From positions 1 to 60,586 of IMG/VR virus record IMGVR_UViG_3300002219_000012: a stretch of DNA of 60,586 nt, one strand, 5' to 3'. Every line of letters starts with the position of its first letter. Within the stretch, counting starts at the first letter, position 1. Positions 1 through 60,586 of the stretch are shown here, piece after piece. The notes beneath the pieces were generated by a model that made no database searches, was not told where the DNA came from, and saw only the letters and a program-made list of their open reading frames with translations. The position numbers were made by a program, and so were the translations under genes. Source of the stretch: a virus. Taxonomy: Duplodnaviria; Caudoviricetes.

Positions 1-21
1 AGAAGGGCGGTGAACGGATGA
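1..21 (+). repeat. 21-bp exact direct repeat AGAAGGGCGGTGAACGGATGA, copy 1
   Basis: Identical to 58509-58529. Confidence 0.95.
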
Positions 22-314
22 ACCAGCTCGCAATCATGGAAAGCAAGATCGAAGTCCTCTGTCGGCAACTTGACGACAAAGACCTGGAACTGAAAACCGT
101 CCGTATTGCCCACGCCGTCGAAAAGGACATCATGCAGACCAATTTCACGCGCTGTAAGCAGGCCGCGGAATACTGGAAGGCCCAGGCGAAAGATCTGCAT
201 TGCTGCGGGAACTGCAAGAAATACGTCGAGAACAGGAATTGCTATAACATGCGCCCCGGATCGTATTGCTATGAGTGGGCGTCGGACGGGTTGACAAGGA
301 AAGACAGGGAATAA
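18..314 (+). CDS. Small Cys-rich protein (CCGNC family)
   Basis: Paralog of 58801-59088 (shared MESKIEVLC, CCGNCK, SDGLT..DRE). Confidence 0.8.
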   Translation: MNQLAIMESKIEVLCRQLDDKDLELKTVRIAHAVEKDIMQTNFTRCKQAAEYWKAQAKDLHCCGNCKKYVENRNCYNMRPGSYCYEWASDGLTRKDRE

Positions 315-319
315 AAACA

Positions 320-411
320 TGGCCGTGTGCCGGTGAAATAGCAACAAATGTGATGCCCGACTTAAGTAACGTAGGTTTCACAGGGATACTATCAGTAACC
401 CGTCACGGCCA
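320..411 (+). ncRNA. Putative structured RNA, copy A
   Basis: TGGCCGTG/CACGGCCA closing stem, GAA/AGTA internal loop, stems covary with 59713-59801. Confidence 0.7.
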
Positions 412-428
412 GTTTGAAAGGAGAATTT

Positions 429-677
429 ATGAACGAAGCAGAATCAGTAGAAATTATGTGGGCAGGACAAGTCGGCCAGAGTAGATTAAGCGCAGCAATA
501 GAGGCCGAAGAAATGAATTTGTTTGCTATGTTGAAACCCAAGATATTTATGGACGGGAATCAGTGGTGCGTTCTCTATGGTGAAGATTTGCAAAGCGGTA
601 TTGCTGGCTTTGGAAACACACCACGGCTGGCAATATATGACTTTAACAAACAGTGGGATAAGGGAGTAAAACCATGA
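429..677 (+). CDS. Hypothetical phage protein
   Basis: GAAAGGAG SD before ATG 429; overlaps next ORF. Confidence 0.75.
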   Translation: MNEAESVEIMWAGQVGQSRLSAAIEAEEMNLFAMLKPKIFMDGNQWCVLYGEDLQSGIAGFGNTPRLAIYDFNKQWDKGVKP

Positions 678-1039
678 ACGAACTAAACTACGCAAGTCTT
701 GAAGCCAGCAAGAAGCTGGTGGAGAATGGGATTGTGCTAGATGAAGTTGATTTTATGTGGTTTGAACGCGAAACAGACGATTGGATATTGATTCCCAGCG
801 ATCATGTGTCAATTAAAGCTTTTCAAGACGGCCATGCCTATCCAGCGCCCTGTTTCACAGATATATGGAGAAATTTGCCAGAACGCATAAAATGCAACAG
901 AAAACAAAAGGCACTGCATTTTGAAAAGTGGCGCGGAGAATCATACGCATCGTATGAAAATAATTATCTATGTAAAAGCGCCAATCCCATTAACGCCATG
1001 ATTCATCTTTTAGTGCTGGTGAAGGGAGCAGGGAAATGA
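674..1039 (+). CDS. Hypothetical phage protein
   Basis: ATGA-coupled ORF chain with SD. Confidence 0.75.
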   Translation: MNELNYASLEASKKLVENGIVLDEVDFMWFERETDDWILIPSDHVSIKAFQDGHAYPAPCFTDIWRNLPERIKCNRKQKALHFEKWRGESYASYENNYLCKSANPINAMIHLLVLVKGAGK

Positions 1040-1350
1040 CAGACGCAGACAAGCAGTTGATTTGTGGTTACATGGGGTGGAATCAATCTTGGATTGTTGA
1101 TGAATTTACTGATTGGTATCGTATTGAAAGTTTAACGTGGGTAAAGATCAACTTCGACCTCAACGACGCCGGACTCTGTGTTCAGGAAATGCAGAAGCGG
1201 GGGGATTGGGAAAGGTTTTGTGCAAACGTATTTATACTTTTTATTGATGAAGAAAAGTCATCTTATCTGTTTCCAAAATACATTGCTTGGCTATTCAACG
1301 CCAATAACTTCTTTACTGCAATGACGCAATGGTTGAAGGAGGTGAAATGA
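1036..1350 (+). CDS. Hypothetical phage protein
   Basis: ATGA-coupled ORF chain. Confidence 0.75.
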   Translation: MTDADKQLICGYMGWNQSWIVDEFTDWYRIESLTWVKINFDLNDAGLCVQEMQKRGDWERFCANVFILFIDEEKSSYLFPKYIAWLFNANNFFTAMTQWLKEVK

Positions 1351-1556
1351 CTTTACATCTAATAACGACAAATGACATCAAGGTCAAAGGTCATTATCTA
1401 ACTCACCTTTTGCTGTCAGAATCACAGGACGTAACTATGAGAAAAAGCGACGACGCTACAATGGTAAAATGTCCTGATGGTAGTTATGTTGAGATATTTC
1501 CACACGAATATGAAGCTTTAAAACACCATAAGATTATATGGGAGGAAGAGAAATGA
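1347..1556 (+). CDS. Hypothetical phage protein
   Basis: GGAGGTG SD, ATGA overlap at 1347. Confidence 0.7.
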   Translation: MTLHLITTNDIKVKGHYLTHLLLSESQDVTMRKSDDATMVKCPDGSYVEIFPHEYEALKHHKIIWEEEK

Positions 1557-1783
1557 ATTGTCCTATTTGCGGTTATGATGGGCTAGAAACAGGTGATGTA
1601 TGCCCATCCTGTCACATTTACATTATTAGTCCATATTATTGGCCAGCAGAACCAACCCTGTCAATCTCCGGCCTTGAAAAGATTGAGCCGCTTGAAGGTG
1701 GACTTACTGTTATAGACAAGCTCAATGAAGTCATCGAGAAAGTAAACAGTATAATGGAAGTAATGAATAAGGGGGCGAAATGA
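1553..1783 (+). CDS. Zinc-ribbon protein
   Basis: CPIC...CPSC; GGAGG SD; ATGA overlap. Confidence 0.7.
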   Translation: MNCPICGYDGLETGDVCPSCHIYIISPYYWPAEPTLSISGLEKIEPLEGGLTVIDKLNEVIEKVNSIMEVMNKGAK

Positions 1784-1884
1784 CTACTGCTCTGTTGTTT
1801 GTTTTAGTTGTATTGGTGGTTTTTGTTCTTGATGAATTAATCCAAATTGCTGCCATATTAAAAGATTTGAGGAATAAAAAATGA
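1780..1884 (+). CDS. 34-aa membrane micro-protein
   Basis: MTTALLFVLVVLVVFVLDELIQIAAILKDLRNKK; coupled ATGA overlaps; below ORF-track cutoff. Confidence 0.6.
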   Translation: MTTALLFVLVVLVVFVLDELIQIAAILKDLRNKK

Positions 1885-1979
1885 CAGACATGAAACATAC
1901 GTTTAAGTGGCTGTTGTATTTTATCGGAGGTGCTGCACTGATTATTGGTGCAGTAGTGTTGATTGCAAAATTTATGTAG
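1881..1979 (+). CDS. 32-aa membrane micro-protein
   Basis: MTDMKHTFKWLLYFIGGAALIIGAVVLIAKFM; GAGG SD. Confidence 0.6.
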   Translation: MTDMKHTFKWLLYFIGGAALIIGAVVLIAKFM

Positions 1980-1989
1980 GGGGAATTAA

Positions 1990-2304
1990 ATGATTGAACG
2001 GCAAGAGCTTCATTGCCATAATTGCGATCAGTATGTGCAGTTTAATCTTGATCTTGAGTTAAATGGTAAGCACGTTCTGAACTGCCCAAAATGCGGCCAT
2101 AAGCACTATAGATATATTAAGGATGGAAAAATATCAGACAGAAGATGGGGTCAAGACCCCTCTCAACAGAACGTCATTCAAGTGTCGAGTGTAACCGTAA
2201 CCTATTCAGCAACAAGCACATATACGGCTTATGTGGATTCTGGAACTGGTGGATCAATCTTTCTTTATAGTTCGTGGATGACTGTATCAACAACGGCGTG
2301 CTAA
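1990..2304 (+). CDS. Zinc-ribbon protein with Ser/Thr-rich tail
   Basis: CHNC...CPKC; last gene of plus-strand arm. Confidence 0.7.
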   Translation: MIERQELHCHNCDQYVQFNLDLELNGKHVLNCPKCGHKHYRYIKDGKISDRRWGQDPSQQNVIQVSSVTVTYSATSTYTAYVDSGTGGSIFLYSSWMTVSTTAC

Positions 2305-2420
2305 CTACTTCTGTGGTGGCGTGGTAGCCTGACATAAAGAGTCGCACTGGTAAAAACAGTAAGTAATGCGTCTTGGTCTATAATGGACTTTGTTGCAGAC
2401 CAACTGCCCACAGAAGTTTT

Positions 2421-2834
2421 TTAAAGTAGTAGCACCAGCGCCCCGATAAGCAAGGCCCCTGCCCCAAAGCCACCAAATAACATTGTCCATTGAGGCTTTC
2501 CGGCGGTCTTGATTTCTTCAAGTCTTGCCTTGTCTTTCTCAGATGCTATTTTCCTCTCGGCTTCAAGTTGTTTCATGGTTTCATCAAACTTCTTAGACAT
2601 GGTATCAACTTGTGTTTTAAGGGATTCTATTTGTATAGAAAGTTCTTTGACGGATACCTCATACTGAACCACCTGTTGCTCACAGATACGGCCCTTCTCA
2701 AGCTCAACGACTATTTTAGAGGCATCGGACTCGGTGAAACAGACCTCATTTGCCTGTGACGGTGTAACCCAAATTATTGAAACGAGCAGTAAGCTCAGCA
2801 GAATCCGCCGGCGGTTTAATGTTATCTTTTCCAT
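2421..2834 (-). CDS. Spanin-like protein (signal peptide, coiled coil, C-terminal TM)
   Basis: Overlaps upstream i-spanin-like gene by 89 bp; end of lysis cassette. Confidence 0.55.
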   Translation of the reverse strand: MEKITLNRRRILLSLLLVSIIWVTPSQANEVCFTESDASKIVVELEKGRICEQQVVQYEVSVKELSIQIESLKTQVDTMSKKFDETMKQLEAERKIASEKDKARLEEIKTAGKPQWTMLFGGFGAGALLIGALVLLL

Positions 2835-3090
2835 CTTTCAGTTCCTTTATCTTTTTGATGATGGTGTCGTATCTTTTCTGGCTTTCGATGTATGCGGTCT
2901 GGCTTAATTTTAACTGATGATTGAGGTCAGTTATTCTTTGGTCGTATTGCTTGATGGTTTCAAGCCTTATTTGGTCTGTGAGCCTTCCTATTACGTCGGG
3001 GTCAGGATGATACCGGCCCCAAAAGAAAGCCGCCACAATGACGATAATTGCCGCCGTAACCCCTATTGCTATCCAGTATTGCATCTTCAT
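2746..3090 (-). CDS. i-spanin (Rz)-like protein
   Basis: N-terminal TM (YWIAIGVTAAIIVIVAAFFW) then coiled coil; GGAG SD before ATG 3090. Confidence 0.6.
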   Translation of the reverse strand: MKMQYWIAIGVTAAIIVIVAAFFWGRYHPDPDVIGRLTDQIRLETIKQYDQRITDLNHQLKLSQTAYIESQKRYDTIIKKIKELKDGKDNIKPPADSAELTARFNNLGYTVTGK

Positions 3091-3100
3091 GTGTTCTCCA

Positions 3101-3355
3101 CTATTCTTTAGGCTCTTCTTCCTTCTTCTTTTCTTTGTTTTCAAGGAACTTCTTACCTTGCCATACGCCATAAGAGATTGCGTAAATGGCAATGATAAGT
3201 TCAGCGATCATCTTGAGATTATCTGCAACTTCCTTTTTAAAAGCGGCAACAATAAACAGCGTCATCAAGACCATTGTAAATAACATATTGATGAAACTTC
3301 CACGAATAGTAATGGTCTTATGATTAAAGATAAACCCTTTTTCTTTTTTATCCAT
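3101..3355 (-). CDS. Putative holin, 2 TM
   Basis: Two hydrophobic segments, highly charged C-tail, next to endolysin candidate. Confidence 0.6.
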   Translation of the reverse strand: MDKKEKGFIFNHKTITIRGSFINMLFTMVLMTLFIVAAFKKEVADNLKMIAELIIAIYAISYGVWQGKKFLENKEKKKEEEPKE

Positions 3356-3356
3356 A

Positions 3357-3770
3357 TTACGCCCCTATCATTGACTCTCTGAAAATGGTTATAAATACCT
3401 TGCCCGACTTAAGCCCCTCCTGCAACCTCGACATAAAAGCCTTCATTGCGTGCCGGCTGCCGCCTATAAAATCCTCGCCTTTGGTATTCCCAAGCAAAAT
3501 ACACCCGGATGTGTCGGCCTTGGTATTCCCGGCATGAATACGGACGCCGGTAAACCCCGGCACGTTGAGGATAAGCGGCATGACCCTCTTGAATCTTACA
3601 GAGTAATTGGTAATGACTTCATATCTTCCGCAAGGGATAGCCGTCTCGTTAGGGATCTTCTTATCGCGTATCGCGTCTTCCAGTGTATAACAAAAATACA
3701 CGCCATCAATATAAAGCTCCCCGATGGTTTCGTAAGGCGTTTTCCACCTTCTGAACAGTTCAAGCAGCAT
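3357..3770 (-). CDS. DUF5675-like putative endolysin
   Basis: TLED...TAIPxGxY...RIHAGN...TSGCILLG motif; lysis context. Confidence 0.75.
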   Translation of the reverse strand: MLLELFRRWKTPYETIGELYIDGVYFCYTLEDAIRDKKIPNETAIPCGRYEVITNYSVRFKRVMPLILNVPGFTGVRIHAGNTKADTSGCILLGNTKGEDFIGGSRHAMKAFMSRLQEGLKSGKVFITIFRESMIGA

Positions 3771-3773
3771 TTT

Positions 3774-3977
3774 TTACCCCAGGAACTTCATTCCGAGAAC
3801 GGCCACGACGCCGCCCACAAATCCCCCGGCAAAGGAAAAACATTTATTCCATATCTCAAGCCGGTGAAGTCGTGCGTCCATCGAGCGCAGCGTTTTAAAT
3901 ATCAGCCAATCCCGTTGATCAGCGTTCATCCCCTCCCAGTCCTCGTTTTCGCATACCAGAAATCTATCGCCTGTCAT
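3774..3977 (-). CDS. Small membrane protein (holin/antiholin-like)
   Basis: C-terminal TM; directly upstream of endolysin candidate. Confidence 0.55.
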   Translation of the reverse strand: MTGDRFLVCENEDWEGMNADQRDWLIFKTLRSMDARLHRLEIWNKCFSFAGGFVGGVVAVLGMKFLG

Positions 3978-3992
3978 GACGTGTGCCCTCCT

Positions 3993-4427
3993 TTATATTC
4001 CTACAAATAAGAGCACCAGTGTAACGACGGCGCTATCCACGGAATTGCCCGACAGATTGACAGTTATGTTCCCGGTGATCGGGGCGGGTTGTGCGAACGC
4101 TCCTGGCCCGGCGGGGACAAACGACAATGTTGCGTTGTCGATAATGTTTTCACCCTTGCCACCAAGCAAATCGACGCCGTTTTCGTCGGTAATAGTCAGA
4201 TCGCTGTTGTCGGTCGGCCCCGTTGTGCCTGGGATTGCCTTGACTGAATGCAGGCTTAATCCGCGCAAATCGTAATCCGAAACATTGTCCAATGTGTTTA
4301 CGACGGTCGCCGGATAAGTGTGCGCGTCCGCCGATGCGGTGCACGTCAACACAACCTTTAGGATCTGCGGCCGCCCCTGCTGCGTCTGTATCCGCGTAAT
4401 CGCTCCTGTGATAGTTCCCGCTGCCAT
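3993..4427 (-). CDS. Putative virion structural protein
   Basis: Gly/Thr-rich beta-type composition; SD GAAAGGGG. Confidence 0.6.
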   Translation of the reverse strand: MAAGTITGAITRIQTQQGRPQILKVVLTCTASADAHTYPATVVNTLDNVSDYDLRGLSLHSVKAIPGTTGPTDNSDLTITDENGVDLLGGKGENIIDNATLSFVPAGPGAFAQPAPITGNITVNLSGNSVDSAVVTLVLLFVGI

Positions 4428-4451
4428 GATATTATTCCCCTTTCGTAGTTA

Positions 4452-4536
4452 ATAAAAAAGCCTGCCTTCTGCGTGTTTTACGCAAAAAGCAGGCTCGTAG
4501 TCCCTCCGTGGTGAAGGCTTAATAAGTCCCTGTATG
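4452..4536 (-). terminator. Conserved GGGACT element + long intrinsic terminator, copy E1
   Basis: CATACAGGGACT..AAGCCTTC-loop-GGAGGGACTA then AGCCTGC...GCAGGCT + T run; homologous to E2 and E3. Confidence 0.8.
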
Positions 4537-4565
4537 TTAGATCATTCTTGCCTCACTTGCCTAAA

Positions 4566-4594
4566 ATTATACCTTGTCTTTTCTTGAATGTAAA
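4566..4594 (-). promoter_or_regulatory. Sigma70-type promoter
   Basis: TTTACA-17 bp-TATAAT pointing into E1 and lysis genes. Confidence 0.75.
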
Positions 4595-4604
4595 GATAAT
4601 CTTA

Positions 4605-7600
4605 TTAGTTCCGCAATAGCGCCCGCTCGTTCTTCGAGGGGGCCGCCATGCGCCGCGCCTGCATCTGCAATGACTGTGAGGTTATCGGAGAAACGCCCGG
4701 AATTCTCAGCTCCCGGATCTTCTTGTTGTAATCCTGAACCTCTTTTACAATCTCCTTATATTCCCCTCTGTCACGCTTGCCCAACGTCCACGCCCGGTAA
4801 CGCTCGTAAATAGCATTACGCTTATCAGCAAAATCCGCCTGCTGCCGGTGCCCCTCCCAGGTCCTTTCGGAAAGAACAGCCTGATCTGTTGACCGGAATC
4901 CGAATGTCCGGGCCACGGTCGCCGCGCCTTCTGGTTTATAGGGTCTGCCTTGTTCGTCCCATACCGGCCGGTTATTCCGTGTCGTAACGCCCTGGCTTGA
5001 TTCCCGTATCGCCCGGAGCGGATTAGCAAAGCCGGTCGGAAGTAAATGCTCTGCCGCTTTCGCGTACTGCTTGTTTCTGATGCTTTCTTTCGCTTCCTTT
5101 AACTCCGTGGCCACGCCGCCGATGGCGCCTGTAAGGTCAATGAAGTTCTTCGGGATACCGACGCCAGCGGATAATGAGCCGGATATATCCACACCCAGGG
5201 CGCCGGTCAATCCATGCCGCCCTATCTTTTCGGCTTCCAGGCCCAGGTGTTTCCGGATTTCATCCCATACCCACTTTTCCGGATCTCTGTCTTCCCCGAA
5301 TAAGGCTTTCAGGATAAACCCGGCAAAGCTGAAAAGAGCGTCCTTGAAGGGTAGCGCCGCGCCGCCGGCAAGTACCAGAGGCGACAAAAAGGCGAACATC
5401 ATCCCTTTGATATTCTTCTTCTTCGCTCCCATATCATAGAGCATTTGCAGGTAATTATGGCCGAACTTCTGATAAACATAAAACAGTTGTCCAAGCTTGG
5501 CCGCGGGGTTAGTGCCCTGCGCCCACATCGGCATCGTGGATTTGCCATAAACACCATGAGCCTTATCACTGGCTTCCTTGGCTACTTCCGCCGCCTCCCC
5601 GTGGCCCATCCCCTGTTTCCGGGCCAGCCGGTAGGCCGCCAGCATCGTGGTTCCACGGTTCCACTTTTCGGATTTGCCGAACAGATACATGGAGCCGTCC
5701 ATCATCGAGGACCATATCCGCGAATGAGTTTTGGATATCTCGCCCAAGGCCTCCCTGGTATATTGAGCATCGTCCCAGCCCTTTTTCTGGACCTCATCAA
5801 GAAACGCCTGTTCGTCGGCATTGGCCAGCTTCTTTCCGGCCATTAAAGCGCCGTAGTCTTTACCGGAAACGGCCAGCTCTTTGATGATTCCCATCAAGGA
5901 ACCCTTGCCGCCCAAAGCGTATTGGTGAATTGCCGCCGGCGCGGTTGTGATGATCGCCGTCGTGTTGACCGCCAACGAGCGGAGGTTAAAGCCGAGGAAT
6001 TTAAACGTGGCGATGGACTTAGCCAATCCGATCATCCTATCAATCGGTTCGACGTTTCTTAACTGTTCTTCAATGTAATTTTGTGCAACCTGAAAAGCCT
6101 TCGGGTCTTGAACCGGGTCAATTCCACCGATCTGTTTCCCCTCGAACTTCTCGCCCAGCATTTCCTTCATGGCCATTCGCGCTACACGGGCCTTGGCAAT
6201 TCCACCGGAAAGGCTGTTTGTATATTGAAGGTGCCGCTGAATCGGGTCTTCGATGAATCCCCGGACAACCTTCTCGCCCCTTCTGATCATGGTGGATCTG
6301 AACCCCCGGGCCTTGATCGCGTTGGAGACTTCCCTTAACACTTCCTCGTTGAATTTCAGCGTCAATTCGTTGGACAGGGCGCTTTTCTTGCTCAACTTTT
6401 CGAGGGCCGCGTCAATCAGTTTCGCCGTGGCCGTCGCGTTGACATCCTGATAAATCGTCTCGGGCAGTTTTTCAACCTGGCCCACGCTGAAAATCTTCCA
6501 GCCTTCACGCTGCATCTTATTGGCCAGCCGCCGGGCGGATAATTCTGAACCCCTGTGCTCCCGGTACCATTCCCGGTTTTCTTTCATGGGGCCATGCTCT
6601 TTATAAGCCTGTACCTTCCAATTCCCCTGTTCTCTTAATCTCGGGGCATAGAAGCCGCGCCATTCTTCCATTTGTGCCAGAGCGCCTTTAAGGGTCTGCC
6701 TTAATTCGTTCAGGTCGGGCTTTTCGCCCCGGAAATTGGCTTCCTCTGTGATCTCCTCGATCATTTGCCGTAGCTGGGCGGTCTGGAGGTCAAGGGCCTT
6801 GTCGTAAGACTGACGATAGAGCTTCCATACTCTGATCGTGTCTTCCGTCGCGCCCTGCTGCCGGATGTGCTTTTCAAACTCTTTAATCTGCTTGTCCAAA
6901 GGAATGGACGTATTCCGCTTCCAGGACGTATCGCCTTCGTCAATGATCTCCTGCAACTTCTGATATTCAGGGGATACTTTCCCGGCAAGTCTGTCAGCCA
7001 AAGTCAAGCCCTTGTTTTTGAGGGCCTTGGCCGCCTCTGTGACCGTGCTTTCCGGCGCGTCGATATCGTCGGCCATATTCAACTCATTGAAGGTTTCGTG
7101 ATAAATCTCGTTCCGATCGCGCATGAACAGCTTGACGATGTTCTGAATCTGCGGATGACCGAACCATTCAGGGCTCTTTAATATCGTTTCGAGCCAAGTC
7201 ATGTGCGGCGGGTGCAGCTTATTCATCATGGTTTGAATAAGGGCGTCCGTCTCGTCTTTGAGATAAAGATTGAGAACCTTCGGGTCGCGGGAGGTCGGCG
7301 GGTCTTGCTGGGGGCGGATGGAATATTTCCTGGCTGAATATTTTCTGGATTCACTCTCTTTTACAATCGGATCAACTGTCTGTCCGTTTTTCAGTCCGTC
7401 CGTCAATAACACCCCGCCGATTCTTTCCATGCCGGATTCAATATCCGCCACATATTCTTCGGTTGCAAATGGTATATCGACTCGGTATCCACGATTATAA
7501 TTATCTACCCCCAAAACAGTCTTACTCAGATTTTCTCTATACTGAATAAAGGCTTGTGACGTAGTGTCTATTTTCCCTTTGGTCGTTGATTGGCTGTATA

Positions 7601-10600
7601 AATGGTGGCTTATTTCATGGGCAACTCTATTGATAAGAGGAACATCGCCCTTGTCCATGCTTAGAAATATGTTGTTTCCACTTATGAACGCATTTATTGA
7701 TTTTGTGGAATCTTTGAAGGGAATTAAGTCAAAGCCATGAGAAGCAGCAAGATTTTGCATCTCTTTGAAGTTGTGATTATCATACCCCGTCGGATCGTGT
7801 GTTATTCCCTGTCCGGCCGTCCGGCAGGCTTCTCTAAGACGATGTGGGGCGTTAACGTCTTGAGAAATTCCTTGTCTTTCATCTGCCACTCGCCTTCTGT
7901 GTTCTTCTCGAACGCCGGGTAATACGCTCTCCCGTTCCCCGCGTCTATTCTCACTGTCGGCTGTTGGTCTTCCATCTTCGCCTCCTTTTTCTTCTATTAT
8001 ATCACCTTTTTGGTTAATTGAATATCCGGATTTTACAGTCTGCCCCCCAACCTCCGGGGGGCGGGTTGGGTTAGGGAGTTCGGGTTTTACAACATGAAAA
8101 TTAGGTTTCTTTTTTGGCTCTTCCTTAAAGTATGTTTCATTAATAAATGCCATGTCTTGTTTATTAAGACTGTCTATTTCTTTTTCAGCTCTTCTTAAAT
8201 CTGCAATAAGTAATTGTGGTTTTTCGGTAAACCTTTCGGCTATCTCCAGTGCATATTTTGGGTAATGTGCGGCTAATTGCTCTATTGAGAAAGCCAGTGG
8301 TGTGATTCCTTGAATGTTTGGGATGTTTTCTTTATATGGGTCAAAAATTGTGTCATAAACGGTCATTTTCCCCCATGCCGGATCGACATCTTCATAATGT
8401 TCATTAGCAATATGTTCAGGGAGGTTCTTTTTTACAATACTCCAAAACTCTGAAGGATAAAGTTTTTCTTCGGTAAGCGCCTTAATTGCTCTTGCAATTT
8501 CTATCACATTCTCTTTTGTGCCGAATATTCCTACATCTGGTGCAACATAATTATCTATTCGTGATTTACGGAAAGCATTTTCTTGAACAGCAATATCCAC
8601 AGAATCATCTTCCTTAAGAAAAGCAAGCGGATCATTCTCAATTTTTCGTGCTTCAAACTCAGGCACATCCCATTTAGACGTATCGCGCCATGCTTCAATT
8701 CCATCCTCGGCCTTCGGGGTTGTCTCGGGTGGTATGTTGGCCGTCCCCTTCCCTTGTGTTCCAGAATAACGATTCTCGGATTCCGCTACTTTCCTTTCCG
8801 GCGCTTCTTCTGATACGGGAACTGTCTCTCGTCTTTCCGGCCGTGTAACCTCTCCAGTTCTTCCTTGTAGATAACGCTCGCGGTATTTAAGGTATCTATT
8901 CGTTGCTTCTGTTTCTTGGGTACGTGTTCCATCGTATCTCCTGTATTGGTATCCATAAAATGATAGTGGCCGCATAAAGATACCCTCGTTTCCGGTGGTA
9001 TCCAATTCTCCTCTTATATTAACATGGGCTACGAAAATATCCAAGCCGTCATAATACAGTTGGTCGGCTTCGGCTCTGGTAATCGGGACGTAGCCCATTG
9101 CGATAAAATTACGGGGCTTCTGCCAGAATTTCAGCGGGAGACTTTCTAATTGTTTCTGAATGTCCATGCCTTCCCACCATTTGTAATTCGGATTGTCCGA
9201 ACGTGAAAACATCGGTTGGCTTCGGCGAACAGGTGAACGCTGAAATTCAATCGGCACTTCTTGCTCTTGCTCTTCTCTTATGGCGTCCAGTTTTTCACCG
9301 TTCCGTTCCAGAAGCGCAATGCGATCTAAAACTTTCTGATCCCAGATGACGTAATTATATGTGTAACCTCTTTTAAACTTATTAATATAGTTTTGTCTCG
9401 CCTTCGATTTCTCTTCTGGTGTATCGTGTAAATATTGAACAAGATAATCCGCGGCAGCCTCTGCATCGCCGTTAAAATTGTCATAAGCGACCTTCATTTG
9501 ATTATCAATGATATTGTAGTTCCTGCTCATCTGATCCAGATACTTGTTGCCGGGGATACCAATAGAAGCAAGGTATTTGGAAGCCGCTTTTTGTGAACCA
9601 AATTTTTGAGTAAGGTGTTCGTAGTATCGTGACCCCTTAGCGTCAAGTGGTTTAACGGGGCGCAAAACGTAACCCTGCCTTTCCCATTCGGCCTTTTCTT
9701 CTTCGCCCCTTGCCCACGCTAATCGCTTGCCGGTTTTTGTATAAATATCATGCGTAACATCACCGGGAACCAAATTGACGTTTTTCCCCAAGAGAATCTT
9801 TATATACTCACTCTGTTCTGAAAGCGGTTTATCCCAATCCAGCAACTTCGGGATAACGTCATCTGGGATTTCGAGTTTGTAGAGGGAGTTTGCAATCTTA
9901 ACATCTGCATTAGCCCATTTATCAAGGATATCGGCCACGGTGTTTAGTTTTTCTGCCTGATCCCATCCGGCTTCTTTTTCAAATAGCGTAAGCGATTCAG
10001 GGTTATTTTTTGCTATTCTTGCCGCCGTTCTAATTCGATGAGCTTCCATTAATATTGATTTATTAACAAGGAGCGAGTTGGCGGCTATCGTTACGGCCAT
10101 TTCTTCCGCTGTTTGCTTCTCAAGTGGTTTTTTTGTCCCGCTATATATCTTTCCATCAACGTCAATGGATTGTCCGCTTGCGCCCAAGTATGCCTTACCA
10201 GTTACTTCCGCTTCTGCCGAATACCATCCCCATCCGAACGCCGCTGCACCCTCTCCTGTTCCTATCTTGTCCAGCCTCGGTCTGCCATGAGGGAACCCAG
10301 GTTCAGGCATCCAGACGTGCGGTGTTCCGTGATGGGCTATCTTAAAATTGACGCCCTCGCCTCCAAACTCTTTAAACGCATCCTGTAATACTACCCGGAC
10401 TTCCGCATCGGACAGCTTAACATCAAGCCCTATGGCTCTCAAAAGGTCGTGGAAGATAGCAACCAATTTGTCATACCACTTGGGTTGAGCCTCATAAGAC
10501 TGGTTGCAAAGCCATTCCTCGCAAGCCTGCCGCCGGTCTTTAGCGGTTCTGGTATTCAGGTGGGTGTGGGTGGTCTTTGTGATCTGCTCAATCTCTTTGT

Positions 10601-13600
10601 GGTGCGCCCTGTAAATGGCGTCCATCAGGGCTTCGTATTGCGCCCGGACAGGCACTAACGCCCTCGACATCCGCTGCCGCTGGAAGAATTTGCCTAAGCC
10701 GCTGTGGGTCAATTCGTGGGCTAAGGTTCTAAGGGCTTCCTCGGTGTTCTGAAGGTTGTCAGAGACAAGATAAACTTCGCCTTTATAGGTGAACCCCATA
10801 GCATCGTCAATGCCCTCTTGCTCCATGATTTTCTGGACTTCATCCGGGCAGTTCTCATTGCCCTGAACCACGTTGACTTTCGGGGCGTTGGGGATGGCAG
10901 TTACAGCCTTGTTGATGATTGACTGGACGGCGGACTGCTGGAGGCCGGAGGAGGTAGTTCCTTTGCGCTGATACATCGCCACGCCCTTGTCGGTTTCGCG
11001 GGTCTGGATGGTGTCAAATAGCTTATCAAACGCATCTTCGACTGGTGCGATTTCACTGTCATACAGATACGGGTATCTATCGGCCATGCGTTTGAAATCT
11101 TCAACCCTCACGACATTGGCTAAGTAATCGTTCTGGTATCCCTGTTTCGCCATTTTAACGATGACGTAATTTTCAAAAGACCGTGCAGCGCGTTCGATTA
11201 TCCTTGACCAATACTTATTTTTGATATGCGAAACACGTTCAGACATCGGAGAATTGTCGAGAGTTTCAACCAACTTTTTGAACGCCTCGGCAACTTCCGG
11301 TCTCACCCCTTCAATCTTTGTCCAGTTTTCAGGCTTAAGGCCACGGCGGTTTAGAATCTCGTTGTACCGCGATGCAGACAACCTCGCCCCGCCCTTTTCC
11401 TGATAATAGGTTTCGGGGCTGTAGGTGATATAGTTTTTTTCGCGCGTAACGCCTTCAATGCCTCTCGCACGCTGGAAGTAATTGTCCAGGGCATGGAAAA
11501 ACTCATGAGCAAAAGTCCCGGAGCCTTTTGTCTTTGTCAGATTAATAACTATCGTATCTGGTTCATAATGCGCCGCTGCCCCTCCGTGCCCCCGCGAACC
11601 GAATCCAAGCCCAAGCGTTCCGTTCAAAGAGATAGCCTTGGGAGGTATCCCGATTATATCGGCCAGATCCATCATGGCATCGTAGGCATCGTTGAGCATC
11701 CCTTGCCGTTCTTTGGCATTACTGCCCTGTGCTACCCAGTTGCCGAACTCGACACCACGAAATCCGAAAGTGTCTATGAATTGTTGTGGAGTGACATCTT
11801 TCCCCGCACGGTGATCCTTCCCGGCCCGGGGACGGTTTTCTTTCGTGCGGACATCCTCCTTAGCGACGTTTTCCAACTCTTTGACGGCATCCCACGCTTT
11901 CAGAAGTTCATCGGGATGTTCGTTTCTGAAATCAAGAGCTTCCTTGGATGTTTTAAATTCTTTCAGCTTGTGGTATTGGCTGTCGCCTTTTTTATTAATA
12001 AAGTAACGATCTCCACTGCCACGAACTTCAAAGCCTTTAATGGCGTCCGATTTTATCGGTGTCGTCTTGCCCAATGCTTCATTGACCTGCTCAATGGATT
12101 CTTCGACGGACTTCAAGCCTTCAAAAGATTTGTACCGGCCGTCAATGTAAACAGACACGGAAGGCGCTGGGATGTGTTCATATTTTCCGTCATCACCCAT
12201 CTTATCGCTGTATCGGTACGCATCGGGGTATTCGTTTACATCTCCTATCCTATCCCATTGCTCACGGTCGATTGCTTCGAGGAGACGAATCTTAGCAAAA
12301 AACCCTTTAAGCGAGGAAAACGATTTTGATTTGTCTAATATCTTGCCTCGGCTGTATGCACCGTTTTCAATATCCTTAAATAGATCGCTCATCATGCCGC
12401 GAAAGGCCTTAACCTTCTCAACCCAGCGGCTTACTTTATATTTTAATTGAGGTTTTGTTGGAATTGCGCCCCTGGCGGCAAAAGCAAACGCGGCAACGAA
12501 TTTATCTTCGATGGCATCAACTTCGCTTTTTGGCCATATCTTACTCAATGGCAGACTGGCAATATCGGAATCGGTATATTCTTTTTTAAATGATTCAGAT
12601 CTGTCTTTCCTGGCTCCGCCCAGTTTTTCTCCGAAGTCCTGAATATCTTCTTTCCCGCTTTTTGAGGCAGCTGGTACTATCGCTTTCGATTGGCCGGTTT
12701 CTTTCCTCAACCGGTCAATCGCCCGGTCAAGCACTTCGTTGAGGTCTTTCACCTGCATCTGATACAGGCTATCCTTGCCCGTTTTCACGCCCTTATTTAA
12801 AGCCAATGCAGCAGGTAGTCCCTCTTCTGCTTTCTTCATGAGATTGTAAGCAAGGGTACTATCGTACCGTTTTATTTCATCGTAAATTTCACGGGAAACG
12901 CTCTTGTCTATTGCGCCAGCCTCATCCCTTGAGGTTATCGTTGATAGCTTTTCCTTAATTGACAAAAGCTGCTGGGTGATAGGGTGATCGCTGTTTTCTG
13001 GTTGCCCTTCTTTATAAAGGTTTGTCCCATCAATGCGCACATTTAAAAAACGAGTTTTATCTGTCGGGTCAACCGAAAATGAAACAAGGCCACTTTCTTT
13101 ATTGTTTTCATCCAGGCGGGCGGCTGTCAGCGTAAAGCCGCTGTCGCGGTCAAGGGCATATCGGTTGCCTTCATTATCCACAAGAACGTCGCCACGGGTT
13201 AGCTTTGTGCCATTGTGTCGGTTGGTAGCAGGGTCGTAACGTAACCCGTCTGCTTTCCCTTCTTCCTTCGTCATCTGCCAGGGTTCTTTGGCTTCCGGCT
13301 TCTGCTCGGATGGTTCGGCAAAATAATCACTCACCGCCTGATCCGTCCCCTTGACGGTATTCGGGAGTTTTGCACCTGTCCGGTTTTCAAATTCAGCCCG
13401 AAGATTTTTGTTTGGCAGGTCGAGATATTCCTGCATCTTCAAGGTGTCTTTTGATTCAAAGGCTGCGTTGAATTTATCCTTCGTGGATTGCGGCAAAGAA
13501 TCAAATCCGGCGAGCGGTGCGGTCTTCTTGCGTTCTGGCCTCGTTGTTCCGTCCATGCGAAGGGGCTTCGGTTTGGCAGGTTCTTCTTCAGCCTCAACCA

Positions 13601-16600
13601 TTTTCGCGGCGTCAGCAATATGGTCGGGGGCGGAATAGACGTTTTTATCATAACCCGCAATCTTCAATAATTCTGCTGTTTTTTTATCAATGCGTTCTTT
13701 TAATCTTGGCTCAACGCCAACGATATCAGCAATATCCTTGATCTTGCTTTTTGCCTCTCGCGTTAGTAATCCCGCCTGCAAGAGTTCGTCGTCTGATCTT
13801 CCAATTAAGTTGTCGATGTGTACCCTTGCCACAAGATCATTGTTTTTAAGGTATTCCATGTCCGCAAGCAAATCAGACGTTAATTTCGGATCGACTTCTT
13901 CTGTTTGTGTTTTTTTCTCTTCCGCAAACAAGTCCTCATTCTTCGGCGTGACCTGCTGGGGTAATCCTTTGCTTATTTCCGTTTCGGGGTTGGTAAGATT
14001 GAACGAATCAGTGCCTTCAATCTTGGTCTGATTCTTCTCGGTGATTGCTGGTTTTTCGGCTGGTTTGTTTTCTGCTATGGCTGCAAAGAAATCATCAGCA
14101 TCGTGCGAGGCAAGCGCTAACTCGCTTTCTGTGAGGTCGCCCTCCTGCGCTTCAATCTCATCAAGAGAAACTGCTTTAATGTTTTCTTGACCTTCTCCTG
14201 CGATGGCGTCAGCGAATTCGTTTTCTTCGAGCTTTGCGAGTTGCTCTGTGATCCACTCATTTTCTTTCTCCTCAATCTCTGTTTCCATTTTACTCTCTTG
14301 CAGATCAGGACGCAACACCTTTCTTGCATCCCCTTCGGCCAGTTCTCTAAACAAAGTCACATCCGTAAACGGTTGACCGTCCCTGTCCCGGTATCCTTCA
14401 AGATTGGCCATACTTGCGGCCTCATCCATTGAAAACTTGCCGTTGATGCTGGCAACTGCCTTAATAACGCCCATTTCCCGGCTCTGGTCTTTCCCGCGCT
14501 TACCATGCGCCCGATCCCAGGCCGTGCCAGTTTTGGAAGTGAATGATCCCAGGCGGACTTTGCCGATGGCAATTATGAATTGAGCAAGGTTCTTTGATTC
14601 CGTGGCCTTCTTCGGGCTGTTGTCAACCTTAATGACCTTTTCTTTCAGCTTCTTATACCAAATGCTTTTGCCCTGTGTTTTATCGGATGGCTTGTAAACT
14701 ACCTCGTACCCTTCTTTTGCGGGTATCTCCCTGAGGGACTTCTGAATCCGGCCAAGGTCTTTACGTTCTGCCTTGCGGATGAAGATTTCGGCGGGTTCGG
14801 CGGCCTCATTCTGTTTCCGTCTTTTTGCCAGTTCAATTTCTGCGCCCTTATTCCCGGCGGCTGCAAATCCTTTTAATTGCTCCTCTGGAATTTTGCCCCA
14901 TTGGTCTTTCATCGCCTCCGGTATGTTACCAAAAGTGGCGGGCGTTTCAGTCGCTTCCGGCGATACCACTACTTCCTTAAGGTGTGCTGCTCCCTTTTTT
15001 GCGGCCTCAATGGTAGGCCACCGGCCAATCGAACCTCCTCCGAGGGGGCCTGATCCACCATTTACCCATTTATTCTTACCAACCGAAACAGCAAAACCAT
15101 TACCATCGGGATGCGGCACTATTCGTGCGGGCTCCTTAACCTTACCTTTCGTGGTGGGTTCTGGCTTAAAATCAACCAACACCTCGACGTTGCTCATTTG
15201 TTTTGGAATGTCCCGCTTCCACTGTTTTGCAACTAACTCCCCGTTTTCGCCCTTGACGGCAAGTATATAACGTGCGCCAACTCCCTTGGGCATACTGTCT
15301 GTATTGGTAATTTTAAGGTCTTTGGAATATGGGATTATCTGGCTCTCGGAACTGACACCCTCTGCCTTCTTGGGGGCAAGGTCAGGATAGTCTTTCAGGA
15401 CGGATTCAGGGACTGGTTTGCCTTCACGCACGGCATCGCGCACAATACCCCTGTGCCATTCTTTTTGCTTTGCGCTTGGCTCCTTCGCCTCTGTCTTAAA
15501 TGCCCCGGCCTCCCATGCGCTCCATTGACCAACTGGCATCATCCAGGGACTTCGGGAACTAGCATCGCCTTCTGGATTCGGCCACTGTTTACCCACCTCT
15601 TCGGCACTCATCTCCCACGGTTCTTTAACCTCACCCGCCGCTTCCACTTTCCCGGAGATGCTATCTTCGGGCGGCTTGGGAGCGGCGGGCACCTTTGCCC
15701 ACGGTTCCCCGGCAAAGTCCTCTATTTTGGCCGTATCGTTCGGCTTAAGATTCTTCGCCGTCAATTCATTGCTGATATTCCTTGCCGTCACTTCATCAAT
15801 GCCGAATTTCTTCATCAAATAGCGGTCAAGGTCTGCCTTAGTGGTCATCTGTGAATGAGCAAGTCTGGCCTTTTTGTCGTCGCCCAAAGACGCATCAACC
15901 TTATAAGCTGCGCCCCTCCATCTCTGTGCTTCCTTGACCATCTCGTTGAAGTCGGGAGAAGACTCCTCGGATTTCACTTCCTTTACGCCTACTGTCGCGG
16001 CATCGGTTTGTGAGAGAGGCGCGGGGAGTGTGCTGGGCTTTCCTTCGTGCGCTTTATTCCAGATTTCGGTAAGTTGGGATTTTGTTTTGATTTTATTTAC
16101 ATCAAAAACAACCGTTGTCTTCCCCACCTTAGTACCTTCTTTGTCTGCGAAAATTAAAGCATCGTGCCCTCTTTCCTGTAGTTTTTGTGTGATGTTAAAT
16201 TTTTTCTCCAGCGCCTCTAATGCGCGATATGGCGATTCATTGTCACCTGATGTAAATTCGTCAAAATAACTATCCGCCTTCATTCTCTTTAAAGTAAATG
16301 CGTTTTCCTCGGTATCAACCCCTAGCGCCTTAGTCAATTCGTCAAAGTTTTGCACCTTGCTCAAATCTATCGGGTTATGAACGTCTAGATTTCGTTCCAT
16401 TACATTCTTGCCGAATTTCCCTGCCAAATCCTTGTTGTCAGCGAAATAAGTCCCGAATGTCTTTTGCCCAGATGCGTCCCGAAATTCCTCTGGCACTTCA
16501 TTAAAAGGCTTAAACGTTTCAAAATCACCATGCGTCCCGTGGTAATAAGGTGTTTGCGCCTGCACAAACTCATCGGCGCTTTTATATTTAAGCGCTTCAG

Positions 16601-18347
16601 TGAGCAAATTACCTTCCGGCGTTGCCGCAGGTTCAACGTTCTTTTCAGCCTGTACGTTGGGTGCCTCGATGGGGGAAGTCTCAGCAGTGGGCAAGGGTTT
16701 GATTTCCTCTGCCGGTTTTACGATCTTATCAAGAACCTTCTGCTCGTCTGTGTCCAGAAGACCTTTTGCTCTGGCTTCCTGAAGGATGGCAATGTCTGCT
16801 TCGCTCGGTTTCTGTGCTGGATAATAAGGCAACGTCTTCCGGGCGTACTTTAATTTCTGCTGGTCAATTATCGGGGTTTCGGTTTGCAGCGTCCCATTTG
16901 GCACCTCCTCTTCTGGAATTGTATATTCCGGCACGTCTTCTTCCGTGTTTCTTGCGGGGATGATCTTCTTGATCCGCTCCATATCGGCCAGTGTTTGGCT
17001 GATGGAATCCGGGCGGGGCTCGGGGGAGGCTACTTCGTCTATCTTCCTGATAATGCTATCCGCGATAACACCGTTCAGCCCATCCCGTAACTGGGGGTAT
17101 CGCTCTTTGAATCTTTCAAGACTGTCACTGTCATAGATACCGCTGTTTTGTCCCTCGCGGATAATTTCAAGAGCGTTTTCGGGGGTGAAGGGATCGCCGT
17201 CAACGGTGCCCACTTTCATTCCCTGGTCAATGAAACTGGTTGCCAGAGCGCCTATCTTTAATTTATTGATTTCGCGTTCAAGTTCAGGGGGGTTGTCCTC
17301 GACGGCCTGCAATCTCTGATAAACAGCTCCAGCTCCGCCGATGAATCCGGACAACAAAAGAACAGCAGGGAATACTTCCTTTGCCGAGGTCAACCAGTCT
17401 TCCGGGCTTGTCCATTCCCGTTTGGGCTCGGAGGTCATACCGGCTTCGACTTCGACGTTGTGTTGGCCCATTTGGGTGACGGTTTCCGTCGCTTCCTCAA
17501 TTCCGATGATCTTACCCAGCTTCACAGCGCCTTTGGCCAGTTTTTTAATGACAGAATCGGGAATCAGCTTTCCGCCCGGAACTTTGTTTTTTGCAAGGAT
17601 CAACGCCAGTTCTGCCGCTGTGCCGATACCTTCCGGGACGGCCTCGTACAAACCTGACTTAGAGGCAAGTCCTTCGTATAGCCCCTTAAGCGCCGTTTCT
17701 TCCTCGGGGTTTATGCCGCGGCCATGTAACTTGATGCTTTCCTCATTCTTCCGGTTCAGCCAGTCGTTCATGGTCTGGTATGATTGCATCCTGTGGGCGG
17801 CCGCACCAGCGCCGAGCATCCGGCCCGCAAATATTCCACCGGGTCCACCGGGGGCACCAGCCACACCACCAGCCGCGCCAGCTACCATCGAAACGCCGCT
17901 AAACCCGAGGTTTTGCCCCAGTTGTGCAATGTCTTGTTTGGAAATAACGCCGGGGATTACGTCGCCCGTTCCCTCGTATTCTTTGGAAAGTTCCTCGTTA
18001 CGTTTCGTTACCCAATTAACAAACTTGTCGCCTATCCCTCTATCATTTATCGAAGCACCGCCGCCGCCCTGAATCGCTGTGATTGCAGAGGCCGCAAGAT
18101 TTTCAGGCACGCTTAAAAGCGTCTTTCCCAGTGCTCCCAGCGCCGATCCTTCTTTGGGTGGATTGCGGCGCTTTAGATCATCCTGGACGTGCTGATCGAC
18201 GCCCTCCTGCTTGGCCCAGGTGTCAAAATCAGAGTATTCCTTATCGTAACCCGCACGGGTATAAACGTCTTTTGCCACCTTATCAAGCGGCGCGTCTCCG
18301 TAATAATCTTTGTGTTTGTTATAGAATCCGAGAATGTCGAAAGCCAT
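4605..18347 (-). CDS. Giant polyvalent internal-virion/ejection protein (ART-like x2, LPD5/LPD1-like, HExxH x3, PLxRFG-like C-terminus)
   Basis: 4580 aa; YYHGT..GTYF..GHDALIF; IQDFGEKLGGARKD; FGFRGVEFGNW..AHEFFHALD; AHELTH; HHGTPH..GTGEGAAAFGWGWY; AHEISHH; last gene of virion module. Confidence 0.85.
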   Translation of the reverse strand: MAFDILGFYNKHKDYYGDAPLDKVAKDVYTRAGYDKEYSDFDTWAKQEGVDQHVQDDLKRRNPPKEGSALGALGKTLLSVPENLAASAITAIQGGGGASINDRGIGDKFVNWVTKRNEELSKEYEGTGDVIPGVISKQDIAQLGQNLGFSGVSMVAGAAGGVAGAPGGPGGIFAGRMLGAGAAAHRMQSYQTMNDWLNRKNEESIKLHGRGINPEEETALKGLYEGLASKSGLYEAVPEGIGTAAELALILAKNKVPGGKLIPDSVIKKLAKGAVKLGKIIGIEEATETVTQMGQHNVEVEAGMTSEPKREWTSPEDWLTSAKEVFPAVLLLSGFIGGAGAVYQRLQAVEDNPPELEREINKLKIGALATSFIDQGMKVGTVDGDPFTPENALEIIREGQNSGIYDSDSLERFKERYPQLRDGLNGVIADSIIRKIDEVASPEPRPDSISQTLADMERIKKIIPARNTEEDVPEYTIPEEEVPNGTLQTETPIIDQQKLKYARKTLPYYPAQKPSEADIAILQEARAKGLLDTDEQKVLDKIVKPAEEIKPLPTAETSPIEAPNVQAEKNVEPAATPEGNLLTEALKYKSADEFVQAQTPYYHGTHGDFETFKPFNEVPEEFRDASGQKTFGTYFADNKDLAGKFGKNVMERNLDVHNPIDLSKVQNFDELTKALGVDTEENAFTLKRMKADSYFDEFTSGDNESPYRALEALEKKFNITQKLQERGHDALIFADKEGTKVGKTTVVFDVNKIKTKSQLTEIWNKAHEGKPSTLPAPLSQTDAATVGVKEVKSEESSPDFNEMVKEAQRWRGAAYKVDASLGDDKKARLAHSQMTTKADLDRYLMKKFGIDEVTARNISNELTAKNLKPNDTAKIEDFAGEPWAKVPAAPKPPEDSISGKVEAAGEVKEPWEMSAEEVGKQWPNPEGDASSRSPWMMPVGQWSAWEAGAFKTEAKEPSAKQKEWHRGIVRDAVREGKPVPESVLKDYPDLAPKKAEGVSSESQIIPYSKDLKITNTDSMPKGVGARYILAVKGENGELVAKQWKRDIPKQMSNVEVLVDFKPEPTTKGKVKEPARIVPHPDGNGFAVSVGKNKWVNGGSGPLGGGSIGRWPTIEAAKKGAAHLKEVVVSPEATETPATFGNIPEAMKDQWGKIPEEQLKGFAAAGNKGAEIELAKRRKQNEAAEPAEIFIRKAERKDLGRIQKSLREIPAKEGYEVVYKPSDKTQGKSIWYKKLKEKVIKVDNSPKKATESKNLAQFIIAIGKVRLGSFTSKTGTAWDRAHGKRGKDQSREMGVIKAVASINGKFSMDEAASMANLEGYRDRDGQPFTDVTLFRELAEGDARKVLRPDLQESKMETEIEEKENEWITEQLAKLEENEFADAIAGEGQENIKAVSLDEIEAQEGDLTESELALASHDADDFFAAIAENKPAEKPAITEKNQTKIEGTDSFNLTNPETEISKGLPQQVTPKNEDLFAEEKKTQTEEVDPKLTSDLLADMEYLKNNDLVARVHIDNLIGRSDDELLQAGLLTREAKSKIKDIADIVGVEPRLKERIDKKTAELLKIAGYDKNVYSAPDHIADAAKMVEAEEEPAKPKPLRMDGTTRPERKKTAPLAGFDSLPQSTKDKFNAAFESKDTLKMQEYLDLPNKNLRAEFENRTGAKLPNTVKGTDQAVSDYFAEPSEQKPEAKEPWQMTKEEGKADGLRYDPATNRHNGTKLTRGDVLVDNEGNRYALDRDSGFTLTAARLDENNKESGLVSFSVDPTDKTRFLNVRIDGTNLYKEGQPENSDHPITQQLLSIKEKLSTITSRDEAGAIDKSVSREIYDEIKRYDSTLAYNLMKKAEEGLPAALALNKGVKTGKDSLYQMQVKDLNEVLDRAIDRLRKETGQSKAIVPAASKSGKEDIQDFGEKLGGARKDRSESFKKEYTDSDIASLPLSKIWPKSEVDAIEDKFVAAFAFAARGAIPTKPQLKYKVSRWVEKVKAFRGMMSDLFKDIENGAYSRGKILDKSKSFSSLKGFFAKIRLLEAIDREQWDRIGDVNEYPDAYRYSDKMGDDGKYEHIPAPSVSVYIDGRYKSFEGLKSVEESIEQVNEALGKTTPIKSDAIKGFEVRGSGDRYFINKKGDSQYHKLKEFKTSKEALDFRNEHPDELLKAWDAVKELENVAKEDVRTKENRPRAGKDHRAGKDVTPQQFIDTFGFRGVEFGNWVAQGSNAKERQGMLNDAYDAMMDLADIIGIPPKAISLNGTLGLGFGSRGHGGAAAHYEPDTIVINLTKTKGSGTFAHEFFHALDNYFQRARGIEGVTREKNYITYSPETYYQEKGGARLSASRYNEILNRRGLKPENWTKIEGVRPEVAEAFKKLVETLDNSPMSERVSHIKNKYWSRIIERAARSFENYVIVKMAKQGYQNDYLANVVRVEDFKRMADRYPYLYDSEIAPVEDAFDKLFDTIQTRETDKGVAMYQRKGTTSSGLQQSAVQSIINKAVTAIPNAPKVNVVQGNENCPDEVQKIMEQEGIDDAMGFTYKGEVYLVSDNLQNTEEALRTLAHELTHSGLGKFFQRQRMSRALVPVRAQYEALMDAIYRAHHKEIEQITKTTHTHLNTRTAKDRRQACEEWLCNQSYEAQPKWYDKLVAIFHDLLRAIGLDVKLSDAEVRVVLQDAFKEFGGEGVNFKIAHHGTPHVWMPEPGFPHGRPRLDKIGTGEGAAAFGWGWYSAEAEVTGKAYLGASGQSIDVDGKIYSGTKKPLEKQTAEEMAVTIAANSLLVNKSILMEAHRIRTAARIAKNNPESLTLFEKEAGWDQAEKLNTVADILDKWANADVKIANSLYKLEIPDDVIPKLLDWDKPLSEQSEYIKILLGKNVNLVPGDVTHDIYTKTGKRLAWARGEEEKAEWERQGYVLRPVKPLDAKGSRYYEHLTQKFGSQKAASKYLASIGIPGNKYLDQMSRNYNIIDNQMKVAYDNFNGDAEAAADYLVQYLHDTPEEKSKARQNYINKFKRGYTYNYVIWDQKVLDRIALLERNGEKLDAIREEQEQEVPIEFQRSPVRRSQPMFSRSDNPNYKWWEGMDIQKQLESLPLKFWQKPRNFIAMGYVPITRAEADQLYYDGLDIFVAHVNIRGELDTTGNEGIFMRPLSFYGYQYRRYDGTRTQETEATNRYLKYRERYLQGRTGEVTRPERRETVPVSEEAPERKVAESENRYSGTQGKGTANIPPETTPKAEDGIEAWRDTSKWDVPEFEARKIENDPLAFLKEDDSVDIAVQENAFRKSRIDNYVAPDVGIFGTKENVIEIARAIKALTEEKLYPSEFWSIVKKNLPEHIANEHYEDVDPAWGKMTVYDTIFDPYKENIPNIQGITPLAFSIEQLAAHYPKYALEIAERFTEKPQLLIADLRRAEKEIDSLNKQDMAFINETYFKEEPKKKPNFHVVKPELPNPTRPPEVGGQTVKSGYSINQKGDIIEEKGGEDGRPTADSENRRGERESVLPGVREEHRRRVADERQGISQDVNAPHRLREACRTAGQGITHDPTGYDNHNFKEMQNLAASHGFDLIPFKDSTKSINAFISGNNIFLSMDKGDVPLINRVAHEISHHLYSQSTTKGKIDTTSQAFIQYRENLSKTVLGVDNYNRGYRVDIPFATEEYVADIESGMERIGGVLLTDGLKNGQTVDPIVKESESRKYSARKYSIRPQQDPPTSRDPKVLNLYLKDETDALIQTMMNKLHPPHMTWLETILKSPEWFGHPQIQNIVKLFMRDRNEIYHETFNELNMADDIDAPESTVTEAAKALKNKGLTLADRLAGKVSPEYQKLQEIIDEGDTSWKRNTSIPLDKQIKEFEKHIRQQGATEDTIRVWKLYRQSYDKALDLQTAQLRQMIEEITEEANFRGEKPDLNELRQTLKGALAQMEEWRGFYAPRLREQGNWKVQAYKEHGPMKENREWYREHRGSELSARRLANKMQREGWKIFSVGQVEKLPETIYQDVNATATAKLIDAALEKLSKKSALSNELTLKFNEEVLREVSNAIKARGFRSTMIRRGEKVVRGFIEDPIQRHLQYTNSLSGGIAKARVARMAMKEMLGEKFEGKQIGGIDPVQDPKAFQVAQNYIEEQLRNVEPIDRMIGLAKSIATFKFLGFNLRSLAVNTTAIITTAPAAIHQYALGGKGSLMGIIKELAVSGKDYGALMAGKKLANADEQAFLDEVQKKGWDDAQYTREALGEISKTHSRIWSSMMDGSMYLFGKSEKWNRGTTMLAAYRLARKQGMGHGEAAEVAKEASDKAHGVYGKSTMPMWAQGTNPAAKLGQLFYVYQKFGHNYLQMLYDMGAKKKNIKGMMFAFLSPLVLAGGAALPFKDALFSFAGFILKALFGEDRDPEKWVWDEIRKHLGLEAEKIGRHGLTGALGVDISGSLSAGVGIPKNFIDLTGAIGGVATELKEAKESIRNKQYAKAAEHLLPTGFANPLRAIRESSQGVTTRNNRPVWDEQGRPYKPEGAATVARTFGFRSTDQAVLSERTWEGHRQQADFADKRNAIYERYRAWTLGKRDRGEYKEIVKEVQDYNKKIRELRIPGVSPITSQSLQMQARRMAAPSKNERALLRN

Positions 18348-18388
18348 TGCAAGCCCTTTCTTGTTATTCTGTTAGTGGTGGGTATCTT

Positions 18389-19363
18389 CTAATTTCCAAG
18401 CCATGCGGCGTTTGCTTTTCTCCGTTCGTCTCTTTTTGACATCCAATCGGCATTTTTCTTTACAAGGGATTCATTGTAGGCTTTCCCGGCCGCCAATTCT
18501 TCTTCCTTGCGTTTCTTGGCGAATTGCTGCCTCGCTATTATCGCAGGGGAATCACCCGCCACCGTTGCGCCCGGATTTTTCACCTGCCAATCCTTTTGTG
18601 CGGCGCTTAACTGCTCGGGCGAAAGGCCCGTAAAGTCAATCGGCTGTGCTGCTTGCGCCGGAGCCGCCGGTTTGGATATCCTGAAATCATTGAAATCAGT
18701 CGGCGCATTTTTGCCAATGATGCCCTGCTCTATTGCGCCCCCAACTGGTTCCACTAGATCATTAAGCGAAAGTGACGGTCTTGTTGCTGCCGCCGGGGAT
18801 GCTGCGGGAATTGCTGCTGCTGGCTGTTCACCAGCCAAGCCCTGTCTTGCCTGTTGCTGCTTTTTCATTGCATTTTGGGTGTAAAAGTCAATCGCCGCCT
18901 GGGATGACGCGACGGCTTCGGGGGATGAATTGACATTCGCTATGACTGCGGCATGGGCCTTGATTAATTCGGGGTCATATCCTTTAGCCAACTCGTCTCG
19001 TTTCATGGCATAGTTCGTGTCAGCCGTGTACATATGCCCTTGAAGCCCCTGATCCGCCGTGTAGCGCGTGCCCTCGTTTGCCAAACCCTGCCGGGCAATC
19101 TCCCCCGCTGTTCTTTCCTTGGCCTGTTCGAGTGCGCCGGTGTTGACTAATCCCTGCCGGGCAAAGGAGGCTTCATTACCCTGCTCCTGTAATTCCTGCG
19201 CCCCCCGTTGTTTAAGCAGTTCGTCGTCAATTTTATTATTGCGAAGCTGCGTTTGTTCGTGTCCGGAAAGCCCTTCGTCCAGTTTCCTTTTTTTCATGTC
19301 CCAGGCTTCTCGCGTAATTCCCAAAACCTGATCAATCAATGCTTGCAAGTTAAGGTTTGCCAT
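18389..19363 (-). CDS. Putative internal virion/ejection protein
   Basis: Ala/Gln-rich helical protein upstream of giant gene. Confidence 0.6.
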   Translation of the reverse strand: MANLNLQALIDQVLGITREAWDMKKRKLDEGLSGHEQTQLRNNKIDDELLKQRGAQELQEQGNEASFARQGLVNTGALEQAKERTAGEIARQGLANEGTRYTADQGLQGHMYTADTNYAMKRDELAKGYDPELIKAHAAVIANVNSSPEAVASSQAAIDFYTQNAMKKQQQARQGLAGEQPAAAIPAASPAAATRPSLSLNDLVEPVGGAIEQGIIGKNAPTDFNDFRISKPAAPAQAAQPIDFTGLSPEQLSAAQKDWQVKNPGATVAGDSPAIIARQQFAKKRKEEELAAGKAYNESLVKKNADWMSKRDERRKANAAWLGN

Positions 19364-19409
19364 GTCTTCGCTCCTTATTCCTTACGGTTATTTGTAGTAT
19401 AACATAAAA

Positions 19410-20708
19410 TCATGCTTTTACCTTGTAAAAAGTGCAGGGCACGACAATATAATTAGTTTTCTCCGTGTCCTCATCCGCCGCTTTAAGATGTGTCTGATTC
19501 AGCCACGTGAAAGATTCCGTAGCCGGTGAAACGGTGCTGTCCAGCTTCAAAATGGCCACCCTGTCACCTACTTTATAATCATAGAAGTCTGTTGCCTGGG
19601 CGATAATCGAACAACCCTGAACCTTTACCGTGTATTCGTTGCCGATGCCGCCGTCCGTTCTGTCCGCTTCCAGTGTGACGGCTGTAATAACCCCTGATGT
19701 AAAATGATTCGTTTCCATCCAGTTTCCGGCATATAAGAAGGGGGAAGATTCCTGGAACCACCACACATGGGGGGGACACGCCACAGGCCTTGTCAGGATT
19801 CCAATGAATTCACCAGGAACGGGGAGGGTGTCGGTCTTCTTAATCCAAAACCGCATCCACATTTTTGGTTCGACGGTTTCCGGGTATTTCTCCATTTTCT
19901 TGGACAAAAGCTCAACGCGGGCATCCTGTTTGATATAGGCGCTTTCAATCAGGTGCGTTCCGAAACAATAATTCTGGCCGGCAAGAGCGTTATCGTTGGA
20001 ATCCTTCATGTCAGGGAAAATTTCGGGCGTGCTCTGGAGGCTCGGCTTTTTGTCATCGGTAATGTCAGCCGCCAACCTCGGCCAATACAATGTATTATTC
20101 TTTACGGCATCAAACGGATATCCGGATAATTCAGTTTCCTGTAATAAGGAAATGACTTCCATTACCCCCAACTGCCCGACCGGAAACGAAATGTATCCGG
20201 CGTAATCAGCCGGGTTATATCCATCGGGGCCGTCAGAAGCATATTGCATCCCCTGGCCCTCTCCCCATAGCTCAAAGGCTATTGTGTTGATCCAGTAAAT
20301 GCCGTTGTGCTCGTACTCCGCGCTGTATAGTTTCCCGAAAACGCTCTGGCTTATATCCGTGCTTAACTGTTCCAGATCAGTTAAAACCTTCAAGGGTTTT
20401 AATCCGGCCAAACGAGAAAGAAAACTCAAATTCACGGAAATATACGGGCCGTATTTGAAATGTTTGAAGTCCTCCGACATATCAGCATAATATTTCTTAA
20501 GGAAATTATCGTGATAAAACAGATACCAAACGTCGGACGCCACGGGTGCCGCCATCTTGATACCGGTGTCGCTTTGCACAAAGTCGCCGGGTTCCATCAT
20601 TCCAATGAGCCCTTCGATCTTACCGACAAGATCCGAAAGGATATTCCCGCTTCCGGCCAGTCCTTTCATGCTTGCGATTAATCGCCCTATTTGCTCTTTG
20701 TCGCTCAT
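19410..20708 (-). CDS. Putative tail/virion protein with C-terminal OB-fold-like segment
   Basis: Start MSDKEQ coupled by TAATG; GVITAV..YTVKV..YKVGDRVAIL. Confidence 0.6.
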   Translation of the reverse strand: MSDKEQIGRLIASMKGLAGSGNILSDLVGKIEGLIGMMEPGDFVQSDTGIKMAAPVASDVWYLFYHDNFLKKYYADMSEDFKHFKYGPYISVNLSFLSRLAGLKPLKVLTDLEQLSTDISQSVFGKLYSAEYEHNGIYWINTIAFELWGEGQGMQYASDGPDGYNPADYAGYISFPVGQLGVMEVISLLQETELSGYPFDAVKNNTLYWPRLAADITDDKKPSLQSTPEIFPDMKDSNDNALAGQNYCFGTHLIESAYIKQDARVELLSKKMEKYPETVEPKMWMRFWIKKTDTLPVPGEFIGILTRPVACPPHVWWFQESSPFLYAGNWMETNHFTSGVITAVTLEADRTDGGIGNEYTVKVQGCSIIAQATDFYDYKVGDRVAILKLDSTVSPATESFTWLNQTHLKAADEDTEKTNYIVVPCTFYKVKA

Positions 20709-21862
20709 TACGTTTTCTTTAGAATCGTATGGGTTAAGGTTGAGGCTATGTTTGCCGCTGCCAGGGTTTGCCTCGCTTGGACAGCTGCCAGTGCCTTGGA
20801 CCATTCATTTGCCGCCTTAAAGGTCAAAATAGAGACTTTTGAGGCATCCAACTGGGGTTGCAGAGCGGCGTCCGCCTGCATAAAGGTCAATTCCAGACCA
20901 GCCAGATCAATCTTATGAGCATGTTGCAGGTCTTTTTCCTGCCGGTTCATGGTGATGGAACTTACCCGGCCGGTCTGCTTCGTGTTCATCAGGTCAATTT
21001 TGTTCTGGTGATTCGTCGCTGCCTGCGTTCCCAGCGTGGCGATGTAATCGATTTCATCCTGGGCCTCGGTATTTTTCGCATGGGCCAGCGTTACCCGCGC
21101 CGCCGCTGCCGGAAGCTCGGCCTCTGCAACGTCTGTTCGCGCTTGCTCAATGGTCAATTCGTTTTCCAGAAGGTCAATCTTCTTCATGGCCCGGTTGGTT
21201 TCCGCGATTTCAACCTTTACCCGGGCGATTTTCGCATCAATGTCAATCAGCTCCTGGGCGGTCCGAACCGTGTCAATCTGAATTTTCAACGCTGCATTGG
21301 CCGCGTCAAGTTTCTGAATATCCACCTTGGCCGATTGGATTTCTTTTTCAGCAATTTCAATGTCCGCCATATCAAGGTGGATGGATTCCATTTCAAGATA
21401 GGCTTCGATCTCGGTTATCCGGGCTGCCGTCTTTTCGGTTTCCGACGTGATTTTAACGGCCATTGTTTCAAGGGCTGCTTCGTCGGTTGCCAGGGCCGCG
21501 ATCTTCTCGTCCCACAAAGCCTCGTCAGCCTCAATCCGGGCTTCTTTTGTCTCCATCTTCTTGTCGTGGATCAGCTTATCGATGTTTGCCAGATACCTTC
21601 GGGAAACAATGTCGTTCACGATGATGGTTTCCTGATTCGTGAGGTCGGCCATTTTCATATTATAATCCGCCAGCAGGTTGGCCAGGTCTTCCGTTTCAAT
21701 CTCCAGAAGATACTTATTCCGGTTCAAATAAGCCGACGAATACAAACCAAAGATGGTTGTCCGGTCTGCGGTCTGCGTGGTGTCAAAAGGGAAACTGTAA
21801 ATAAAAGGCGTCCATACCTTTGCTTCCCTCGCTGTTGATCTCGAATAGGCTTCTGTTGACAT
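20708..21862 (-). CDS. Long coiled-coil virion protein
   Basis: Heptad-rich; C-terminus (ASTLTH) similar to 21867-23075 (SARLTH). Confidence 0.65.
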   Translation of the reverse strand: MSTEAYSRSTAREAKVWTPFIYSFPFDTTQTADRTTIFGLYSSAYLNRNKYLLEIETEDLANLLADYNMKMADLTNQETIIVNDIVSRRYLANIDKLIHDKKMETKEARIEADEALWDEKIAALATDEAALETMAVKITSETEKTAARITEIEAYLEMESIHLDMADIEIAEKEIQSAKVDIQKLDAANAALKIQIDTVRTAQELIDIDAKIARVKVEIAETNRAMKKIDLLENELTIEQARTDVAEAELPAAAARVTLAHAKNTEAQDEIDYIATLGTQAATNHQNKIDLMNTKQTGRVSSITMNRQEKDLQHAHKIDLAGLELTFMQADAALQPQLDASKVSILTFKAANEWSKALAAVQARQTLAAANIASTLTHTILKKT

Positions 21863-21866
21863 GATT

Positions 21867-23075
21867 TTATCCTATTAAATGGGTTAACCTCGCAGAAATA
21901 TCCGCTGCTGCATCAGCTTCGGCGGAACCTCTAACTCTGTAAATGTCCGCCGCTGCATCCGTTCCGTTGTAAGCTATTTGCCCGCCTGCCGTCGTGTTCT
22001 GGCTCGCCAGCAATATCGAATTCTTTAAAGTATCGACCGTTGTTTTCTTGTCCAGAATTGCCGTGTTCGTGGCCTGTTCATCAGCCAGCCCGTCGGCAAA
22101 ATCAGCCAGTAAAAGATTCTGGTAAGCATCCTGAATGTAATTCTCATGGGTTAAAATATCCTGCTCGTATCCGAATTGGGTTGTGGCCAGATCCCGCTTA
22201 TCCTCGGCCAGCTCAATTCGTTTCGTGTCCGTGGCGATGTTTTCCGTCAATTCCTGTATCTGATAACCGGCCTTCGTGACCGCCGCCGCCGATTGCGCCA
22301 CCTTCTCCCCGGCAATATCTTCTTCCAGGGGAAGCAGAACGTCCGTGATCTTCGTCGCGTGTTCTTCAACCTTGGAAGACAACTCGTTAATAAAGGGCGT
22401 CAGGGTTTCTTTTTTGTCGGATAGGGCTTCCAGGGCCTGCATGTAGATCGTGTAATAACCGGCCTTTGATTGTTCCAGGGTCAAAAGCTCCTGCTCTTTG
22501 GTTAGGATCTCCTCGACCACGGGGATGATTTCCAGCTTCTTTTGTGCCGTCAGGAGTTTGGCCGCCGCCAACTGGGTTTCATAGGGGGCAACACTCCCGT
22601 CCAGCTCCGCCAGAGTCTTTTTATAGGCTTCCATCGACAATTCAAGGGCCACTTTCGCTTCTGATAGGGTAATTGCCCGCCGGGAAACTTCTATTGCCAG
22701 TCGGTCTAGGACTTCCTCTTTCTCCGCCATGTCCTGTTTAATCCCGGCCAATTCCGATGCCCAGTCCATCATCAGGTCTTGTTTCTCGATTTCCCAGGCC
22801 ATTAACGCGGTTTTGTAAGCCACGTCATAGTTTCCGACGCTCTGCTTTAATTCTCTCTCAATCGTTTCGGAAAGGATTTTAAGGTTCAGTTCAGACAGGT
22901 TTAATTTCGTGGCAAACTCCAGCCGATTTTCCGCGCTGTATGCGTAGCCGGGAAGATTCAGAAAACCCCGCCCGGCAATGGCCGACATTAAAGCGGCGTG
23001 TTCTTCTGCATACTTGGAAATGATCGGCGCCTTCCCTAATCTCCACGCTGATTGTTCTCTTAATGAATTACTCAT
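21867..23075 (-). CDS. Long coiled-coil virion protein
   Basis: Heptad-rich; AIAGRGF motif near N-terminus. Confidence 0.65.
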   Translation of the reverse strand: MSNSLREQSAWRLGKAPIISKYAEEHAALMSAIAGRGFLNLPGYAYSAENRLEFATKLNLSELNLKILSETIERELKQSVGNYDVAYKTALMAWEIEKQDLMMDWASELAGIKQDMAEKEEVLDRLAIEVSRRAITLSEAKVALELSMEAYKKTLAELDGSVAPYETQLAAAKLLTAQKKLEIIPVVEEILTKEQELLTLEQSKAGYYTIYMQALEALSDKKETLTPFINELSSKVEEHATKITDVLLPLEEDIAGEKVAQSAAAVTKAGYQIQELTENIATDTKRIELAEDKRDLATTQFGYEQDILTHENYIQDAYQNLLLADFADGLADEQATNTAILDKKTTVDTLKNSILLASQNTTAGGQIAYNGTDAAADIYRVRGSAEADAAADISARLTHLIG

Positions 23076-23542
23076 GTTGTCTCCACTACGGTCTGTCCTA
23101 TGTTTTCAACTGCACGTCGATATGCGGCGAATGCGTTGGTTTCGTCGGCGTGTAATCCCAAAAATATCCTTATCCCATCAACTTGGATACGCGACATCCA
23201 CTTCCCTGTTTTTTTGTTCCAATACACCCCTGGAAATTTTGATGTTTTCGTATCGTGCCGATTTTGCATATTTTGTCGATGTGTCAAGAATCTTAGGTTG
23301 TCTTTTTGGTTGTTTAATCCATTGCCATCTTTATGGTCACGCTCATATCCGAGCGGCAGTTCGTTCATTATAACAGCGTGCATCAATATTGTCGTTTTGC
23401 TTCCGTCTTCCCTGCATTCTTTGCGTACTGCATAAGAGGTGTTTTTCAACGTCATTACGTGCCATTTGTGTTGACTTAAAGACTTAAAGTCTTCATCATC
23501 AACCAGCGCAACCTTACCCCTCGTCAACCTAATTTCTTTCAT
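23072..23542 (-). CDS. HNH-AP2 homing endonuclease
   Basis: MH..DHKDGNGLNNQKDNLR; SKFPGVYW..KW AP2-like domain. Confidence 0.9.
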   Translation of the reverse strand: MKEIRLTRGKVALVDDEDFKSLSQHKWHVMTLKNTSYAVRKECREDGSKTTILMHAVIMNELPLGYERDHKDGNGLNNQKDNLRFLTHRQNMQNRHDTKTSKFPGVYWNKKTGKWMSRIQVDGIRIFLGLHADETNAFAAYRRAVENIGQTVVETT

Positions 23543-23552
23543 GGCGTGATCC

Positions 23553-25922
23553 TTATTTTGTTAAAATTACCGGAATTAATTTAATCGTGTCCAACTCGTC
23601 AAAGTTTGCAACGGATAGCTTCCATCGCTTGCTCTTTAAATCATGTGAAGCGACAAACTTCCCGTTGGTGTCGATGGCGTAGGCTTCCCGCGATCCGTCT
23701 TCCGTCTCCAGGACCATCACCGGGCTGGTGCCGGATATTCCGATATAACCCCGCCTGAATCTCTTTTGATTGGGCATCCCGAAATCCGTTTGGCTCATAA
23801 TAACCCCGGTGCTGATATTCGCCCCGTTGTCCGTCGCGCCGGTCAGCTCGTAAATCCCCGTCGCATTCGCTCCAAAGGCTCTGTTTTCAAAGACGGCGTA
23901 GGAATTGAAATCAAACCCCGAATACATAGAAGGCATAAATTTCGGAGTATTTAAAACGTAACATTCATAAACATCATCGGCCAGTTCAATCAAAACATTC
24001 ATGGCGATGGTGTCATAGACGGCCGTATATAAAGTCCCTTTGATGGCCACAGATTCCGCAAGCACAAGGGATTCCGCGATGGTGCCGTAAATCTGTTTGA
24101 TGTTGCTGATCGTGTCCGCAATCGCAAGGCTGTCTGAAATGGAGCGTAAGAAGGTGGCAACGACGCTCACCGTATCGACGGCGGAAAGAGCTTCGTTGAT
24201 GGTGAAATTAAATCCTCTTTCGGCTCCATCCGTTAAGCCCAGGCTGTCCGTCGAAGATTCGGCCATGGTCTTTAAGGCCGTCGCCAGGTCTGTAAAACCG
24301 AGATATTCCAGGATGCCGACAACGAGTTTGTAAGTGGCAACGTCCGTGATAACCAGGGATTCGGTGATGGTGTCCGTGATGACCTTCCCGAAACTTGCAA
24401 TGTCGTAAAGGTTGAGCGTGTCCGTAAAGATTTCCTGTCCATTCCAGTTATTTGTCTGTGTGTCTTTCAGTGTCAGCCAGTCGGCAATGGCAATGCCAAG
24501 CTGTGACAACATGGCGTCGTCAAGTTGTAGTGTTTCGTCAACTGATAACAGCCAGGCCATTAAACTGTTGTCGTAAAGCATCATTCCATCATTTATTGTT
24601 TCATCCACGTCTCCATGCTCCTCTTCTCCACCGTCGGACCAATGGGCTACCTGAATAACTTCTAAAACTGTCGCCGCCTCCGACATATCTTCCATAAGGG
24701 AATCAATCGCTGAATCGACCACTAAAGGCAGGCCGATGTCTTCCATGTTGGAGGTGAAACCACTCGACACAGAGATACTGTCAACTATGGTTTTTTCACC
24801 AGCGGGCGTGAATATCCATCCAGTGTTGTTACCAGCGTCAATATTCCCATCATCGATGGGGGCATAAAAAATAGCTCCGCCGGAGGCCGATGAATATACT
24901 GGTGTTGTATAGCTAATTGAAACAACCCCGGATGATTTAATAAAATATAGCCGGTGCGTCCCGTAGGAATTACCCAATGTTAATTGTTTGTCTGACGCCC
25001 CTTGGATGGTTAAGTCATTTGATACATGGAGATAGCATCCGCCGGGTTCGTAGCTGTTCCCTCCAGCATTAAACAGCCAATAGCCGTCGCAAGTTGACGC
25101 ATCGTCTATTACCAGATCATTGATATACAGGTCGCTCCCCTGCACGCTTATTGTTTGCGAAATCACGTTGCCAGCTAAATGAAGATCGTATAAAGTTGCG
25201 TCGTCATACGATTCTGAAACAAGATAACCATAAGCATCCCCTATTTGGGCAGTTATTATTAAGCGTCGGCATGTAATTAACGAGGTCCCAGCATCCAACT
25301 CCGCGAGGGTTGTATTCAATGATAATTTATCGCATAATACTTGGGATGCCCCAAAATCTATGTAAACAGCTCCCATGCTTGTTCGGTAACTATTAAAATA
25401 AAGTTGAGCTATTTGGATAGCCGTTCCCACGGTAAATGAATGATCGTTTGTGTTGAAAGTGCCACAATAAAAAGAAGCAAACGTATCTACAGTAAGGTCG
25501 TCGAGTAGGTTAAGCTCCTCCCCGGTTCCTAAATGGACATCCAGCGACCTAATCTTACACCCTTCCGTCGTTAGGTTGCGGCTCGCGCCGCCCAGCCGGA
25601 ATTGTAACGCTATTTTTTCTACATTCATTCCAGACGCAAAGGCAACAGAACCACCTCGGACATCAAACGTGCGAACATTTGTCCCGGATCCTATGGTGGG
25701 TATATGGGTAACTGAAGAAAAATCAAGGCTCTTAACCGGTTGCGGCTCCGTCCCGTAAGTTAAGTCAATATGCTGACCGTCCGACGTGAACGAATTGCTG
25801 TCGAAAATAACATCATCATCCTTGGTAGGGACGGACTTTCCGCCTGCTCCGCCGCTGGTTTCCGCCCAATGGGTTGTTAAATACCAGTAGCCGCCATTCC
25901 CCACCCAATACCGTGTCGCCAT
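23553..25922 (-). CDS. Tail fibre/spike-like protein
   Basis: ATRYWVG..W..SGG..PT..DDVIFD N-terminus, beta-solenoid-like region, repeated (D/E)S(L/I)x(L/I)xD units. Confidence 0.7.
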   Translation of the reverse strand: MATRYWVGNGGYWYLTTHWAETSGGAGGKSVPTKDDDVIFDSNSFTSDGQHIDLTYGTEPQPVKSLDFSSVTHIPTIGSGTNVRTFDVRGGSVAFASGMNVEKIALQFRLGGASRNLTTEGCKIRSLDVHLGTGEELNLLDDLTVDTFASFYCGTFNTNDHSFTVGTAIQIAQLYFNSYRTSMGAVYIDFGASQVLCDKLSLNTTLAELDAGTSLITCRRLIITAQIGDAYGYLVSESYDDATLYDLHLAGNVISQTISVQGSDLYINDLVIDDASTCDGYWLFNAGGNSYEPGGCYLHVSNDLTIQGASDKQLTLGNSYGTHRLYFIKSSGVVSISYTTPVYSSASGGAIFYAPIDDGNIDAGNNTGWIFTPAGEKTIVDSISVSSGFTSNMEDIGLPLVVDSAIDSLMEDMSEAATVLEVIQVAHWSDGGEEEHGDVDETINDGMMLYDNSLMAWLLSVDETLQLDDAMLSQLGIAIADWLTLKDTQTNNWNGQEIFTDTLNLYDIASFGKVITDTITESLVITDVATYKLVVGILEYLGFTDLATALKTMAESSTDSLGLTDGAERGFNFTINEALSAVDTVSVVATFLRSISDSLAIADTISNIKQIYGTIAESLVLAESVAIKGTLYTAVYDTIAMNVLIELADDVYECYVLNTPKFMPSMYSGFDFNSYAVFENRAFGANATGIYELTGATDNGANISTGVIMSQTDFGMPNQKRFRRGYIGISGTSPVMVLETEDGSREAYAIDTNGKFVASHDLKSKRWKLSVANFDELDTIKLIPVILTK

Positions 25923-25932
25923 CTTTTACCCC

Positions 25933-26502
25933 TTATGCGTCGGCCAATGTAATCGTGCAGGAAACCAGCAAAATATCCGTATTGACGACAGATTTTGCGC
26001 TAGAAAATTTACTAGAGGCAAAGAGCGTCCCGCCGCCGTCTGTGTTGCCTTTGGTGCTCCCGTCCGTGCCGCCACCGCAAAGAAAAGCCCCGTAAATTGT
26101 TTTTGTGGCGTTCATGGTGAATGCCGCCTTACTTGCGTTATTGCTTGTTACCTTGGAAGACGCTGCCGCTTCAACAAAAGCCGGTCTTGTGGCTTCGGTA
26201 TAGGCTGTGCTTTCAGTAAAGCCCGGTGCGGCGTAGGTGTTGGAAACAAGAGGCGTGTAATCGTCTTCAAATAAGCCCATGTACCATGTTCCTATTGCCG
26301 TAGTTCCGTGGAAGGTCACGTCAAGCATGTGGTTCAAGCCCTGGGTCGTGTTGACGTTCTTCTGTTCCCAATGGTCGATTAACTGCCCTTTCCGGTAATG
26401 TTCAATTTTCCACCAAGTACCGACGGGGATAATGGATTTGACGGGCTGCGATCTAATAATCTCTGCGCCGAAGGTTGTTTTCAATGGTAAGTGTGCATTC
26501 AT
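25933..26502 (-). CDS. Tail structural protein
   Basis: Paralog of 29498-30076 (FTMNA..TIYGAFL..GTLF). Confidence 0.7.
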   Translation of the reverse strand: MNAHLPLKTTFGAEIIRSQPVKSIIPVGTWWKIEHYRKGQLIDHWEQKNVNTTQGLNHMLDVTFHGTTAIGTWYMGLFEDDYTPLVSNTYAAPGFTESTAYTEATRPAFVEAAASSKVTSNNASKAAFTMNATKTIYGAFLCGGGTDGSTKGNTDGGGTLFASSKFSSAKSVVNTDILLVSCTITLADA

Positions 26503-26516
26503 TTTTTATTTCTCCT

Positions 26517-28640
26517 TTATGGGTTTAATCTGTCCGTATGGGGAAGATGGATAAACCCCTTGACGTTCTCTATGGAAACTCCAGCCGCTGCCGCCACTTT
26601 CGATGTATAGTCGGAACCGTTCACATAAATACGGTAAACGTCGTCTCCTGTGGGTACTTCCCGCCTGAAATTGAATGATTGTATTAAGATGTCGCCGTCG
26701 TTGTCGATGTTGCTCCACGGGTGCATATAGCGAATGTCGCCGGGGTCCTCGTTAAACCGGTATTTCCGCCCTTCGTCATAATCAGCGTTATAGTAATCCG
26801 CCTGGTCCATCGGATTGAATCGGTATGGCCAGCAAGCCATTCCAACTTCTCCGTGTGCGGCGATGGTTTCTCCGAAAGGCGTCACCCATTTTTGAAAATC
26901 GTAGGTCCCGGATGTGGTATCCATCGGGTAGTCGATTTCAAACCCGAATACACTGCTATTGTTTACGCCTCCCCACCAATACATAGGGTTGCCGAAAGTT
27001 CTGTTGATGACGATAGGGATGTATCGCGTATCTTTAAAATTGGCGGTATCCCAATCAATAGCCCATCTCGTTTCTGGCTCTGTCGGGGCCGTAGCCAATG
27101 TCCTGTAAGTGTATTGGAAATCGTAATATCCCGGCCTGGAAATGACTTCGTAATCATGCAGAAACACACCGTTGCCCGGATTGTGCTCCGTCGCCACACT
27201 CGCGGTTCCGTCACGATTGATCAAGCCTGGGCATGGAAGATCGTAAGGGCCGGTTTCGTCGATGAATGTCACTGCATGGTCGATTAGACGATATTCCCTG
27301 ACATAGATGGGGCTGTCGTACCACTGGTCCGGGTAGGGTTGCCCGATATAGATGCTGTTGTTGTCCACTGAAAAATTCATCCCGGTCCCCCACCAGTAGG
27401 GGATTACGGAATATCCAGCCGACATTTGGTATGAGTATTCCCTTGCGAGGAAGGGGACGCGCCAGTAGGAATAATTAGAAACATCACGATTCGGCACCCG
27501 GTAAAGGATGTTCAATTCCGGGTCGAGGATATAAAACCAGACAGAATCACTGCCCGGATAATACGGTGGCGATGCCTCTTCGATAACGGAAGACGCGCCC
27601 ATCCAGGCAAACGGCGTAATGGACGCCCAGCAGGAGCCGATCTGCCTCCGGCGGTAAAGAAAATCTTCCGTTCCGCCCCACTTGAAACTTTCGTTGGCGA
27701 TGACGCTATCGCTGCTCACGTCCAGGGCAAAATCCCCTTCGGTGGTCTGTACGACGCACCAGGCGTGACGCGAGCCGGAGCTCTTGATGTATCCGGTTTC
27801 GATATGGATAGCCGATGCCGGATAACCGTAAACATTGATTAACCGATCCGCTTTTGTAAGGGCGAAGTCCTCGCAGTCACCGTCGGCTCCCTTTTTGACA
27901 AGGATTTGCCAAACATCGGTCCCGGAAGGCTCCGCAACCTGGTCGAAATAATCATTCGCCCAGGCGTTGACGGTGTTCATATCGGAAAGAACCGTAGGGG
28001 AATACGTGATCTGGCTGTTGGCCTTATTTGTCACCAGGGGATGAGATGCGTTTAGGGCCGCCCAATTCGTCCACCCGAGAACAGGCGAAGGGTTCATGTA
28101 TATATTGGTGGTGATGAAATAAAGGTCCTTCTCCGTGCTGCTCCCGCCAATCGTGACATTGTGCGTGAACTTTTTGGCCCAAAAAATTACCGGCTGTTTC
28201 CCCGCGTTGACAATCGTATGATCAGCGCAATTCTCCGTGTTTATCACCGTGAGAGTGCCGCCGTCCATCGTTCCGTACTTCATCTTGTAGGTGTCGCCGT
28301 CGAAATAGAGGATGTAGAAATCGCATGTTGGTTGAGGAGCTTCCGGGGTTCTATTTATCGGTCCCAATACGCGGTAAGTTCTGTTTTCTCCGGCCGGTTT
28401 GATCTCACGCATTACAATGACTTTATCAGCAGCCCGGAAGGCCGCCGCCGCCCCCTGAATAGCCCCATTGCTCCGCAATGTTCCCGTCCCGGAGGTATGG
28501 AAATACAGCGGAGCGGTAACAGTAGCCCCGTCAACGGTTACGGTGCAGGTATCCGCCACGGAGTCTATTGTTACAATCGTTCCCTGGAGAAACTCATAAT
28601 TCAGGGCTTCTCCGATGTTTTTGAAGTCAATCGTCGGCAT
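26517..28640 (-). CDS. Tail-region protein with transglutaminase-like cysteine protease (BTLCP/C93) domain
   Basis: GDCEDFALTK...HAWCVVQTTEGDFALD Cys-His-Asp triad; OB-like N-terminus. Confidence 0.8.
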   Translation of the reverse strand: MPTIDFKNIGEALNYEFLQGTIVTIDSVADTCTVTVDGATVTAPLYFHTSGTGTLRSNGAIQGAAAAFRAADKVIVMREIKPAGENRTYRVLGPINRTPEAPQPTCDFYILYFDGDTYKMKYGTMDGGTLTVINTENCADHTIVNAGKQPVIFWAKKFTHNVTIGGSSTEKDLYFITTNIYMNPSPVLGWTNWAALNASHPLVTNKANSQITYSPTVLSDMNTVNAWANDYFDQVAEPSGTDVWQILVKKGADGDCEDFALTKADRLINVYGYPASAIHIETGYIKSSGSRHAWCVVQTTEGDFALDVSSDSVIANESFKWGGTEDFLYRRRQIGSCWASITPFAWMGASSVIEEASPPYYPGSDSVWFYILDPELNILYRVPNRDVSNYSYWRVPFLAREYSYQMSAGYSVIPYWWGTGMNFSVDNNSIYIGQPYPDQWYDSPIYVREYRLIDHAVTFIDETGPYDLPCPGLINRDGTASVATEHNPGNGVFLHDYEVISRPGYYDFQYTYRTLATAPTEPETRWAIDWDTANFKDTRYIPIVINRTFGNPMYWWGGVNNSSVFGFEIDYPMDTTSGTYDFQKWVTPFGETIAAHGEVGMACWPYRFNPMDQADYYNADYDEGRKYRFNEDPGDIRYMHPWSNIDNDGDILIQSFNFRREVPTGDDVYRIYVNGSDYTSKVAAAAGVSIENVKGFIHLPHTDRLNP

Positions 28641-29427
28641 TCCGCACCCCTAGTCCAGACGGGTTAAGCTCTTGTTCCCAGGCGCGACGTTGCGCCAAGG
28701 CTTCTTCGTAGGTTTTAAAATATTTCCTGTGAATAATCCCTTCTACCTGCAACCTTGCGTCCCAACCTCCGTCCAGATGTCGAGATACTCCCGCTGTTCC
28801 ATTCCGGTGCTTATAGGAATTATGGTGGTTCTGCCCATCATTGCATATCCGAAGGTTACGCTTTCGGTTGTCCAGTTTGTTCCCGTCAATGTGGTCTGTT
28901 TTTGCATAGAAACCGGATGCGTCCAGCACCAGTCGGTGCATGTAAATACCCCTGCGGCTTATCCTGTCTATTGCTTGAGCGTATCCGGTCGCCACGTTCC
29001 TGCACCACGTATGGTTGCGAATAACAGGGTAATCCTCATAATCAATGTATGCCTCATAAGTGACCCCTTTGCTTTTTATCAAAACGATTACCGTGTCACC
29101 CTCTATGCGATACTCATTCCCCTTGAGGTTTATCCCGCGAGACCGGTGCAGCTCTACTCTGTCCGTCGGCAACAGATTTGACCTTCGCAAATCAAACGTA
29201 TTGCCGTTGACAAAGCGAACGTGCTTAGAGCCAGTAAGGTGTTTGTGTAAAGTCACGGTGCGGACAATGCTGTTTTCATCTCGGTAGGAGGTAAATACAA
29301 GTCGCCTTCCAGATTTGCGCCACCTGTGTTTTCCGACCATTTCAATGTCGGCAGCATCGAACATTACTTTTTCTCCCTGAACATCCATCGTGACCACATC
29401 CCCATTCACGCTAAATTCATTTTTCAT
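28627..29427 (-). CDS. HNH homing endonuclease with duplicated (one degenerate) HNH unit
   Basis: LHKHL..VRFVNGNTFDLRRSNL and MHRLVL..DHIDGNKLDNRKRNL; AP2-like tail. Confidence 0.85.
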   Translation of the reverse strand: MKNEFSVNGDVVTMDVQGEKVMFDAADIEMVGKHRWRKSGRRLVFTSYRDENSIVRTVTLHKHLTGSKHVRFVNGNTFDLRRSNLLPTDRVELHRSRGINLKGNEYRIEGDTVIVLIKSKGVTYEAYIDYEDYPVIRNHTWCRNVATGYAQAIDRISRRGIYMHRLVLDASGFYAKTDHIDGNKLDNRKRNLRICNDGQNHHNSYKHRNGTAGVSRHLDGGWDARLQVEGIIHRKYFKTYEEALAQRRAWEQELNPSGLGVRNADD

Positions 29428-29452
29428 AAGAGGCTCCTTTTGATTTTTTCTT

Positions 29453-29481
29453 ATTCTATCACAAGAAGCCCCTTATGTAAA
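29453..29481 (-). promoter_or_regulatory. Sigma70-type promoter for HNH gene
   Basis: TTTACA-17 bp-TAGAAT with TG extension; AAGGAG SD downstream. Confidence 0.65.
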
Positions 29482-29497
29482 TGTTATTTCTTGCACG

Positions 29498-30076
29498 TTA
29501 CGAAGTAGTGCAAGAAATTACGTATGTAACGCTAAGCACGTCGTCCGCGATAACCGCCCTGGAAGAAGAAAACGCCTTCGCACAGAACAGGGTGCCGCTT
29601 GTTGCCGTCTTCGCCGCCGCCGTGGACAGGAAAGCGCCGTAAATGGTAATGCTTGCGTTCATCGTAAAGGATGCCGCGCTTGCCGCGTTCGTGCAGGATG
29701 CCGTCGATGTCGAGGCGATGGTGTAGGCCGGTTTGTTTGTGGCCGGAGAATCATAATCCGCATCCTGGCATTCGCCGTATGTGCCGGCGGCTCCAAGTTT
29801 GACCGCTGCCGTGTCGCCCACTGCCGGAGTAACATTGTTCTTGAAAATACCGCAATAAATCGCCGCTTCCGTGGCCTGCGCCCGGAAAACGATGTTCAGA
29901 AGCCTCGCCATTCCTTCGGTCGTGAAGGTGTTGTGCCCCTGGTTGCAAGAATGAATCAGGCGGCCCTTTCGGAAATGATCAGTGAAAACATCACCATGAA
30001 AGGCAATGCCCGATTCCCGGAAGTGTTTTGCCGCATACCTTAAGTTCGCGTCGTCTCGAAATTTTGTTAAATCCAT
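29498..30076 (-). CDS. Tail structural protein
   Basis: Paralog of 25933-26502. Confidence 0.7.
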   Translation of the reverse strand: MDLTKFRDDANLRYAAKHFRESGIAFHGDVFTDHFRKGRLIHSCNQGHNTFTTEGMARLLNIVFRAQATEAAIYCGIFKNNVTPAVGDTAAVKLGAAGTYGECQDADYDSPATNKPAYTIASTSTASCTNAASAASFTMNASITIYGAFLSTAAAKTATSGTLFCAKAFSSSRAVIADDVLSVTYVISCTTS

Positions 30077-30100
30077 TGTTATTCTCCTTTTTTGGTTAAA

Positions 30101-30182
30101 ATAAAAAAGCCTGGCTCTACGGAAAAATCCGTAAAACCAGGCTCATAGTCCCTTCGTAATGAAGGCTTTTAGTCCCTGTATG
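30101..30182 (-). terminator. Conserved GGGACT element + long intrinsic terminator, copy E2
   Basis: CATACAGGGACTAAAAGCCTTC-ATTAC-GAAGGGACTATG-AGCCTGG...CCAGGCT + T run. Confidence 0.8.
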
Positions 30183-30188
30183 TGATAA

Positions 30189-31517
30189 TTAAATAATCAC
30201 CCCTCCGCGTGTGACTACGCACGTTGCCGAATCAGTAAAGCCGGCGCTGCTGCCCATCAAATTCGCCCTTCTGTTAAAAACGTCAATCATCCCGTTCTTA
30301 AATGCGTTGTACGTTTCTGCATCCATACTGCCTTTTCCGCTGCCGGTCGCTCCCGTTGTGAAACTGGCCAGGTATTGAAATACGCCTTCGAGGTTCCGGT
30401 ATAATGAAGCCCCGCGTGACGGTATCCCCGTTTTGAGTTTGTTTTTTGTCAGATTAAAGAGTTTCCCGGATACATTCCCCGCCACAATCCCCTCAACCGT
30501 CATCCAGACAGGGACATCCACAAAACCTTTTTCCGGTGTCCCAAGGACACTTCCAAGGTCAGGAAGATTGTTGCAGTAAGACAGGGTGCCCATGATAGAC
30601 CCGGCCCCCGCGTCGGATAGCTGCATTTTGTCCGGCTCCGTCCCGGCGAGGAAAACCGTCTTTTCTTTCGTGCCGACAAACAGCCCCGTGGAAACTTTGG
30701 CAATCAACGACACTTTGGAATCAAAGGTGAATTTATTTCCCGCCAGCTTAAACCAGCCCAGTTTGAAAGGTTCGCTGTAATACATCGTATTGCCGGAAGA
30801 CCCCCAGGCCCGCCCAAAGGCGTAACAGAGGTTCTCCATGTAAGGCGGAGGCGAGCACATGAAGGACGGTAAAGGTTCGACCGTGGGAAGATCAACGATC
30901 TGGCTTGTCGCCCCGACAAGATAAAAAATGCCCTCGTCGGAGTCCGTAGCCCAAACCAAAGCCCCGGATGGACGGTTTAAAACCTGAATTCCACCCTCGG
31001 CTGAAAGCGTAATCGTGGAAATAGGCCCGTTTCCGGATAATTCGCCGCTTGTAACATTGGTCATGGTGATACGATAGGTACCGGCAGGGAGATTGCCTGA
31101 ACCTGCAAGGAGCATCGGGCCGGGAGGTTGCGGCACGCCCCAGGAGGCTACCGAGCTAGCGGTAGGATCAAAGATTCCCTGCCAGTATGGATCGCTGATA
31201 TAAACCTTGTCGTCTGCCTCAAAATAAGACAGCGGATACATGGGACCGGTTATCGTTCCGACACTTACCGCCGCACCCTGGGATATCCGATAAAGGATTC
31301 CAGAGGCAGCGCAGAGCATACAGGAATTCCCCGCCCAAAGACTGTGAGCGCCCGCAAGGGTAATATACAGGGTTTTGCCGACCCGTTTTGTTAGCTCGCC
31401 TGCCAGGCTTACATCGGAATTCAAAACTACGCGGGGGGAGACTATTCCTTTTCGGGAATAAAAACTCTCGTCCACGTTGTTTGCTCCCGAAAACCCTGCA
31501 ATATCTATTTCAGCCAT
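30189..31517 (-). CDS. Tail stabilisation/nozzle-like protein
   Basis: GFSGANN N-terminus, beta-propeller-like strands, YYSEP; follows adaptor gene. Confidence 0.6.
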   Translation of the reverse strand: MAEIDIAGFSGANNVDESFYSRKGIVSPRVVLNSDVSLAGELTKRVGKTLYITLAGAHSLWAGNSCMLCAASGILYRISQGAAVSVGTITGPMYPLSYFEADDKVYISDPYWQGIFDPTASSVASWGVPQPPGPMLLAGSGNLPAGTYRITMTNVTSGELSGNGPISTITLSAEGGIQVLNRPSGALVWATDSDEGIFYLVGATSQIVDLPTVEPLPSFMCSPPPYMENLCYAFGRAWGSSGNTMYYSEPFKLGWFKLAGNKFTFDSKVSLIAKVSTGLFVGTKEKTVFLAGTEPDKMQLSDAGAGSIMGTLSYCNNLPDLGSVLGTPEKGFVDVPVWMTVEGIVAGNVSGKLFNLTKNKLKTGIPSRGASLYRNLEGVFQYLASFTTGATGSGKGSMDAETYNAFKNGMIDVFNRRANLMGSSAGFTDSATCVVTRGGVII

Positions 31518-31550
31518 TGACTTTTCCTTAAAAATTTACTAATATACTCC

Positions 31551-32579
31551 TTAATCACACGCCCCCGCGTCTTCATAGTCTCCGCTTCCGTAATACATGG
31601 GCTCGGCGTCGATCCCGACAAAATCACAAAGGTCCGTCATGGCCTCGTAAAACTTGCCTGTATGATATTTGACGCCAATCCCGTGATTATCCTGGCCGTC
31701 TTCAATCGCTTCACCGAATATCTCTTTTAAAACGTAGTGCTTAATAAGCCGAAGCTGTAAATGCTCCGGAATTCCATCAGGTTCGTCGGTTGCCGTGACC
31801 ATAGTCGTTGGTTTCTTATAATAATGAAGGCCCAGCGTTGTCGCCGCCGTGGGAATCCCCTGATAATAGAGTTTCGATCCCTTCACACACACCCGGTAAA
31901 CAGACCCGGCTTCCGTTAGGTTAAAATTGTTGACCCTCTTTAAAAAGAGGGCGAAGGCGTAATAATCACCGCCGCTGGGCGGAGCGATCCGGGACCCGCT
32001 TGAATCGTAAATATTTATTACTTTCCGTTGATAATTCACGGGCAGGGAGACATAAGGCAAGGTTGTCGAAGTCGTCACCGTGGATTGAGTAAAAAGATCA
32101 GGTAACGGAGGCGATATTTGACCTTTCGGCATCCGAATACCCGCCGCTATCGAATTAACTGCGTCATTGATCCGCTCGGCTATCTTCGTATTCGTAAAGG
32201 CGGAATCTTGAAGGATGTCCTGAATAGCATTGGTCAACGTGGTTAAATTCTGTCCGCCCGCAATTTCAGATAGTCCGGCTGATTCCTCGACTGGAAGAAT
32301 CCCATCAAGCGAGAAGACAGACCCGCCACTCCCGGCAATAAGGCAGGTGATCAGGTAATTATGGCCAGTTGTCCCGCCCTGGACGTAGGCGTAAACGATT
32401 TGGTCTGTATTCGTCTGTTTGGCGGCGTCCAGAACCGTTGCCGTCGCATCATCGAGGGTGGCCAGGTCCGTTGCTGTAATCGTGACCGATGAGATGGTTT
32501 CGACCCCGAGGACAGCGGTAAAGTCAAAACTGATTGAATATCCCTCTGAAGGCTGCTTCGTTGTAAATGCGGTTGTCAT
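31551..32579 (-). CDS. Head-tail adaptor-like protein with extra N-terminal beta domain
   Basis: C-half L..AIQDIL..IN.A..LP.NY..YYKKP..DEP.GIPEHL adaptor pattern; N-half KQPSE..FDF. Confidence 0.6.
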   Translation of the reverse strand: MTTAFTTKQPSEGYSISFDFTAVLGVETISSVTITATDLATLDDATATVLDAAKQTNTDQIVYAYVQGGTTGHNYLITCLIAGSGGSVFSLDGILPVEESAGLSEIAGGQNLTTLTNAIQDILQDSAFTNTKIAERINDAVNSIAAGIRMPKGQISPPLPDLFTQSTVTTSTTLPYVSLPVNYQRKVINIYDSSGSRIAPPSGGDYYAFALFLKRVNNFNLTEAGSVYRVCVKGSKLYYQGIPTAATTLGLHYYKKPTTMVTATDEPDGIPEHLQLRLIKHYVLKEIFGEAIEDGQDNHGIGVKYHTGKFYEAMTDLCDFVGIDAEPMYYGSGDYEDAGACD

Positions 32580-32582
32580 ATA

Positions 32583-33839
32583 TTAAACCCCTGTTATCCT
32601 TGGTTGTGCCGTCGCTCTCCGAACCTTTTCCGCGCTGACCGTGTTTCTGCCTGCTGCGTGAGAATAAACCGTTTGGACCAATCCGCTACGGGCCTTTAAA
32701 AGAGTTACATCCGACCCGCTGATTAGAAACGCTTTTGGGTTCACCCTTATCCCCAGCCTGAAAATATCGACGTCCGATCCGGTGACGGTAAGGGCTCCGG
32801 CGCCTATCAATAGCTTCTTAAGACGACCCAGGCCCACATCGGACCCGGAAACCGCCACGTCTCCAAACAGCGCTTGCAATCGCCTGTCTTTGGTCAAGGC
32901 AACGTCGCTACCCGCGACCGCAACAGGGCCGACCGTGGCATCAATCTTCTTATCCGCCAGTAGGGTTATCGGCTGTCCCGATAACGCAAAGGCTTTTGTC
33001 CCGGCAGCTACTTTACGGGAAGCAAATAAGGCGACATCCTGGCCGTCCGCGCCGATGGCTCCGGAGTCGATATGAAAAACCAGTTTCCCCTTGAACCCGA
33101 CCGCCGTACCCCTAAAGGCAATGGCCCCCGAAGAAGCGGAAATCTTGCGCTGGGCCGATAAATCGACAGCCGTCCCCGTAAGTTCTACCGCGCCACTCCC
33201 TGCCGAAACAAACGAGTCCCGTCTTAACCCTACGCTTTGACCGGTTTCGGCAATCGCACCCGCACCCGCTTCTATTTTTCGGGCGACGATAAGGGAAACA
33301 GACGTTCCGGACGTGGCCAGGCTCCCGGCAGAAGCCGTTAATGGGTATGTTCGATCAAAGTCAACCGTTGTCCCGGAAAGAGTTAAGGCTTTGCTCTCCG
33401 CCGCGATTTTCCTTGTCGCAACCAGGTCAATGGCTGTCCCCGTTAGCTCAATGTCCCCGGCAGCAATCGGCAGCGGGCAATTTCTATCAAGGGAAACCGC
33501 AGTTCCGGAAACCGCCAGCGCCTTCGTTGCCACCGCAAGGGTTCTTGTCGCCACTAACCCGGCAGCGGTCCCTTGACAAGCCACCACACCGGAGGCCGCA
33601 TTCAGGGCAAAGGTTCTCGCAAACAAAACGCCTGTCCCGGCTATGGCAAGGGACTCTGTGTCCGCCGCTACCCTTCGGGCGGCAATCAAACACAGACCGG
33701 TTCCAGCCACAACAAACTGCCCGCTTACGGCGTTAAGGATGGCCTCCGATGCCCCCCCATCTATCCATTCGCCAAACGTATCGAATGTATCGACAATCGG
33801 CGCACCGTAAAATTCAGACAGTTCGATGTAAGTACTCAA
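32583..33839 (-). CDS. Tail fibre-like protein with ~22-23-aa GxxxxxG repeats
   Basis: Recurrent AxxGxxxxxGxxVxL units. Confidence 0.65.
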   Translation of the reverse strand: MSTYIELSEFYGAPIVDTFDTFGEWIDGGASEAILNAVSGQFVVAGTGLCLIAARRVAADTESLAIAGTGVLFARTFALNAASGVVACQGTAAGLVATRTLAVATKALAVSGTAVSLDRNCPLPIAAGDIELTGTAIDLVATRKIAAESKALTLSGTTVDFDRTYPLTASAGSLATSGTSVSLIVARKIEAGAGAIAETGQSVGLRRDSFVSAGSGAVELTGTAVDLSAQRKISASSGAIAFRGTAVGFKGKLVFHIDSGAIGADGQDVALFASRKVAAGTKAFALSGQPITLLADKKIDATVGPVAVAGSDVALTKDRRLQALFGDVAVSGSDVGLGRLKKLLIGAGALTVTGSDVDIFRLGIRVNPKAFLISGSDVTLLKARSGLVQTVYSHAAGRNTVSAEKVRRATAQPRITGV

Positions 33840-33843
33840 TCCC

Positions 33844-33996
33844 TTACCTCTTCTTCAACAAAGCAATCAACTCTTTCACCAACTCAACCAAATAGCTCAT
33901 ATCCGCCGCGATACTGAATATCCCGCACTTCTTGGGGCCGAAGTTCATCCGGCATTCTTCGCAATCTAATTCAGGGTTAAGCGGGCACTGTTTCAT
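33844..33996 (-). CDS. 50-aa Cys-rich protein
   Basis: MKQCPLNPELDCEEC...KKC; ATGA-coupled; below ORF-track cutoff. Confidence 0.55.
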   Translation of the reverse strand: MKQCPLNPELDCEECRMNFGPKKCGIFSIAADMSYLVELVKELIALLKKR

Positions 33997-34376
33997 TTCT
34001 TTAACTTCGCCCTTTCCTTCGCTGCCGCCGTTTCATAATTCTTGATGAACTCCGGCGCGTCTTCCTTCGCTGCGATGTATTCACGCAACGAGCGGATGGA
34101 TTTCAGATCAATCTCCGCCAGAACAGACACCGGGTCTTTCCATGCGTCGATCTGCGCCAGGGCATCGGCCTCGCTCATAGATGCACAACTGGGCCACTCG
34201 CCTACCAATTCCCGGACGATGGATTCGTCGTCAGCTTCGTATTTGTAAATCCATGCGCCTTTTCCATCCGGAGCCATGAAGCAATCAAACGTCATCCCCT
34301 TGGACTTCAGGACTTCCTTGGGGCCGATCAGATTATTCCCCCTGACTATCGGGGAGACTTTCAAGTAATAAGCCAT
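33993..34376 (-). CDS. Tail-fibre-associated hypothetical protein
   Basis: GGAG SD; LAEIDLKSIRSLRE C-terminal helix typical of fibre accessory proteins. Confidence 0.65.
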   Translation of the reverse strand: MAYYLKVSPIVRGNNLIGPKEVLKSKGMTFDCFMAPDGKGAWIYKYEADDESIVRELVGEWPSCASMSEADALAQIDAWKDPVSVLAEIDLKSIRSLREYIAAKEDAPEFIKNYETAAAKERAKLKK

Positions 34377-34926
34377 CTTCCTCTACCTCCGTATATGTTA
34401 TTTGTCCTTTTTCGTTTTTTCCCATCATTAACCCCGTCGCCTCCAATGACGATAAGGTTCCAACGGAAATAGTACCAATTGATAGACATTCTCTTTTAGC
34501 GTCGTTCAGTAATTTTTGCCGCCAGTATCTATGCTCCGCCTGCTCAAACTGTTCTCTGGTAAAGGCCGGAAGAACGGAAAGCGCCTTTTCAAACGTGGCG
34601 ATCTCGACCAGGGCGTCCTCAATCAGTTTTTTTTCAGACTCAAGCTGGTATTCCTTTTCTTCAAGGTCAATCAAAAGGCGTTCTTTTTCAAACCCTGTTG
34701 CCGATGATAGCTTTTCGTTTATCTCGGTCAGGTCAATGTCAATCCGTCTTCTGCGAAATTCACATTCTTTCAGGGCCTTCAACTTCTGGCTCAACTGAAG
34801 CAGAAGATGACGATAATAGCGCTCAGGCGTTTCTTTCTTGTTGAACCGCGTGATCTGATAAACGCTATTTCCGAAAGGAACTTGCCGCATTTGCTCTTGT
34901 AATTGGCTTAATTTTTCTTTGGTCAT
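34333..34926 (-). CDS. Coiled-coil fibre-associated (chaperone-like) protein
   Basis: Coupled to repeat gene by TAATG. Confidence 0.65.
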   Translation of the reverse strand: MTKEKLSQLQEQMRQVPFGNSVYQITRFNKKETPERYYRHLLLQLSQKLKALKECEFRRRRIDIDLTEINEKLSSATGFEKERLLIDLEEKEYQLESEKKLIEDALVEIATFEKALSVLPAFTREQFEQAEHRYWRQKLLNDAKRECLSIGTISVGTLSSLEATGLMMGKNEKGQITYTEVEEDGLLLESLPDSQGE

Positions 34927-35759
34927 TATAAAATGCCTCCGGATTGGACGCCTGCGCCTGCCCGTTTCGCCGTATCCAGGGTTGCGGCAATCGCGGCAGA
35001 GGTTTCATTGGAAAAATTTAAGTCTTCGATGACGCTGAGCATAGTGGCGGCTGTGTGCCCGCCCAAAATGTAACCCTTAACAGATGAGTTGACACCCGCT
35101 CCGTCGAGTTCCTTTGCTGCATCCAGCGTGGCTGTGATTGCTGCTGATGACTCATTGGAAAAATTTAAGTCTTCGATGACGGCGGTCATAGAATAACCTG
35201 CTATAACCCCGCCCAGAATGTAACCCTTAGCGGATGAATTAACACCCGCGCCAGAGTATTTTGCTGCATCCAGCGTGGCTGTGATTGCTGCTGATGACTC
35301 ATTGGAAAAATTTAAGTCTTCGATGACATTGACCATAGTGGCGACTGTGTGCCCGCCCAGAATGTAACCCTTAGCGGATGAATTAACACCCGCGCCTACG
35401 CTTTTCGCCGTATCCAGGGTTGCGGCAATCGCGGCAGAGGTTTCGTTTGAAAATAAGAGGTCTTCGATGACGGCGGTTTTGCTTCCCGTATCTCCGCCCA
35501 AAATGTAACCCTTAGCGGATGAATTAACACCCGTGCCATAGCCTTTCGCCGTATCCAGGGTTGCGGCAATCGCGGCAGAGGTTTCGTTTGAACATAAGAG
35601 GTCTTCGATGACGGCGGTTTTGCTTCCCGTATCTCCGCCCAAAATGTAACCCTTAATATTGAAGGGCAAAATACTTATAACGGTACAAAGCCCCGACACA
35701 GGCCCGAACAGTAACCTGTTGCGTCCTCGCTGGTATAAGTAACTGCCCATAAGATTCAC
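34926..35759 (-). CDS. Five-repeat beta-propeller-like putative receptor-binding protein
   Basis: Five 47-50-aa GYILGG..VIEDL.FSNE.SAAI.ATLD.AK..GVNSS units. Confidence 0.75.
   Translation of the reverse strand: MNLMGSYLYQRGRNRLLFGPVSGLCTVISILPFNIKGYILGGDTGSKTAVIEDLLCSNETSAAIAATLDTAKGYGTGVNSSAKGYILGGDTGSKTAVIEDLLFSNETSAAIAATLDTAKSVGAGVNSSAKGYILGGHTVATMVNVIEDLNFSNESSAAITATLDAAKYSGAGVNSSAKGYILGGVIAGYSMTAVIEDLNFSNESSAAITATLDAAKELDGAGVNSSVKGYILGGHTAATMLSVIEDLNFSNETSAAIAATLDTAKRAGAGVQSGGIL
34935..35655 (-). repeat. Tandem near-identical DNA repeats, 141/141/144/150-bp period
   Basis: ATGTAACCC anchors at 35068, 35218, 35362, 35503, 35644. Confidence 0.9.
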
Positions 35760-36119
35760 CTAGTCGACAATAGCATTAACAAAGCCCGATATCGTAATTA
35801 CGTTTGTCGTCCCAGCAAACGCCTTCACCGTCGCCCCGTTCTGGAGGATAAGACCCGGCACCACGGGAACAAGGCCGGACTTGTAGGGGATAGAGACGAC
35901 GATATTTTGATCCGGCGCATCCGCTCCACCAAACTCGATTGTCAGAACAACATTTGCCGTATGACTGTTGAACGCCCAGAGCCAGATTTCGTCGTATGTC
36001 CCGGCTGTCGTCCCGGCGACGGCGGTATGAATAGCCGTCCCAGGGGTTTCGACTGCTGCGATCTTGATTGCCCTACCGTCGGTCGAGGAACTTAATTTTC
36101 TCTTAACTACGGTTGCCAT
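35760..36119 (-). CDS. Virion/fibre-associated beta-sandwich protein
   Basis: GGAG SD; DEIWLWA..VPGLILQN. Confidence 0.7.
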   Translation of the reverse strand: MATVVKRKLSSSTDGRAIKIAAVETPGTAIHTAVAGTTAGTYDEIWLWAFNSHTANVVLTIEFGGADAPDQNIVVSIPYKSGLVPVVPGLILQNGATVKAFAGTTNVITISGFVNAIVD

Positions 36120-36177
36120 GTCATTACTCCTAGAATAAAAGAAGTTTGATATGGGGCCTTTGCAGACCCCATATCAC

Positions 36178-36615
36178 TTATGTCGCCGCCGCAATCGTGA
36201 GCAGCGAAGCGGTAACGTCGATGGTGAAGGTTTCTCCGGCCGCCAGGGTAATGGAAGAACTATAATCCCAGTATCCGATCAGCATATCCGTGGCGCTGGT
36301 GTCATCGTAGAGAATGACGTATCGGAAAGGCCCGATCCCTCCTGCCGTGGCCGTAATCACAACATCCGTGGTGCAGGCCAGGGTATAAGTGCCGCCGGAT
36401 TCCGCCGATGAGTCAATGGTTGCCGCATGTCCGCCGGTCGTATATCCGTTGGCCGCGGCGGGGGGCGGATGTTTGGTTATGGGGTCAAAGACCGTATCCG
36501 TGGCCGCTGTGGGCGCGGTATTGGTGAGGGCGAATTTGAGATCGTCGCTCCCCAAGTTATACCCGCCGTTGGCAAGCTGGGATAAAAACTTATTGAAAGG
36601 TACAAAGGATGCCAT
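36178..36615 (-). CDS. Tail structural protein
   Basis: DLKFAL..IGPFRYVILY..LIGYWDY..GETFTID. Confidence 0.7.
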   Translation of the reverse strand: MASFVPFNKFLSQLANGGYNLGSDDLKFALTNTAPTAATDTVFDPITKHPPPAAANGYTTGGHAATIDSSAESGGTYTLACTTDVVITATAGGIGPFRYVILYDDTSATDMLIGYWDYSSSITLAAGETFTIDVTASLLTIAAAT

Positions 36616-36637
36616 GATCGTTCTCCTTCATGGTAAG

Positions 36638-36665
36638 AAGCCCCTCCTTTTTACGGGAGGGGCTT
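36638..36665 (-). terminator. GC-rich hairpin, terminator-like
   Basis: AAGCCCCTCC / GGAGGGGCTT 10-bp stem, weak U tract. Confidence 0.55.
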
Positions 36666-36676
36666 TGGGTTAGGGT

Positions 36677-37063
36677 TTACGCTTCCGAGGCCGGTTCATC
36701 AACGTGCGCCGAATCATCGTAGGTGATGTGCAGCAGAACATTCGCCGCACCGCCCAGGATGGTCGTGTCAAAGGCAACTTTGATCTTCGTGTTGGCCGCC
36801 GTATCCGAATCCGGGTCAAAGACCAGATCCTTGTTGGTCGTATCGGGAACACCGGCAAGGGCTGTTCCGGCGGCCGTGTCGCCGGTCGGAGCTGTTGCCG
36901 TATTGACGGCCGTGGTGCTTCTGGACAAAATAATGGTTCCAGTCGCAACCATCGTGGCGTTCGCCACCACTTCAAATGCTTTGACCACGCCCCGGCAAGG
37001 TACCGGAATGTAGTAATTTTCCACACCGCCTGCGCTGTAAAGATTGACATAAATATCTTTCAT
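36677..37063 (-). CDS. Putative capsid decoration/structural protein
   Basis: AAGGAG SD; Ala/Thr-rich; downstream of capsid. Confidence 0.55.
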   Translation of the reverse strand: MKDIYVNLYSAGGVENYYIPVPCRGVVKAFEVVANATMVATGTIILSRSTTAVNTATAPTGDTAAGTALAGVPDTTNKDLVFDPDSDTAANTKIKVAFDTTILGGAANVLLHITYDDSAHVDEPASEA

Positions 37064-37090
37064 GATCTCTTCTCCTTAAAGGTTATTGGT

Positions 37091-38017
37091 TTATCCTTCT
37101 GCAATCAGGGTAAAGGGAACGGTGTCACAGGTTCCACCGGCCTGGCTTCCGGTCTGCAAGTTGCCCGATGCCAACTTAATGTTGAAATCATAGCCAGCCG
37201 TTGATGTGCTGGTGTCGATGTCAGTGATCGCCCGGTTGTTAATGACGTGGAACTCGTCCGAATCATCGTCCACCCAATAACTTACCGAATGAATGAAGTT
37301 GTTCGAGATAACCCCGTCATAAGCGGGCGAGCTGGCAACGCACTTCACGCCGACAGTCGCATTGACCCAGTTGCCATCAATGGTGATCTGGTGCGTCGAA
37401 AGGGTGCCCTCGATGGAAATGCCGATTCCGAAAATCCCCGTGCCGTAAGCGCCGGGATTCTGGAAAATCTTCACGCCCTGAATGACGACAAGGGCCGAAT
37501 CGGTGATTTCAAGGGCCTTTGTTGACCCGGCTACTGCCGGCTGCATGTGTCCGCCCAAGAACTGCAAACCGTGGCACCCTGCGGGGATGGCAAACAAATC
37601 GCCCGCGCCGTCCGCCGTAAAGCCCATATTGATGAACCGGCAGCCCACTTTTGCCAGGGCGATTGTGTGATGGCCGATAACTCGCGGATACGGCACAAGG
37701 TCCGAACCGCAGCCAATAATGTCGCACTTCTCCGGCAGAACAGTCAGGTCTTCCTCGATCCCATCGCCGCAGACATAAATGTAATTGCGCCGCGCCCACC
37801 AGCGATTTGCGGCAAGGCCGATGCTGGTATTGCTGGCCGTAATGGCCTCGGCAATCGTCGAATAGGGATGGTCGGGGGAGCCGTTGCCGGTTGCCGAAAC
37901 ATTCAGATCGACATAATACTTTCCCGCCTTCGGTCCCTGATAGTCATTGACCATCAGAAAATCGGAAATCGGCCGTGATGCTCGACTCCCGCCCACTGAT
38001 AAAATTCTTTCACTCAT
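37091..38017 (-). CDS. Beta-helix (pectin-lyase-like) virion protein
   Basis: YYVD..GNGS.DHPY.TIAEAI then right-handed beta-helix-like repeats. Confidence 0.65.
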   Translation of the reverse strand: MSERILSVGGSRASRPISDFLMVNDYQGPKAGKYYVDLNVSATGNGSPDHPYSTIAEAITASNTSIGLAANRWWARRNYIYVCGDGIEEDLTVLPEKCDIIGCGSDLVPYPRVIGHHTIALAKVGCRFINMGFTADGAGDLFAIPAGCHGLQFLGGHMQPAVAGSTKALEITDSALVVIQGVKIFQNPGAYGTGIFGIGISIEGTLSTHQITIDGNWVNATVGVKCVASSPAYDGVISNNFIHSVSYWVDDDSDEFHVINNRAITDIDTSTSTAGYDFNIKLASGNLQTGSQAGGTCDTVPFTLIAEG

Positions 38018-38072
38018 GGTGTTTTCTCCTTTATCGGGCCCCCTCAAACAGCGGGGCCCCAGGGTTAAAGGG

Positions 38073-38552
38073 TTATGTTACATTCGGCCTTGCAAATTCT
38101 CCGAACAATTCAGTAGCTTTTCTGTTGTAGGCAAGGGCCGCCTCTTCCGGCGTCCCGTAACAACCCAAGGAAACCTGCTTCCCGTCTTTGTTAATTGTCG
38201 CCCGCCACCGCTTGTTTTGCCGGTGGTAAGAAACGCCCTTGAAGCCGGAAGTGTTGTTGTTGCGGATACGAGTGTTACATAGGTTTTGACTGTTCGAGCA
38301 AAAACGTAGGTTTGATTTTTGATTATTCAGCCCATTGCGGTCTGCGTGGTCAAGAATCTCTCCGGTTTTTGCTTTCATAATCTGCCTGTGCATCTTCATA
38401 GCCCCGTATTTCCTGTATCCGTTATACTGGTGCCGCCATGCGTAAATTACCCCGTGCTCTTTGTGCGCGAACCATTTGAAGCAGTTTATCTCCCCAAAAT
38501 CTTCATCGTCTACCAGAGCAACACCACCGTTTGTTAATTGAATCTCTTTCAT
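38073..38552 (-). CDS. HNH-AP2 homing endonuclease
   Basis: MHRQIM..DHADRNGLNNQKSNLR; SGFKGV..WRA.I..LG.Y.TPEEAA.AYN..A..LFGEFA. Confidence 0.92.
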   Translation of the reverse strand: MKEIQLTNGGVALVDDEDFGEINCFKWFAHKEHGVIYAWRHQYNGYRKYGAMKMHRQIMKAKTGEILDHADRNGLNNQKSNLRFCSNSQNLCNTRIRNNNTSGFKGVSYHRQNKRWRATINKDGKQVSLGCYGTPEEAALAYNRKATELFGEFARPNVT

Positions 38553-38578
38553 GTCCGCCCCTCAATCCCCGCTTGTTG

Positions 38579-38638
38579 CCTTGGGGAAAGCCGGTGGGGT
38601 CTTTACCGGCCTTTCGGGAGCTACCCTATCCCCAAAGG
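38579..38638 (-). ncRNA. Putative three-way-junction RNA upstream of HNH gene
   Basis: CCTTTGGGGA/TCCCCAAGG outer stem, GGG-TAGCT-CCC and GCCGGT-loop-ACCGGC hairpins. Confidence 0.5.
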
Positions 38639-38650
38639 AAAGCTAAGTGC

Positions 38651-39628
38651 TTAAACTGGCTCAGTTAAATTTGTGTGAGCACAGTGCATACGGCGGTTCG
38701 AGCAGACCAGGTTTCCACGCCAACGGGTATCCGCTGTCATAACGTCCGGCTGCCCGAGGACTTCTTTCGTGACCCACTTCGGAGCCGTGAAATTGTAATC
38801 CTTGTGGCTGCGTAGCGAGAGGAAGTTGAGGTTCAGCGCGTACAGGGTTCCGGTTGAAACGCCGGTATCGGCCACAATCGGAGCGCCCTTGTGGGTGATG
38901 TTCTGCCAGCCGGCTTCCACGGCTTTGGTGTCCGTGTAGCGCTGCTGCGGATGCAACGATCTTTCGTAGCCGTCGCGCAGGGTTGCGGTCGTCACGATGA
39001 AATTGGGCAGCATATCCGCCACGTCGCCCATGTTCGGCTCCCGGAATACCTTCTGCAAGGTTTCAAAGGAAATCGCCTCGGCGGTCGTAATGACATTGGC
39101 TTTCCAATCGGCCATTTCGTCCGTGTCGATGGAGCCGTATTCGGTTGAGGTTGTGGCGTTGAACAGGTCGCCCAGGCCGTTGATATTGTCGGCGCTGGCT
39201 GCGGCTGCAATCACGTCGGCGGCCATCTTTACGCGGGCCGCTTTGATGATGCTCTTCATGTACTGCTTGGTGAGGCTGATAATGGCCTCGTCGCCTGTGT
39301 TCTGCGTGAGGTCATCGAGGTTCAGGGTGTTGGACCCGTAAACGCCTGCCCAGCGGAAACGTGCCGCATCAACGATGCTGACTTTCGACTGGTTGATGAC
39401 GGTCGTAGCGCCGTAAGCGCCGGAATTGGACGCCGCGTATTCCAGTGGCACCTTGATCATCTTGCCGCCGTCAATGATTTCGTGGGGCTTTACTTCCCAG
39501 TTGTCGTTGATGCGGGCATTGCCCATGAGCTTCCAGAGCAGCGCGGAGGCTTTGTTAAGGATGTCTTCCGGTTCGGTGTTCAGCCAGAAATATTCGGTCG
39601 TCGCATTTAACTGATTAATCAAAGACAT
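38651..39628 (-). CDS. Major capsid protein
   Basis: 325 aa after scaffold; GG..IKVPLEY, HKGAPIVAD, LYALN..L patterns. Confidence 0.85.
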   Translation of the reverse strand: MSLINQLNATTEYFWLNTEPEDILNKASALLWKLMGNARINDNWEVKPHEIIDGGKMIKVPLEYAASNSGAYGATTVINQSKVSIVDAARFRWAGVYGSNTLNLDDLTQNTGDEAIISLTKQYMKSIIKAARVKMAADVIAAAASADNINGLGDLFNATTSTEYGSIDTDEMADWKANVITTAEAISFETLQKVFREPNMGDVADMLPNFIVTTATLRDGYERSLHPQQRYTDTKAVEAGWQNITHKGAPIVADTGVSTGTLYALNLNFLSLRSHKDYNFTAPKWVTKEVLGQPDVMTADTRWRGNLVCSNRRMHCAHTNLTEPV

Positions 39629-39661
39629 GATATGTTCTCCTATGACTTTAAGAGGCTAGGA

Positions 39662-40414
39662 TTAAGCGCCTCGCTGGGCAGCTAAGACCGCTGCCATCCC
39701 TGCGTCCAAATCCTTGCCTGTTGCTTTTTGTGGTTTGGTCGGCGGCTGTCCTGCTTGTCCTTTGACAACCACTTTCCCCGTGTTTTCCTTGCCCTTTACC
39801 AATTCGAGCGTCTTCTTCATTTCGGCGTTCTCGGCGGCAAGATCATCTTTTTGAATCTGGAAGTAGGCCGACATGGGGTCGTGCATCCCGGTTTTGTCGC
39901 TGGCGAGGAAGTCTTTGATTCTCGCCTGCATATCCGGGGTGCCGAATGACGGGTTGTTTTTGTTGAATTCAGCTCGGGCCGTTTTCGCGTCACGATCCGA
40001 AAGCTCTTTTTTGAAAAGCTCCTGGGCTGTCATCAGCGTTTTTTCGTGCTGTGCCTTAGCTACCAGTTTGTTTGAAGTCGCCAGTAATCCTGCGAGTTCT
40101 TTCTGGTAATTGTCCGCCATCGGGTCGAGTTCCTGAATCTGCTTCTGCACGCCCGCGATTTCCGTATCGTAGTCGGGCCCTTGGGGTGCTGCTGCCGGGG
40201 CTTCGCTTTTGCTCATGTGCTGCTGAACAATCGGAGCCACGGTTTCCGCAAACTTCCGCAAGGTTCCCAGTTCATTGGCCTGTGCGTCGTGCAATGCTTT
40301 CAGGTTCATGTACCCTTTTGCCGCTTCTTCCCCGCTCTTGAACGGTGTTCCTTCAAGGCCGGTCGGTTCTGCGGCATTTCCGCCATCATTCACGCCTGTG
40401 TTCTGTCCTTCCAT
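39662..40414 (-). CDS. Capsid scaffolding protein
   Basis: Charged helical protein between portal and capsid; FKS.EE..KGY.NL. Confidence 0.75.
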   Translation of the reverse strand: MEGQNTGVNDGGNAAEPTGLEGTPFKSGEEAAKGYMNLKALHDAQANELGTLRKFAETVAPIVQQHMSKSEAPAAAPQGPDYDTEIAGVQKQIQELDPMADNYQKELAGLLATSNKLVAKAQHEKTLMTAQELFKKELSDRDAKTARAEFNKNNPSFGTPDMQARIKDFLASDKTGMHDPMSAYFQIQKDDLAAENAEMKKTLELVKGKENTGKVVVKGQAGQPPTKPQKATGKDLDAGMAAVLAAQRGA

Positions 40415-40503
40415 ATTTCCTCTCCATTCCTCGGCCAGTTTTAATTTTCATGTTGTCCGTTTCCGGCATGAATCCGCTGGTTCTCCGACTTTTGGTTAAA
40501 ACA

Positions 40504-40588
40504 ATAAAAAAAGCCGGAACTCATGGATGGTTGGTCCACAAATTCCGGCTTTAAAATCCCTATTGGGTAGGTTCTAAGTCCCGTTATG
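40504..40588 (-). terminator. Conserved GGGACT element + long intrinsic terminator, copy E3
   Basis: CATAACGGGACTTAGAACCTA-CCCAA-TAGGGATT..AGCCGGAATT...AGTTCCGGCT + T run. Confidence 0.75.
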
Positions 40589-40593
40589 AAAAA

Positions 40594-40791
40594 TTACTTT
40601 ATTTCATTGAAGCTGATCCTTTCACGTGAAACAGGTTTTGTTTGCAAAAAAACATCTCCCATGAATCCCTGTGAGACATTAATCTCAACTGTTAATTCTA
40701 TTTTACCCGTGGGCCTGCCTGAAAGCAAGAAAATAATTTTCCGTTGCAGCGCTTCCGAGACGGCATTAAGTTTTTTCTGCTTGTCGTCCAT
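40594..40791 (-). CDS. 65-aa protein (alpha-beta-beta-beta, YezD/DUF2292-like pattern), candidate RNA-binding regulator
   Basis: Helix then TGKIELTVEINVSQG; ends 5 nt before E3. Confidence 0.55.
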   Translation of the reverse strand: MDDKQKKLNAVSEALQRKIIFLLSGRPTGKIELTVEINVSQGFMGDVFLQTKPVSRERISFNEIK

Positions 40792-40793
40792 AC

Positions 40794-41063
40794 TTAACCC
40801 TTACAGGCCAGATGATTTTCTTTCAAATAGGCATTGTACTCACTTCGTGACTGTAACGGCGGTTCTCCGTGCCTCTGGAGGACCTGGCAGGCCGACGGCA
40901 ACCATTTCACGTCGTTGACGGAATCGCATTGTATCCCGCCCGCGCTCAAAACCTTCTTGGCCATCCAGCCACAAGAACAGCGGTGATGTTTGGGAACTCT
41001 GTTGACCTTGTGAAAAACATCATGTTTCTTTCCGCATCGGCATTGGTATTCGTATATCGGCAT
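40794..41063 (-). CDS. FmdB-family zinc ribbon protein
   Basis: MPIYEYQCRCG...CSCG..AKKVLS. Confidence 0.85.
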   Translation of the reverse strand: MPIYEYQCRCGKKHDVFHKVNRVPKHHRCSCGWMAKKVLSAGGIQCDSVNDVKWLPSACQVLQRHGEPPLQSRSEYNAYLKENHLACKG

Positions 41064-41067
41064 ATTT

Positions 41068-43014
41068 TTACGCTCCTCCTGTTGGTTGTGGTGCCTTTGG
41101 TGCCGGTTGTCCCGGCTTCTTTACGTCTCCCGGGCCTCCCTGGGGCTGCATCAACACCTGTTTGAGTTGAATGGCCGCTTCTTTGGGAAGACCGGCTTCA
41201 ATCAATACCTGTAACGCCATATCAAGCTGGTTCTCACCGCCGCGCTCCACTTCCTCTTTCCAGTTGGGAAGGTTCAGCGCTTCCAGGACATACCGACGGC
41301 TTAAGAGCCCTTTGTCGGACAACCCCAAAACAAGCTCCTGATTCTGCAAACTGGTCCTCGGGGTCGATGATCCGGCCTCCACCACGTAATTGAACTTTCT
41401 CCCGGCAAATTGAACGCCCGAGAAATCCACCTTCTCCCCGCCGATATTGACCGACTCCGACTTGGTGCCGAAGTTCTGCCATAATCCAATCGCCCAGCGG
41501 CTTCTTTCCTCGGCCAGTGTGTCAATGGCTGACGTTTTGGACTGCATCAATACCTGATTCCGTTCTTGCAGGGCTACAATGGCGCTGGCGGCGATAACTC
41601 CGCTCGGGGCAATGCCTCTATCGGCATCTTCGATCTGATAAACGCGGTCGAACATCTTGACGATCAGATCCAGTACCTGAAAAAACGTAGCCGGCAGGTT
41701 TGGAATCTGCATAAACTCAATCCGGGCGTTCGGCGTGGACGGCATGAGGATCAATCGCCCTGTTTGGGAAATCTGTGCTTCGATCATCTCCCGGGTAATC
41801 CCGCAATTCTGTTGAATGATCAGCGGTGGGGCCATGACGTTAATGACGTAGGCGATCAACTTAGCTATGATTTGGTTGATCTTCTCGATCAGGTCGGCGG
41901 TCTGTTCGGCTGCGGAGAAACCCCATAGCGACACCTGGTCTTTATAGGAGTTGGCGAAATAAACGGGCAATCTGCCCCACGGGTAGGTGAACATAGCCAT
42001 TTCGGTAGGTAGCGCCGGGTTGATATTCGGATTTGCTGAATCATCCAGGACCACCCAGCCGCCTTGACTTCCCGGGTCTTTAGTTTTGGATATGGTGATC
42101 TTGCGGATGCCGTCACGGTAAACCGGTTCTTTCGTTGTTTTGACAGCGACAAGGGGATTGCCGTCCTCACCCACCACCTGCATACCGAACTCATCAACGA
42201 CCGGCTGCGATTCCGTTGTCGTCCTTAATCGGTCATCCCTCACCCATACCTCAATGACAATCCCACGCTCGACGGCCTTGTTTCCTTCGGTTTGGGCCTG
42301 TGATTTGACCGTCATCGGGTCGGAGTAATTGCCGATAGTTTGTCCCGCGTTCCGGACAGGCGGCTTGTAATCTTCCCGGACGGTGCCCAGGAGATCATAG
42401 GCATCTTCGGCTGCGATATCCTTGACGTTGAAATCCTTTTCAATCTTCGATGTGAAATCGACATACAGATAGGCGACATACGGGGCTTCGGTGGCTAGGT
42501 CGTCATAAAATCCCGGTGCCGGGAAGAACGCGAACGGGTCCGTCACCATAATATCGGGCCGATCTGCGGCCTTATCGAAATAAGGCTTCTCTGGTGTTAT
42601 GCCGTAAATCTCCATTTGCCGGGCGGATGATCGCGTCTTCTGCTGCTGGTTGGTATCCTTCCACCACTTCTTGAGCGCAACCGTTAAAACCTGTTCCGTG
42701 CCGTCGTTTGTGCCGTCCAGGTCAACGACTTCCCCGGTCGGATTGCGGGCGGTAATGTTGGAGACGGTGCGCTCCACGTTGGCAAACAGGAGATTAACGA
42801 CACCGGTAATTGGTTTTGGCGAATATCCCTTCCTGCCGGTCAACTGGCGCATGGGGACCCCTTTGTACATGGCATAATCGTTTAAAAACGATTTATGCAC
42901 ACCCAAGCGTTCTTTTTCGAGCCTCGCAACATCGAACAGCATGGCCGCGAAGTCAGCGACATCCGCATGTCCACGCGGAGGTATTAAATTCAGATTCCAT
43001 CTTGGATCAATCAT
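41068..43014 (-). CDS. Portal protein (podovirus type)
   Basis: ~650 aa between TerL region and scaffold; NLLFANVE, VTDPFAFF, WG.S..E, G...SGV.AASAI. Confidence 0.85.
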   Translation of the reverse strand: MIDPRWNLNLIPPRGHADVADFAAMLFDVARLEKERLGVHKSFLNDYAMYKGVPMRQLTGRKGYSPKPITGVVNLLFANVERTVSNITARNPTGEVVDLDGTNDGTEQVLTVALKKWWKDTNQQQKTRSSARQMEIYGITPEKPYFDKAADRPDIMVTDPFAFFPAPGFYDDLATEAPYVAYLYVDFTSKIEKDFNVKDIAAEDAYDLLGTVREDYKPPVRNAGQTIGNYSDPMTVKSQAQTEGNKAVERGIVIEVWVRDDRLRTTTESQPVVDEFGMQVVGEDGNPLVAVKTTKEPVYRDGIRKITISKTKDPGSQGGWVVLDDSANPNINPALPTEMAMFTYPWGRLPVYFANSYKDQVSLWGFSAAEQTADLIEKINQIIAKLIAYVINVMAPPLIIQQNCGITREMIEAQISQTGRLILMPSTPNARIEFMQIPNLPATFFQVLDLIVKMFDRVYQIEDADRGIAPSGVIAASAIVALQERNQVLMQSKTSAIDTLAEERSRWAIGLWQNFGTKSESVNIGGEKVDFSGVQFAGRKFNYVVEAGSSTPRTSLQNQELVLGLSDKGLLSRRYVLEALNLPNWKEEVERGGENQLDMALQVLIEAGLPKEAAIQLKQVLMQPQGGPGDVKKPGQPAPKAPQPTGGA

Positions 43015-43042
43015 AAAAGCCCCCTTCATGCGAGGAGGCTTT
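43015..43042 (-). promoter_or_regulatory. Hairpin sequestering portal SD
   Basis: AAAGCCTCCTC-GCAT-GAAGGGGGCTTTT immediately before ATG. Confidence 0.6.
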
Positions 43043-43099
43043 CATGCGTTCTCGTTAATCCCTTTTGCGTTTCATAAAGAGAGGCAAAAGTTGAATATG

Positions 43100-43198
43100 T
43101 TAAATTTTCTCGCCGGCCATAACCTTTTCCAGAAGGCTGACCGTAAATTTCAGGCCCCGAATCAGCGCCCGGATGATCTGTTTTACGTCGTCGCTCAT
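43100..43198 (-). CDS. 32-aa amphipathic peptide
   Basis: MSDDVKQIIRALIRGLKFTVSLLEKVMAGEKI; ATGA-coupled; below ORF-track cutoff. Confidence 0.6.
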   Translation of the reverse strand: MSDDVKQIIRALIRGLKFTVSLLEKVMAGEKI

Positions 43199-43434
43199 TT
43201 CAGCGCCCTCAATTCCGCCGTGGCGAAACGAACGATGGTCCCTTTGTCGATCTGTTGCCAGTCTTTCCGCAACTCAATGGCCACGATGTATTTCCTCAGC
43301 ATGGTCTTTTTGAAGTTCCGCCGCGCTGCGAATGGCAGCCGTTCATAAAAATTATCTTTGATGTTCTCGCCTATTACGCGGATGTATCGGATCTCGCTTT
43401 CGGTGGTCCAGGATGTTTTATCCGGTGTTGTCAT
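43195..43434 (-). CDS. Hypothetical protein
   Basis: Coupled ORF chain. Confidence 0.65.
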   Translation of the reverse strand: MTTPDKTSWTTESEIRYIRVIGENIKDNFYERLPFAARRNFKKTMLRKYIVAIELRKDWQQIDKGTIVRFATAELRALK

Positions 43435-43728
43435 TTATCCCCCGATCAATTCGATCTTTGGCTTATCTTCTTTGGGTTCTTCCGGACGCAGGGGAATCAC
43501 CAGCCCGCACGTGACACAGGCGAAACCGACCTGGGACATCGCCGTTTCCGCCATCCCGGATGGACTTTGCAGCGCCGGTAATTCTTTTAACGTGAACGCC
43601 TTGACAAACACCCTCTCCCCGCAAGGACAAACGCGGTCTTTCAACTGATCGAGCGGGACGTTCATCGTCATGTTCTGCGGGCCCCTCGGCTTCAATCCCA
43701 GTAAATTCCTTCGCATTGCTTCACCCAT
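43435..43728 (-). CDS. Zinc-ribbon protein
   Basis: CPCG..FACVTCG. Confidence 0.7.
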   Translation of the reverse strand: MGEAMRRNLLGLKPRGPQNMTMNVPLDQLKDRVCPCGERVFVKAFTLKELPALQSPSGMAETAMSQVGFACVTCGLVIPLRPEEPKEDKPKIELIGG

Positions 43729-44155
43729 TTGTAACCTCCTGTTTGTGTGAGCGTTTATGCAGCGTCAGCGCTCCGGCTGTTTTGAGTTCTTTCCCGCAAA
43801 CGTCGCAGATATAGGCAGGCTTGCCGACGTTGGGCATGAATTTGATGTTCTTTTCTTTGGCCAGCAGTATCTTGTCTCCATCAATATGGAGTTGATCACC
43901 ACGCGGGACAATCCCAAGCTCGTTGACCTGCACCCGTGGGAGCACCGTCAGCCTCCCCGATGGGGCCAACTGAGCGCAACATTCAGGGCATGTCAGTTCC
44001 GCCGCCTTGGTCGTTGTAAACGGGAGCCAATCAATGTGATACGGCAGCAGGCACTTTACCATTGCGCCGTTCGGTGGCTTATTCGGGTCGTAAAAGATTG
44101 TGGTGATGAAATCCGTCCGGCCGCAATTACAACACTTTACCTTTAATCCTTGCAT
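43721..44155 (-). CDS. Zinc-finger protein (C-terminal C2H2)
   Basis: CCNC, CPEC, CDVCGK...L..HKRSH. Confidence 0.75.
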   Translation of the reverse strand: MQGLKVKCCNCGRTDFITTIFYDPNKPPNGAMVKCLLPYHIDWLPFTTTKAAELTCPECCAQLAPSGRLTVLPRVQVNELGIVPRGDQLHIDGDKILLAKEKNIKFMPNVGKPAYICDVCGKELKTAGALTLHKRSHKQEVTNG

Positions 44156-44325
44156 TTATTTACCTCGCTATCGCTTCCTCTGTGAACTGCAACATATTCC
44201 GAAGTTGGCGGGTTTAGCTCGCAGCACCGCAAACAAGGAACATCCCCGGAGTAGTAATAGGGGCTGTGTGCCTTGACCATTTCATAAAAACCCTGATGAA
44301 CGCAGGTCTTACACTTCTCGCTCAT
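44143..44325 (-). CDS. Small Cys-rich protein
   Basis: CKTC..CLRC; coupled. Confidence 0.55.
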   Translation of the reverse strand: MSEKCKTCVHQGFYEMVKAHSPYYYSGDVPCLRCCELNPPTSEYVAVHRGSDSEVNKCKD

Positions 44326-44594
44326 CGCTTTTTCCTCTTAACATTTTTGGCAGCCGCCGCTCGGATCTTGCCCAGTTCGGCGGTAATCAATCCAACGCCG
44401 ACATCGACGTTGTAGTGAATGCCAAGCACGTCGGTACTCATTGCCGGTGGGACCATAGACAACACGGACCTCAGTTTTCCCTTGATGTTCTCTTGCAGGT
44501 TCATCCGGATAACTCCATCGACTAACTCGGCAACTTTTTTGGCCAGCGCATCTAATTCTGACGGTGTGACTTGGTTCTCAAATAAATAGCTCAT
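44322..44594 (-). CDS. Hypothetical protein
   Basis: ATGA-coupled. Confidence 0.6.
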   Translation of the reverse strand: MSYLFENQVTPSELDALAKKVAELVDGVIRMNLQENIKGKLRSVLSMVPPAMSTDVLGIHYNVDVGVGLITAELGKIRAAAAKNVKRKKR

Positions 44595-44836
44595 TGTCCC
44601 CCTCCCAGCAATCCATCCAGAAACTTCTTCGAGCGTTCAGCAATGGCCGTCTCGCTCTCCCCGGGAAAATCCTCGGCCTGCTCTGCGTCCGGAATTGAAA
44701 ACACCTGGCCTTTGGGCGTCCTGACGAACCCCTCGCCCGGGCCTGACTTCCCCTTGAACACCAGCCATCCACCAACAATGACGCAGATAATGGCCAAAGC
44801 CGTTCCAACGCATACCGCCAATAAAATCTCAAACAT
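44591..44836 (-). CDS. Single-TM membrane protein
   Basis: N-terminal hydrophobic helix; GGAGG SD. Confidence 0.65.
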   Translation of the reverse strand: MFEILLAVCVGTALAIICVIVGGWLVFKGKSGPGEGFVRTPKGQVFSIPDAEQAEDFPGESETAIAERSKKFLDGLLGGGQ

Positions 44837-44838
44837 CT

Positions 44839-45555
44839 TTACCCCTCCTCGATTGTGAAGACATTACTCCGAGCGTGGTCCATCCACATACAACGTGACG
44901 ACAAGGAATGAACCAGCCCGCCCATTGCCGTTATAACCGGGTCTTTATCCAAGAATTCCCGTATTCTATTGCGTAAAACGTCGTTCTTTCCATAAAACAG
45001 CCGCTGTGCGTCTTTGTCCAGGGCGGCGCTTATCGCCCGGATATAGACATCGAAAGCCTTTGGATCGTTGAAATCATCAGGCGGGGCGATAAGGACAGCC
45101 TGCTTGTTTCCCCCGGCCCTGCGGAGATCCTCGTTGTAAAGGGACAGCTCCAGGATAAATCGGCTTTCGTCTCCAATCCATGTTTGGAGCAGCCCCGGAA
45201 AGAGGCCAAACCCATATTCGGCCCGCATGTTGACCATTTCATCAAACAGGGTGCCGATGCCGTGGCTTTCATATTCCGCCAGCAGTTGAAACGGTGCCTT
45301 CTCCGGCTTTCCCTTACCCTTAACAACTCCCACAATGGCGATATATCCTGGCTTATTCGTGGCCTTGTTCTTATCGGTGATTACCGTCGGCCAGCCGATA
45401 CAGCCAAACAGATCGTAATATAATTGCCCGGTTTCCGTGTTCTGGTAGTGGTGCGCCCGCTCAACAAACGGCGTCCCGGTGATGTGCGCCTCGTCGATTC
45501 TCTGCTGGTATAGTTGCCAATTCAATGGTTCTGGCAGGATCTTCTTAATTTTCAT
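44839..45555 (-). CDS. Degenerate terminase-nuclease (RNase H)-like protein
   Basis: FGCIGWP..GYIAIVGV..FQLLAEY..WIGD..DPVITAM pattern; directly after TerL. Confidence 0.5.
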   Translation of the reverse strand: MKIKKILPEPLNWQLYQQRIDEAHITGTPFVERAHHYQNTETGQLYYDLFGCIGWPTVITDKNKATNKPGYIAIVGVVKGKGKPEKAPFQLLAEYESHGIGTLFDEMVNMRAEYGFGLFPGLLQTWIGDESRFILELSLYNEDLRRAGGNKQAVLIAPPDDFNDPKAFDVYIRAISAALDKDAQRLFYGKNDVLRNRIREFLDKDPVITAMGGLVHSLSSRCMWMDHARSNVFTIEEG

Positions 45556-46819
45556 CCGGGAAGTCCTTTGCACCGCTGTTGTCGAAAGGTGTTTCGCCCA
45601 TCAAGTCTGTCATCGCCCAAACCAGAGCATCTAACCGGTTTGGTGATTTGTCGCCCGGCAGCCAAAGACACAATTCATCTTCCAGTTGCGGGAATGGCCC
45701 GACGTGATGAACACGATCCTTCTCATATTTCGCGGATACCGGCTCCGCCCTGACTATTTTCCCACGGGAGGCATGTACGAGCTTGATGGGCACGTTTTTA
45801 TCAACCTGCTTGATCGTAATGGCCACCATTTCCCCGCCCTGGTTCTTCTCCGCCACAATCAGATTGGCCTTGTGCCGATGGTAGGCATCAACGGCGGCCT
45901 GCGCCCATGCCAAAGGTGATCCGTTCAGCGTGCAATCTTCCAGGACAAAGCCCTGATCAGCCAGTGAACCGGCCACGATGATTCCGGCGGCATCCCCGCC
46001 GCCATCGGCAGAGGTTGTCGGGTCGATGGCCACAACGGTCTTTGACAGTTCGGGGGCTTCTATAACCCTGTTCTTTTCGATGTTCTCCCGGGTCCATAAT
46101 GCGCCCGGTGCCTGATCGATGTCCTCGGCCAATATCTCCATGCGATAAGCCAGACTGCTCATGTCCGAAGTGATTTCATCCAGCGCTTCCCGGCTTATGT
46201 AGGGATTGTCCATGCTGGAAAAATGGAATGTAGCCCAACGTAGAGGGTCGGTTTTGGCCAATAGCTGTGCTTTTTTGAATAATTTGGCTGCATGTTGCGG
46301 ATCGTCGGCTTTTGAGGCTGATCTTGACCGGAGCGATGGAGGCGTATAGATGAACGTAGCGTTCCCGTTATTGTCCAAAAGCATTGGAGCGCCCACAACG
46401 CCCCAGGCGTCCTCGTTCATCAGCTGCCATTCATCCAGGAGCAATTCGTCAGCGTAATCCCCACGCAGACTATCGGCGTTCCAGGCGGTCTTCGCCCTGA
46501 TCCGCTGCTCGGTGCCCTTGCGTTCAATAATGTGTTCGGATTCGTTTTTATAAAGAGCCTTCTTGTCAAAACCATCACCCAGCGCCCTTGTAACCGTAAC
46601 CCAAAATCTTTGAATTTGCTCACTCGTGGGTGCCGCATACAACACTCGTTTGCCCGCCAGAAACCTTTGGACGGCATAAACACCAATGCCGACTGTCTTA
46701 CCGCCCCGGCGTCCCGCCCGGATAACCTTGCGCTTTGCAGGCGAATCAATAAACGCGGCCTGCTTCGCGTGAGGTCGCGGTAAGTGAACATCAACTGGTA
46801 TTTGTGTTATCTCCATCAA
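45545..46819 (-). CDS. terL: Terminase large subunit
   Basis: Walker A AGRRGGKT, Walker B LLLDE, SMDNPY, VAIDP, EKNQGG, SPNRLDALVWA. Confidence 0.95.
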   Translation of the reverse strand: MMEITQIPVDVHLPRPHAKQAAFIDSPAKRKVIRAGRRGGKTVGIGVYAVQRFLAGKRVLYAAPTSEQIQRFWVTVTRALGDGFDKKALYKNESEHIIERKGTEQRIRAKTAWNADSLRGDYADELLLDEWQLMNEDAWGVVGAPMLLDNNGNATFIYTPPSLRSRSASKADDPQHAAKLFKKAQLLAKTDPLRWATFHFSSMDNPYISREALDEITSDMSSLAYRMEILAEDIDQAPGALWTRENIEKNRVIEAPELSKTVVAIDPTTSADGGGDAAGIIVAGSLADQGFVLEDCTLNGSPLAWAQAAVDAYHRHKANLIVAEKNQGGEMVAITIKQVDKNVPIKLVHASRGKIVRAEPVSAKYEKDRVHHVGPFPQLEDELCLWLPGDKSPNRLDALVWAMTDLMGETPFDNSGAKDFPDEN

Positions 46820-47412
46820 TCCCCGCTATTGCCCTTGGGCGCATCGTCGTAAATGACCTTAAATAAAAATTCCACCGGTCCGCCGTCCTTGCCTGTAACT
46901 TCGTGCTTTTCGGAATATTTCTTTGGTAATATCTTGGCTATGTAGAACTTGCGGGAATCAACGCGGAGACGTGAACGGTTGACATGCTCATGGTCAATGA
47001 ATGGCTTGCCCTCTTCCGTAAAGGCCATATCCAGGGTAGAATCATCAGAGATTTCGATAATTTCATCGAATAGAAGATCGGCTTGATTGAGCTTCGCCTG
47101 TGCGTATTGGGGAGAAAACTCTTTATCATCCGCCAACATTTGTATAATTTCCCGATAAGACGGCATCTTATCGAAGTCTTTGATCATGTCCTGGCATATT
47201 TGGCGTAGGGATTTGGAGCTGGTGGATATTCGGTTGCAGATTTCTTTTTGAATTGCGGCCATTTCGCTATCTGTGCGCTTCTTTGGGCGGCCGCCCGGGT
47301 GTTTTGGTTTTGGTATGATTAGCTCACGGCTTTTATTTTTAGCGCCGCATAAGGCACCTCCTGGCTTTTTGTTGCGTTTCTTTTTAGGTGTTGCCTTCTT
47401 TTCTCGTTTCAT
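46816..47412 (-). CDS. terS: Terminase small subunit (Sf6-like)
   Basis: GGRP..IC..I...SLRQIC..QYAQAK..IEISDD..RLRVDSRK..K..PKKY. Confidence 0.9.
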   Translation of the reverse strand: MKREKKATPKKKRNKKPGGALCGAKNKSRELIIPKPKHPGGRPKKRTDSEMAAIQKEICNRISTSSKSLRQICQDMIKDFDKMPSYREIIQMLADDKEFSPQYAQAKLNQADLLFDEIIEISDDSTLDMAFTEEGKPFIDHEHVNRSRLRVDSRKFYIAKILPKKYSEKHEVTGKDGGPVEFLFKVIYDDAPKGNSGD

Positions 47413-47419
47413 GGCTGCC

Positions 47420-47525
47420 ATTATACAGCCTGTTATTTTGGGAAAACTTTATAGGGCGGTGAAATGAATATTAATGGACGGTAAAGGGCAGTTAAAAGAC
47501 AGCTAACCGACCAAACAAAGGACTT
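47420..47525 (-). promoter_or_regulatory. Late promoter: TATAAT with no -35, preceded by ~11-bp phased direct repeats
   Basis: -10 at 47420-47425; GG(G/A)C(G/A)GT-like units at 47454, 47476, 47486, 47497, weaker at 47508 and 47520. Confidence 0.6.
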
Positions 47526-47537
47526 GACACGGCATTT

Positions 47538-47714
47538 TTATGAATCAAACCATTCTTGCAGCCTTTTTTCTGTGATGCTGTATTCCCGGCCAAGTTTTTT
47601 CTTTGCTGGTAATGGATCTGTCTTCCGTTGGATGGCTTTCATAACCACCTTCGGACTGCAATTCAGGCGCTCGGCTATTGCCGTTATTCCCCTGTATTCC
47701 TTGTTTTCGTCCAT
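47538..47714 (-). CDS. Xis/AlpA-like winged HTH protein (58 aa)
   Basis: GITAIAERLNCSPKVV..LPAKK..GREY.I....LQEW; GGAGG SD; below ORF-track cutoff. Confidence 0.8.
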   Translation of the reverse strand: MDENKEYRGITAIAERLNCSPKVVMKAIQRKTDPLPAKKKLGREYSITEKRLQEWFDS

Positions 47715-47723
47715 TCCCCCTCC

Positions 47724-47897
47724 TTAAGAGCACACGTTCGCTAAATCCCCGGCGTCCTTCTTTTCAACCTTCTTCCGGAGCTTGTCGTTCTCTTTGAACA
47801 GGTCCATCATGGCCGCCTCAACCTGGCGGGCGTGATCCCCTCACTTGTTGAGGGCCTCGGATAGCAAGATGATTGCGGCGTTCTCTTCTGGTTTCAT
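47724..47897 (-). pseudogene. Small coiled-coil ORF with in-frame TGA
   Basis: MKPEENAAIILLSEALNK*GDHARQ...NVCS; ATGA-coupled to dnaB. Confidence 0.45.
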
Positions 47898-49222
47898 GTT
47901 CGTTGTAAATTCCTTATCGTTTGTGTTTTGGCGTCAAAAATAACTTCAAATCTCCCCGTTTCTCCGTTGCGGTGTTTGGCAATGTCAAACTCAGCCAGCC
48001 CGCGCTTTGGGTTGTCTTCCGATTTGTTGTAAACTTCATCGCGATAGATGAAGATGATAATATCCGCATCTTGCTCAATCGCCCCTGATTCCCGCAGATC
48101 CGAAAGCATTGGGTGTTTGTCGGGCCTGCCGTCCACGTTTCGGTTTAGTTGCGATAATCCAATGACGGGTATTTCCAATTCCCGCGCAATGGCTTTTAGT
48201 GTCCGGCTGATTTCAGCCACTACCTGCTCCCGGCTGTCGTGCTTTCCCGTGACCCTGACTAACTGGATATAATCGACGATCAAAAGCCCCAGCCCATTTT
48301 CTTTTTTAATTTTTCTCGCTTTTGCTCTTATTTCTTGCGGTGTGATGTCGGGTTTGTCGTCGATGAAAATGGGCCACCTTGATATCGCCTCTGTGACGCT
48401 GACCGTTTGATCCCATTGCGTGTCGGCCAACTGCCCGCGCCGCAGGTTTCGGGAGTTTATCCCTGATTCCCTCGACATGATCCGGGTCATGACTGAATCG
48501 GCGTGCATTTCTAGGCTGAATAATAAAACCGTTGTGCCGGTTGCTGCCACCGTAGCCGCAATATTCCCAGCGACGGCGCTTTTCCCCATGCCCGGCCTTC
48601 CAGCCAAAATGATTAAATCGCCACCAATCAACCCGGATGTTGCCGAGTCCAGGTCTGCTATCCCCGTGGAATGGCCTATCATTGAGAATCGGTTGTTGTG
48701 CCGGTATTCAATCCCCGCGAATGTGCTTTTGCAGATTTCACGGGCGTTTTTCAGCGTTCCCGATTCTTTGGTCAGGGATAAATTTAGGATTGTTTTTTGC
48801 GCTTCTTCAAGTTTGTTTTTGCCTTCACTGGATTGATCATAAACGGCCTCAATGATCCGCGATGCCTCCGATATGATTTTCCTTTCGATTGATTTTTCTT
48901 TGACGATTGCCGCGTAAGAATTAACCGAATAAGCGGACACAACAGAATCAACCGTTTCCGCCACATACACATTGCCGCCGGCTTTTTTAAGGTTCCCGGA
49001 CGTTGATAGGGTTTCGCAAACTGTTACCAGGTCGGCCACTTTCCCCGCGTTTAACAACTCAATAATCGCGGAAAATATCAGCTTATTCCCGCCGTGGTAA
49101 AAATCTTCTGGCGTCAGGTCGCACGTTATTTTGTCAAACACGCCGTTTTCAACCATCAGCGAACCAATAACGGCCTGCTCTGCTTTTTCGTCGTATGGCA
49201 TTGCTCGTTTGTTGTCTGTCAT
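47894..49222 (-). CDS. dnaB: Replicative DNA helicase
   Basis: AEQAVIG, AGRPGMGKS, FSLEM, VDYIQL, LSQLNR, DLRESGAIEQDAD, KHRNG. Confidence 0.97.
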   Translation of the reverse strand: MTDNKRAMPYDEKAEQAVIGSLMVENGVFDKITCDLTPEDFYHGGNKLIFSAIIELLNAGKVADLVTVCETLSTSGNLKKAGGNVYVAETVDSVVSAYSVNSYAAIVKEKSIERKIISEASRIIEAVYDQSSEGKNKLEEAQKTILNLSLTKESGTLKNAREICKSTFAGIEYRHNNRFSMIGHSTGIADLDSATSGLIGGDLIILAGRPGMGKSAVAGNIAATVAATGTTVLLFSLEMHADSVMTRIMSRESGINSRNLRRGQLADTQWDQTVSVTEAISRWPIFIDDKPDITPQEIRAKARKIKKENGLGLLIVDYIQLVRVTGKHDSREQVVAEISRTLKAIARELEIPVIGLSQLNRNVDGRPDKHPMLSDLRESGAIEQDADIIIFIYRDEVYNKSEDNPKRGLAEFDIAKHRNGETGRFEVIFDAKTQTIRNLQRT

Positions 49223-49995
49223 GGCGACATCCCCGCCCTACAATTCACACATCCGGTTTCCGTTAGGTCAGACCTGGTTACGCGCCCGCCGCACACCGGG
49301 CAACTGACAATCAGCGGGGGGGGATCTCGGTCTGGTGTCTGACCGTTGCCGTTTCCATTTCCATTTAAAAATCCGCGCTTATACCAATTTAATAAAACCT
49401 TGTAATGGTCTTTGTATTTTCCAGACTTGACTGTGATAGAGTAATCAAGCTGCTCAATACCCGCGTCCAGGTTCTTCTGGCCTAACGCCTCCTGGAGTTT
49501 TTTATATTCATCGTCGGCCAAAAGGACCGAATCGAGATATTTTGTTTTTTTGTTTTTGTTTAATGGTAAAGATTCAGATAAAGATATAGGGGAGTGTGCA
49601 TCTTGCACGTTTCCTTTTTCTATCGGTTCATTAACGGTTAGTTCACCGTTAAAAGACGGAATTGAACTTTTCTTCTCCGTGTGGTGTGGTGTTTGGTGTT
49701 TTAAAAATTCTGGAATATCAATATAATTACGGTTATTTACAGAGTATCGACGAATAAAAACCTTTCCTTGTCTGTCTGGAATATTTGGGTTTGAGAGTAA
49801 AATTAATAGTTTTTCTATGTCAATATTGTCATAGGGAAATATTTCGGCCTTAAGATATTTCGGCCGATCCTCAAGGCGACCCTCCCTGTCAGCAAAACAC
49901 CAAAGGCCAGCATAAAGCAACCTGGCCTCATAACGTAGTGTCGCCAAATCTTCGTCTTTAAAAAAATCAGGCTTCAAGGCTCTTATTCTTGACAT
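49219..49995 (-). CDS. Phage replication initiator-like protein
   Basis: MSRIRALKPDFF..ARLLY.GLW..AD.EGR; C-terminal Zn ribbon; upstream of dnaB. Confidence 0.8.
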   Translation of the reverse strand: MSRIRALKPDFFKDEDLATLRYEARLLYAGLWCFADREGRLEDRPKYLKAEIFPYDNIDIEKLLILLSNPNIPDRQGKVFIRRYSVNNRNYIDIPEFLKHQTPHHTEKKSSIPSFNGELTVNEPIEKGNVQDAHSPISLSESLPLNKNKKTKYLDSVLLADDEYKKLQEALGQKNLDAGIEQLDYSITVKSGKYKDHYKVLLNWYKRGFLNGNGNGNGQTPDRDPPPLIVSCPVCGGRVTRSDLTETGCVNCRAGMSP

Positions 49996-50029
49996 AATAT
50001 TGCATCTCCTGTTGATGCCCTGAAAAGAA

Positions 50030-50185
50030 TTAAGCGGCAGGCCGGTCAGGTTCCGGCTTTTCCGTTGCAAGCGTAGCCGCTTTTTTTTGTAATTCCGCGT
50101 TGAGCACTTCAATTTCGATTTCCGTCAACTTTATGAGCTGGCGCTTTAATTCGATCCGCCGTTTCAGTTCATCTTTTCTGTTCAT
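50030..50185 (-). CDS. Small coiled-coil protein
   Basis: MNRKDELKRRIELKRQL..; SD upstream. Confidence 0.55.
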   Translation of the reverse strand: MNRKDELKRRIELKRQLIKLTEIEIEVLNAELQKKAATLATEKPEPDRPAA

Positions 50186-50315
50186 GTCTTTTTTCCCTTT
50201 TATAAACCTTCTCTTTTTCCCGCCGGCAGACTGAGCAGACCTTCCGGGTGGACGTGCATTCCATTGGCTTGCCGCAGACTGAGCAGGGCTTTTCAATGAG
50301 CTTGACTGCTGTCAT
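50169..50315 (-). CDS. 48-aa zinc finger protein
   Basis: MTAVKLIEKPCSVCGK...KVCSVCRR; below ORF-track cutoff. Confidence 0.65.
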   Translation of the reverse strand: MTAVKLIEKPCSVCGKPMECTSTRKVCSVCRREKEKVYKREKRHEQKR

Positions 50316-50446
50316 TTCAGTTCCTTCAGCTTATTCTGATAAAGTTTAATTAAAGATTGCAGGGCAAAAACATTAAACCCCCCGCCCTTTGCCTTGTATT
50401 CCAGCTCGTCAATGATATTCGGGCCATAGGTGTCATAAATAAGCCT
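50312..50446 (-). pseudogene. Start-less NinG/Rap-like C-terminal relic
   Basis: RLIYDTYGPNIIDELEYKAK...LQSLIKLYQNKLKELK*. Confidence 0.45.
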
Positions 50447-50807
50447 TCAACCTTTCGTAGCATTCCAACTTCCACGCCGCCGTGTTCTTCTGTATCCGGT
50501 TTCTTTCCGCCCTCAGTTTGTCGAAAAACTCTTCTGTCCGAACGCCCGTTGCAACCAGGACGGACTTGAAATCAGGATCGTGGTGCGCCGATAATCCACC
50601 CATTGTATGATGACTGGGGCAAAGACAAATTCCAGCGTCTAGGTTGTATCTCATGGTGACATAGCGCCTCGAATACAAGTGGTGCGGGTGAAGCTGGGTA
50701 TAGTGAATATTGCAATCCGGGAACTCACACTTATATCCGGCTCTCTCTATTACGGCCTGGCCCCATAGCTTAAGCAGTTTCTTGTCGCTGATTACCTTCA
50801 CCTTCAT
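50433..50807 (-). CDS. NinG/Rap-like HNH nuclease
   Basis: W...V..R...CE..C..LHPHH..SRR...RY...GICLC..HH. Confidence 0.75.
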   Translation of the reverse strand: MKVKVISDKKLLKLWGQAVIERAGYKCEFPDCNIHYTQLHPHHLYSRRYVTMRYNLDAGICLCPSHHTMGGLSAHHDPDFKSVLVATGVRTEEFFDKLRAERNRIQKNTAAWKLECYERLKAYL

Positions 50808-51451
50808 GCCGTAAACTCCAAAACACATTGTTGCTTATGCCTATTAAACCTATCCAACGCCGCTTCGTAATAATCCTTGTCTATTTCATAACCTACAAAG
50901 TCAAAACCCATAATGTCGGCGGCGATTGCGCTTGAACCTGAACCTAAATGGGTGTCAAGGATTCTGTCTCCTTGTTTGGCGTAGTTCTTGAGGAGCCACG
51001 CATACAAATCTATTGGCTTTTCTGTTGGATGAAATCTGTTTGGATTTCTAAACCCCTGCAAATTGCTTCTTGAAAATGTAAATATTCTTGTTGCCTTTGT
51101 AAAACTTGTCCAAGCAAGCTCAAAATCAGACTGATCAATCCTTTGCACCTTATCCCATGCTAAAATACATTGCGTTGGTGGTAAGTTAAAGTAATTCCCG
51201 CCCCAAATTATTTGGTTTTCGCTAACTCTAAAAAGTTCTTTAAAGTATCTGTCTGACGGAATATGTGTGTCCCACTTCCCACCGATCCACTTTGATGTTG
51301 TTCTGTTCCCGTTTCTACTATCACCAAGCCCTTGTTCATGGTGCGCCCCAATCCCATACGGCGGGTCAACAATAGCCAACTCAAATTCCTTGTCTTTCAT
51401 TGAGGCCATCGCTGCCATACAGTCGCCGTGAATAATGCGGACGTTGCTCAT
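50804..51451 (-). CDS. DNA N6-adenine/N4-cytosine methyltransferase (beta class)
   Basis: GDC, IVDPPYG, HPTEKP, LDTHLGSGS. Confidence 0.95.
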   Translation of the reverse strand: MSNVRIIHGDCMAAMASMKDKEFELAIVDPPYGIGAHHEQGLGDSRNGNRTTSKWIGGKWDTHIPSDRYFKELFRVSENQIIWGGNYFNLPPTQCILAWDKVQRIDQSDFELAWTSFTKATRIFTFSRSNLQGFRNPNRFHPTEKPIDLYAWLLKNYAKQGDRILDTHLGSGSSAIAADIMGFDFVGYEIDKDYYEAALDRFNRHKQQCVLEFTA

Positions 51452-51576
51452 AAGCACCACCCGAACCTTTCGCACAGCCTGCAAGCGCCGTAAATTGCTA
51501 AAAAGAAGATTGTCCAGGAAACCAGCGTCAGACCGATAATCGTTAATAACCTTGATAATGCGCTCCATCGCTTCAT
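51448..51576 (-). CDS. Small membrane protein
   Basis: GGAGG SD; hydrophobic 42 aa. Confidence 0.55.
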   Translation of the reverse strand: MKRWSALSRLLTIIGLTLVSWTIFFLAIYGACRLCERFGWCL

Positions 51577-51589
51577 GCTGCCTCCGTTA

Positions 51590-52120
51590 TTAAAAGGGAA
51601 CATCTGGGCCTTCCTGTTTATTGACTCTAATAACCTTTGCCGCGTATTTTTCAGCATCTGACATTGGCATTAAAAATGTTTTTATTGTTTTCTTGGGTTC
51701 CCAAACCTTGTCTTGGTAGCGGGCTTTGTAAATGCCCTGCAATGTTTTCTTGGCAAAAATAAAAATTATTTCCTTGTTGCCTTGAACATAAAGCCAGGTA
51801 TTGTCATCCCGCATTATCCCGCTAGGCGTCCAGTTTTGAATGTCAGCGCGGCTTTTTTCGGCTACTTCTATTGAAACCTTTTTGGTTTCAAGTATCCTGT
51901 TGTCGAGCTTGATTTCTATACCTTGAGGGTTCTCACCCTTGTTGTATTGAAAATATTTACTGGAGTAGTTGCTGATTGAAATCCCTATTTCTTTTAAAAA
52001 CAAATCAACAACGAAGTCTTGAAACTCCAACGCCTCTTCAAACAACGTATCTCTGTCCCCATCAGGGTATTCAGGCTTGATGGCCAAACCTATCCCACCC
52101 ATCTCTTTTTCCTCTTGCAA
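51590..52120 (-). CDS. PD-(D/E)xK-like nuclease (start uncertain)
   Basis: E.QDFV..GE..IEIK.D..SIE..PSGI. Confidence 0.55.
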   Translation of the reverse strand: MQEEKEMGGIGLAIKPEYPDGDRDTLFEEALEFQDFVVDLFLKEIGISISNYSSKYFQYNKGENPQGIEIKLDNRILETKKVSIEVAEKSRADIQNWTPSGIMRDDNTWLYVQGNKEIIFIFAKKTLQGIYKARYQDKVWEPKKTIKTFLMPMSDAEKYAAKVIRVNKQEGPDVPF

Positions 52121-53186
52121 ACAATTCTATTTTCTTGCCGCTTGGATATAGCGCCTCGATAATTCCGTAAAATGTATCAGGCTTGCGGCTGTGTTCTGTG
52201 CGTTCTTCCGTAACTACTGAATCAAAAAGTTTCCGAACATCCGGCTGGCAACTCCCTTTTGTACAAACTAACAAAAACTCATGTCTTACGCTGTTATAAT
52301 GCCCCATGTTGTGCTTGACCTTATCCCAAATAAAACTCGCTTTATATTTAAAACCCCATGCTTTTATGACCTCAAACGATTCTTCTAAAATCGGACTTGT
52401 TACCCACAAGAAAAGAACCGCATCGGGCAGGGTAATTTCTTTTATGTTCATCGCGCAAATATCAGCCAACTGCATAACTGGATAATGGTCGCGCTGTTCA
52501 GTGTGATAGTCCGGCTGCGTGTTTCCGTAACTCCACGGAGGGTCGGCTAAAATAATGCGATATTTAGCCTCTGGCAGATTTACCGTCTTGGCTATTTCCT
52601 CAAGCCTGGCGTCCCTTGCCGCTTCCATCGGCTTTTGACTACCGCTTAATATTGCCTGTTGTTGTTTATCGGGTAATTTTTGGGCTTTTCTGACTGTTTC
52701 TTCTGAAAGATATGTTGTCTTTGGCTGGCGCGGCTGGTATTTAGTAGGCCGTTTTTTCCCGTCTTTACCCTTTGTTTTTGTTGGCGTTTGAACTTTCGCA
52801 TTTGATAAAGTTCGATTAATTGTATCTTTGCTTGTCGTGCCGTCTGCATCCGCGATAGCCTGCAAAGTCATTCCCGAATTGCGCAAATCAACCCAGACCT
52901 TCTCCCTTTGTTCTTTCGTTAAATGTCGGCGGGCAAGATTTAATACCCTGGCATGATTTAGTTTTTCTTCTTCCGTTAATCCAGATCGTACAAAACGCGG
53001 CCATTCAGTGATCCCTAATTCATTACACACTTTGACGCGATGATGGCCGTCTAATATCTCTCCAGTTTCATCATATTCAACGGGGACTAATACACCCTTT
53101 TCTTTTATCGAATCTTTTAATGACCGATACGACTTGTCATCAAGGTCATCAAAAAGTTGGTATCTATGTTTTAAATCAAAACTCAC
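52071..53186 (-). CDS. ParB-N / MT-A70 adenine methyltransferase fusion
   Basis: LKDSI...G...P..ILDGHHR; LADPPW, LFLWVT, WGF.Y, HSRKP, IELFAR. Confidence 0.92.
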   Translation of the reverse strand: MSFDLKHRYQLFDDLDDKSYRSLKDSIKEKGVLVPVEYDETGEILDGHHRVKVCNELGITEWPRFVRSGLTEEEKLNHARVLNLARRHLTKEQREKVWVDLRNSGMTLQAIADADGTTSKDTINRTLSNAKVQTPTKTKGKDGKKRPTKYQPRQPKTTYLSEETVRKAQKLPDKQQQAILSGSQKPMEAARDARLEEIAKTVNLPEAKYRIILADPPWSYGNTQPDYHTEQRDHYPVMQLADICAMNIKEITLPDAVLFLWVTSPILEESFEVIKAWGFKYKASFIWDKVKHNMGHYNSVRHEFLLVCTKGSCQPDVRKLFDSVVTEERTEHSRKPDTFYGIIEALYPSGKKIELFARGKRDGWDRFGHQA

Positions 53187-53226
53187 GTTCCCTCCGTTAT
53201 ATCCCTGTTGGCGTTAATGTACCGTG

Positions 53227-53394
53227 TTAATTGTAATATGTTTCGAGTTTTTCCCATGTCTTCATGGTGCAAGTGCCTTCCCCCTTCACAATCCGATAAA
53301 GGTTCGTGTAGGGGATTTTTATCTTGTCGGCCATTCCAGACAGGGAATGCTTTTTAACGTCTTTGCGAAGTTTTTTAAGGATGATCTCTTTCAT
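53227..53394 (-). CDS. Cro-like HTH repressor (55 aa)
   Basis: SLSGMADKIKIPYTNLYRIVKG; first gene of left arm; below ORF-track cutoff. Confidence 0.8.
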   Translation of the reverse strand: MKEIILKKLRKDVKKHSLSGMADKIKIPYTNLYRIVKGEGTCTMKTWEKLETYYN

Positions 53395-53401
53395 GGTCCG
53401 T

Positions 53402-53431
53402 ATTATATATCCGAAAATGGATATTTTGCAA
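53402..53431 (-). promoter_or_regulatory. Leftward promoter
   Basis: TTGCAA-18 bp-TATAAT; operator in spacer; ATG 7 nt after -10. Confidence 0.75.
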
Positions 53432-53578
53432 CATAAAAATTTTTGTGATTATCCAAACAAGGAAATATTCTACCTACCTCGTATCATAATCCCTTAAAAA
53501 CACTATCTTTTTAAAAAAATTATCCTTATTTGGAATATTTATTAAAAAAGTTCTTGCTATATTATCCGTTTTCGGATA
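53408..53578. promoter_or_regulatory. Four operators TATCC-N6-GGA(T/A)(A/T)
   Basis: 53408-53423, 53450-53465, 53521-53536, 53563-53578. Confidence 0.8.
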
Positions 53579-53582
53579 GATT
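53554..53582 (+). promoter_or_regulatory. Rightward promoter
   Basis: TTGCTA-17 bp-TAGATT; operator in spacer. Confidence 0.7.
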
Positions 53583-53587
53583 ATAGC

Positions 53588-53835
53588 CGAAACAAAGCAC
53601 CGCCCGAAGCTCCCGGCTTCAGGTTTGAGCGCCCAAGCGGGCATGACAGGCAAAGCGCCTACTCGTTAAGCCGCACGAAGCCACAAGGGACGTTGCACCA
53701 AAGACGACAGGTGCAAACAGTAGGGAGAACACGACCCCGGTCGCAAGGGCAAACACAGAACACGGGCGAACGGTAACAGCGGATGCTTCAAGGCCGGGAT
53801 CGGTAACACACTAAGCCCCGGATCGCCCACCAGGA
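53588..53835 (+). ncRNA. Putative structured 5' leader/ncRNA
   Basis: No ORF of 60 aa or more; multiple GC hairpins in A-rich linkers. Confidence 0.45.
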
Positions 53836-53841
53836 GGCATT

Positions 53842-54084
53842 ATGGAACGCTTTATAAAGATTTCAGTCGTAACCGTAGTCACCCTGGCCCTCGTATTCTG
53901 CGGGCTCTATTGGTCGCAGACGGTGAAGGTGCGCCAGGACATCATGAGCAAATCTGATGAGGATTATATCTTGATGGTCTTGCGCCAGAAGTCCGCCGAC
54001 GACTGCGTGCTGAGGGAGATCCGGCCGGGTGTTTGGAGTTGCACAGAATGGAAATCAGGCAAGGTCTTTATGGTGCGGCGATGA
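53842..54084 (+). CDS. Small membrane-anchored protein
   Basis: AGGAGG SD; N-terminal TM. Confidence 0.7.
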   Translation: MERFIKISVVTVVTLALVFCGLYWSQTVKVRQDIMSKSDEDYILMVLRQKSADDCVLREIRPGVWSCTEWKSGKVFMVRR

Positions 54085-54923
54085 ACCACGTTGACCTTTT
54101 TTCAGGCATCGGAGGCTTCGCGTTAGCCGCAAGGTGGGCAGGGATACAGACGGTTCAGTTTGTTGAGATAGACAAGTTTTGCCAGAAGGTTTTAAACAAG
54201 AATTTTCCGGGGGTTCCAATTCACAATGACATCACAACATTCAATGGCACGAAATATTCAAACGTCTTTCTTCTCACGGGAGGTTTTCCTTGCCAGCCCT
54301 TTAGCTGCGCCGGGAAACGAAGAGGCAAAGAAGATGACCGTTACCTCTGGCCGGAAATGCTTAGAGTTATTTCGGAAACAAGGCCCCATTGGGTTATTGG
54401 CGAAAACGTTGCTGGCTTCGTCAGCATGGGACTCGACGGCTGTATTTCTGACTTGGAAAGAGAAGGTTACGAAGTCCAAGCGTTTGTTATTCCAGCTTGC
54501 GCCGTCAACGCCCCGCACAGAAGGGACAGGGTGTGGATTGTTGCAAACAATATCGGTGGAAGACGCAGGGAGAAACGGGAGTGCCGAAGCGTGGAAGCAA
54601 TGGACGGAGGACGGCCGGACAACACAATGTCGGTTGAGGAATCAGATTGCCATGCTCCCGACACCATCAACCAGAGATTACAAGGGTGCGAACGGCCCGG
54701 ATCACATGGAGAGGGACAGGCCGCACATGGATCAATTACCGAACGCAATAACACATGGGACGAACCGTGGATTGAAGCTGCAACCCGCCTTTGTCGAGTG
54801 GATGATGGGCTACCCCGACAAGTGGACAGAGTTAATAGATTGAAGGCTTTAGGGAACGCCATAGTGCCACAAGTGGCCTACGAGATTATGAAAAACATCG
54901 TGGAAGTGGAGGTCACGAAATGA
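54081..54923 (+). CDS. DNA cytosine-5 methyltransferase, large subunit
   Basis: DLFSGIGG, GGFPCQPFS, ENV, HRRDRVW, RLKALGNAIV; motif IX missing. Confidence 0.95.
   Translation: MNHVDLFSGIGGFALAARWAGIQTVQFVEIDKFCQKVLNKNFPGVPIHNDITTFNGTKYSNVFLLTGGFPCQPFSCAGKRRGKEDDRYLWPEMLRVISETRPHWVIGENVAGFVSMGLDGCISDLEREGYEVQAFVIPACAVNAPHRRDRVWIVANNIGGRRREKRECRSVEAMDGGRPDNTMSVEESDCHAPDTINQRLQGCERPGSHGEGQAAHGSITERNNTWDEPWIEAATRLCRVDDGLPRQVDRVNRLKALGNAIVPQVAYEIMKNIVEVEVTK
54226..54843 (+). CDS. Nested alternative-frame C5-MTase small subunit (start uncertain)
   Basis: LPTPSTRDYKG..L.P.FVEWMMGYP..WT motif-IX-like. Confidence 0.7.
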   Translation: MTSQHSMARNIQTSFFSREVFLASPLAAPGNEEAKKMTVTSGRKCLELFRKQGPIGLLAKTLLASSAWDSTAVFLTWKEKVTKSKRLLFQLAPSTPRTEGTGCGLLQTISVEDAGRNGSAEAWKQWTEDGRTTQCRLRNQIAMLPTPSTRDYKGANGPDHMERDRPHMDQLPNAITHGTNRGLKLQPAFVEWMMGYPDKWTELID

Positions 54924-55207
54924 TGCAGCTATCCATCGAAGACTACATCAAGACGGCTCGCTACGAAGGCCCGGTGAACGCCGCCGACTGCGCCCGGCTC
55001 GAAGGGCAGACGCTACGGATTTACCGGCTGATGATCGACGGGACATGGCGCACGCTCGAAGAGATACACAGGGCGACGGGTGATCCGCAAGCCTCGATTT
55101 CCGCTCAACTGCGCCATTTAAGAAAAGGACGTTTCGGTTCAAACATCGTGGACAAGCAGCGGCGCGGGAATCAATGGGAATACAGGCTGCAAAGGAGACA
55201 AGCATGA
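54920..55207 (+). CDS. Winged HTH protein
   Basis: WRTL.EI...G...ASISAQLRHLRK..FG. Confidence 0.75.
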   Translation: MMQLSIEDYIKTARYEGPVNAADCARLEGQTLRIYRLMIDGTWRTLEEIHRATGDPQASISAQLRHLRKGRFGSNIVDKQRRGNQWEYRLQRRQA

Positions 55208-55383
55208 CCGGACACATCCCATATTTAAACACCGAATACGCACGGCAAAAGGATCAGGAGTGCTACGACATCGAGGCGCGGGAAAAGGAGAGGGCCCTTG
55301 ATGACGGCCAACAGGAAAGCAACGAATACAAGAAGTCTATTCCCGGTACGGCACCGGTCACCAAAGGCCGACGTGTTGTATGA
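55204..55383 (+). CDS. Hypothetical protein
   Basis: AAGGAG SD; ATGA overlap. Confidence 0.5.
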   Translation: MTGHIPYLNTEYARQKDQECYDIEAREKERALDDGQQESNEYKKSIPGTAPVTKGRRVV

Positions 55384-55439
55384 TTCTGGCGGAGGGGGTG
55401 ACGTGTATGAACCCCCTCCAAAGGAAAGGAAGGAAAAAT

Positions 55440-55865
55440 ATGCCAGACAATCCAACATTTCAGATACCAAAGGACATTATCGAGCCAATCATAACGGCGC
55501 ACGTATCGGCGGCTGTTCTTGCGGCGTTTGCCGACAAATCGAAATTAATGGAAGTGGCCGTGGCAAAGGTTTTAAACAACAAGGTCGAAAAAGATTCTGG
55601 AAAAACCACAACCTCTGATTATAACTCCACTACATACATTCAATGGCTTATGGAAAGCGTCGTTAAGAAAGCGGTTGCGACGGCGGTGGAAGAACAGGTC
55701 GGCGTTCATCAGGAAGAACTAAAAAAAGCGATAGCCTCCGAATTGGGCCTTGGAAAAAAATACACCCCATTGGCAAAACAACTTATCAACGGGATGTGTT
55801 CGGCAATGGTTCACCCCGACCTTTTGCGATACCGAATCAAGGTCGAGTTTGACGATAAGAAATAA
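55440..55865 (+). CDS. Hypothetical protein
   Basis: AAGGA SD before ATG 55440. Confidence 0.7.
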   Translation: MPDNPTFQIPKDIIEPIITAHVSAAVLAAFADKSKLMEVAVAKVLNNKVEKDSGKTTTSDYNSTTYIQWLMESVVKKAVATAVEEQVGVHQEELKKAIASELGLGKKYTPLAKQLINGMCSAMVHPDLLRYRIKVEFDDKK

Positions 55866-55916
55866 CCCACCATCGGGGGGCAGCGTTCGGGCCTCCCGCC
55901 CACCAAAGGAGAGGAA

Positions 55917-56012
55917 ATGCAGAATATAATTTTAAAGCTCGCGAAATGGCTTATTCAGTTCGTTGATGGATACCACGTTGCCAAGAACGGCGGCGGACGG
56001 AAGAAGAAATAA
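55917..56012 (+). CDS. 31-aa basic peptide
   Basis: MQNIILKLAKWLIQFVDGYHVAKNGGGRKKK; strong SD. Confidence 0.5.
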   Translation: MQNIILKLAKWLIQFVDGYHVAKNGGGRKKK

Positions 56013-56117
56013 CCCTGCCCGCTCGCGCATGAAGATGGAATACCGGTAAATTGTGGCACGTATAACTCCGTAAAGATCGTACAAGGCGCGGCGGCGGGGA
56101 ATTAAAAACAAAGAAAG

Positions 56118-56423
56118 GTGAATAATATGGCACTAGAAAACGCAAAGAAAGAAGCTGCCGATAAAGCCCGAATCGAAACAGAAGCTAGGATCAAACGAGA
56201 GGCAGATGAAAAAGAAAAGAGAGAGGTTAGGGAAAAGGCGAACGCCGAAAAGAAAGCAGCCAGAGCGCCGGATAAGGTGAAGTTGATTGCGCTGGCCGAC
56301 GCGATTGACAAAGTTCCGTTCCCAGAATTGAAAACCAAAGAGGCCGCGATGTATGCCCGTAATTTCAACGGCCAACTTGCGGCAGCACTTAAATACCTTA
56401 GAGACGAGGCGGAGGCATTATAA
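56118..56423 (+). CDS. Coiled-coil protein
   Basis: KAARAPDKVKL motif; upstream of erf. Confidence 0.7.
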   Translation: MNNMALENAKKEAADKARIETEARIKREADEKEKREVREKANAEKKAARAPDKVKLIALADAIDKVPFPELKTKEAAMYARNFNGQLAAALKYLRDEAEAL

Positions 56424-57139
56424 TGGAAACAGCATTGGCATTACCGATCAACCAGGAATCACCACAGGCCATGATGATGGCCGCGATTGACAAAGGCATG
56501 GATCTTGACAAGCTCGAAAGGTTTATGATCCTGCAAGAGCGATATGAGGCGAATCAGGCCCGGAAAGCGTATTCTCAGGCCATGAGCGATTTTAAGGCTA
56601 ACCCGCCGGAAATCGAAAAAGATAAGAAGGTTTCCTACAAAACCACTTCCGGCACGACGGCATATAATCACGCCTCACTCGGAAACGTGACGGACAAAAT
56701 AGGCGCTGCCTTGAGCAAGCACGGACTGTCGGCGGCGTGGACAACAAGACAGGACGAAAAAGGCGTAACTGTTACATGCCGAATATCTCATATTTTTGGA
56801 CATTCAGAAGAAACAAGTCTCACGGCGGCATTGGATCAGTCCGGCGGAAAGAACACAATTCAGGCGCTTGGGTCAACGATCAGTTACCTTGAACGCTATA
56901 CGATCCTTGCATTGACTGGGCTGGCAACACACGATCAGGACGACGACGGAAAAAGCGCGGAGGAAGTCGCCTATATTTCCGACAAGCAAAAATCCACCAT
57001 CATTGACATGATCCAGGCCAAAGAAGCCGACGAAAAGAAGTTTTGCGAATACATGAAAGTTAAAGAGATAGGGCAAATCAAAGCCAGTGACTTTGACAAG
57101 GCAATGGCGGCACTACGCGCCAAGAAAGGGAAAGCATAA
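56423..57139 (+). CDS. erf: ERF-family ssDNA annealing protein
   Basis: L.KHGL, H..GH.E, QA.GS.ISY..RY...A.TG....DDDG. Confidence 0.92.
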   Translation: METALALPINQESPQAMMMAAIDKGMDLDKLERFMILQERYEANQARKAYSQAMSDFKANPPEIEKDKKVSYKTTSGTTAYNHASLGNVTDKIGAALSKHGLSAAWTTRQDEKGVTVTCRISHIFGHSEETSLTAALDQSGGKNTIQALGSTISYLERYTILALTGLATHDQDDDGKSAEEVAYISDKQKSTIIDMIQAKEADEKKFCEYMKVKEIGQIKASDFDKAMAALRAKKGKA

Positions 57140-57753
57140 TGCCGATAATTATAACCGATTATGAGCAAGGCTCCGAGGATTGGTTTAAGGCGAAGGCCGG
57201 AAATGTCGGCGCAAGCTCCATTGATAAAATCATCACGACAACCGGCGCAAGATCAAAACAGCGTGAAGACTTCATGATGCAGATAGCCGGTGAACGCCTA
57301 ACCGGAAAATGTGAAGAAACATTCCAGAGCCAAGCCATGCTGAACGGAATTGAACGCGAAGCAGCGGCGCGGGCGCTGTTTGAAATGATTAACGGCGTTG
57401 AATGCCAGAAGGTCGGCATCGTTTTCAAAGACGACTGGAAACTTTGCCACTGTTCGCCGGACTCCCTTGTCGGGAATAACGAAGGGCTTGAGATCAAAAA
57501 CCCGATGATGAAAACGCAGGTTAAATATCTACTGGCAGGGAAATTACCCACTGATTACATCGGCCAGATACAAATGAGCCTTTATGTGACGGAGCGCGAC
57601 AAATGGTGGTTTATGAGCGCATACGAAGGATTGCCGCCATTGATCCTCGAAGTAGGCAGGGATGAGGCATATTTAAAGAAACTGGCCGACGAGCTTGACG
57701 CCTTTAACACGGAAATGCTGGAAGTTGTTGAGAGGTTGAAGAAGCTGCAATGA
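57139..57753 (+). CDS. YqaJ/lambda-exonuclease family
   Basis: QGSEDW...K.G...AS, G.ERE, CSPD.L, LEIK.P, Y..QIQ. Confidence 0.92.
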   Translation: MPIIITDYEQGSEDWFKAKAGNVGASSIDKIITTTGARSKQREDFMMQIAGERLTGKCEETFQSQAMLNGIEREAAARALFEMINGVECQKVGIVFKDDWKLCHCSPDSLVGNNEGLEIKNPMMKTQVKYLLAGKLPTDYIGQIQMSLYVTERDKWWFMSAYEGLPPLILEVGRDEAYLKKLADELDAFNTEMLEVVERLKKLQ

Positions 57754-58160
57754 TAATTAAATGCGTTTCAATGGCCGACGGACAACCGTTATTTGACAAG
57801 CCGCTTTCGGACTTGTTGGCGGAGTGCGTCCCTGGCTCCGCCTTGCAGATTCTTACACCTGATAAATATATCAGTTACCAGCAGATAAAATGGTGGAAGG
57901 GCGTATTACTCCCGGCGCTGGCTAATGATTCCGGCGATTCGGTTGAGTATTGGGAAACGCTGTTAAAGCTAACCGTCATGCCAGATGACTTTACGCCTTA
58001 TTATGTCCCGATCAAAAAACAGGTGTTTCCGGTAATGCCGTCCATCAACAAATTGTCAGTCAAGAAAATGAATCAACTAATCGAAGGGTCAGTCGCAAAA
58101 TGCCATGAGTTAGGCTTAACGTGGGTGACTCTTCCAGACAGCGAATTGAGGAAAAAATGA
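57750..58160 (+). CDS. NinB/Orf-like recombination accessory protein
   Basis: Q..WW.GV..S..KLS...M..LIE.....LG..LP pattern. Confidence 0.6.
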   Translation: MIIKCVSMADGQPLFDKPLSDLLAECVPGSALQILTPDKYISYQQIKWWKGVLLPALANDSGDSVEYWETLLKLTVMPDDFTPYYVPIKKQVFPVMPSINKLSVKKMNQLIEGSVAKCHELGLTWVTLPDSELRKK

Positions 58161-58303
58161 CCCACCTCACAATTGAAACCGTTGAATGTCCAGGATGCGG
58201 GCATACACACCGGATTGAAGTTGATACGGAAAAGGCGCTGAAAGAGGCGAAAGAGGCATTTAACCGTAAGCACAAGGATTGTCAGAATGCCAGCCAGCGA
58301 TAA
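58157..58303 (+). CDS. Small zinc-ribbon protein
   Basis: CPGCGH; ATGA overlap. Confidence 0.55.
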   Translation: MTHLTIETVECPGCGHTHRIEVDTEKALKEAKEAFNRKHKDCQNASQR

Positions 58304-58529
58304 ATTAACCACAATCAAGCACAGGATGAAGGGCAAGGGGTTTCCTGTTCTCAACAAATGCCCGTACTGTAAAGAGTTCCACGCAACCATTGAGGACACC
58401 CCACTTGCACCGTGGCTGCACCACAATCATGTAGCCTGCCCAGCCTGCAAGCACAACCGATCCAAAACCGAACAGGGTGAGGGATATGAACCATACGGCA
58501 GAACAAAAAGAAGGGCGGTGAACGGATGA
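58287..58529 (+). CDS. Zinc-ribbon protein
   Basis: CPYC..CPAC. Confidence 0.65.
   Translation: MPASDKLTTIKHRMKGKGFPVLNKCPYCKEFHATIEDTPLAPWLHHNHVACPACKHNRSKTEQGEGYEPYGRTKRRAVNG
58509..58529 (+). repeat. 21-bp exact direct repeat, copy 2
   Basis: Identical to 1-21. Confidence 0.95.
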
Positions 58530-58804
58530 TAGAGGAAAAGTTAAAGAGCTTAGTTGATAAAATAATAAAAGAGGGTGTGCCGCTTTTTACACGCGAATCC
58601 ATCGAAAGGATGCTACGGCGCATGAACAAAGAAACCGAAACAGACCTGCGGTGTTGTGGCAACTGCAACCTATTCAGCGGCAACGGGCGGATATACTTTT
58701 GTAAGCAGGGACATATTCATCCCCATCACAGCCAGCCGTGGAAATCATGTAAAGGATGGGTGTGCGACGAAGCCGACAGTAACAGAAGGATGGGGACGAC
58801 ATGA
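58526..58804 (+). CDS. Cys-rich protein (CCGNC family)
   Basis: DLRCCGNC..C..W..D. Confidence 0.7.
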   Translation: MIEEKLKSLVDKIIKEGVPLFTRESIERMLRRMNKETETDLRCCGNCNLFSGNGRIYFCKQGHIHPHHSQPWKSCKGWVCDEADSNRRMGTT

Positions 58805-59088
58805 ATCAGGTTGTAATAATGGAATCCAAGATCGAAGTCCTGTGCAAGCAGGTGGATGATCTCAAAAAAGACCTGGCCCTCAACGCCTCAATGCTGGCCC
58901 GACAATGTGATTTAGCGCGAGAAGCGGAAACACAGGCGCTGCGGCTTAGGTGTTGCGGGAACTGCAAGAATAATCACATTACCAACATAGACACTTATTG
59001 TGAGATAACAGGTGAAGAAGTCAATAGCCATAAGACTTGCGCTAAATGGAAATCGGACGGGTTGACAACAAGGAGAGACAGGGAATGA
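58801..59088 (+). CDS. Cys-rich protein (CCGNC family)
   Basis: Paralog of 18-314. Confidence 0.8.
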   Translation: MNQVVIMESKIEVLCKQVDDLKKDLALNASMLARQCDLAREAETQALRLRCCGNCKNNHITNIDTYCEITGEEVNSHKTCAKWKSDGLTTRRDRE

Positions 59089-59444
59089 AAAACTTATCCA
59101 TTGACGACTTGATGTCGGAAATTTGGGCGGCGGGAAGAAATTGTGACAGAGAAAAATACGATGATGCCACGGAAGAAATTAACCGACGTTTTGCGGAGTT
59201 CAAGGAAGAGTTAGACGACATTTACGCCCAACACAAGATGGTTATGGCCGAGAAATGCGCTCCCGACGAAAAGCACTGCACTTGTGTCCCAATGCTGCGG
59301 AGGGATTTAAAAAAGGTAACGGAAGAACTCAATGAAATCAAAAAGTGTCACGATTGCCCGTTCTGTGGGCAAAGACAGTGTATGAGGGAGAGGCGCGAAA
59401 AACCAAAAATAAGCGACCATGCGAGGTATCCAGAATGGAAATGA
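59085..59444 (+). CDS. Hypothetical Cys-containing protein
   Basis: C.PDEKHCTCVP; ATGA-coupled. Confidence 0.65.
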   Translation: MKNLSIDDLMSEIWAAGRNCDREKYDDATEEINRRFAEFKEELDDIYAQHKMVMAEKCAPDEKHCTCVPMLRRDLKKVTEELNEIKKCHDCPFCGQRQCMRERREKPKISDHARYPEWK

Positions 59445-59701
59445 GAACAAAACCAATTACGCCGTATCAGAGATTAATGGAACAGTTTAAGGGCTTTGCA
59501 AATTCTGTTGAGTACCGCAAAAGAATCCCTATGTGGACGTATCCCAAAAACAAACTAACTGAATCATGGTCGTTAAAGGAAGTTTATGAGCGCGTAGTCG
59601 CCGCTGAACAGCTTGGATATGATGTCCAGTTGTCAGCGACAGAAGGCGGCTTGGAAGTGAAGTATATCGAGAAAGCCCCAAAGCGTCCGTGGAATGTTTG
59701 A
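59441..59701 (+). CDS. Hypothetical protein
   Basis: ATGA-coupled. Confidence 0.6.
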   Translation: MRTKPITPYQRLMEQFKGFANSVEYRKRIPMWTYPKNKLTESWSLKEVYERVVAAEQLGYDVQLSATEGGLEVKYIEKAPKRPWNV

Positions 59702-59712
59702 CGAATAAGACG

Positions 59713-60586
<874 letters not shown>

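Follow-up and report, generated by a model that had tools for sequence, protein, structure and literature searches.

The R sites of phage T7 are RNase III processing hairpins that lie between the cistrons of polycistronic phage mRNAs, and the REP/BIME, ERIC and Correia sequences of bacteria are intergenic imperfect palindromes, with tens to hundreds of copies in a genome. The bacterial sequences can change how stable individual mRNA segments are and are hot spots of recombination, and some of them have terminal inverted repeats and target duplications. T4-type phages carry promoter-early stem-loops (PeSLs), mobile regulatory cassettes (PMC2839356, PMC4122927) which are defined by a strong sigma-70-like promoter and a terminator stem-loop. 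In addition, 10,006 candidate structured RNAs have been catalogued from IMG/VR and other viral sequences (PMC10690425).

Here we describe an element of about 90 nt that is present twice in a linear IMG/VR virus record of 60,586 bases with an estimated completeness of 78%; the window refers to this whole stretch of DNA. The two diverged copies had been pointed out in an initial annotation, and all stems, loops and palindromes that it listed were found in place. Type A (320-411, 92 nt) and type B (59713-59801, 89 nt), both on the + strand, form the same extended hairpin. Like the PeSLs, the element is a short conserved intergenic cassette that recurs in a hyperplastic region made up of small accessory genes, is flanked by ORFs that differ between close relatives and lies at points of homologous exchange. 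Unlike the PeSLs, it is built as a multi-loop hairpin of 90 nt whose internal loops are conserved and which is joined to a stop codon and an SD, and neither the promoter nor the terminator was found. By analogy, its function would most resemble that of these cassettes, though without their defining promoter and terminator. Similar to the T7 R sites, it is an irregular hairpin with internal loops that lies between early-operon cistrons and ends just before the next ribosome-binding site; the two share no sequence similarity, and the loops of the element are more elaborate and more conserved. It has the extended irregular hairpin between cistrons that characterises RNase III-type sites, provided that both cistrons lie on a single transcript. 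The element shares with REP/BIME, ERIC and Correia sequences an imperfect palindrome in intergenic space that is presumably transcribed, but differs from them in having two copies, no duplication, a phage location and invariant asymmetric loops. Finally, it comes from the same data source as the PMC10690425 catalogue and is of the same kind (an intergenic covarying phage motif without an Rfam match); the catalogue could contain it.

Results

Genomic context of the two copies

Genes of structural or virion-associated look occupy the − strand of the window from ~4.6 to 47 kb. Small ORFs on the + strand, closely spaced or overlapping, form a block that extends from ~53.8 kb up to the right end and resumes between 18 and ~2.3 kb; among its products are a DNA methyltransferase, an ERF-family annealing protein and a YqaJ-like exonuclease. 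Gaps of ~100 nt are found in this block only at the two copies of the element, apart from one 206-nt gap (1784-1989), and the ORFs on both sides of both copies are all on the + strand. This arrangement suggests that the element lies inside an early operon of co-directional genes and would be transcribed within it.

Further features of the window were recorded. A single 4,580-aa ORF (4605-18347, −) with LPD5, LPD1 and ART-PolyVal domains is a ‘large polyvalent protein’, a kind known from phages and conjugative elements. There are three DNA methyltransferase genes (50804-51568, −; 52071-53186, −; 54033-54923, +), one of them fused to a ParB-like domain (PHROGs). An int-alpA RNA (RF02996; 50018-50083, −) scored 51.1 bits against a gathering score of 35.8 and was the sole Rfam family match in the window. 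The small genes X2 (18-314) and X1 (58801-59088) are CCGNC-motif paralogues with conserved 5′ and 3′ ends; they stay similar into the first part of gene Y (59046-), and the similarity breaks off 2-3 nt short of element A, which suggests a segmental duplication or an import from a related phage.

Architecture of the element

The shared fold has four helices and two internal loops and is capped by a palindromic apical loop. The closing stem P1 (TGGCCGTG/CACGGCCA), identified from the sequence and the minimum free energy (MFE) fold, pairs positions 320-327 with 404-411 in type A and 59713-59720 with 59794-59801 in type B, and is extended by 329-330/402-403 in type A and by the pair G59721-C59793 in type B. 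It is followed by P2 (GGT/RCC; 332-334/398-400 and 59723-25/59790-92) and by loop 1, in which GAA stands opposite CAGUA (335-337/393-397 and 59726-28/59785-89). P3 is ATAG/CTAT in type A (338-341/389-392) and ACTG/CAGT in type B (59729-32/59781-84). Loop 2 (CAACRAA/GGGAUA) reads CAACAAA on its 5′ side in type A (342-348/383-388) and CAACGAA in type B (59733-39/59775-80), and P4 is TGTGA/TCACA in type A (349-353/378-382) and TGTAAA/TTTACA in type B (59740-45/59769-74). The apical region spans 354-377 in type A, with the palindrome ACTTAAGT / ACUUAAGU at 360-367, and 59746-68 in type B, with the palindrome CCUAGG at 59753-58. All of these features are on the + strand.

When each copy was folded alone, the MFE structure had the same architecture (P1 of 8 bp plus 1-2, P2 of 3 bp, P3 of 4 bp and P4 of 5-7 bp); the apical stem was less well defined, with a 10-nt loop holding the 6-nt palindrome. 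The MFE z-scores of types A and B were −2.6 and −2.8 on the + strand and −3.5 and −3.4 on the − strand. When six distinct element sequences were used to build a covariance model, it scored 118.2 bits for type A and 90.3 bits for type B in the window, the next best score being 13 bits.

The bulged-G or loop E motif (sarcin-ricin type) has the consensus AGUA/GAA. Loop 1 fits this consensus as a sequence signature, with GAA opposite AGUA, invariant in both types, and with the GGU/RCC helix oriented as expected on the correct side. The GAA/AGTA loop had been noted before and is present in both copies, with one extra C 5′ of AGUA on the 3′ strand compared to the plain motif.

Comparison of the two types

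Over 88 aligned columns, types A and B are separated by 17 substitutions; indels of 2, 1 and 2 nt add to these. Because these indels break every frame, a conserved reading frame was excluded and the element was rejected as coding sequence. Of 25 usable pairs, 24 stay canonical in type B; three pairs changed on both sides (two in P3, one in P4) and one further pair went from U-A to U.G. When the 17 substitutions were placed randomly on type A (200,000 trials), at least 24 pairs were kept with P=6e-4, and at least three double compensations arose with P=4e-3. Sliding the 3′ partners by 1-3 columns lowered the paired cells from 96.8% to 30-44%. The compensatory changes from which the initial annotation had argued for selection on structure are thus borne out by both tests, although the covariation comes from one A-versus-B comparison of effectively two independent sequences, the other four distinct variants lying 1-3 nt from type A or type B. 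Overall, a structured element whose pairing appears to be under selection is supported.

The internal loops carry one change in 21 nt compared to 16 in 67 elsewhere (one-sided Fisher P=0.044). The apical palindrome was kept by a symmetric double change from CUUAAG in type A to CCUAGG in type B (columns 44 and 47). The pattern seen in this sequence comparison is that of an RNA whose unpaired bases matter rather than of a plain hairpin, on evidence that is real but thin.

Strand of the element

Types A and B have two wobbles each; every one of them reads as G.U on the + strand, with A.C in its place on the − strand, and the number of canonical pairs drops from 27 to 25 in type A and from 24 to 22 in type B when the − strand is read instead. 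The same is seen within types: a C-to-U variant in P1 (L008, L010, L012) and a U-to-C variant in the P1 extension (L006) each switch between G-C and G.U on the + strand. The + strand, which is the sense strand of the flanking genes, is thus the one that the wobbles favour. Since the wobbles are on the sense strand of all neighbours, an RNA within the operon transcript is favoured. Both strands fold because any inverted repeat must do so.

Known RNA families and signals

Neither copy was matched when the whole window was searched with Rfam 15 (4227 models) at gathering scores, and a search of 250-480 and 59640-59870 at E<=10 returned chance matches only, all outside the element; the earlier description of the element as unassigned was upheld by this check. 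Full-text literature searches aimed at comparators returned no description of it. No sigma-70-like promoter was found within or beside either copy and no intrinsic-terminator-like site at either copy, the 3′ tail being GUUUG or GUUG with no GC-rich hairpin and U run. A CUCC/UCCU anti-SD is absent from both copies.

A stand-alone sRNA gene or a terminator was rejected as no promoter-like or terminator-like site flanks either copy, and a riboswitch was rejected on the grounds of no terminator, no anti-SD and at least six unrelated downstream contexts, one of them without a start codon. The put antiterminators of phage HK022 have two hairpins with a promoter nearby. A put-like antiterminator was rejected because the element has one hairpin rather than two and no promoter nearby.

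Twister, pistol, hatchet and many hammerhead ribozymes are found in intergenic phage settings of this kind, and loop B of the hairpin ribozyme contains a loop-E-type motif too. The element might be a small self-cleaving ribozyme of a new class, with which the operon is punctuated, its loops being the active site and its stems the scaffold; the invariant loops between covarying helices, the intergenic phage position tied to no particular gene and the loop-E/bulged-G signature of loop 1 all fit. However, none of the ribozyme families of Rfam 15 (hammerhead, hairpin, twister, twister-sister, pistol, hatchet, HDV-like) matched even at E<=10, the internal loops are 4 bp apart on one continuous hairpin, which leaves little room for docking as in the hairpin ribozyme, and neither a junction nor a pseudoknot is evident. 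We consider a ribozyme improbable.

Loop-E-type motifs are also common protein platforms, and the element could act in trans, either released or within the mRNA, as a protein-binding decoy or platform or as a homodimer that kisses via its apical palindrome. The 6-nt loop palindrome kept by a symmetric double change points in this direction, as do the predicted loop homoduplexes of −3.2 (type A) and −8.0 kcal/mol (type B) compared to −0.4 kcal/mol for the A/B heteroduplex. Phage-associated RNAs that form homo-oligomers are documented (GOLLD, ROOL and OLE; PMC12286853). On the other side, the palindrome covariation is a single event that would arise by chance about 1 in 20 times, the centres of inverted repeats tend toward palindromes anyway, no promoter or terminator bounds a separate RNA, and no RNA-binding family was found among 27 distinct proteins scanned (Pfam, PHROGs). 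A trans-acting RNA is regarded as unlikely, if somewhat less so than a ribozyme.

Flanks and mosaic context

In type A, the 5′ flank (310-319) consists of an A-rich AAUAA and then 3-5 nt, and its UAA (312-314) is the stop codon of X2. The 3′ flank (412-431) has GUUUG, the SD GAAAGGAG (416-423), which starts 5 nt after the stem, and the ATG (429-431) of gene 429, an 82-aa ORF (429-677). In type B, the 5′ flank AAUAAGACG (59704-59712) follows gene Z (59435-59701; stop codon TGA at 59699-59701), and the 3′ flank (59802-59820) has GUUG, the SD GAAAGGAG (59805-12), which starts 4 nt after the stem, and the ATG (59818) of gene W, which matches phrog_38757 (unknown function). Both flanks of both types are on the + strand. 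The proteins downstream of types A and B are unrelated (BLASTP E=8.1), in agreement with the initial annotation, which had both copies ending just before the SD of unrelated genes. AAUAA sits 5-8 nt before the stem in all six flank contexts (6/6) and often supplies the upstream stop codon.

Type A was found in four upstream and three downstream contexts and type B in one upstream and three downstream contexts. Upstream of type A are X2 (window, L013), a shortened gene Y (L001/L005, with a variant in L006) or another gene (L007); downstream are gene 429 (window, L001/L005, L007), a different gene (L006) or an orphan SD (L013). The 3′ similarity of type A runs through GGAGAA(TT) and then diverges in the other contigs. 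In L013, the orphan SD after the element is followed by ~110 nt of non-coding sequence with no start codon, so the link of the element to translation initiation is not obligatory. Type B always has gene Z upstream, and downstream it has W (window, L002, L011) or one of two other genes (L008/L012; L010). The type B body is joined to an A-like 3′ flank (GTTTGAAgGGAGAATTTATG) in L008, L010 and L012, and the sequence downstream of type B in L010 is syntenic with that downstream of type A in the window (1179-1315, 99%). Such hybrids would be expected if crossovers took place at the closing stem and SD that both types share. Other mosaic breaks lie away from the element (near 741, 1153 and 59386). 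As the region is mosaic at many gene boundaries, a special position of the element at the joints is weakened, since any conserved intergenic sequence would partly show it.

Two further observations were made in L013. At 2135-2245, two copies of TTTATTTGCACG lie in a ~110-nt non-coding stretch before the next gene, which may be an operator/promoter region starting a new transcription unit. At 3890-3921, an SD/start cassette (GTTTGAAAGGAGAATTTATGAACGA) occurs without the structured element and with a different left side, suggesting that this ribosome-binding region is common to genes of these phages independently of the hairpin.

The occurrence of one element with differing flanks could also be explained at the DNA level, by a hairpin recombination site, a single-strand origin-like site or a selfish MITE/REP-like insert. 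In that case, selection for pairing would act on single-stranded DNA or come from the mobility of the element instead of from an RNA function. In its full length the element forms an imperfect inverted repeat whose 8-bp ends match perfectly, good folds are obtained for both strands (z-scores of −3.4 to −3.5 on the − strand), the phage encodes ERF and YqaJ recombination proteins, and G.T is the best-tolerated DNA mismatch, so that the wobbles are compatible with + strand single-stranded DNA. Of the features of a MITE, the inverted ends (8-bp perfect) are present, but no flanking direct repeat or target-site duplication was found at either type and no clean empty site was found. Moreover, there are only two copies in 60.6 kb, no transposase, HUH or integron-integrase family was found among the proteins scanned (a subset of the ORFs), and the asymmetric invariant loops and the conserved stop codon and SD are hard to explain in this way. 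Integron attC sites have R″ (RYYYAAC) and R′ (GTTRRRY) boxes at the base of the hairpin; in the element the base is TGGCCGTG/CACGGCCA, and no such boxes were seen by eye, with a partial GTTGAAA after type B only, and attC was rejected. We regard a DNA-level element as a minor possibility.

Distribution

Twelve copies of the element were found, two in the window and one in each of ten phage or metagenome contigs, and all belong to type A or type B with at least 97% identity within each type. The covariance-model search of phage and metagenome sets that had been proposed at the outset thus returned only these two types, in ten further contigs. Pattern scans gave two of these contigs in IMG/VR (L001, L002) and eight among JGI/ENA metagenome contigs, where nine loci comprised eight true A or B copies and one chance match (L009). 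Full-length, half-site and relaxed scans of IMG/VR gave, beyond L001 and L002, only chance or coding matches, none accepted by the covariance model. A pattern scan of one genome per prokaryotic species gave 0 matches, and blastn of both types against a phage collection and of type A against a plasmid collection gave no match. With the covariance model, no true match was found in about 75 other viral loci or in 154 bacterial genomes (151 of the order containing one Smithella genome and three with terminase relatives). Matches at L024 7290-7365 (14 bits) and in G072/L195 (22.9 bits) were rejected as lying in coding sequence, and the other TGGCCGTG occurrences in the window and loci also lie in coding sequence.

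Among the loci around homologues of neighbouring genes (nine for gene 429, three for YqaJ, three for gene Z), the element was found only in the known L001/L014 and L002/L025, and three loci that were read directly (L015, L026, L027) have no gap at that place. Homologues of the neighbouring genes at 44-76% identity are without the element, and its role is therefore dispensable for those genes.

A 6.3-kb stretch of the operon is at least partly present in 20 of the 24 public runs listed; the runs with the operon belong to 13 studies of hydrocarbon, landfill, groundwater, aquatic, freshwater, activated-sludge and wastewater samples. Four of the 24 (runs X15, X16, X17 and X3) were examined, as assembled contigs, which carry no ends, strand or levels. 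A DNA contig of a groundwater run (X3 record 32) covers Z, B and W with two differences in 596 nt. A contig over element B from a nominal RNA library (X15 record 8, 59720-59908) comes from a library flagged as probably DNA. The element is real in nature and, as judged from these searches, is confined to one phage lineage.

The narrow distribution and the near-identity within each type would also be expected of a functionless leftover of duplication or inter-phage recombination, with conservation reflecting recent common descent, and the paralogous pair X1 and X2, which adjoins the two copies, fits a segmental duplication or import. However, the fold (P=6e-4) and the loops were kept across 17 substitutions and three indels, and the element persists while flanking genes are replaced. 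Because of the compensations, a functionless remnant is very improbable.

Contig end and host lineage

At 60064-60586, a CRISPR array of eight identical 32-nt type I-C-like repeats and seven spacers of 32-37 nt runs to the contig end, and gene W (59818-) is cut short precisely at the start of the first repeat. L002 matches 56011-60063 with 100% identity and from there carries on into a full-length W, which L011 also has. Because both contigs continue into the full-length gene, the array either was joined to W by a chimeric assembly or has been inserted into it. The spacers had no match in the rest of the window or in the fetched loci. The type I-C PAM is TTC, and this motif is absent before the putative last ‘spacer’. 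An assignment of the host from the CRISPR repeat was rejected, as more than 120 genomes from many phyla carry the type I-C repeat. A relative of the 424-aa protein of the window (45545-46819, presumed large terminase) was found in a bacterial genome (G138:C1:908778-909989, locus L191; 63% identity, E=2.8e-167). This genome belongs to the order containing a Smithella genome, and neither the element nor a YqaJ relative was found in it. The terminase relative may serve as a weak pointer to the host lineage.

Discussion

As it stands, the element is one more structured-RNA candidate of narrow distribution without an assigned family. The reading that we tentatively prefer, with confidence just short of even, is that of a portable stop-hairpin-SD module in an early polycistronic mRNA, which would have a post-transcriptional role (processing, stability or insulation) and also be a crossover point for gene cassettes. 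The module would consist of the A-rich AAUAA, which often provides the upstream stop codon, the ~90-nt four-helix hairpin and the strong SD. A host or phage factor might cut or bind the transcript at the element; alternatively, the stable hairpin might separate the decay and translation of the cistrons on either side. The near-invariant internal loops, one of them of the loop-E type, would be the recognition surface, and the stems would need only to pair. Because the module is almost unchanged while the neighbouring accessory genes turn over, it could also act as a patch of homology at which related phages swap gene cassettes. Transcription within the operon, cleavage or binding, and an effect on expression are steps that we infer throughout. 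Invariant internal loops and a palindromic apical loop usually go beyond what simple stabiliser or processing hairpins need, which argues against the stop-hairpin-SD module as preferred here.

With the same invariant loops and palindromic apical loop, there is still scope for a new RNA activity. We also entertain, as a speculative and rather unlikely idea, that the element is a new compact RNA fold, either a self-cleaving ribozyme or a kissing-loop homodimer, serving as a portable ‘punctuation mark’ that allows cassettes to be swapped without disturbing operon expression. If the stop-hairpin-SD reading is right, the element would be a phage counterpart of the PeSL- and REP-like intergenic cassettes that organise expression and drive gene shuffling, built on a complex RNA fold instead of a promoter-terminator pair, and it would offer a testable example of how phages keep hyperplastic accessory regions expressible during cassette turnover.

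What the first reader, a model, noticed from the sequence alone, without database searches (positions are those of the whole stretch)
4452..4594. Three-copy GGGACT-hairpin-GGGA(C/T)T + long-terminator element: candidate undescribed antitermination system gating capsid, tail and lysis genes
Seen on the minus (sense) strand at 4452-4536, 30101-30182 and 40504-40588: CATA.(A/C)GGGACT, an A-rich linker, a small covarying hairpin (CCTTC/GGAGG, CCTTC/GAAGG, CCTA/TAGG) whose 3' arm overlaps a second GGGA(C/T)T, then a ~16-bp hairpin AGCC...GGCT with a T run. Stem interiors differ but pairing is kept. E1 lies ~25 nt after a TTTACA-17-TATAAT promoter and before the lysis cassette; E2 precedes tail/ejection genes; E3 precedes scaffold + capsid. 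Inference: terminators inside essential late operons must be read through, and the tandem GGGACU boxes are probably the site for a dimeric RNA-binding antiterminator. Functionally analogous to lambda pR'/tR' but not recognisably nut, qut or put.
Basis: partly seen in the sequence, partly recalled or inferred. Interest (0 to 1): 0.85.

Follow-up and report, generated by a model that had tools for sequence, protein, structure and literature searches.

The report
Phage late-operon terminator switch RNA
Three copies of a conserved RNA module sit inside the late genes of an uncultured phage of Deltaproteobacteria, each a small fold that can pair with and so compete against a strong transcription terminator, and they probably act as on/off gates for the head genes, the tail genes and the last block of late genes.

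Summary
The three elements (E1 4452-4538, E2 30101-30184, E3 40505-90, minus strand) are the only hits of a covariance model in the window. They carry the three strongest clean intrinsic terminators of the sense strand, and no Rfam family matches them.

The module recurs 1-4 times per genome in 19 of 30 related viral records, at the same three positions. In one host MAG it occurs only inside the prophage.

The new result is that the conserved 5' box (C-A/G-G-G) is complementary to the first bases of the terminator's 5' arm (C-C-U/C-G). The variable position covaries: 13 A-U against 20 G-C in an unfitted alignment. Box and arm can therefore close a hairpin around the small covarying stem, giving a quasi-symmetric internal loop that excludes the terminator. 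That is the logic of a RAT-type or ON-riboswitch attenuator, not of lambda Q/qut.

The second GGGACU is only partly conserved across the family. All four E1-type copies examined have a sigma70-like promoter just upstream.

The 65-aa gene 40594-40791 travels with the module (13 of 19 records against 0 of 11) and models as a homodimer. It is the best candidate for the factor.

No termination, read-through or RNA binding has been shown. I rate this a new variant of a known kind.

The parts
4566..4594 (-). sigma70-like promoter TTTACA-17-TATAAT in front of E1
   Evidence: 11 of 12 positions. Equivalent promoters lie upstream of the E1-type copies of G001, G002 and G003.
4525..4536 (-). E1 box CATACAGGGACT. 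C4532-G4529 is the 5' strand of the proposed antiterminator helix P1.
4503..4517 (-). E1 small hairpin P2 (CCTTC / GGAGG). The second GGGACT is at 4499-4504.
4454..4496 (-). E1 intrinsic terminator: 17-pair stem at 4458-4496, then a T run. Its first bases, 4490-4493 (CCTG), are the 3' strand of P1.
30171..30182 (-). E2 box CATACAGGGACT. C30178-G30175 is the 5' strand of P1.
30151..30165 (-). E2 small hairpin P2 (CCTTC / GAAGG). The second GGGACT is at 30147-30152.
30103..30144 (-). E2 intrinsic terminator: 17-pair stem at 30107-30144, then a T run. Bases 30138-30141 (CCTG) are the 3' strand of P1.
40577..40590 (-). E3 box TTCATAACGGGACT. Bases 40580-40590 are the 5' strand of a longer P1.
40559..40571 (-). 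E3 small hairpin P2 (CCTA / TAGG). GGGATT is at 40555-40560.
40504..40552 (-). E3 intrinsic terminator: 18-pair stem at 40510-40552, then T7. Bases 40535-40548 are the 3' strand of P1.
40594..40791 (-). 65-aa ORF (P0002), directly upstream of E3. It is the candidate trans-acting factor.
   Evidence: Co-occurrence. Fold of one helix plus a beta hairpin, pLDDT 80.7. Homodimer model 0.50 against best control 0.00. No Pfam or PHROG family.
40794..41063 (-). 89-aa zinc-ribbon ORF (P0001). It is a syntenic neighbour and is not specific to the module.
40415..40490 (-). Separate conserved structured leader between the E3 terminator and the RBS of the 250-aa ORF.

Best explanation
Each module is a conditional intrinsic terminator, that is, a transcription attenuator.

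The RNA can fold in two mutually exclusive ways. In the default fold, a 17-18-pair hairpin followed by a U run stops the host RNA polymerase. In the alternative fold, the conserved 5' box (core C-R-G-G, longer in E3) pairs with the first bases of the terminator's 5' arm (C-C-Y-G). This closes a helix, P1, around the small hairpin, P2. Between P1 and P2 lies a quasi-two-fold-symmetric internal loop in which each strand starts GG|(G)ACU.

This alternative hairpin is only marginally stable on its own. I infer that a factor made earlier in infection binds the symmetric loop, holds P1 shut while the 3' arm is being transcribed, and so lets the polymerase run on. The downstream targets are the head genes (E3), the tail and injection genes (E2) and the last late block (E1, which also has its own sigma70-type promoter).

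The factor is most likely a small phage homodimer. The best candidate is the 65-aa product of 40594-40791.

Shown here: the anatomy, its conservation, the covariation in the terminator and in P2, the covariation between box and arm, the co-occurrence with the 65-aa gene, and a modelled homodimer. Inferred: that termination occurs at all, that read-through is regulated, that the regulator is a protein, and which protein it is.
For: 1. Strength of the terminators. These are the three strongest clean hairpin-plus-T-run sites on the sense strand and fold at -31 to -36 kcal/mol, z -4.6 to -7.3. The terminator helix is 96.5% paired, and 10 of its 13 pairs show changes on both sides across 38 distinct sequences (on an alignment fitted to the model).

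2. The small hairpin. All 5 of its pairs show double changes and it is 70% paired. In 36 instances the mean MFE is -5.3 against -2.75 kcal/mol for shuffles, and 0 of 200 shuffled sets reach the observed value.

3. Box against arm. In the unfitted MAFFT alignment A2 the four proposed pairs form in 88.7% of cells, against at most 48.9% when the partner is slid by 1-3 columns. Pair 14-60 is G-C 20, A-U 13, other 1. Of 500 shuffles, 0 reach the covariation score.

Among 55 unique elements I read 30 G/C, 15 A/U and 3 with a shifted CGG:CCG register. Two have compensatory changes at the next pair (L030, G003-E1), and two pair only GGG:CCC. One is G.U and two are discordant.

RNAfold of the RNA up to the end of the 5' arm predicts this helix around P2 in most instances, and in all three window copies.

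4. Read-through is needed. The scans found no sigma70-like promoter in the 800-nt windows around E2 and E3, which reach about 200 nt beyond each terminator. Relatives that lack the E2 module have the two flanking genes directly adjacent. Those that lack the E3 module run from the zinc-ribbon gene straight into the scaffold leader.

5. E1-type copies in 4 of 4 genomes examined lie just downstream of a sigma70-like promoter, 7-29 nt from the -10 element. That is a promoter-leader-terminator arrangement.

6. The module is phage-specific. It occurs in 19 of 30 related viral records, 1-4 times each. In a 3.4-Mb host MAG both hits lie in the prophage contig (150 of 674 candidates were scored).

7. 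The 65-aa family is found in 13 of 19 records with the module and 0 of 11 without. Among capsid loci the counts are 25 ++, 1 +-, 1 -+ and 6 --. In G029 it again sits directly upstream of the element although the downstream gene is different.

8. The homodimer model scores 0.50 against a best control of 0.00. That mark was reached by 20 of 30 solved homodimers and 1 of 23 single chains. The runs agree in at least 96% of contacts, and the partner's pLDDT is at least 73.
Against: - There is no measurement of termination, read-through or binding.
- The P1 core is only 4 pairs in E1 and E2. The truncated antiterminator fold is not unusually stable: z -1.2, -2.3 and -1.0, and 23, 7 and 31 of 200 shuffles fold at least as well.
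- The A-U against G-C covariation largely follows position. E2- and E1-type copies are A-U and E3-type copies are G-C, with L073 an exception. It may therefore rest on about three independent events. Shuffle controls ignore relatedness.
- The fourth P1 pair fails in 14 of 36 rows.
- The 65-aa protein has no family, no recognisable RNA-binding fold and no PDB match at E 0.001 or better.
- Six records with the module gave no hit to its profile. G007 is rated 100% complete. G008, G012, G013, G028 and G030 are fragments or weak element hits.
- Its link to the module could be plain adjacency.
- The record is rated 78% complete, so another regulator may lie outside it.
Confidence: 0.45

Rival explanations
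1. Fixed, factor-independent attenuators. The terminators are leaky by design, and the upstream fold merely sets a constant read-through fraction. This would tune the relative doses of portal/terminase, head, tail and lysis products.
For: The architecture is the same. The antiterminator fold is only marginally stable, so it could give a constant partial read-through. The module is optional at the E2 position, as a tuning device might be.
Against: E3 sits directly in front of the scaffold and major capsid genes, which are needed in the largest amounts, so a -22 to -26 kcal/mol terminator with 7 U would cut their expression. The conserved single-stranded GG|ACU half-sites and the symmetric loop are not needed for a purely thermodynamic switch.
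Confidence: 0.2
2. Processive antitermination of the nut, put or LoaP kind. The box plus small hairpin is an RNA loading site that converts the passing polymerase into a terminator-resistant form, and alternative pairing plays no part.
For: A conserved single-stranded box next to a variable, covarying hairpin just before each terminator resembles the box-plus-hairpin layout of lambda nut sites as I recall them. More distant relatives carry a different cognate element at the same position, much like specificity classes.
Against: A processive system needs one loading site per operon, not one in front of every terminator. It does not explain the box:arm complementarity and covariation. No NusG-like protein is encoded.
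Confidence: 0.12
3. True transcript ends plus small RNAs. E1 is a stand-alone RNA of about 100 nt made from its own promoter, and E2 and E3 are 3'-UTR-derived RNAs. The conserved box would be a seed and the terminator an Hfq-type module. Downstream genes would be expressed from promoters that were not recognised.
For: E1-type copies have good sigma70-like promoters in 4 of 4 genomes. A conserved 5' single-stranded box, a small hairpin and a terminator is a typical sRNA layout. The complement of the box has 22 near-matches in the window against 9.5 expected, 3 of which are the elements themselves.
Against: No promoter was found downstream of E2 or E3. Only 25-40 nt separate the T run from the RBS in E1 and E2. 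The near-matches to the box complement do not sit at start codons. The box:arm covariation is unexplained.
Confidence: 0.12
4. A small-molecule ON riboswitch. The symmetric internal loop between P1 and P2 binds a metabolite or an ion.
For: A P1 helix whose 3' strand is the start of the terminator is the standard ON-switch expression platform. The loop nucleotides are conserved.
Against: The loop sequence drifts among relatives (GGGACU, GGUUACU, GGAAGCU, GGUACU), which is unusual for a ligand pocket. The element occurs only in phages, and relatives hold a different element at the same site. Both suit a co-evolving protein better.
Confidence: 0.05
5. A moron-type insertion. The 65-aa gene and its own terminator were inserted together, and E1 and E2 are copies of that terminator without regulatory meaning.
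For: The gene and the module are present or absent together among close relatives.
Against: E2 and E1 occur without any extra gene. The box and small hairpin are conserved and covary, beyond what a terminator needs. No promoter was found in front of the 65-aa gene.
Confidence: 0.06

Closest known systems
RAT/CAT antitermination of the BglG/SacY/LicT family
   Same: An imperfect hairpin with internal loops overlaps the 5' arm of an intrinsic terminator, and a dimeric protein is thought to hold it shut so that the terminator cannot form. It acts locally, with one site per terminator. The description of RAT is recalled, not tested here.
   Different: No CAT_RBD protein is encoded. The sequence is unrelated. 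The elements sit inside a phage late operon rather than in sugar-operon leaders. The candidate protein is a 65-aa helix plus beta hairpin of no known family.
Lambda pR'-qut-tR' with Q, and P. aeruginosa AlpA with its binding element
   Same: E1 is a constitutive-looking promoter, then a short leader and a strong terminator, in front of the last late block, which may hold lysis genes. The hexamer GGGACG that AlpA binds differs from GGGACU at one position. I read passages of PMC7969949 and PMC9371919.
   Different: Q and AlpA bind DNA between -35 and -10 and load at a sigma-dependent promoter-proximal pause. Here the box lies 7-29 nt downstream of the -10 at varying distance, and E2 and E3 have no promoter. 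No Q or AlpA family protein is encoded. The small hairpin and the box:arm pairs covary, which points to RNA.
Lambda N/nut and HK022 put
   Same: These are RNA signals in phage transcripts that let the polymerase pass terminators, and related phages carry different specificity variants.
   Different: Those systems are processive and are loaded once near the promoter. Here a site stands immediately before each terminator and is complementary to it. The features of nut and put are recalled, not tested.
ON-type transcriptional riboswitches
   Same: The 3' strand of the closing helix P1 is the start of the terminator's 5' arm.
   Different: No Rfam family matches. The loop sequence drifts among relatives, and the element is restricted to phages.

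Membership tests
Any Rfam 15 family | Score at or above the family's gathering threshold | tested here: not met
   The whole window at gathering score gave only int-alpA at 50018-50083. The three loci at E up to 10 gave only irrelevant matches far below threshold.
Intrinsic (Rho-independent) terminator | G+C-rich hairpin directly followed by a U run | tested here: met
   17-18 pairs plus 6-7 T. 96.5% paired, with compensatory changes in 10 of 13 pairs.
BglG/SacY RAT-CAT antitermination | Antiterminator hairpin that overlaps the terminator's 5' arm | tested here: met
   Box:arm helix predicted and covarying. Its stability alone is not above shuffles.
BglG/SacY RAT-CAT antitermination | CAT_RBD (PF03123) RNA-binding protein | tested here: not met
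   Six-frame search of the record found no match at E up to 1. The record is 78% complete.
ANTAR antitermination | ANTAR domain protein (PF03861) and a target of two hairpins | tested here: not met
   No ANTAR match. Only one small hairpin lies before the terminator.
Lambda Q / AlpA type | Binding element inside a promoter, with loading at a promoter-proximal pause | tested here: not met
   No promoter at E2 or E3. The distance from promoter to box varies at E1-type copies.
Lambda Q / AlpA type | Q (PF03589, PF06530) or AlpA (PF05930) family protein | tested here: not met
   No matches. A 58-aa HTH_17 ORF at 47538-47714 scores below its cut-off.
RfaH/LoaP (NusG paralogue) systems | NusG N-terminal domain protein | tested here: not met
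   No PF02357 match.
Lambda N/nut | boxA plus boxB RNA, and an arginine-rich N protein | not tested
   The consensus is recalled only. No profile search for N was run.
Metabolite riboswitch | Ligand-dependent change of fold | not testable with these tools
   Only the architecture can be judged.

The most novel reading that the evidence does not exclude
The module and the 65-aa gene next to it form a previously unknown, portable antitermination cassette. A tiny homodimeric protein of a new fold would clamp a quasi-symmetric RNA loop to switch off the adjacent terminator. Copies of the RNA site spread through the late operon would give the phage a three-step timer for heads, tails and the last late block. 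Sister phages with a different terminator-linked element would hold other specificity classes of the same design.
Probability: 0.22. Interest if true: 0.8.

Novelty: new variant of a known kind. Interest (0 to 1): 0.62.

Why it matters
Control of late genes in phages outside the lambda, T4 and T7 models is largely unknown. This is especially true for uncultured phages of anaerobic Deltaproteobacteria.

If the reading is right, this family uses local attenuators of the RAT type, repeated along one long operon, rather than a single processive antiterminator. It would also add a new small RNA-binding protein family and a compact RNA-protein switch of about 90 nt that could be used as a genetic part.

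The work also gives concrete, testable base pairs (box against terminator arm) and one named candidate gene.

Tried and rejected
- **RNA runs.** I laid contigs of four runs (X17 and X18 are probably DNA; X19 and X20 are metatranscriptomes of one study) on 28001-44000. They cover the scaffold and capsid genes of relatives and stop at 40388-40406. No listed contig bridges E2 or E3. Contigs cannot show transcript ends, so this says nothing either way.
- **CsrA-type GGA sites.** I considered these from a recalled consensus and dropped them, because many relatives have GGUUACU or GGUACU in place of GGGACU.
- **Phage RNA polymerase or sigma-factor promoter at the box.** No conserved sequence lies upstream of the box. 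No polymerase or sigma domain appeared among the 50 window ORFs scanned against Pfam (41) or against PHROGs alone (9 more). Not every ORF was scanned.
- **Promoter overlapping the T run.** There is no conserved -35-like element. I judged this by eye, not by a test.
- **Archaeal host.** The nearest named record is 'Methanosarcina virus MetMV'. I rejected an archaeal host because relatives lie in two deltaproteobacterial MAG contigs. From the search-listing abstract, MetMV was detected in environmental samples by metagenomics. I did not read how its host was assigned.
- **'Box without terminator' in G015.** This turned out to be part of the separate scaffold leader.
- **Seed-target search with the box complement**. 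It gave more near-matches than chance, but none at start codons.
- **Fold search of the 65-aa model against the PDB.** No match at E 0.001 or better.
- **Literature.** Searches for phage RAT-like antitermination and for catalogues of phage RNA motifs found no description of this element. PMC10690425 (passages read) lists 8495 candidate IMG/VR RNAs, of which 1241 have terminators.

Full report
**What the window is.** It is an IMG/VR virus record rated 78% complete. One long run of minus-strand genes extends from about 53186 to about 2300:
- two DNA methylases, a DnaB helicase, and the small and large terminase subunits;
- several small cysteine-rich ORFs, the portal, a zinc-ribbon ORF and a 65-aa ORF;
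- [E3], then a 250-aa ORF and the major capsid gene;
- a head-closure gene, [E2], then virion proteins;
- a 4580-aa polyvalent protein, [E1], then small ORFs including DUF5675.

The plus-strand genes at both ends include ERF and YqaJ recombination genes.

The nearest named record is 'Methanosarcina virus MetMV', with 59% capsid identity. Relatives also lie in two deltaproteobacterial MAG contigs, one of 189 kb. The signals are of the bacterial type, so I take the host to be a deltaproteobacterium.

Each whole module folds at -30.8 to -35.7 kcal/mol, z -4.6 to -7.3. The simple two-box pattern alone is not significant: 3 found, 1.08 expected, and 12 of 100 shuffles had 3 or more.

A covariance model (R1) was built from 36 distinct instances, the three window copies among them. 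With filters off it finds only those three in the window (E 1.4e-9 to 1e-7). The next hit, at E 1.9, is the reverse strand of E2.

Among clean single hairpins followed by at least 5 T on the minus strand, the three score -24.5, -26.4 and -22.0 kcal/mol. The remaining three score -16.2 to -16.5. No Rfam family matches.

**Conservation.** Thirty-four capsid loci, 69 loci of the gene after E2 and 2 loci of the gene after E1 were fetched from IMG/VR.

R1 gave 39 matches in 81 sources totalling 666 kb, all on the gene-sense strand. It gave 51 matches in 57 further sources; those came from a pattern scan of IMG/VR and from whole-record searches.

In whole records, 19 of 30 relatives have 1-4 matches. 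G001 and G003 have them at all three positions. G002 lacks E2. MetMV has only E3. In a 3.4-Mb host MAG both matches lie in the prophage contig (150 of 674 candidates were scored).

At the E2 position, 10 of the 49 distinct upstream regions printed carry the module. In many others (for example L046, L053, L057, L058, L063, L069) the two genes are simply adjacent. A further group carries a different terminator-linked element.

**What is conserved.** Across the family the constant parts are as follows:
- a box (C/T)ATAAC-R-G followed by a variable GGACU, GUUACU, GAAGCU or GUACU;
- an A-rich linker;
- a 4-7-pair hairpin of free sequence that usually begins CC and ends GG;
- 6-10 nt that often start (G/A)A(C/U)U;
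- the terminator, then the T run and AT(T).

The second GGGACU of the window is therefore only partly conserved. In some relatives it changes together with the first (GGUUAC with GUUAC in L021, L035 and L039).

The terminator helix is 96.5% paired, and 10 of its 13 pairs changed on both sides. The small hairpin is 70% paired, and all 5 of its pairs changed on both sides. Of 500 shuffles, 0 reach the observed values. That alignment is fitted to the model.

Independently, the region holding the small hairpin folds at a mean of -5.3 kcal/mol, against -2.75 for dinucleotide shuffles. Of 200 shuffled sets, 0 are as low.

**The key new point.** I folded each RNA only up to the end of the terminator's 5' arm. 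This shows a recurring long-range helix: the box core pairs with the first bases of the arm and encloses the small hairpin.

In the unfitted MAFFT alignment A2, the four column pairs give these counts:

| Pair | Counts |
|---|---|
| 12-61 | C-G 33, A-U 1, other 1 |
| 14-60 | G-C 20, A-U 13, other 1 |
| 15-59 | G-C 36 |
| 16-58 | G-C 22, other 14 |

Overall 88.7% of cells are paired, against at most 48.9% when the partner is slid by 1-3 columns. Of 500 shuffles, 0 reach the covariation score.

The pattern scan of IMG/VR left both variable letters free. Reading the 55 unique elements of both alignments, I count 30 G/C, 15 A/U and 3 with a shifted CGG:CCG register. Two have compensatory changes at the neighbouring pair (L030; the E1 copy of G003), and two pair only GGG:CCC. 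One is G.U and two are discordant, L017 and L153. The script's own tally mis-parsed some rows, so these numbers come from the printed rows.

There are caveats. A-U is almost confined to E2- and E1-type copies and G-C to E3-type copies, with L073 an exception. The independent events may therefore be about three. The fold is also not unusually stable on its own: -10.8, -12.7 and -11.9 kcal/mol, z -1.2, -2.3 and -1.0.

**Reading of the anatomy.** P1 (box:arm) and P2 (the small hairpin) flank an internal loop. In it, the strand leaving P1 and the strand leaving P2 both begin GG|(G)ACU.

Because the 3' strand of P1 is the start of the terminator's 5' arm, the two folds exclude each other. A weak antiterminator hairpin next to a very strong terminator is what one expects if a factor must hold the hairpin shut.

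**Need for read-through.** The scans found no sigma70-like promoter in the 800-nt windows around E2 and E3, which reach about 200 nt downstream of each terminator. Relatives without the module are co-linear there. One relative, G017, has a consensus-like promoter at the E3 position instead.

E1-type copies all follow a sigma70-like promoter:
- window: TTTACA-17-TATAAT;
- G002: TTTACT-17-TATAAT;
- G003: TTGAAA-17-TATCAT;
- G001: an extended -10.

The distance from the -10 to the box ranges from 7 to 29 nt. That argues against a promoter-anchored mechanism of the Q or AlpA kind and for a signal that acts once transcribed.

**Candidate factor.** No CAT_RBD, ANTAR, NusG, Q or AlpA family member is encoded.

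The zinc-ribbon ORF (40794-41063) has homologues in 16 of 30 records, two of which lack the module. It also occurs in capsid loci without the module, so it is not specific.

The 65-aa ORF (40594-41 nt... 40594-40791) has only phage relatives and no annotation. A profile of 25 members hits 13 of 19 records with the module and 0 of 11 without. Among 33 capsid loci with enough upstream sequence the counts are 25 ++, 1 +-, 1 -+ and 6 --. Many of these are near-duplicates, and the one -+ locus, L035, has a diverged module by eye. In G029 the gene is again directly upstream of the element although the next gene differs.

AlphaFold gives one helix and a beta hairpin, with pLDDT 80.7. No PDB fold matches at E 0.001 or better.

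The homodimer model scores 0.50 against a best control of 0.00. That mark was reached by 20 of 30 solved homodimers and 1 of 23 single chains. The runs agree in at least 96% of contacts, and the partner's pLDDT is at least 73. This supports pairing but does not show it, and it says nothing about RNA binding.

**Comparison with known systems.** In logic the module is closest to RAT/CAT attenuators and ON riboswitches. In genomic role it is closest to lambda's late-gene antitermination.

AlpA of P. aeruginosa binds the hexamer GGGACG, which looks alike. That site is DNA between -35 and -10, and AlpA loads at a sigma-dependent pause (passages of PMC7969949 and PMC9371919). That architecture is not met here.

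I found no description of this element in two literature searches. A catalogue of 8495 candidate IMG/VR RNAs exists (PMC10690425), but its lists are in supplements that I could not open.

**Verdict.** The module is a real, conserved, phage-specific RNA element. It is best read as a factor-dependent terminator switch (confidence 0.45). I rate it a new variant of a known kind, with interest 0.62.

Noticed in passing
window 40415-40490 (-): A second conserved structured RNA lies between the E3 terminator and the RBS of the 250-aa (scaffold-position) gene. It has nested helices (UCGG/CCGA, CCAGN/NCUGG, AUCGG/CCGAAAU and a GCC..GG hairpin) and the word GGACAAC twice. In 21 aligned sequences, 7 of 11 predicted pairs show compensatory changes. 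It is also present in relatives that lack the E3 module, and it has no Rfam match.
   Followed up: partly
L060, L064, L070, L093, L101, L102, L105 (the E2 position in distant relatives); L006:800-900, L021:1200-1300 and similar: A different terminator-linked element: CAGGGUU or GGGGUUU, then nested hairpins, a terminator and UUGCCCUGA or UUGCCCCG. Its flanks are complementary to each other across the terminator.
   Followed up: no
window 50018-50083 (-): An int-alpA RNA (RF02996, 51.1 bits against a gathering score of 35.8) lies just upstream of the likely true start of a replication-protein-like ORF inside 49219-50112.
   Followed up: no
window 4605-18347 (-): A 4580-aa polyvalent protein with ART-PolyVal, LPD5 and LPD1 domains. 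MetMV has a 3002-aa counterpart at the same place.
   Followed up: no
window 43195-44594 (-) and 58287-58804 (+): An unusual number of small cysteine-rich ORFs: a C2H2-type finger at 43721-44155 and CxxC pairs at 43435-43728 and 44143-44325. These are other possible nucleic-acid binders that I did not test.
   Followed up: no
window 47421-47445 (-): A TGTATAAT site (an extended -10) lies only about 7 nt before the start codon of the small terminase gene, so that mRNA may be nearly leaderless.
   Followed up: no
window 28627-29427 (-): An HNH endonuclease gene sits inside the block after E2 (phrog_99, E 8.6e-20). It lies between two paralogous phrog_8123 genes, 29498-30076 and 25933-26502.
   Followed up: no
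L037:1190-1400: In one distant relative, sequence that looks like a tRNA gene lies between the zinc-ribbon gene and the terminator before the scaffold leader. I judged this by eye and did not run ARAGORN.
   Followed up: no

Follow-up and report, generated by a model that had tools for sequence, protein, structure and literature searches.

Three copies of a structured RNA element, here named E3, E2 and E1, lie in the late operon of an uncultured phage, each directly upstream of a strong predicted intrinsic terminator. The leading candidate for a factor that would carry transcription past these terminators is s65, a 65-amino-acid protein encoded next to E3, because it is present wherever the element is. 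The DNA analysed, hereafter the window, is a stretch of 60,586 nucleotides from a virus of the Caudoviricetes (IMG/VR record IMGVR_UViG_3300002219_000012). A first-pass annotation of this DNA had pointed out GGGACT elements in it, and these proved to belong to a real structured RNA that is conserved with covariation in related phages.

On the minus strand, the genes of the head module run in the order portal, zinc ribbon, s65, E3, scaffold and capsid. The portal gene (41068-43029; PF05133 and phrog_156), which served as the anchor for collecting relatives, is the upstream neighbour of a gene for an 89-aa zinc-ribbon protein (40794-41063), and the s65 gene (40594-40791), whose product belongs to no known family, comes after it. 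The s65 stop codon (40596-40594) lies 5 nt upstream of the CATAAC (40588) and 11 nt upstream of the GGGACT (40582-40577) of E3. Both the 5-nt distance and the placement of an FmdB-type zinc ribbon followed by a 65-aa frame between portal and scaffold had been described in the first-pass annotation, and the coordinates and gene order agree with it. The first gene downstream of E3 (39662-40414) occupies the scaffold position between the portal and capsid genes; it encodes a 250-aa protein that has no family match in Pfam or PHROG and is kept in all five genomes compared. The major capsid protein gene (38651-39628; phrog_9953) follows. The 5′ UTR of the scaffold gene (40415-40503, minus strand) is also conserved and structured: its helices are nested, and GGACAAC-like motifs recur after its hairpins. 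It is a feature separate from E3, because it is also kept in relatives without s65, and the window copy by itself folds unexceptionally (z -1.0). RNA-library contigs of relatives (four runs, all kept as contigs and compared with 28500-44500; 90-95% alike) extend over both the scaffold and the capsid gene and end at 40374-40406, although these ends cannot be read as transcript ends, because a DNA-like run diverges at the same place.

The element consists, in order, of a 5′ box, a hairpin (P1), a 3′ box and an intrinsic terminator, and all three copies are on the minus strand. In E3, the 5′ box (CATAAC-GGGACT) is at 40577-40588, and P1 (40559-40571) pairs CCTA with TAGG around a CCCAA loop, in a stem that varies in relatives while its pairing is retained. 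The 3′ box (GGGATTTT, 40553-40560) begins within the last two P1 pairs, and the predicted terminator (40504-40552) has an 18-pair stem followed by a T7 run (-30.8 kcal/mol, z -4.5). The CGG of the 5′ box can pair with a CCG at the base of the terminator 5′ arm, and we tentatively propose from the sequence that the two form a helix, P0. E2 (30100-30184) has GGGACT at 30176-30171, P1 at 30165-30151 and a second GGGACT at 30152-30147, and its predicted terminator has 17 pairs (30144-30107) followed by T6 (-35.7 kcal/mol, z -7.1). It is flanked by a head-closure-like gene (30189-31517) and a gene for a 192-aa protein (29498-30076). E1 (4452-4538) has GGGACT at 4530-4525, P1 at 4517-4503, a second GGGACT at 4504-4499 and a predicted terminator that starts at 4494 and is followed by T6 (-34.6 kcal/mol, z -7.5). 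Its flanks are a giant ORF encoding a 4580-aa polyvalent protein with ART-PolyVal, LPD1 and LPD5 domains, and a gene for a 144-aa protein of no recognised family (3993-4427). The first-pass idea that capsid, tail and lysis genes are laid out behind these elements therefore holds only in part: the three sites exist, in the window's clade only, and the gene after E1 is no recognisable lysis gene.

With 17-18 pairs, runs of six or seven U and energies of -31 to -36 kcal/mol (z -4.5 to -7.5), the structures at E3, E2 and E1 are predicted to be intrinsic (Rho-independent) terminators, in which a G+C-rich stem is directly followed by a U run. At E2 and E1, the next start codon follows the U run after no more than about 20-25 nt, a stretch that includes a ribosome-binding site, so the downstream genes need read-through. 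The composite element occurs three times in the window, whereas the GGGACT hexamer by itself is not enriched (16 matches against 22 expected), and the E3 15-mer has no second copy at up to three mismatches. What is repeated is structure, not sequence identity. The Rfam 15 covariance models gave no match at E1-E3, either at the gathering score or at E ≤ 1; in the window, only int-alpA matched, always away from the elements.

Among relatives, a hairpin is found between the boxes in 42 of 42 distinct copies, with at least 4 bp in 38 of them, and P1 is more stable than its own shuffles in all 42 (mean -5.9 versus -2.2 kcal/mol). The 42 copies carry 35 different 5′ arms of P1. The loop is unconserved, both in length (3-12 nt) and in sequence. 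The boxes follow the consensus NNGG-N1-2-AC on the 5′ side and GG-N1-2-ACU or GGGAUUU on the 3′ side. Permutation tests that ignored kinship among the sequences gave 0/5000 in two comparisons: the boxes of one element resemble each other (4.8 of 7 positions alike) more than they resemble the boxes of other elements (4.1), and the complementarity of the 5′ box to the base of the terminator 5′ arm (40 elements) is 3.8 bp versus 3.2 bp in mismatched pairings. Examples of box pairs are GGGACU/GGGACU, GGAUAC/GGAUAC, GGACAC/GGACAC and GGUUUC/GGCUUC. Since the box sequence varies by phage lineage, it fits a co-evolving, phage-encoded symmetric reader. In the putative helix P0, paired changes give CAGG/CCUG, UAGG/CCUA, UCGG/CCGA, ACGG/CCGU, CCAG/CUGG and UUAG/CUAA; its length is 3-6 bp (3 bp in the window's E3), and in a fixed register three pairs are near-constant and a fourth is present in 15 of 42 copies.

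Standard alignment does not recover this structure: MAFFT and RNAalifold on 37 copies found no pairs, because the covarying arms are misaligned. A hand-seeded covariance model, R1, recovered the copies but aligned P1 imperfectly (67% of cells paired), so P1 was analysed sequence by sequence. R1 was also weak on copies of the E1/E2 type, scoring two true ones at 16-17 bits and missing one, and for this reason all terminators were listed by script. A pattern scan of viral contigs for the motif outside the group returned 57 stretches, of which four had a terminator, all in contigs already collected. We also looked for the motif in genomes lacking both the zinc ribbon and s65, and did not find it.

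Three other readings of the conserved words were considered and rejected. The boxes are not CsrA-type sites, as the GGA core is unconserved (GGG, GGU and AGA variants occur). A promoter for a T7-like or other phage RNA polymerase, as 'CATACAGGGACT' might be read, has no RNA polymerase gene to go with it. A boxA-like reading of the 3′ spacer fits some lineages only, and not the window's copies.

The link to s65 comes from its distribution. From 84 portal-anchored loci, 46 distinct ones extend to the capsid gene; 38 of these have both the element and s65, seven have neither, one has s65 only and none has the element only. The s65-only locus (L057) carries a diverged s65 and a decayed element. 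The portal tree implies at least four losses of the element. E3, E2 and E1 are all present in every one of the s65-bearing genomes of the window's clade (G000, G001 and G002), and no element was found anywhere in three complete genomes without s65 (G006, G007 and G008), where the best model matches (16 bits, none and 19 bits, respectively) are coding sequence without a terminator. In these three genomes the terminator after the zinc-ribbon gene has neither boxes nor P1. The L073/G008 locus has a terminator-like hairpin of -21.5 kcal/mol without s65, boxes or an obvious promoter, and this lineage must therefore pass its terminator in some other way. That promoters substitute for the element in s65-less phages is a weakly backed lead only: of three regions put through a consensus scan, just one, L059, has a forward-strand site (9 of 12 matches), L087 has one on the reverse strand, and the G006 region, although it contains a TGATATAAT word, has none.

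It is important to note how far this co-occurrence reaches. E2 and E1 are found only in the window's clade and so add just a single event to the association with s65; in MetMV and three further contigs with s65, the capsid-side element is the only one. An independent-pairs test on the tree, run with a first, less sensitive s65 profile, was not significant (4 pairs, p 0.25-1). The association of s65 with E3 may also reflect linkage, because the two are adjacent in most loci and one deletion could remove both. In one locus (L060), the s65 gene has been relocated to a place ahead of portal, and from there it continues to precede the locus's two elements. Among the non-structural genes of the window, only s65 and a weakly HNH-like 131-aa gene track the element in five genomes, a comparison of little use for profiling because the early genes are almost entirely different.

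The zinc-ribbon protein does not share this pattern. From its sequence it is assigned to the FmdB family, a family name that implies no tested function: it scores 35.2 bits against TIGR02605 ('FmdB family zinc ribbon protein'; cut-off 31.3) and 30.1 bits against PF09723 (E 5e-7), under the gathering score of 34.4. Its CxxC...CxxC cysteines C8, C10, C29 and C31 are invariant in 27 orthologues, and the AF2 model (pLDDT 74) has an N-terminal four-strand ribbon followed by two helices. It is found in 69 of the 69 loci that extend far enough past portal, including those without the element, and is therefore not specifically tied to the element; it is a conserved head-module gene. Thus, of the two proteins put forward in the first-pass annotation as factors for the GGGACT elements, s65 tracks the element and the zinc ribbon has no specific link to it. 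The analogy with Mu Com drawn there finds no support here. In Mu, Com activates translation of mom by the opening of a hairpin. The two cases are alike in that the gene for a small zinc protein immediately precedes a structured RNA within the late region of a phage, but the ribbon here is of the FmdB type, s65 lies between it and the element, and it is kept in element-less relatives.

The s65 protein appears, by sequence comparison, to be a new small family, with 30 cluster representatives among 1.84 billion proteins and no Pfam, PHROG or NCBIfam family. Its AF2 model (pLDDT 85) has a helix at 3-24 and strands at 30-40 and 43-54 (beta-hairpin 30-54), as the first-pass annotation had anticipated from the residue pattern. 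The likeness to YezD/DUF2292 suggested there was not borne out, in that a sequence scan against Pfam gave no DUF2292 row for 33 members (E ≤ 10) or for five diverged members (E ≤ 5). Against the PDB, Foldseek gave nothing at E ≤ 0.001 (best GnsA, E 1.2) and VIA wide reached Z 4.2 at best; no known RNA-binding fold was among the PDB matches of either program. The only match in BFVD is an 89-aa viral protein (E 0.011, 31% identity) that is probably an orthologue, and in the ESM Atlas unnamed viral clusters match at 0.82. The protein has a net charge of about +3, as counted from the sequence (11 K/R versus 8 D/E), and its glutamates E32 and E36 are invariant and probably on the exposed face of the sheet. 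s65 is predicted to form a homodimer: the model score is 0.55 (runs 0.53-0.56), against 0.01 for the best control, a mark that 20 of 30 proteins with a solved paired structure attain, as does 1 of 23 whose solved structure is a single chain. The runs share at least 97% of their contacts, and the partner pLDDT is at least 72.

From these observations we infer that s65 binds RNA, that it acts in the direction of antitermination, that P0 is the antiterminator and that the arrangement times portal before capsid. E3, E2 and E1 would then be protein-dependent transcription attenuators within the phage late operon, at which RNA polymerase would halt by default. Expressed with the genes that precede E3 (terminase, portal, zinc ribbon and s65 itself), s65 would accumulate as a symmetric dimer and bind both boxes on the nascent RNA. 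Bound s65 would keep the 5′ box paired, as P0, with the bases that open the terminator 5′ arm; the base of the terminator stem would then be unable to close, and the polymerase would continue into scaffold and capsid. E2 and E1 would work in the same way in the window's clade. The core of this reading, in which a dimer of s65 recognises the two similar boxes and keeps the terminator stem from being completed, giving read-through, falls in our judgement a little short of being probable. Against it stand, besides the possible linkage of s65 with E3, the slight net charge and the invariant glutamates of s65, the absence of a known RNA-binding fold among its PDB matches, the shortness of P0, the retention of a diverged s65 beside the decayed element of L057, and the terminator-like hairpin that L073/G008 must pass without s65.

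A different factor may instead read a regulated terminator, for example a host protein, the zinc ribbon or a C2H2 protein (43721-44155), with s65 being a head-module protein, such as an assembly helper, that is co-inherited with neighbouring DNA. The position of s65 in the head module between portal and scaffold, adjoining E3, allows for this, and so do the lack of an RNA-binding signature and the conserved acidic residues of s65. The zinc ribbon's nearest solved folds include the RNA-polymerase-binding RbpA, which was the top row in both searches but a weak one: the Foldseek E is 0.07-0.1 with an rmsd of 14-16 at full length, and VIA gives Z 5.1 and an rmsd of 2.6 over 41 ribbon residues only, tied with ribosomal and MCM zinc ribbons (Z 4-4.7). 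However, the boxes differ between related phages and change together within an element, which is hard to fit to a conserved host reader. The C2H2 protein, like the zinc ribbon, is also found in element-less genomes; it is s65, with the 131-aa gene, that follows the element, and its relocation in L060 left it upstream of both elements. We regard another reader as unlikely, though it has to be taken seriously.

The element might also work without a dedicated protein, either as a cis-acting RNA that tunes the terminator, as a site for RNA processing or stability, with the hairpins shielding the 3′ end of the upstream message or the 5′ end of the downstream one, or as an attenuator read by the ribosome that ends at the upstream stop codon. 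In most E3 copies the upstream stop lies 0-25 nt before the 5′ box, and at E2 it lies 12 nt before it, so that a terminating ribosome would mask the 5′ box; P0 moreover would compete with the base of the terminator. Antiterminator RNAs of this kind are known: the put RNA of HK022 acts in cis without a dedicated protein and makes the polymerase processively resistant. The RNA of Tn916 is likewise described as cis-acting, without a dedicated protein and conferring processive resistance on the polymerase (PMC11658703). Like these and the RNA of ICEBs1, the element is a structured RNA upstream of terminators in a mobile element, present in more than one copy; unlike them, it adjoins the terminator directly and strictly co-occurs with the gene of a protein. 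E1, however, is 74 nt from the upstream stop codon, and what precedes the second element of L060 and the element of L064 is non-coding spacer rather than a stop codon. A terminator would serve no purpose if an antiterminator that is always on stood directly before it; concerted change in a pair of similar boxes is the mark of a reader and not of a fold; and the strict co-occurrence with s65 would go unexplained. An element without its own protein is accordingly improbable in our view.

That s65 binds the boxes but promotes termination in the manner of TRAP or PyrR, the free RNA forming P0 and P1 and allowing read-through until bound s65 frees the terminator arm and turns off the capsid, tail and late genes as a brake or negative feedback, has the evidence of the antitermination reading (co-occurrence, boxes and dimer) equally behind it, as the data do not give the direction of the effect, but is very improbable: P0 has 3-6 bp against terminators of 17-18 bp, so termination is the expected default and needs no help; switching off scaffold and capsid through a product of their own operon would make little sense in a lytic programme; and lineages without s65 and boxes have a plain or decayed terminator and have gained no constitutive antiterminator.

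The antitermination reading, which we prefer, can be compared with several known systems. As with BglG, SacY or LicT and their RAT RNA, a dimeric protein (proposed here) would act locally, terminator by terminator, on a short RNA that abuts or overlaps the terminator 5′ arm, and would thereby prevent the terminator stem from forming. But s65 and its relatives lack a CAT or PRD domain (no Pfam match) and are not assigned to the BglG family, which leaves the analogy of function untouched; RAT is one imperfect hairpin, whereas here a hairpin whose loop is free lies between two single-stranded boxes that are direct repeats; and the BglG-type setting is sugar control rather than a phage late operon. 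Lambda N is an arginine-rich disordered peptide that works processively with Nus factors from far-upstream nut sites (boxA and boxB). Similar features are a small phage protein, a linear box and small hairpin on nascent RNA, several sites per genome and passage through terminators. By contrast, the element here touches each terminator, its P1 loop is unconserved and s65 is folded and only slightly charged (about +3), which sets it apart from N/nut. ANTAR targets have two hairpins with conserved hexaloops. With the element they share two tandem modules, the second being the terminator, and a dimeric RNA-binding reader; here, however, the conserved parts are single-stranded flanks, the loop is free and s65 lacks an ANTAR domain. 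For Xp10 (p7) and P23-45 (gp39), phage proteins of very small size are described that bind RNA polymerase and suppress intrinsic termination (PMC6624301, PMC4513864 and PMC3351154). Unlike the mechanism proposed for s65, these need no specific RNA site, and they showed no fold likeness to s65 in the PDB searches.

A wider claim would be that s65 founds a family of minimal dimeric RNA-binding antiterminators of about 60 aa, which pry open the terminator base by way of two direct-repeat boxes around a spacer hairpin. Such a 'portal first, capsid later' timer would have been copied in one clade to tail and late genes, with co-evolution of box and protein giving each lineage a private switch. We consider this doubtful as a whole, though not remote.

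The nearest named virus is 'Methanosarcina virus MetMV', whose host call is based on spacer mapping, abundance correlation and k-mers (PMC7164591). The contigs of the relatives come from Deltaproteobacteria-type MAGs and also from two methanogen MAGs. An archaeal host was considered and rejected in view of the former contigs and of a DnaB-type helicase in the window. The Deltaproteobacteria-type MAG contigs among the relatives make bacterial hosts probable, and the group probably consists of uncultured phages that infect syntrophic hosts of the Deltaproteobacteria type.

Terminators under the control of a protein are a classic phage means of timing gene expression. To our knowledge, the well-studied ones belong to a small number of model phages that infect enterobacteria or Firmicutes. 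The present work adds a new RNA motif that is well supported, with 42 distinct copies, strong covariation and no Rfam entry, together with one very small candidate partner protein from a family without annotation. The pair is small (protein 65 aa, RNA about 90 nt), and if the proposed mechanism is true, it would add a compact, orthogonal transcription switch. Related phages have swapped this switch for plain or decayed terminators, and the group may thus serve as a natural experiment in the evolution of late-gene control.

The late genes of this IMG/VR viral contig lie on the minus strand. Those considered here begin, in transcription order, with the small terminase gene (46816-47421), followed by a 424-aa terminase nuclease-domain protein (45545-46819), the portal gene (41068-43029; PF05133, phrog_156), an 89-aa zinc-ribbon ORF recognized by the NCBIfam FmdB-family model (40794-41063), and s65, a 65-aa ORF (40594-40791) without a match in Pfam, PHROGs or NCBIfam. 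A non-coding stretch then separates s65 from a 250-aa gene in the scaffold position (39662-40414; assigned by position), behind which lies the major capsid gene (38651-39628; phrog_9953). The first-pass annotation had described the two small ORFs between portal and scaffold, and this holds down to the spacing: between the s65 stop codon and CATAAC there are 5 nt, and GGGACT comes at 11 nt. The 424-aa protein has no tblastn match in five related genomes, and all of these retain the gene next downstream (44839-45573), a pattern suggesting that the terminase module has been exchanged.

The GGGACT hexamer alone is not enriched in the window (16 matches vs. 22 expected). What three minus-strand sites have in common, namely E3 directly behind s65 (40504-40588), E2 (30100-30184) and E1 (4452-4538), is one architecture: a 5' box (CATA[A/C][C/A]-GGGACT); a hairpin of 4-5 bp, P1; a 3' box that begins in the last two G of P1 and reads GGGACT at E2 and E1 and GGGATTTT at E3; a spacer of 3-5 nt; and an intrinsic terminator of 17-18 pairs followed by 6-7 U. 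Whole-element folding energies range from -31 to -36 kcal/mol (z -4.5 to -7.5 against shuffles), and Rfam gave no match at the three sites, whether with gathering scores or with an E limit of 1. The terminators should halt the polymerase by default. At E2 and E1, a ribosome-binding site and start codon follow within about 20-25 nt of the U run, leaving no space for a promoter, so that the genes behind them would be reachable by read-through only. E1 itself stands directly behind a single 4580-aa ORF (4605-18347, minus strand), whose ART-PolyVal, LPD1 and LPD5 domains identify it as a 'polyvalent protein'; its counterpart in MetMV has 3002 aa.

Elsewhere in the window, Rfam places one int-alpA RNA above its gathering score (50018-50083, minus strand; 51 bits) and a second just below it (38567-38636, minus strand; 35.4 vs. 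35.8), the latter directly upstream of an HNH-AP2 endonuclease gene (38073-38552). At a third HNH-AP2 gene (28627-29427), the same relative position is taken by a stretch that looks structured (29417-29482).

The nearest named record, 'Methanosarcina virus MetMV', shares the gene order, both small ORFs and the element. A viral-contig scan anchored on the portal yielded 80 loci (portal identity 50-93%), and a genome-contig scan 6 more, of which 4 were used. In the stretch after s65 the architecture is conserved, and the P1 stem varies freely with its pairing retained (CCUA/UAGG, CCUGA/UCAGG, CCCGC/GCGGG, CUUAGC/GCUAAG, CCUGUCA/UGACAGG, CCCCGG/CCGGGG), with 35 different 5' arms among 42 distinct copies. 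When only the inter-box segment was folded, all 42 formed the hairpin, with 4 bp or more in 38, and each was more stable than the mean of its own shuffles (-5.9 vs. -2.2 kcal/mol). Loop length ranges from 3 to 12 nt, and one loop contains an additional inserted hairpin, so it is the stem that matters and not the loop. MAFFT-based consensus folding failed and a model-based alignment gave just 67% paired cells, which we attribute to misaligned covarying arms; this misalignment weakens the formal covariation statistics, which are not phylogeny-corrected.

The two boxes of an element also change together. Across 40 elements, boxes of the same element agree at 4.8 of 7 positions vs. 4.1 for boxes of different elements, a value reached in none of 5000 permutations that ignored kinship. 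Lineage-specific pairs include GGGACU/GGGACU, GGAUAC/GGAUAC, GGACAC/GGACAC, GGAGAC/AGAGAC and GGUUUC/GGCUUC, and from their sequences the boxes look like a site pair for a symmetric, lineage-specific reader. In addition, the 5' box is complementary, in its four leading bases (NNGG), to the bottom of the terminator 5' arm (CCNN), with 3.8 bp vs. 3.2 in mismatched pairings (again 0 of 5000 permutations, kinship ignored). Among the paired changes are CAGG/CCUG vs. UAGG/CCUA in orthologous E1 copies, and also UCGG/CCGA, ACGG/CCGU, CCAG/CUGG and UUAG/CUAA. With the register fixed, three pairs hardly vary, and a fourth is found in 15 of 42 copies; E3 of the window has CGG/CCG only. Since both permutation tests ignore relatedness, this short helix, P0, is tentative; if formed, it would remove the bottom of the terminator stem.

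The first-pass annotation had put forward s65, the zinc ribbon or both as trans-acting factors for these elements, and co-occurrence across phages separates the two. The zinc ribbon is present in 69 loci, that is, in every locus extending far enough past the portal, all element-less ones included, and thus has no specific tie to the element. For s65, a first profile detected 49 loci and an iterated one 57, among which are diverged versions with the pattern '...PTGEF.L.V.VNQGGVRG...'. Among the 46 distinct loci, out of 84, that extend to the capsid gene, element and s65 occur together in 38, both are missing from 7, one (L057) has a diverged s65 with a decayed element, and none has an element without s65. 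Two loci that had first looked like exceptions are not: L029 has s65 directly before its element, and in L060 the s65 gene has been relocated to a place ahead of the portal gene, where one element follows it, with a second after the zinc ribbon. On the portal tree, at least 4 changes of the element are required; an independent-pairs test, run with the first s65 profile and only 4 pairs, is not significant (p 0.25-1).

Whole genomes agree with this pattern. The window and two other s65-bearing genomes (G001, G002) each have E3, E2 and E1 at orthologous places. MetMV and three incomplete contigs with s65 (G004, G005, G010) have an E3-type copy only, which makes the three-site layout special to the clade of the window. 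As the hand-seeded covariance model R1 scored extra copies weakly and missed one, all terminators were listed by script; G002 has a fourth strong coding-strand terminator (~38662, minus strand), preceded by two box-like words (ACGGGAC..AGGACUU) and no P1 hairpin, which may be a stripped-down variant. The element is absent from three complete genomes without s65, representing two separate losses (G006, G007, G008; best R1 scores 16 bits, none and 19 bits, all within coding sequence without a terminator). A pattern scan of all viral contigs returned 57 stretches, 4 with a terminator, all 4 in contigs that the set above already includes. A motif in genomes lacking both proteins, which the first-pass annotation named as counter-evidence, was thus found neither in these genomes, nor in the scan, nor among the 46 loci.

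What follows the zinc-ribbon gene differs among s65-less relatives: in the L066 group it is a plain short terminator and an AT-rich insert carrying CCACTTATC repeats, in L059 a plain terminator and an insert, in L073 a plain hairpin of -21.5 kcal/mol, and in L024 a decayed terminator. In G006, upstream of the gene homologous to the one behind E1, there is a TGATATAAT word and no terminator. After the zinc-ribbon gene in L066, L058, L087 and L061/63/67, and upstream of the 144-aa homologue in L105 (G006), there is either an AT-rich insert holding three copies of the CCACTTATC repeat or a palindrome, TTATC-N6-GATAA, beside TGATATAAT; such sites resemble operators of a DNA-binding regulator. A promoter scan of s65-less regions gave a forward promoter in one of three, with weak, partly reverse-strand support, and a takeover by promoters in these phages is a lead, not a result. 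The scaffold-gene leader of the window (40415-40503, minus strand; ~90 nt) has conserved nested helices with pairing-keeping changes (CCAG/CUGG vs. CUGGC/GCCAG), GGACAAC-like words repeated after hairpins, and a ribosome-binding site at its end. It also follows the terminators of L010, L016, L020, L024, L066 and L073, and its retention in relatives without s65 and element makes it a separate candidate cis-regulator of scaffold expression.

The s65 family is small, with 13 near relatives in an index of 5.8 billion proteins and 30 cluster representatives (E up to 0.001; all 57-106 aa) among 1.84 billion. The suggested resemblance to YezD/DUF2292 was not borne out, as no Pfam family, DUF2292 included, recurs among 33 members. 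The AlphaFold model (pLDDT 85) has one helix and a long beta-hairpin, and neither PDB structures nor viral models contain a significant relative. The protein is predicted to dimerise symmetrically, the first strands of the two chains joining to give a sheet of four strands (score 0.55 vs. 0.01 for the best control; at least 97% of contacts shared between runs; pLDDT at least 72). Among proteins of solved structure, 20 of 30 pairs and 1 of 23 single chains attain this score mark. The zinc ribbon scores 35.2 bits with the NCBIfam model (cut-off 31.3) and slightly below the Pfam gathering score for PF09723. Its model (pLDDT 74) has a four-strand ribbon and two helices, and the nearest solved folds are RbpA cores, matched only weakly (Z 5.1, Foldseek E 0.07-0.1) and tied with other zinc ribbons.

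Based on these sequences and models, we tentatively favour a reading, held at somewhat below even confidence, in which RNA polymerase would halt at the element terminators by default, and s65, produced along with terminase and portal, would occupy the two boxes of an element as a dimer, stabilizing P0 or otherwise occluding the terminator base, so that polymerase reads through. Scaffold and capsid genes would then be expressed only after a delay; in the clade of the window, tail-side and then last genes would follow in turn. Apart from a weakly HNH-like 131-aa gene, which tracks the element in the five genomes compared, s65 is the only non-structural gene to follow its presence, and s65 is always encoded upstream of the first element. 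The net charge of s65 is about +3 and two glutamates in strand 1 are invariant, features that count against an RNA-binding role. It is unlikely, in our estimate, that another factor reads the element and s65 is a linked passenger. We give still less credence to an element that needs no protein and serves in RNA processing, stability or ribosome-coupled attenuation. Least probable is that s65 promotes termination. RNA-library contigs of relatives span scaffold and capsid genes and are uninformative on transcript ends.

Other repeats occur in the window. A 277-aa ORF contains four to five tandem repeats of 141-147 nt (34915-35759), which point to a structural protein with repeat domains. At the viral contig end, eight direct repeats of ~32 nt, spaced 64-69 nt (60046-60566), look like a CRISPR array, from host flank or phage-borne. 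The left end recurs near the right (1-76 vs. 58784-58859, 71% over 76 nt; 1-21 vs. 58509-58529, 100% over 21 nt), which may reflect duplicated regulatory regions or gene starts, or hint at a circular junction.

MetMV (L001, MK170447) is filed as a Methanosarcina virus on in silico grounds only, as far as the available portion of the source goes (PMC7164591). Portal relatives (L184-L189) occur in MAG contigs that bear the labels delta proteobacterium (on a 188-kb contig), Syntrophaceae, Desulfobacterales and Smithella, and also in two methanogen MAGs. Bacterial-type terminators are present in these phages, together with ribosome-binding sites and a DnaB helicase. Their hosts are probably syntrophic Deltaproteobacteria-type bacteria, which makes the archaeal assignment of MetMV doubtful; a bacterial host seems more likely.

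Among known systems, the BglG/RAT and ANTAR attenuators come closest to the proposed switch in working, with local action and terminator protection via a dimeric reader, and lambda N/nut is closest in setting; by the defining features that were compared, it belongs to none of them. The RNA element is outside Rfam, and s65 is outside the family libraries searched (Pfam, PHROGs, NCBIfam). The RNA motif is well supported, and its candidate protein partner is plausible.
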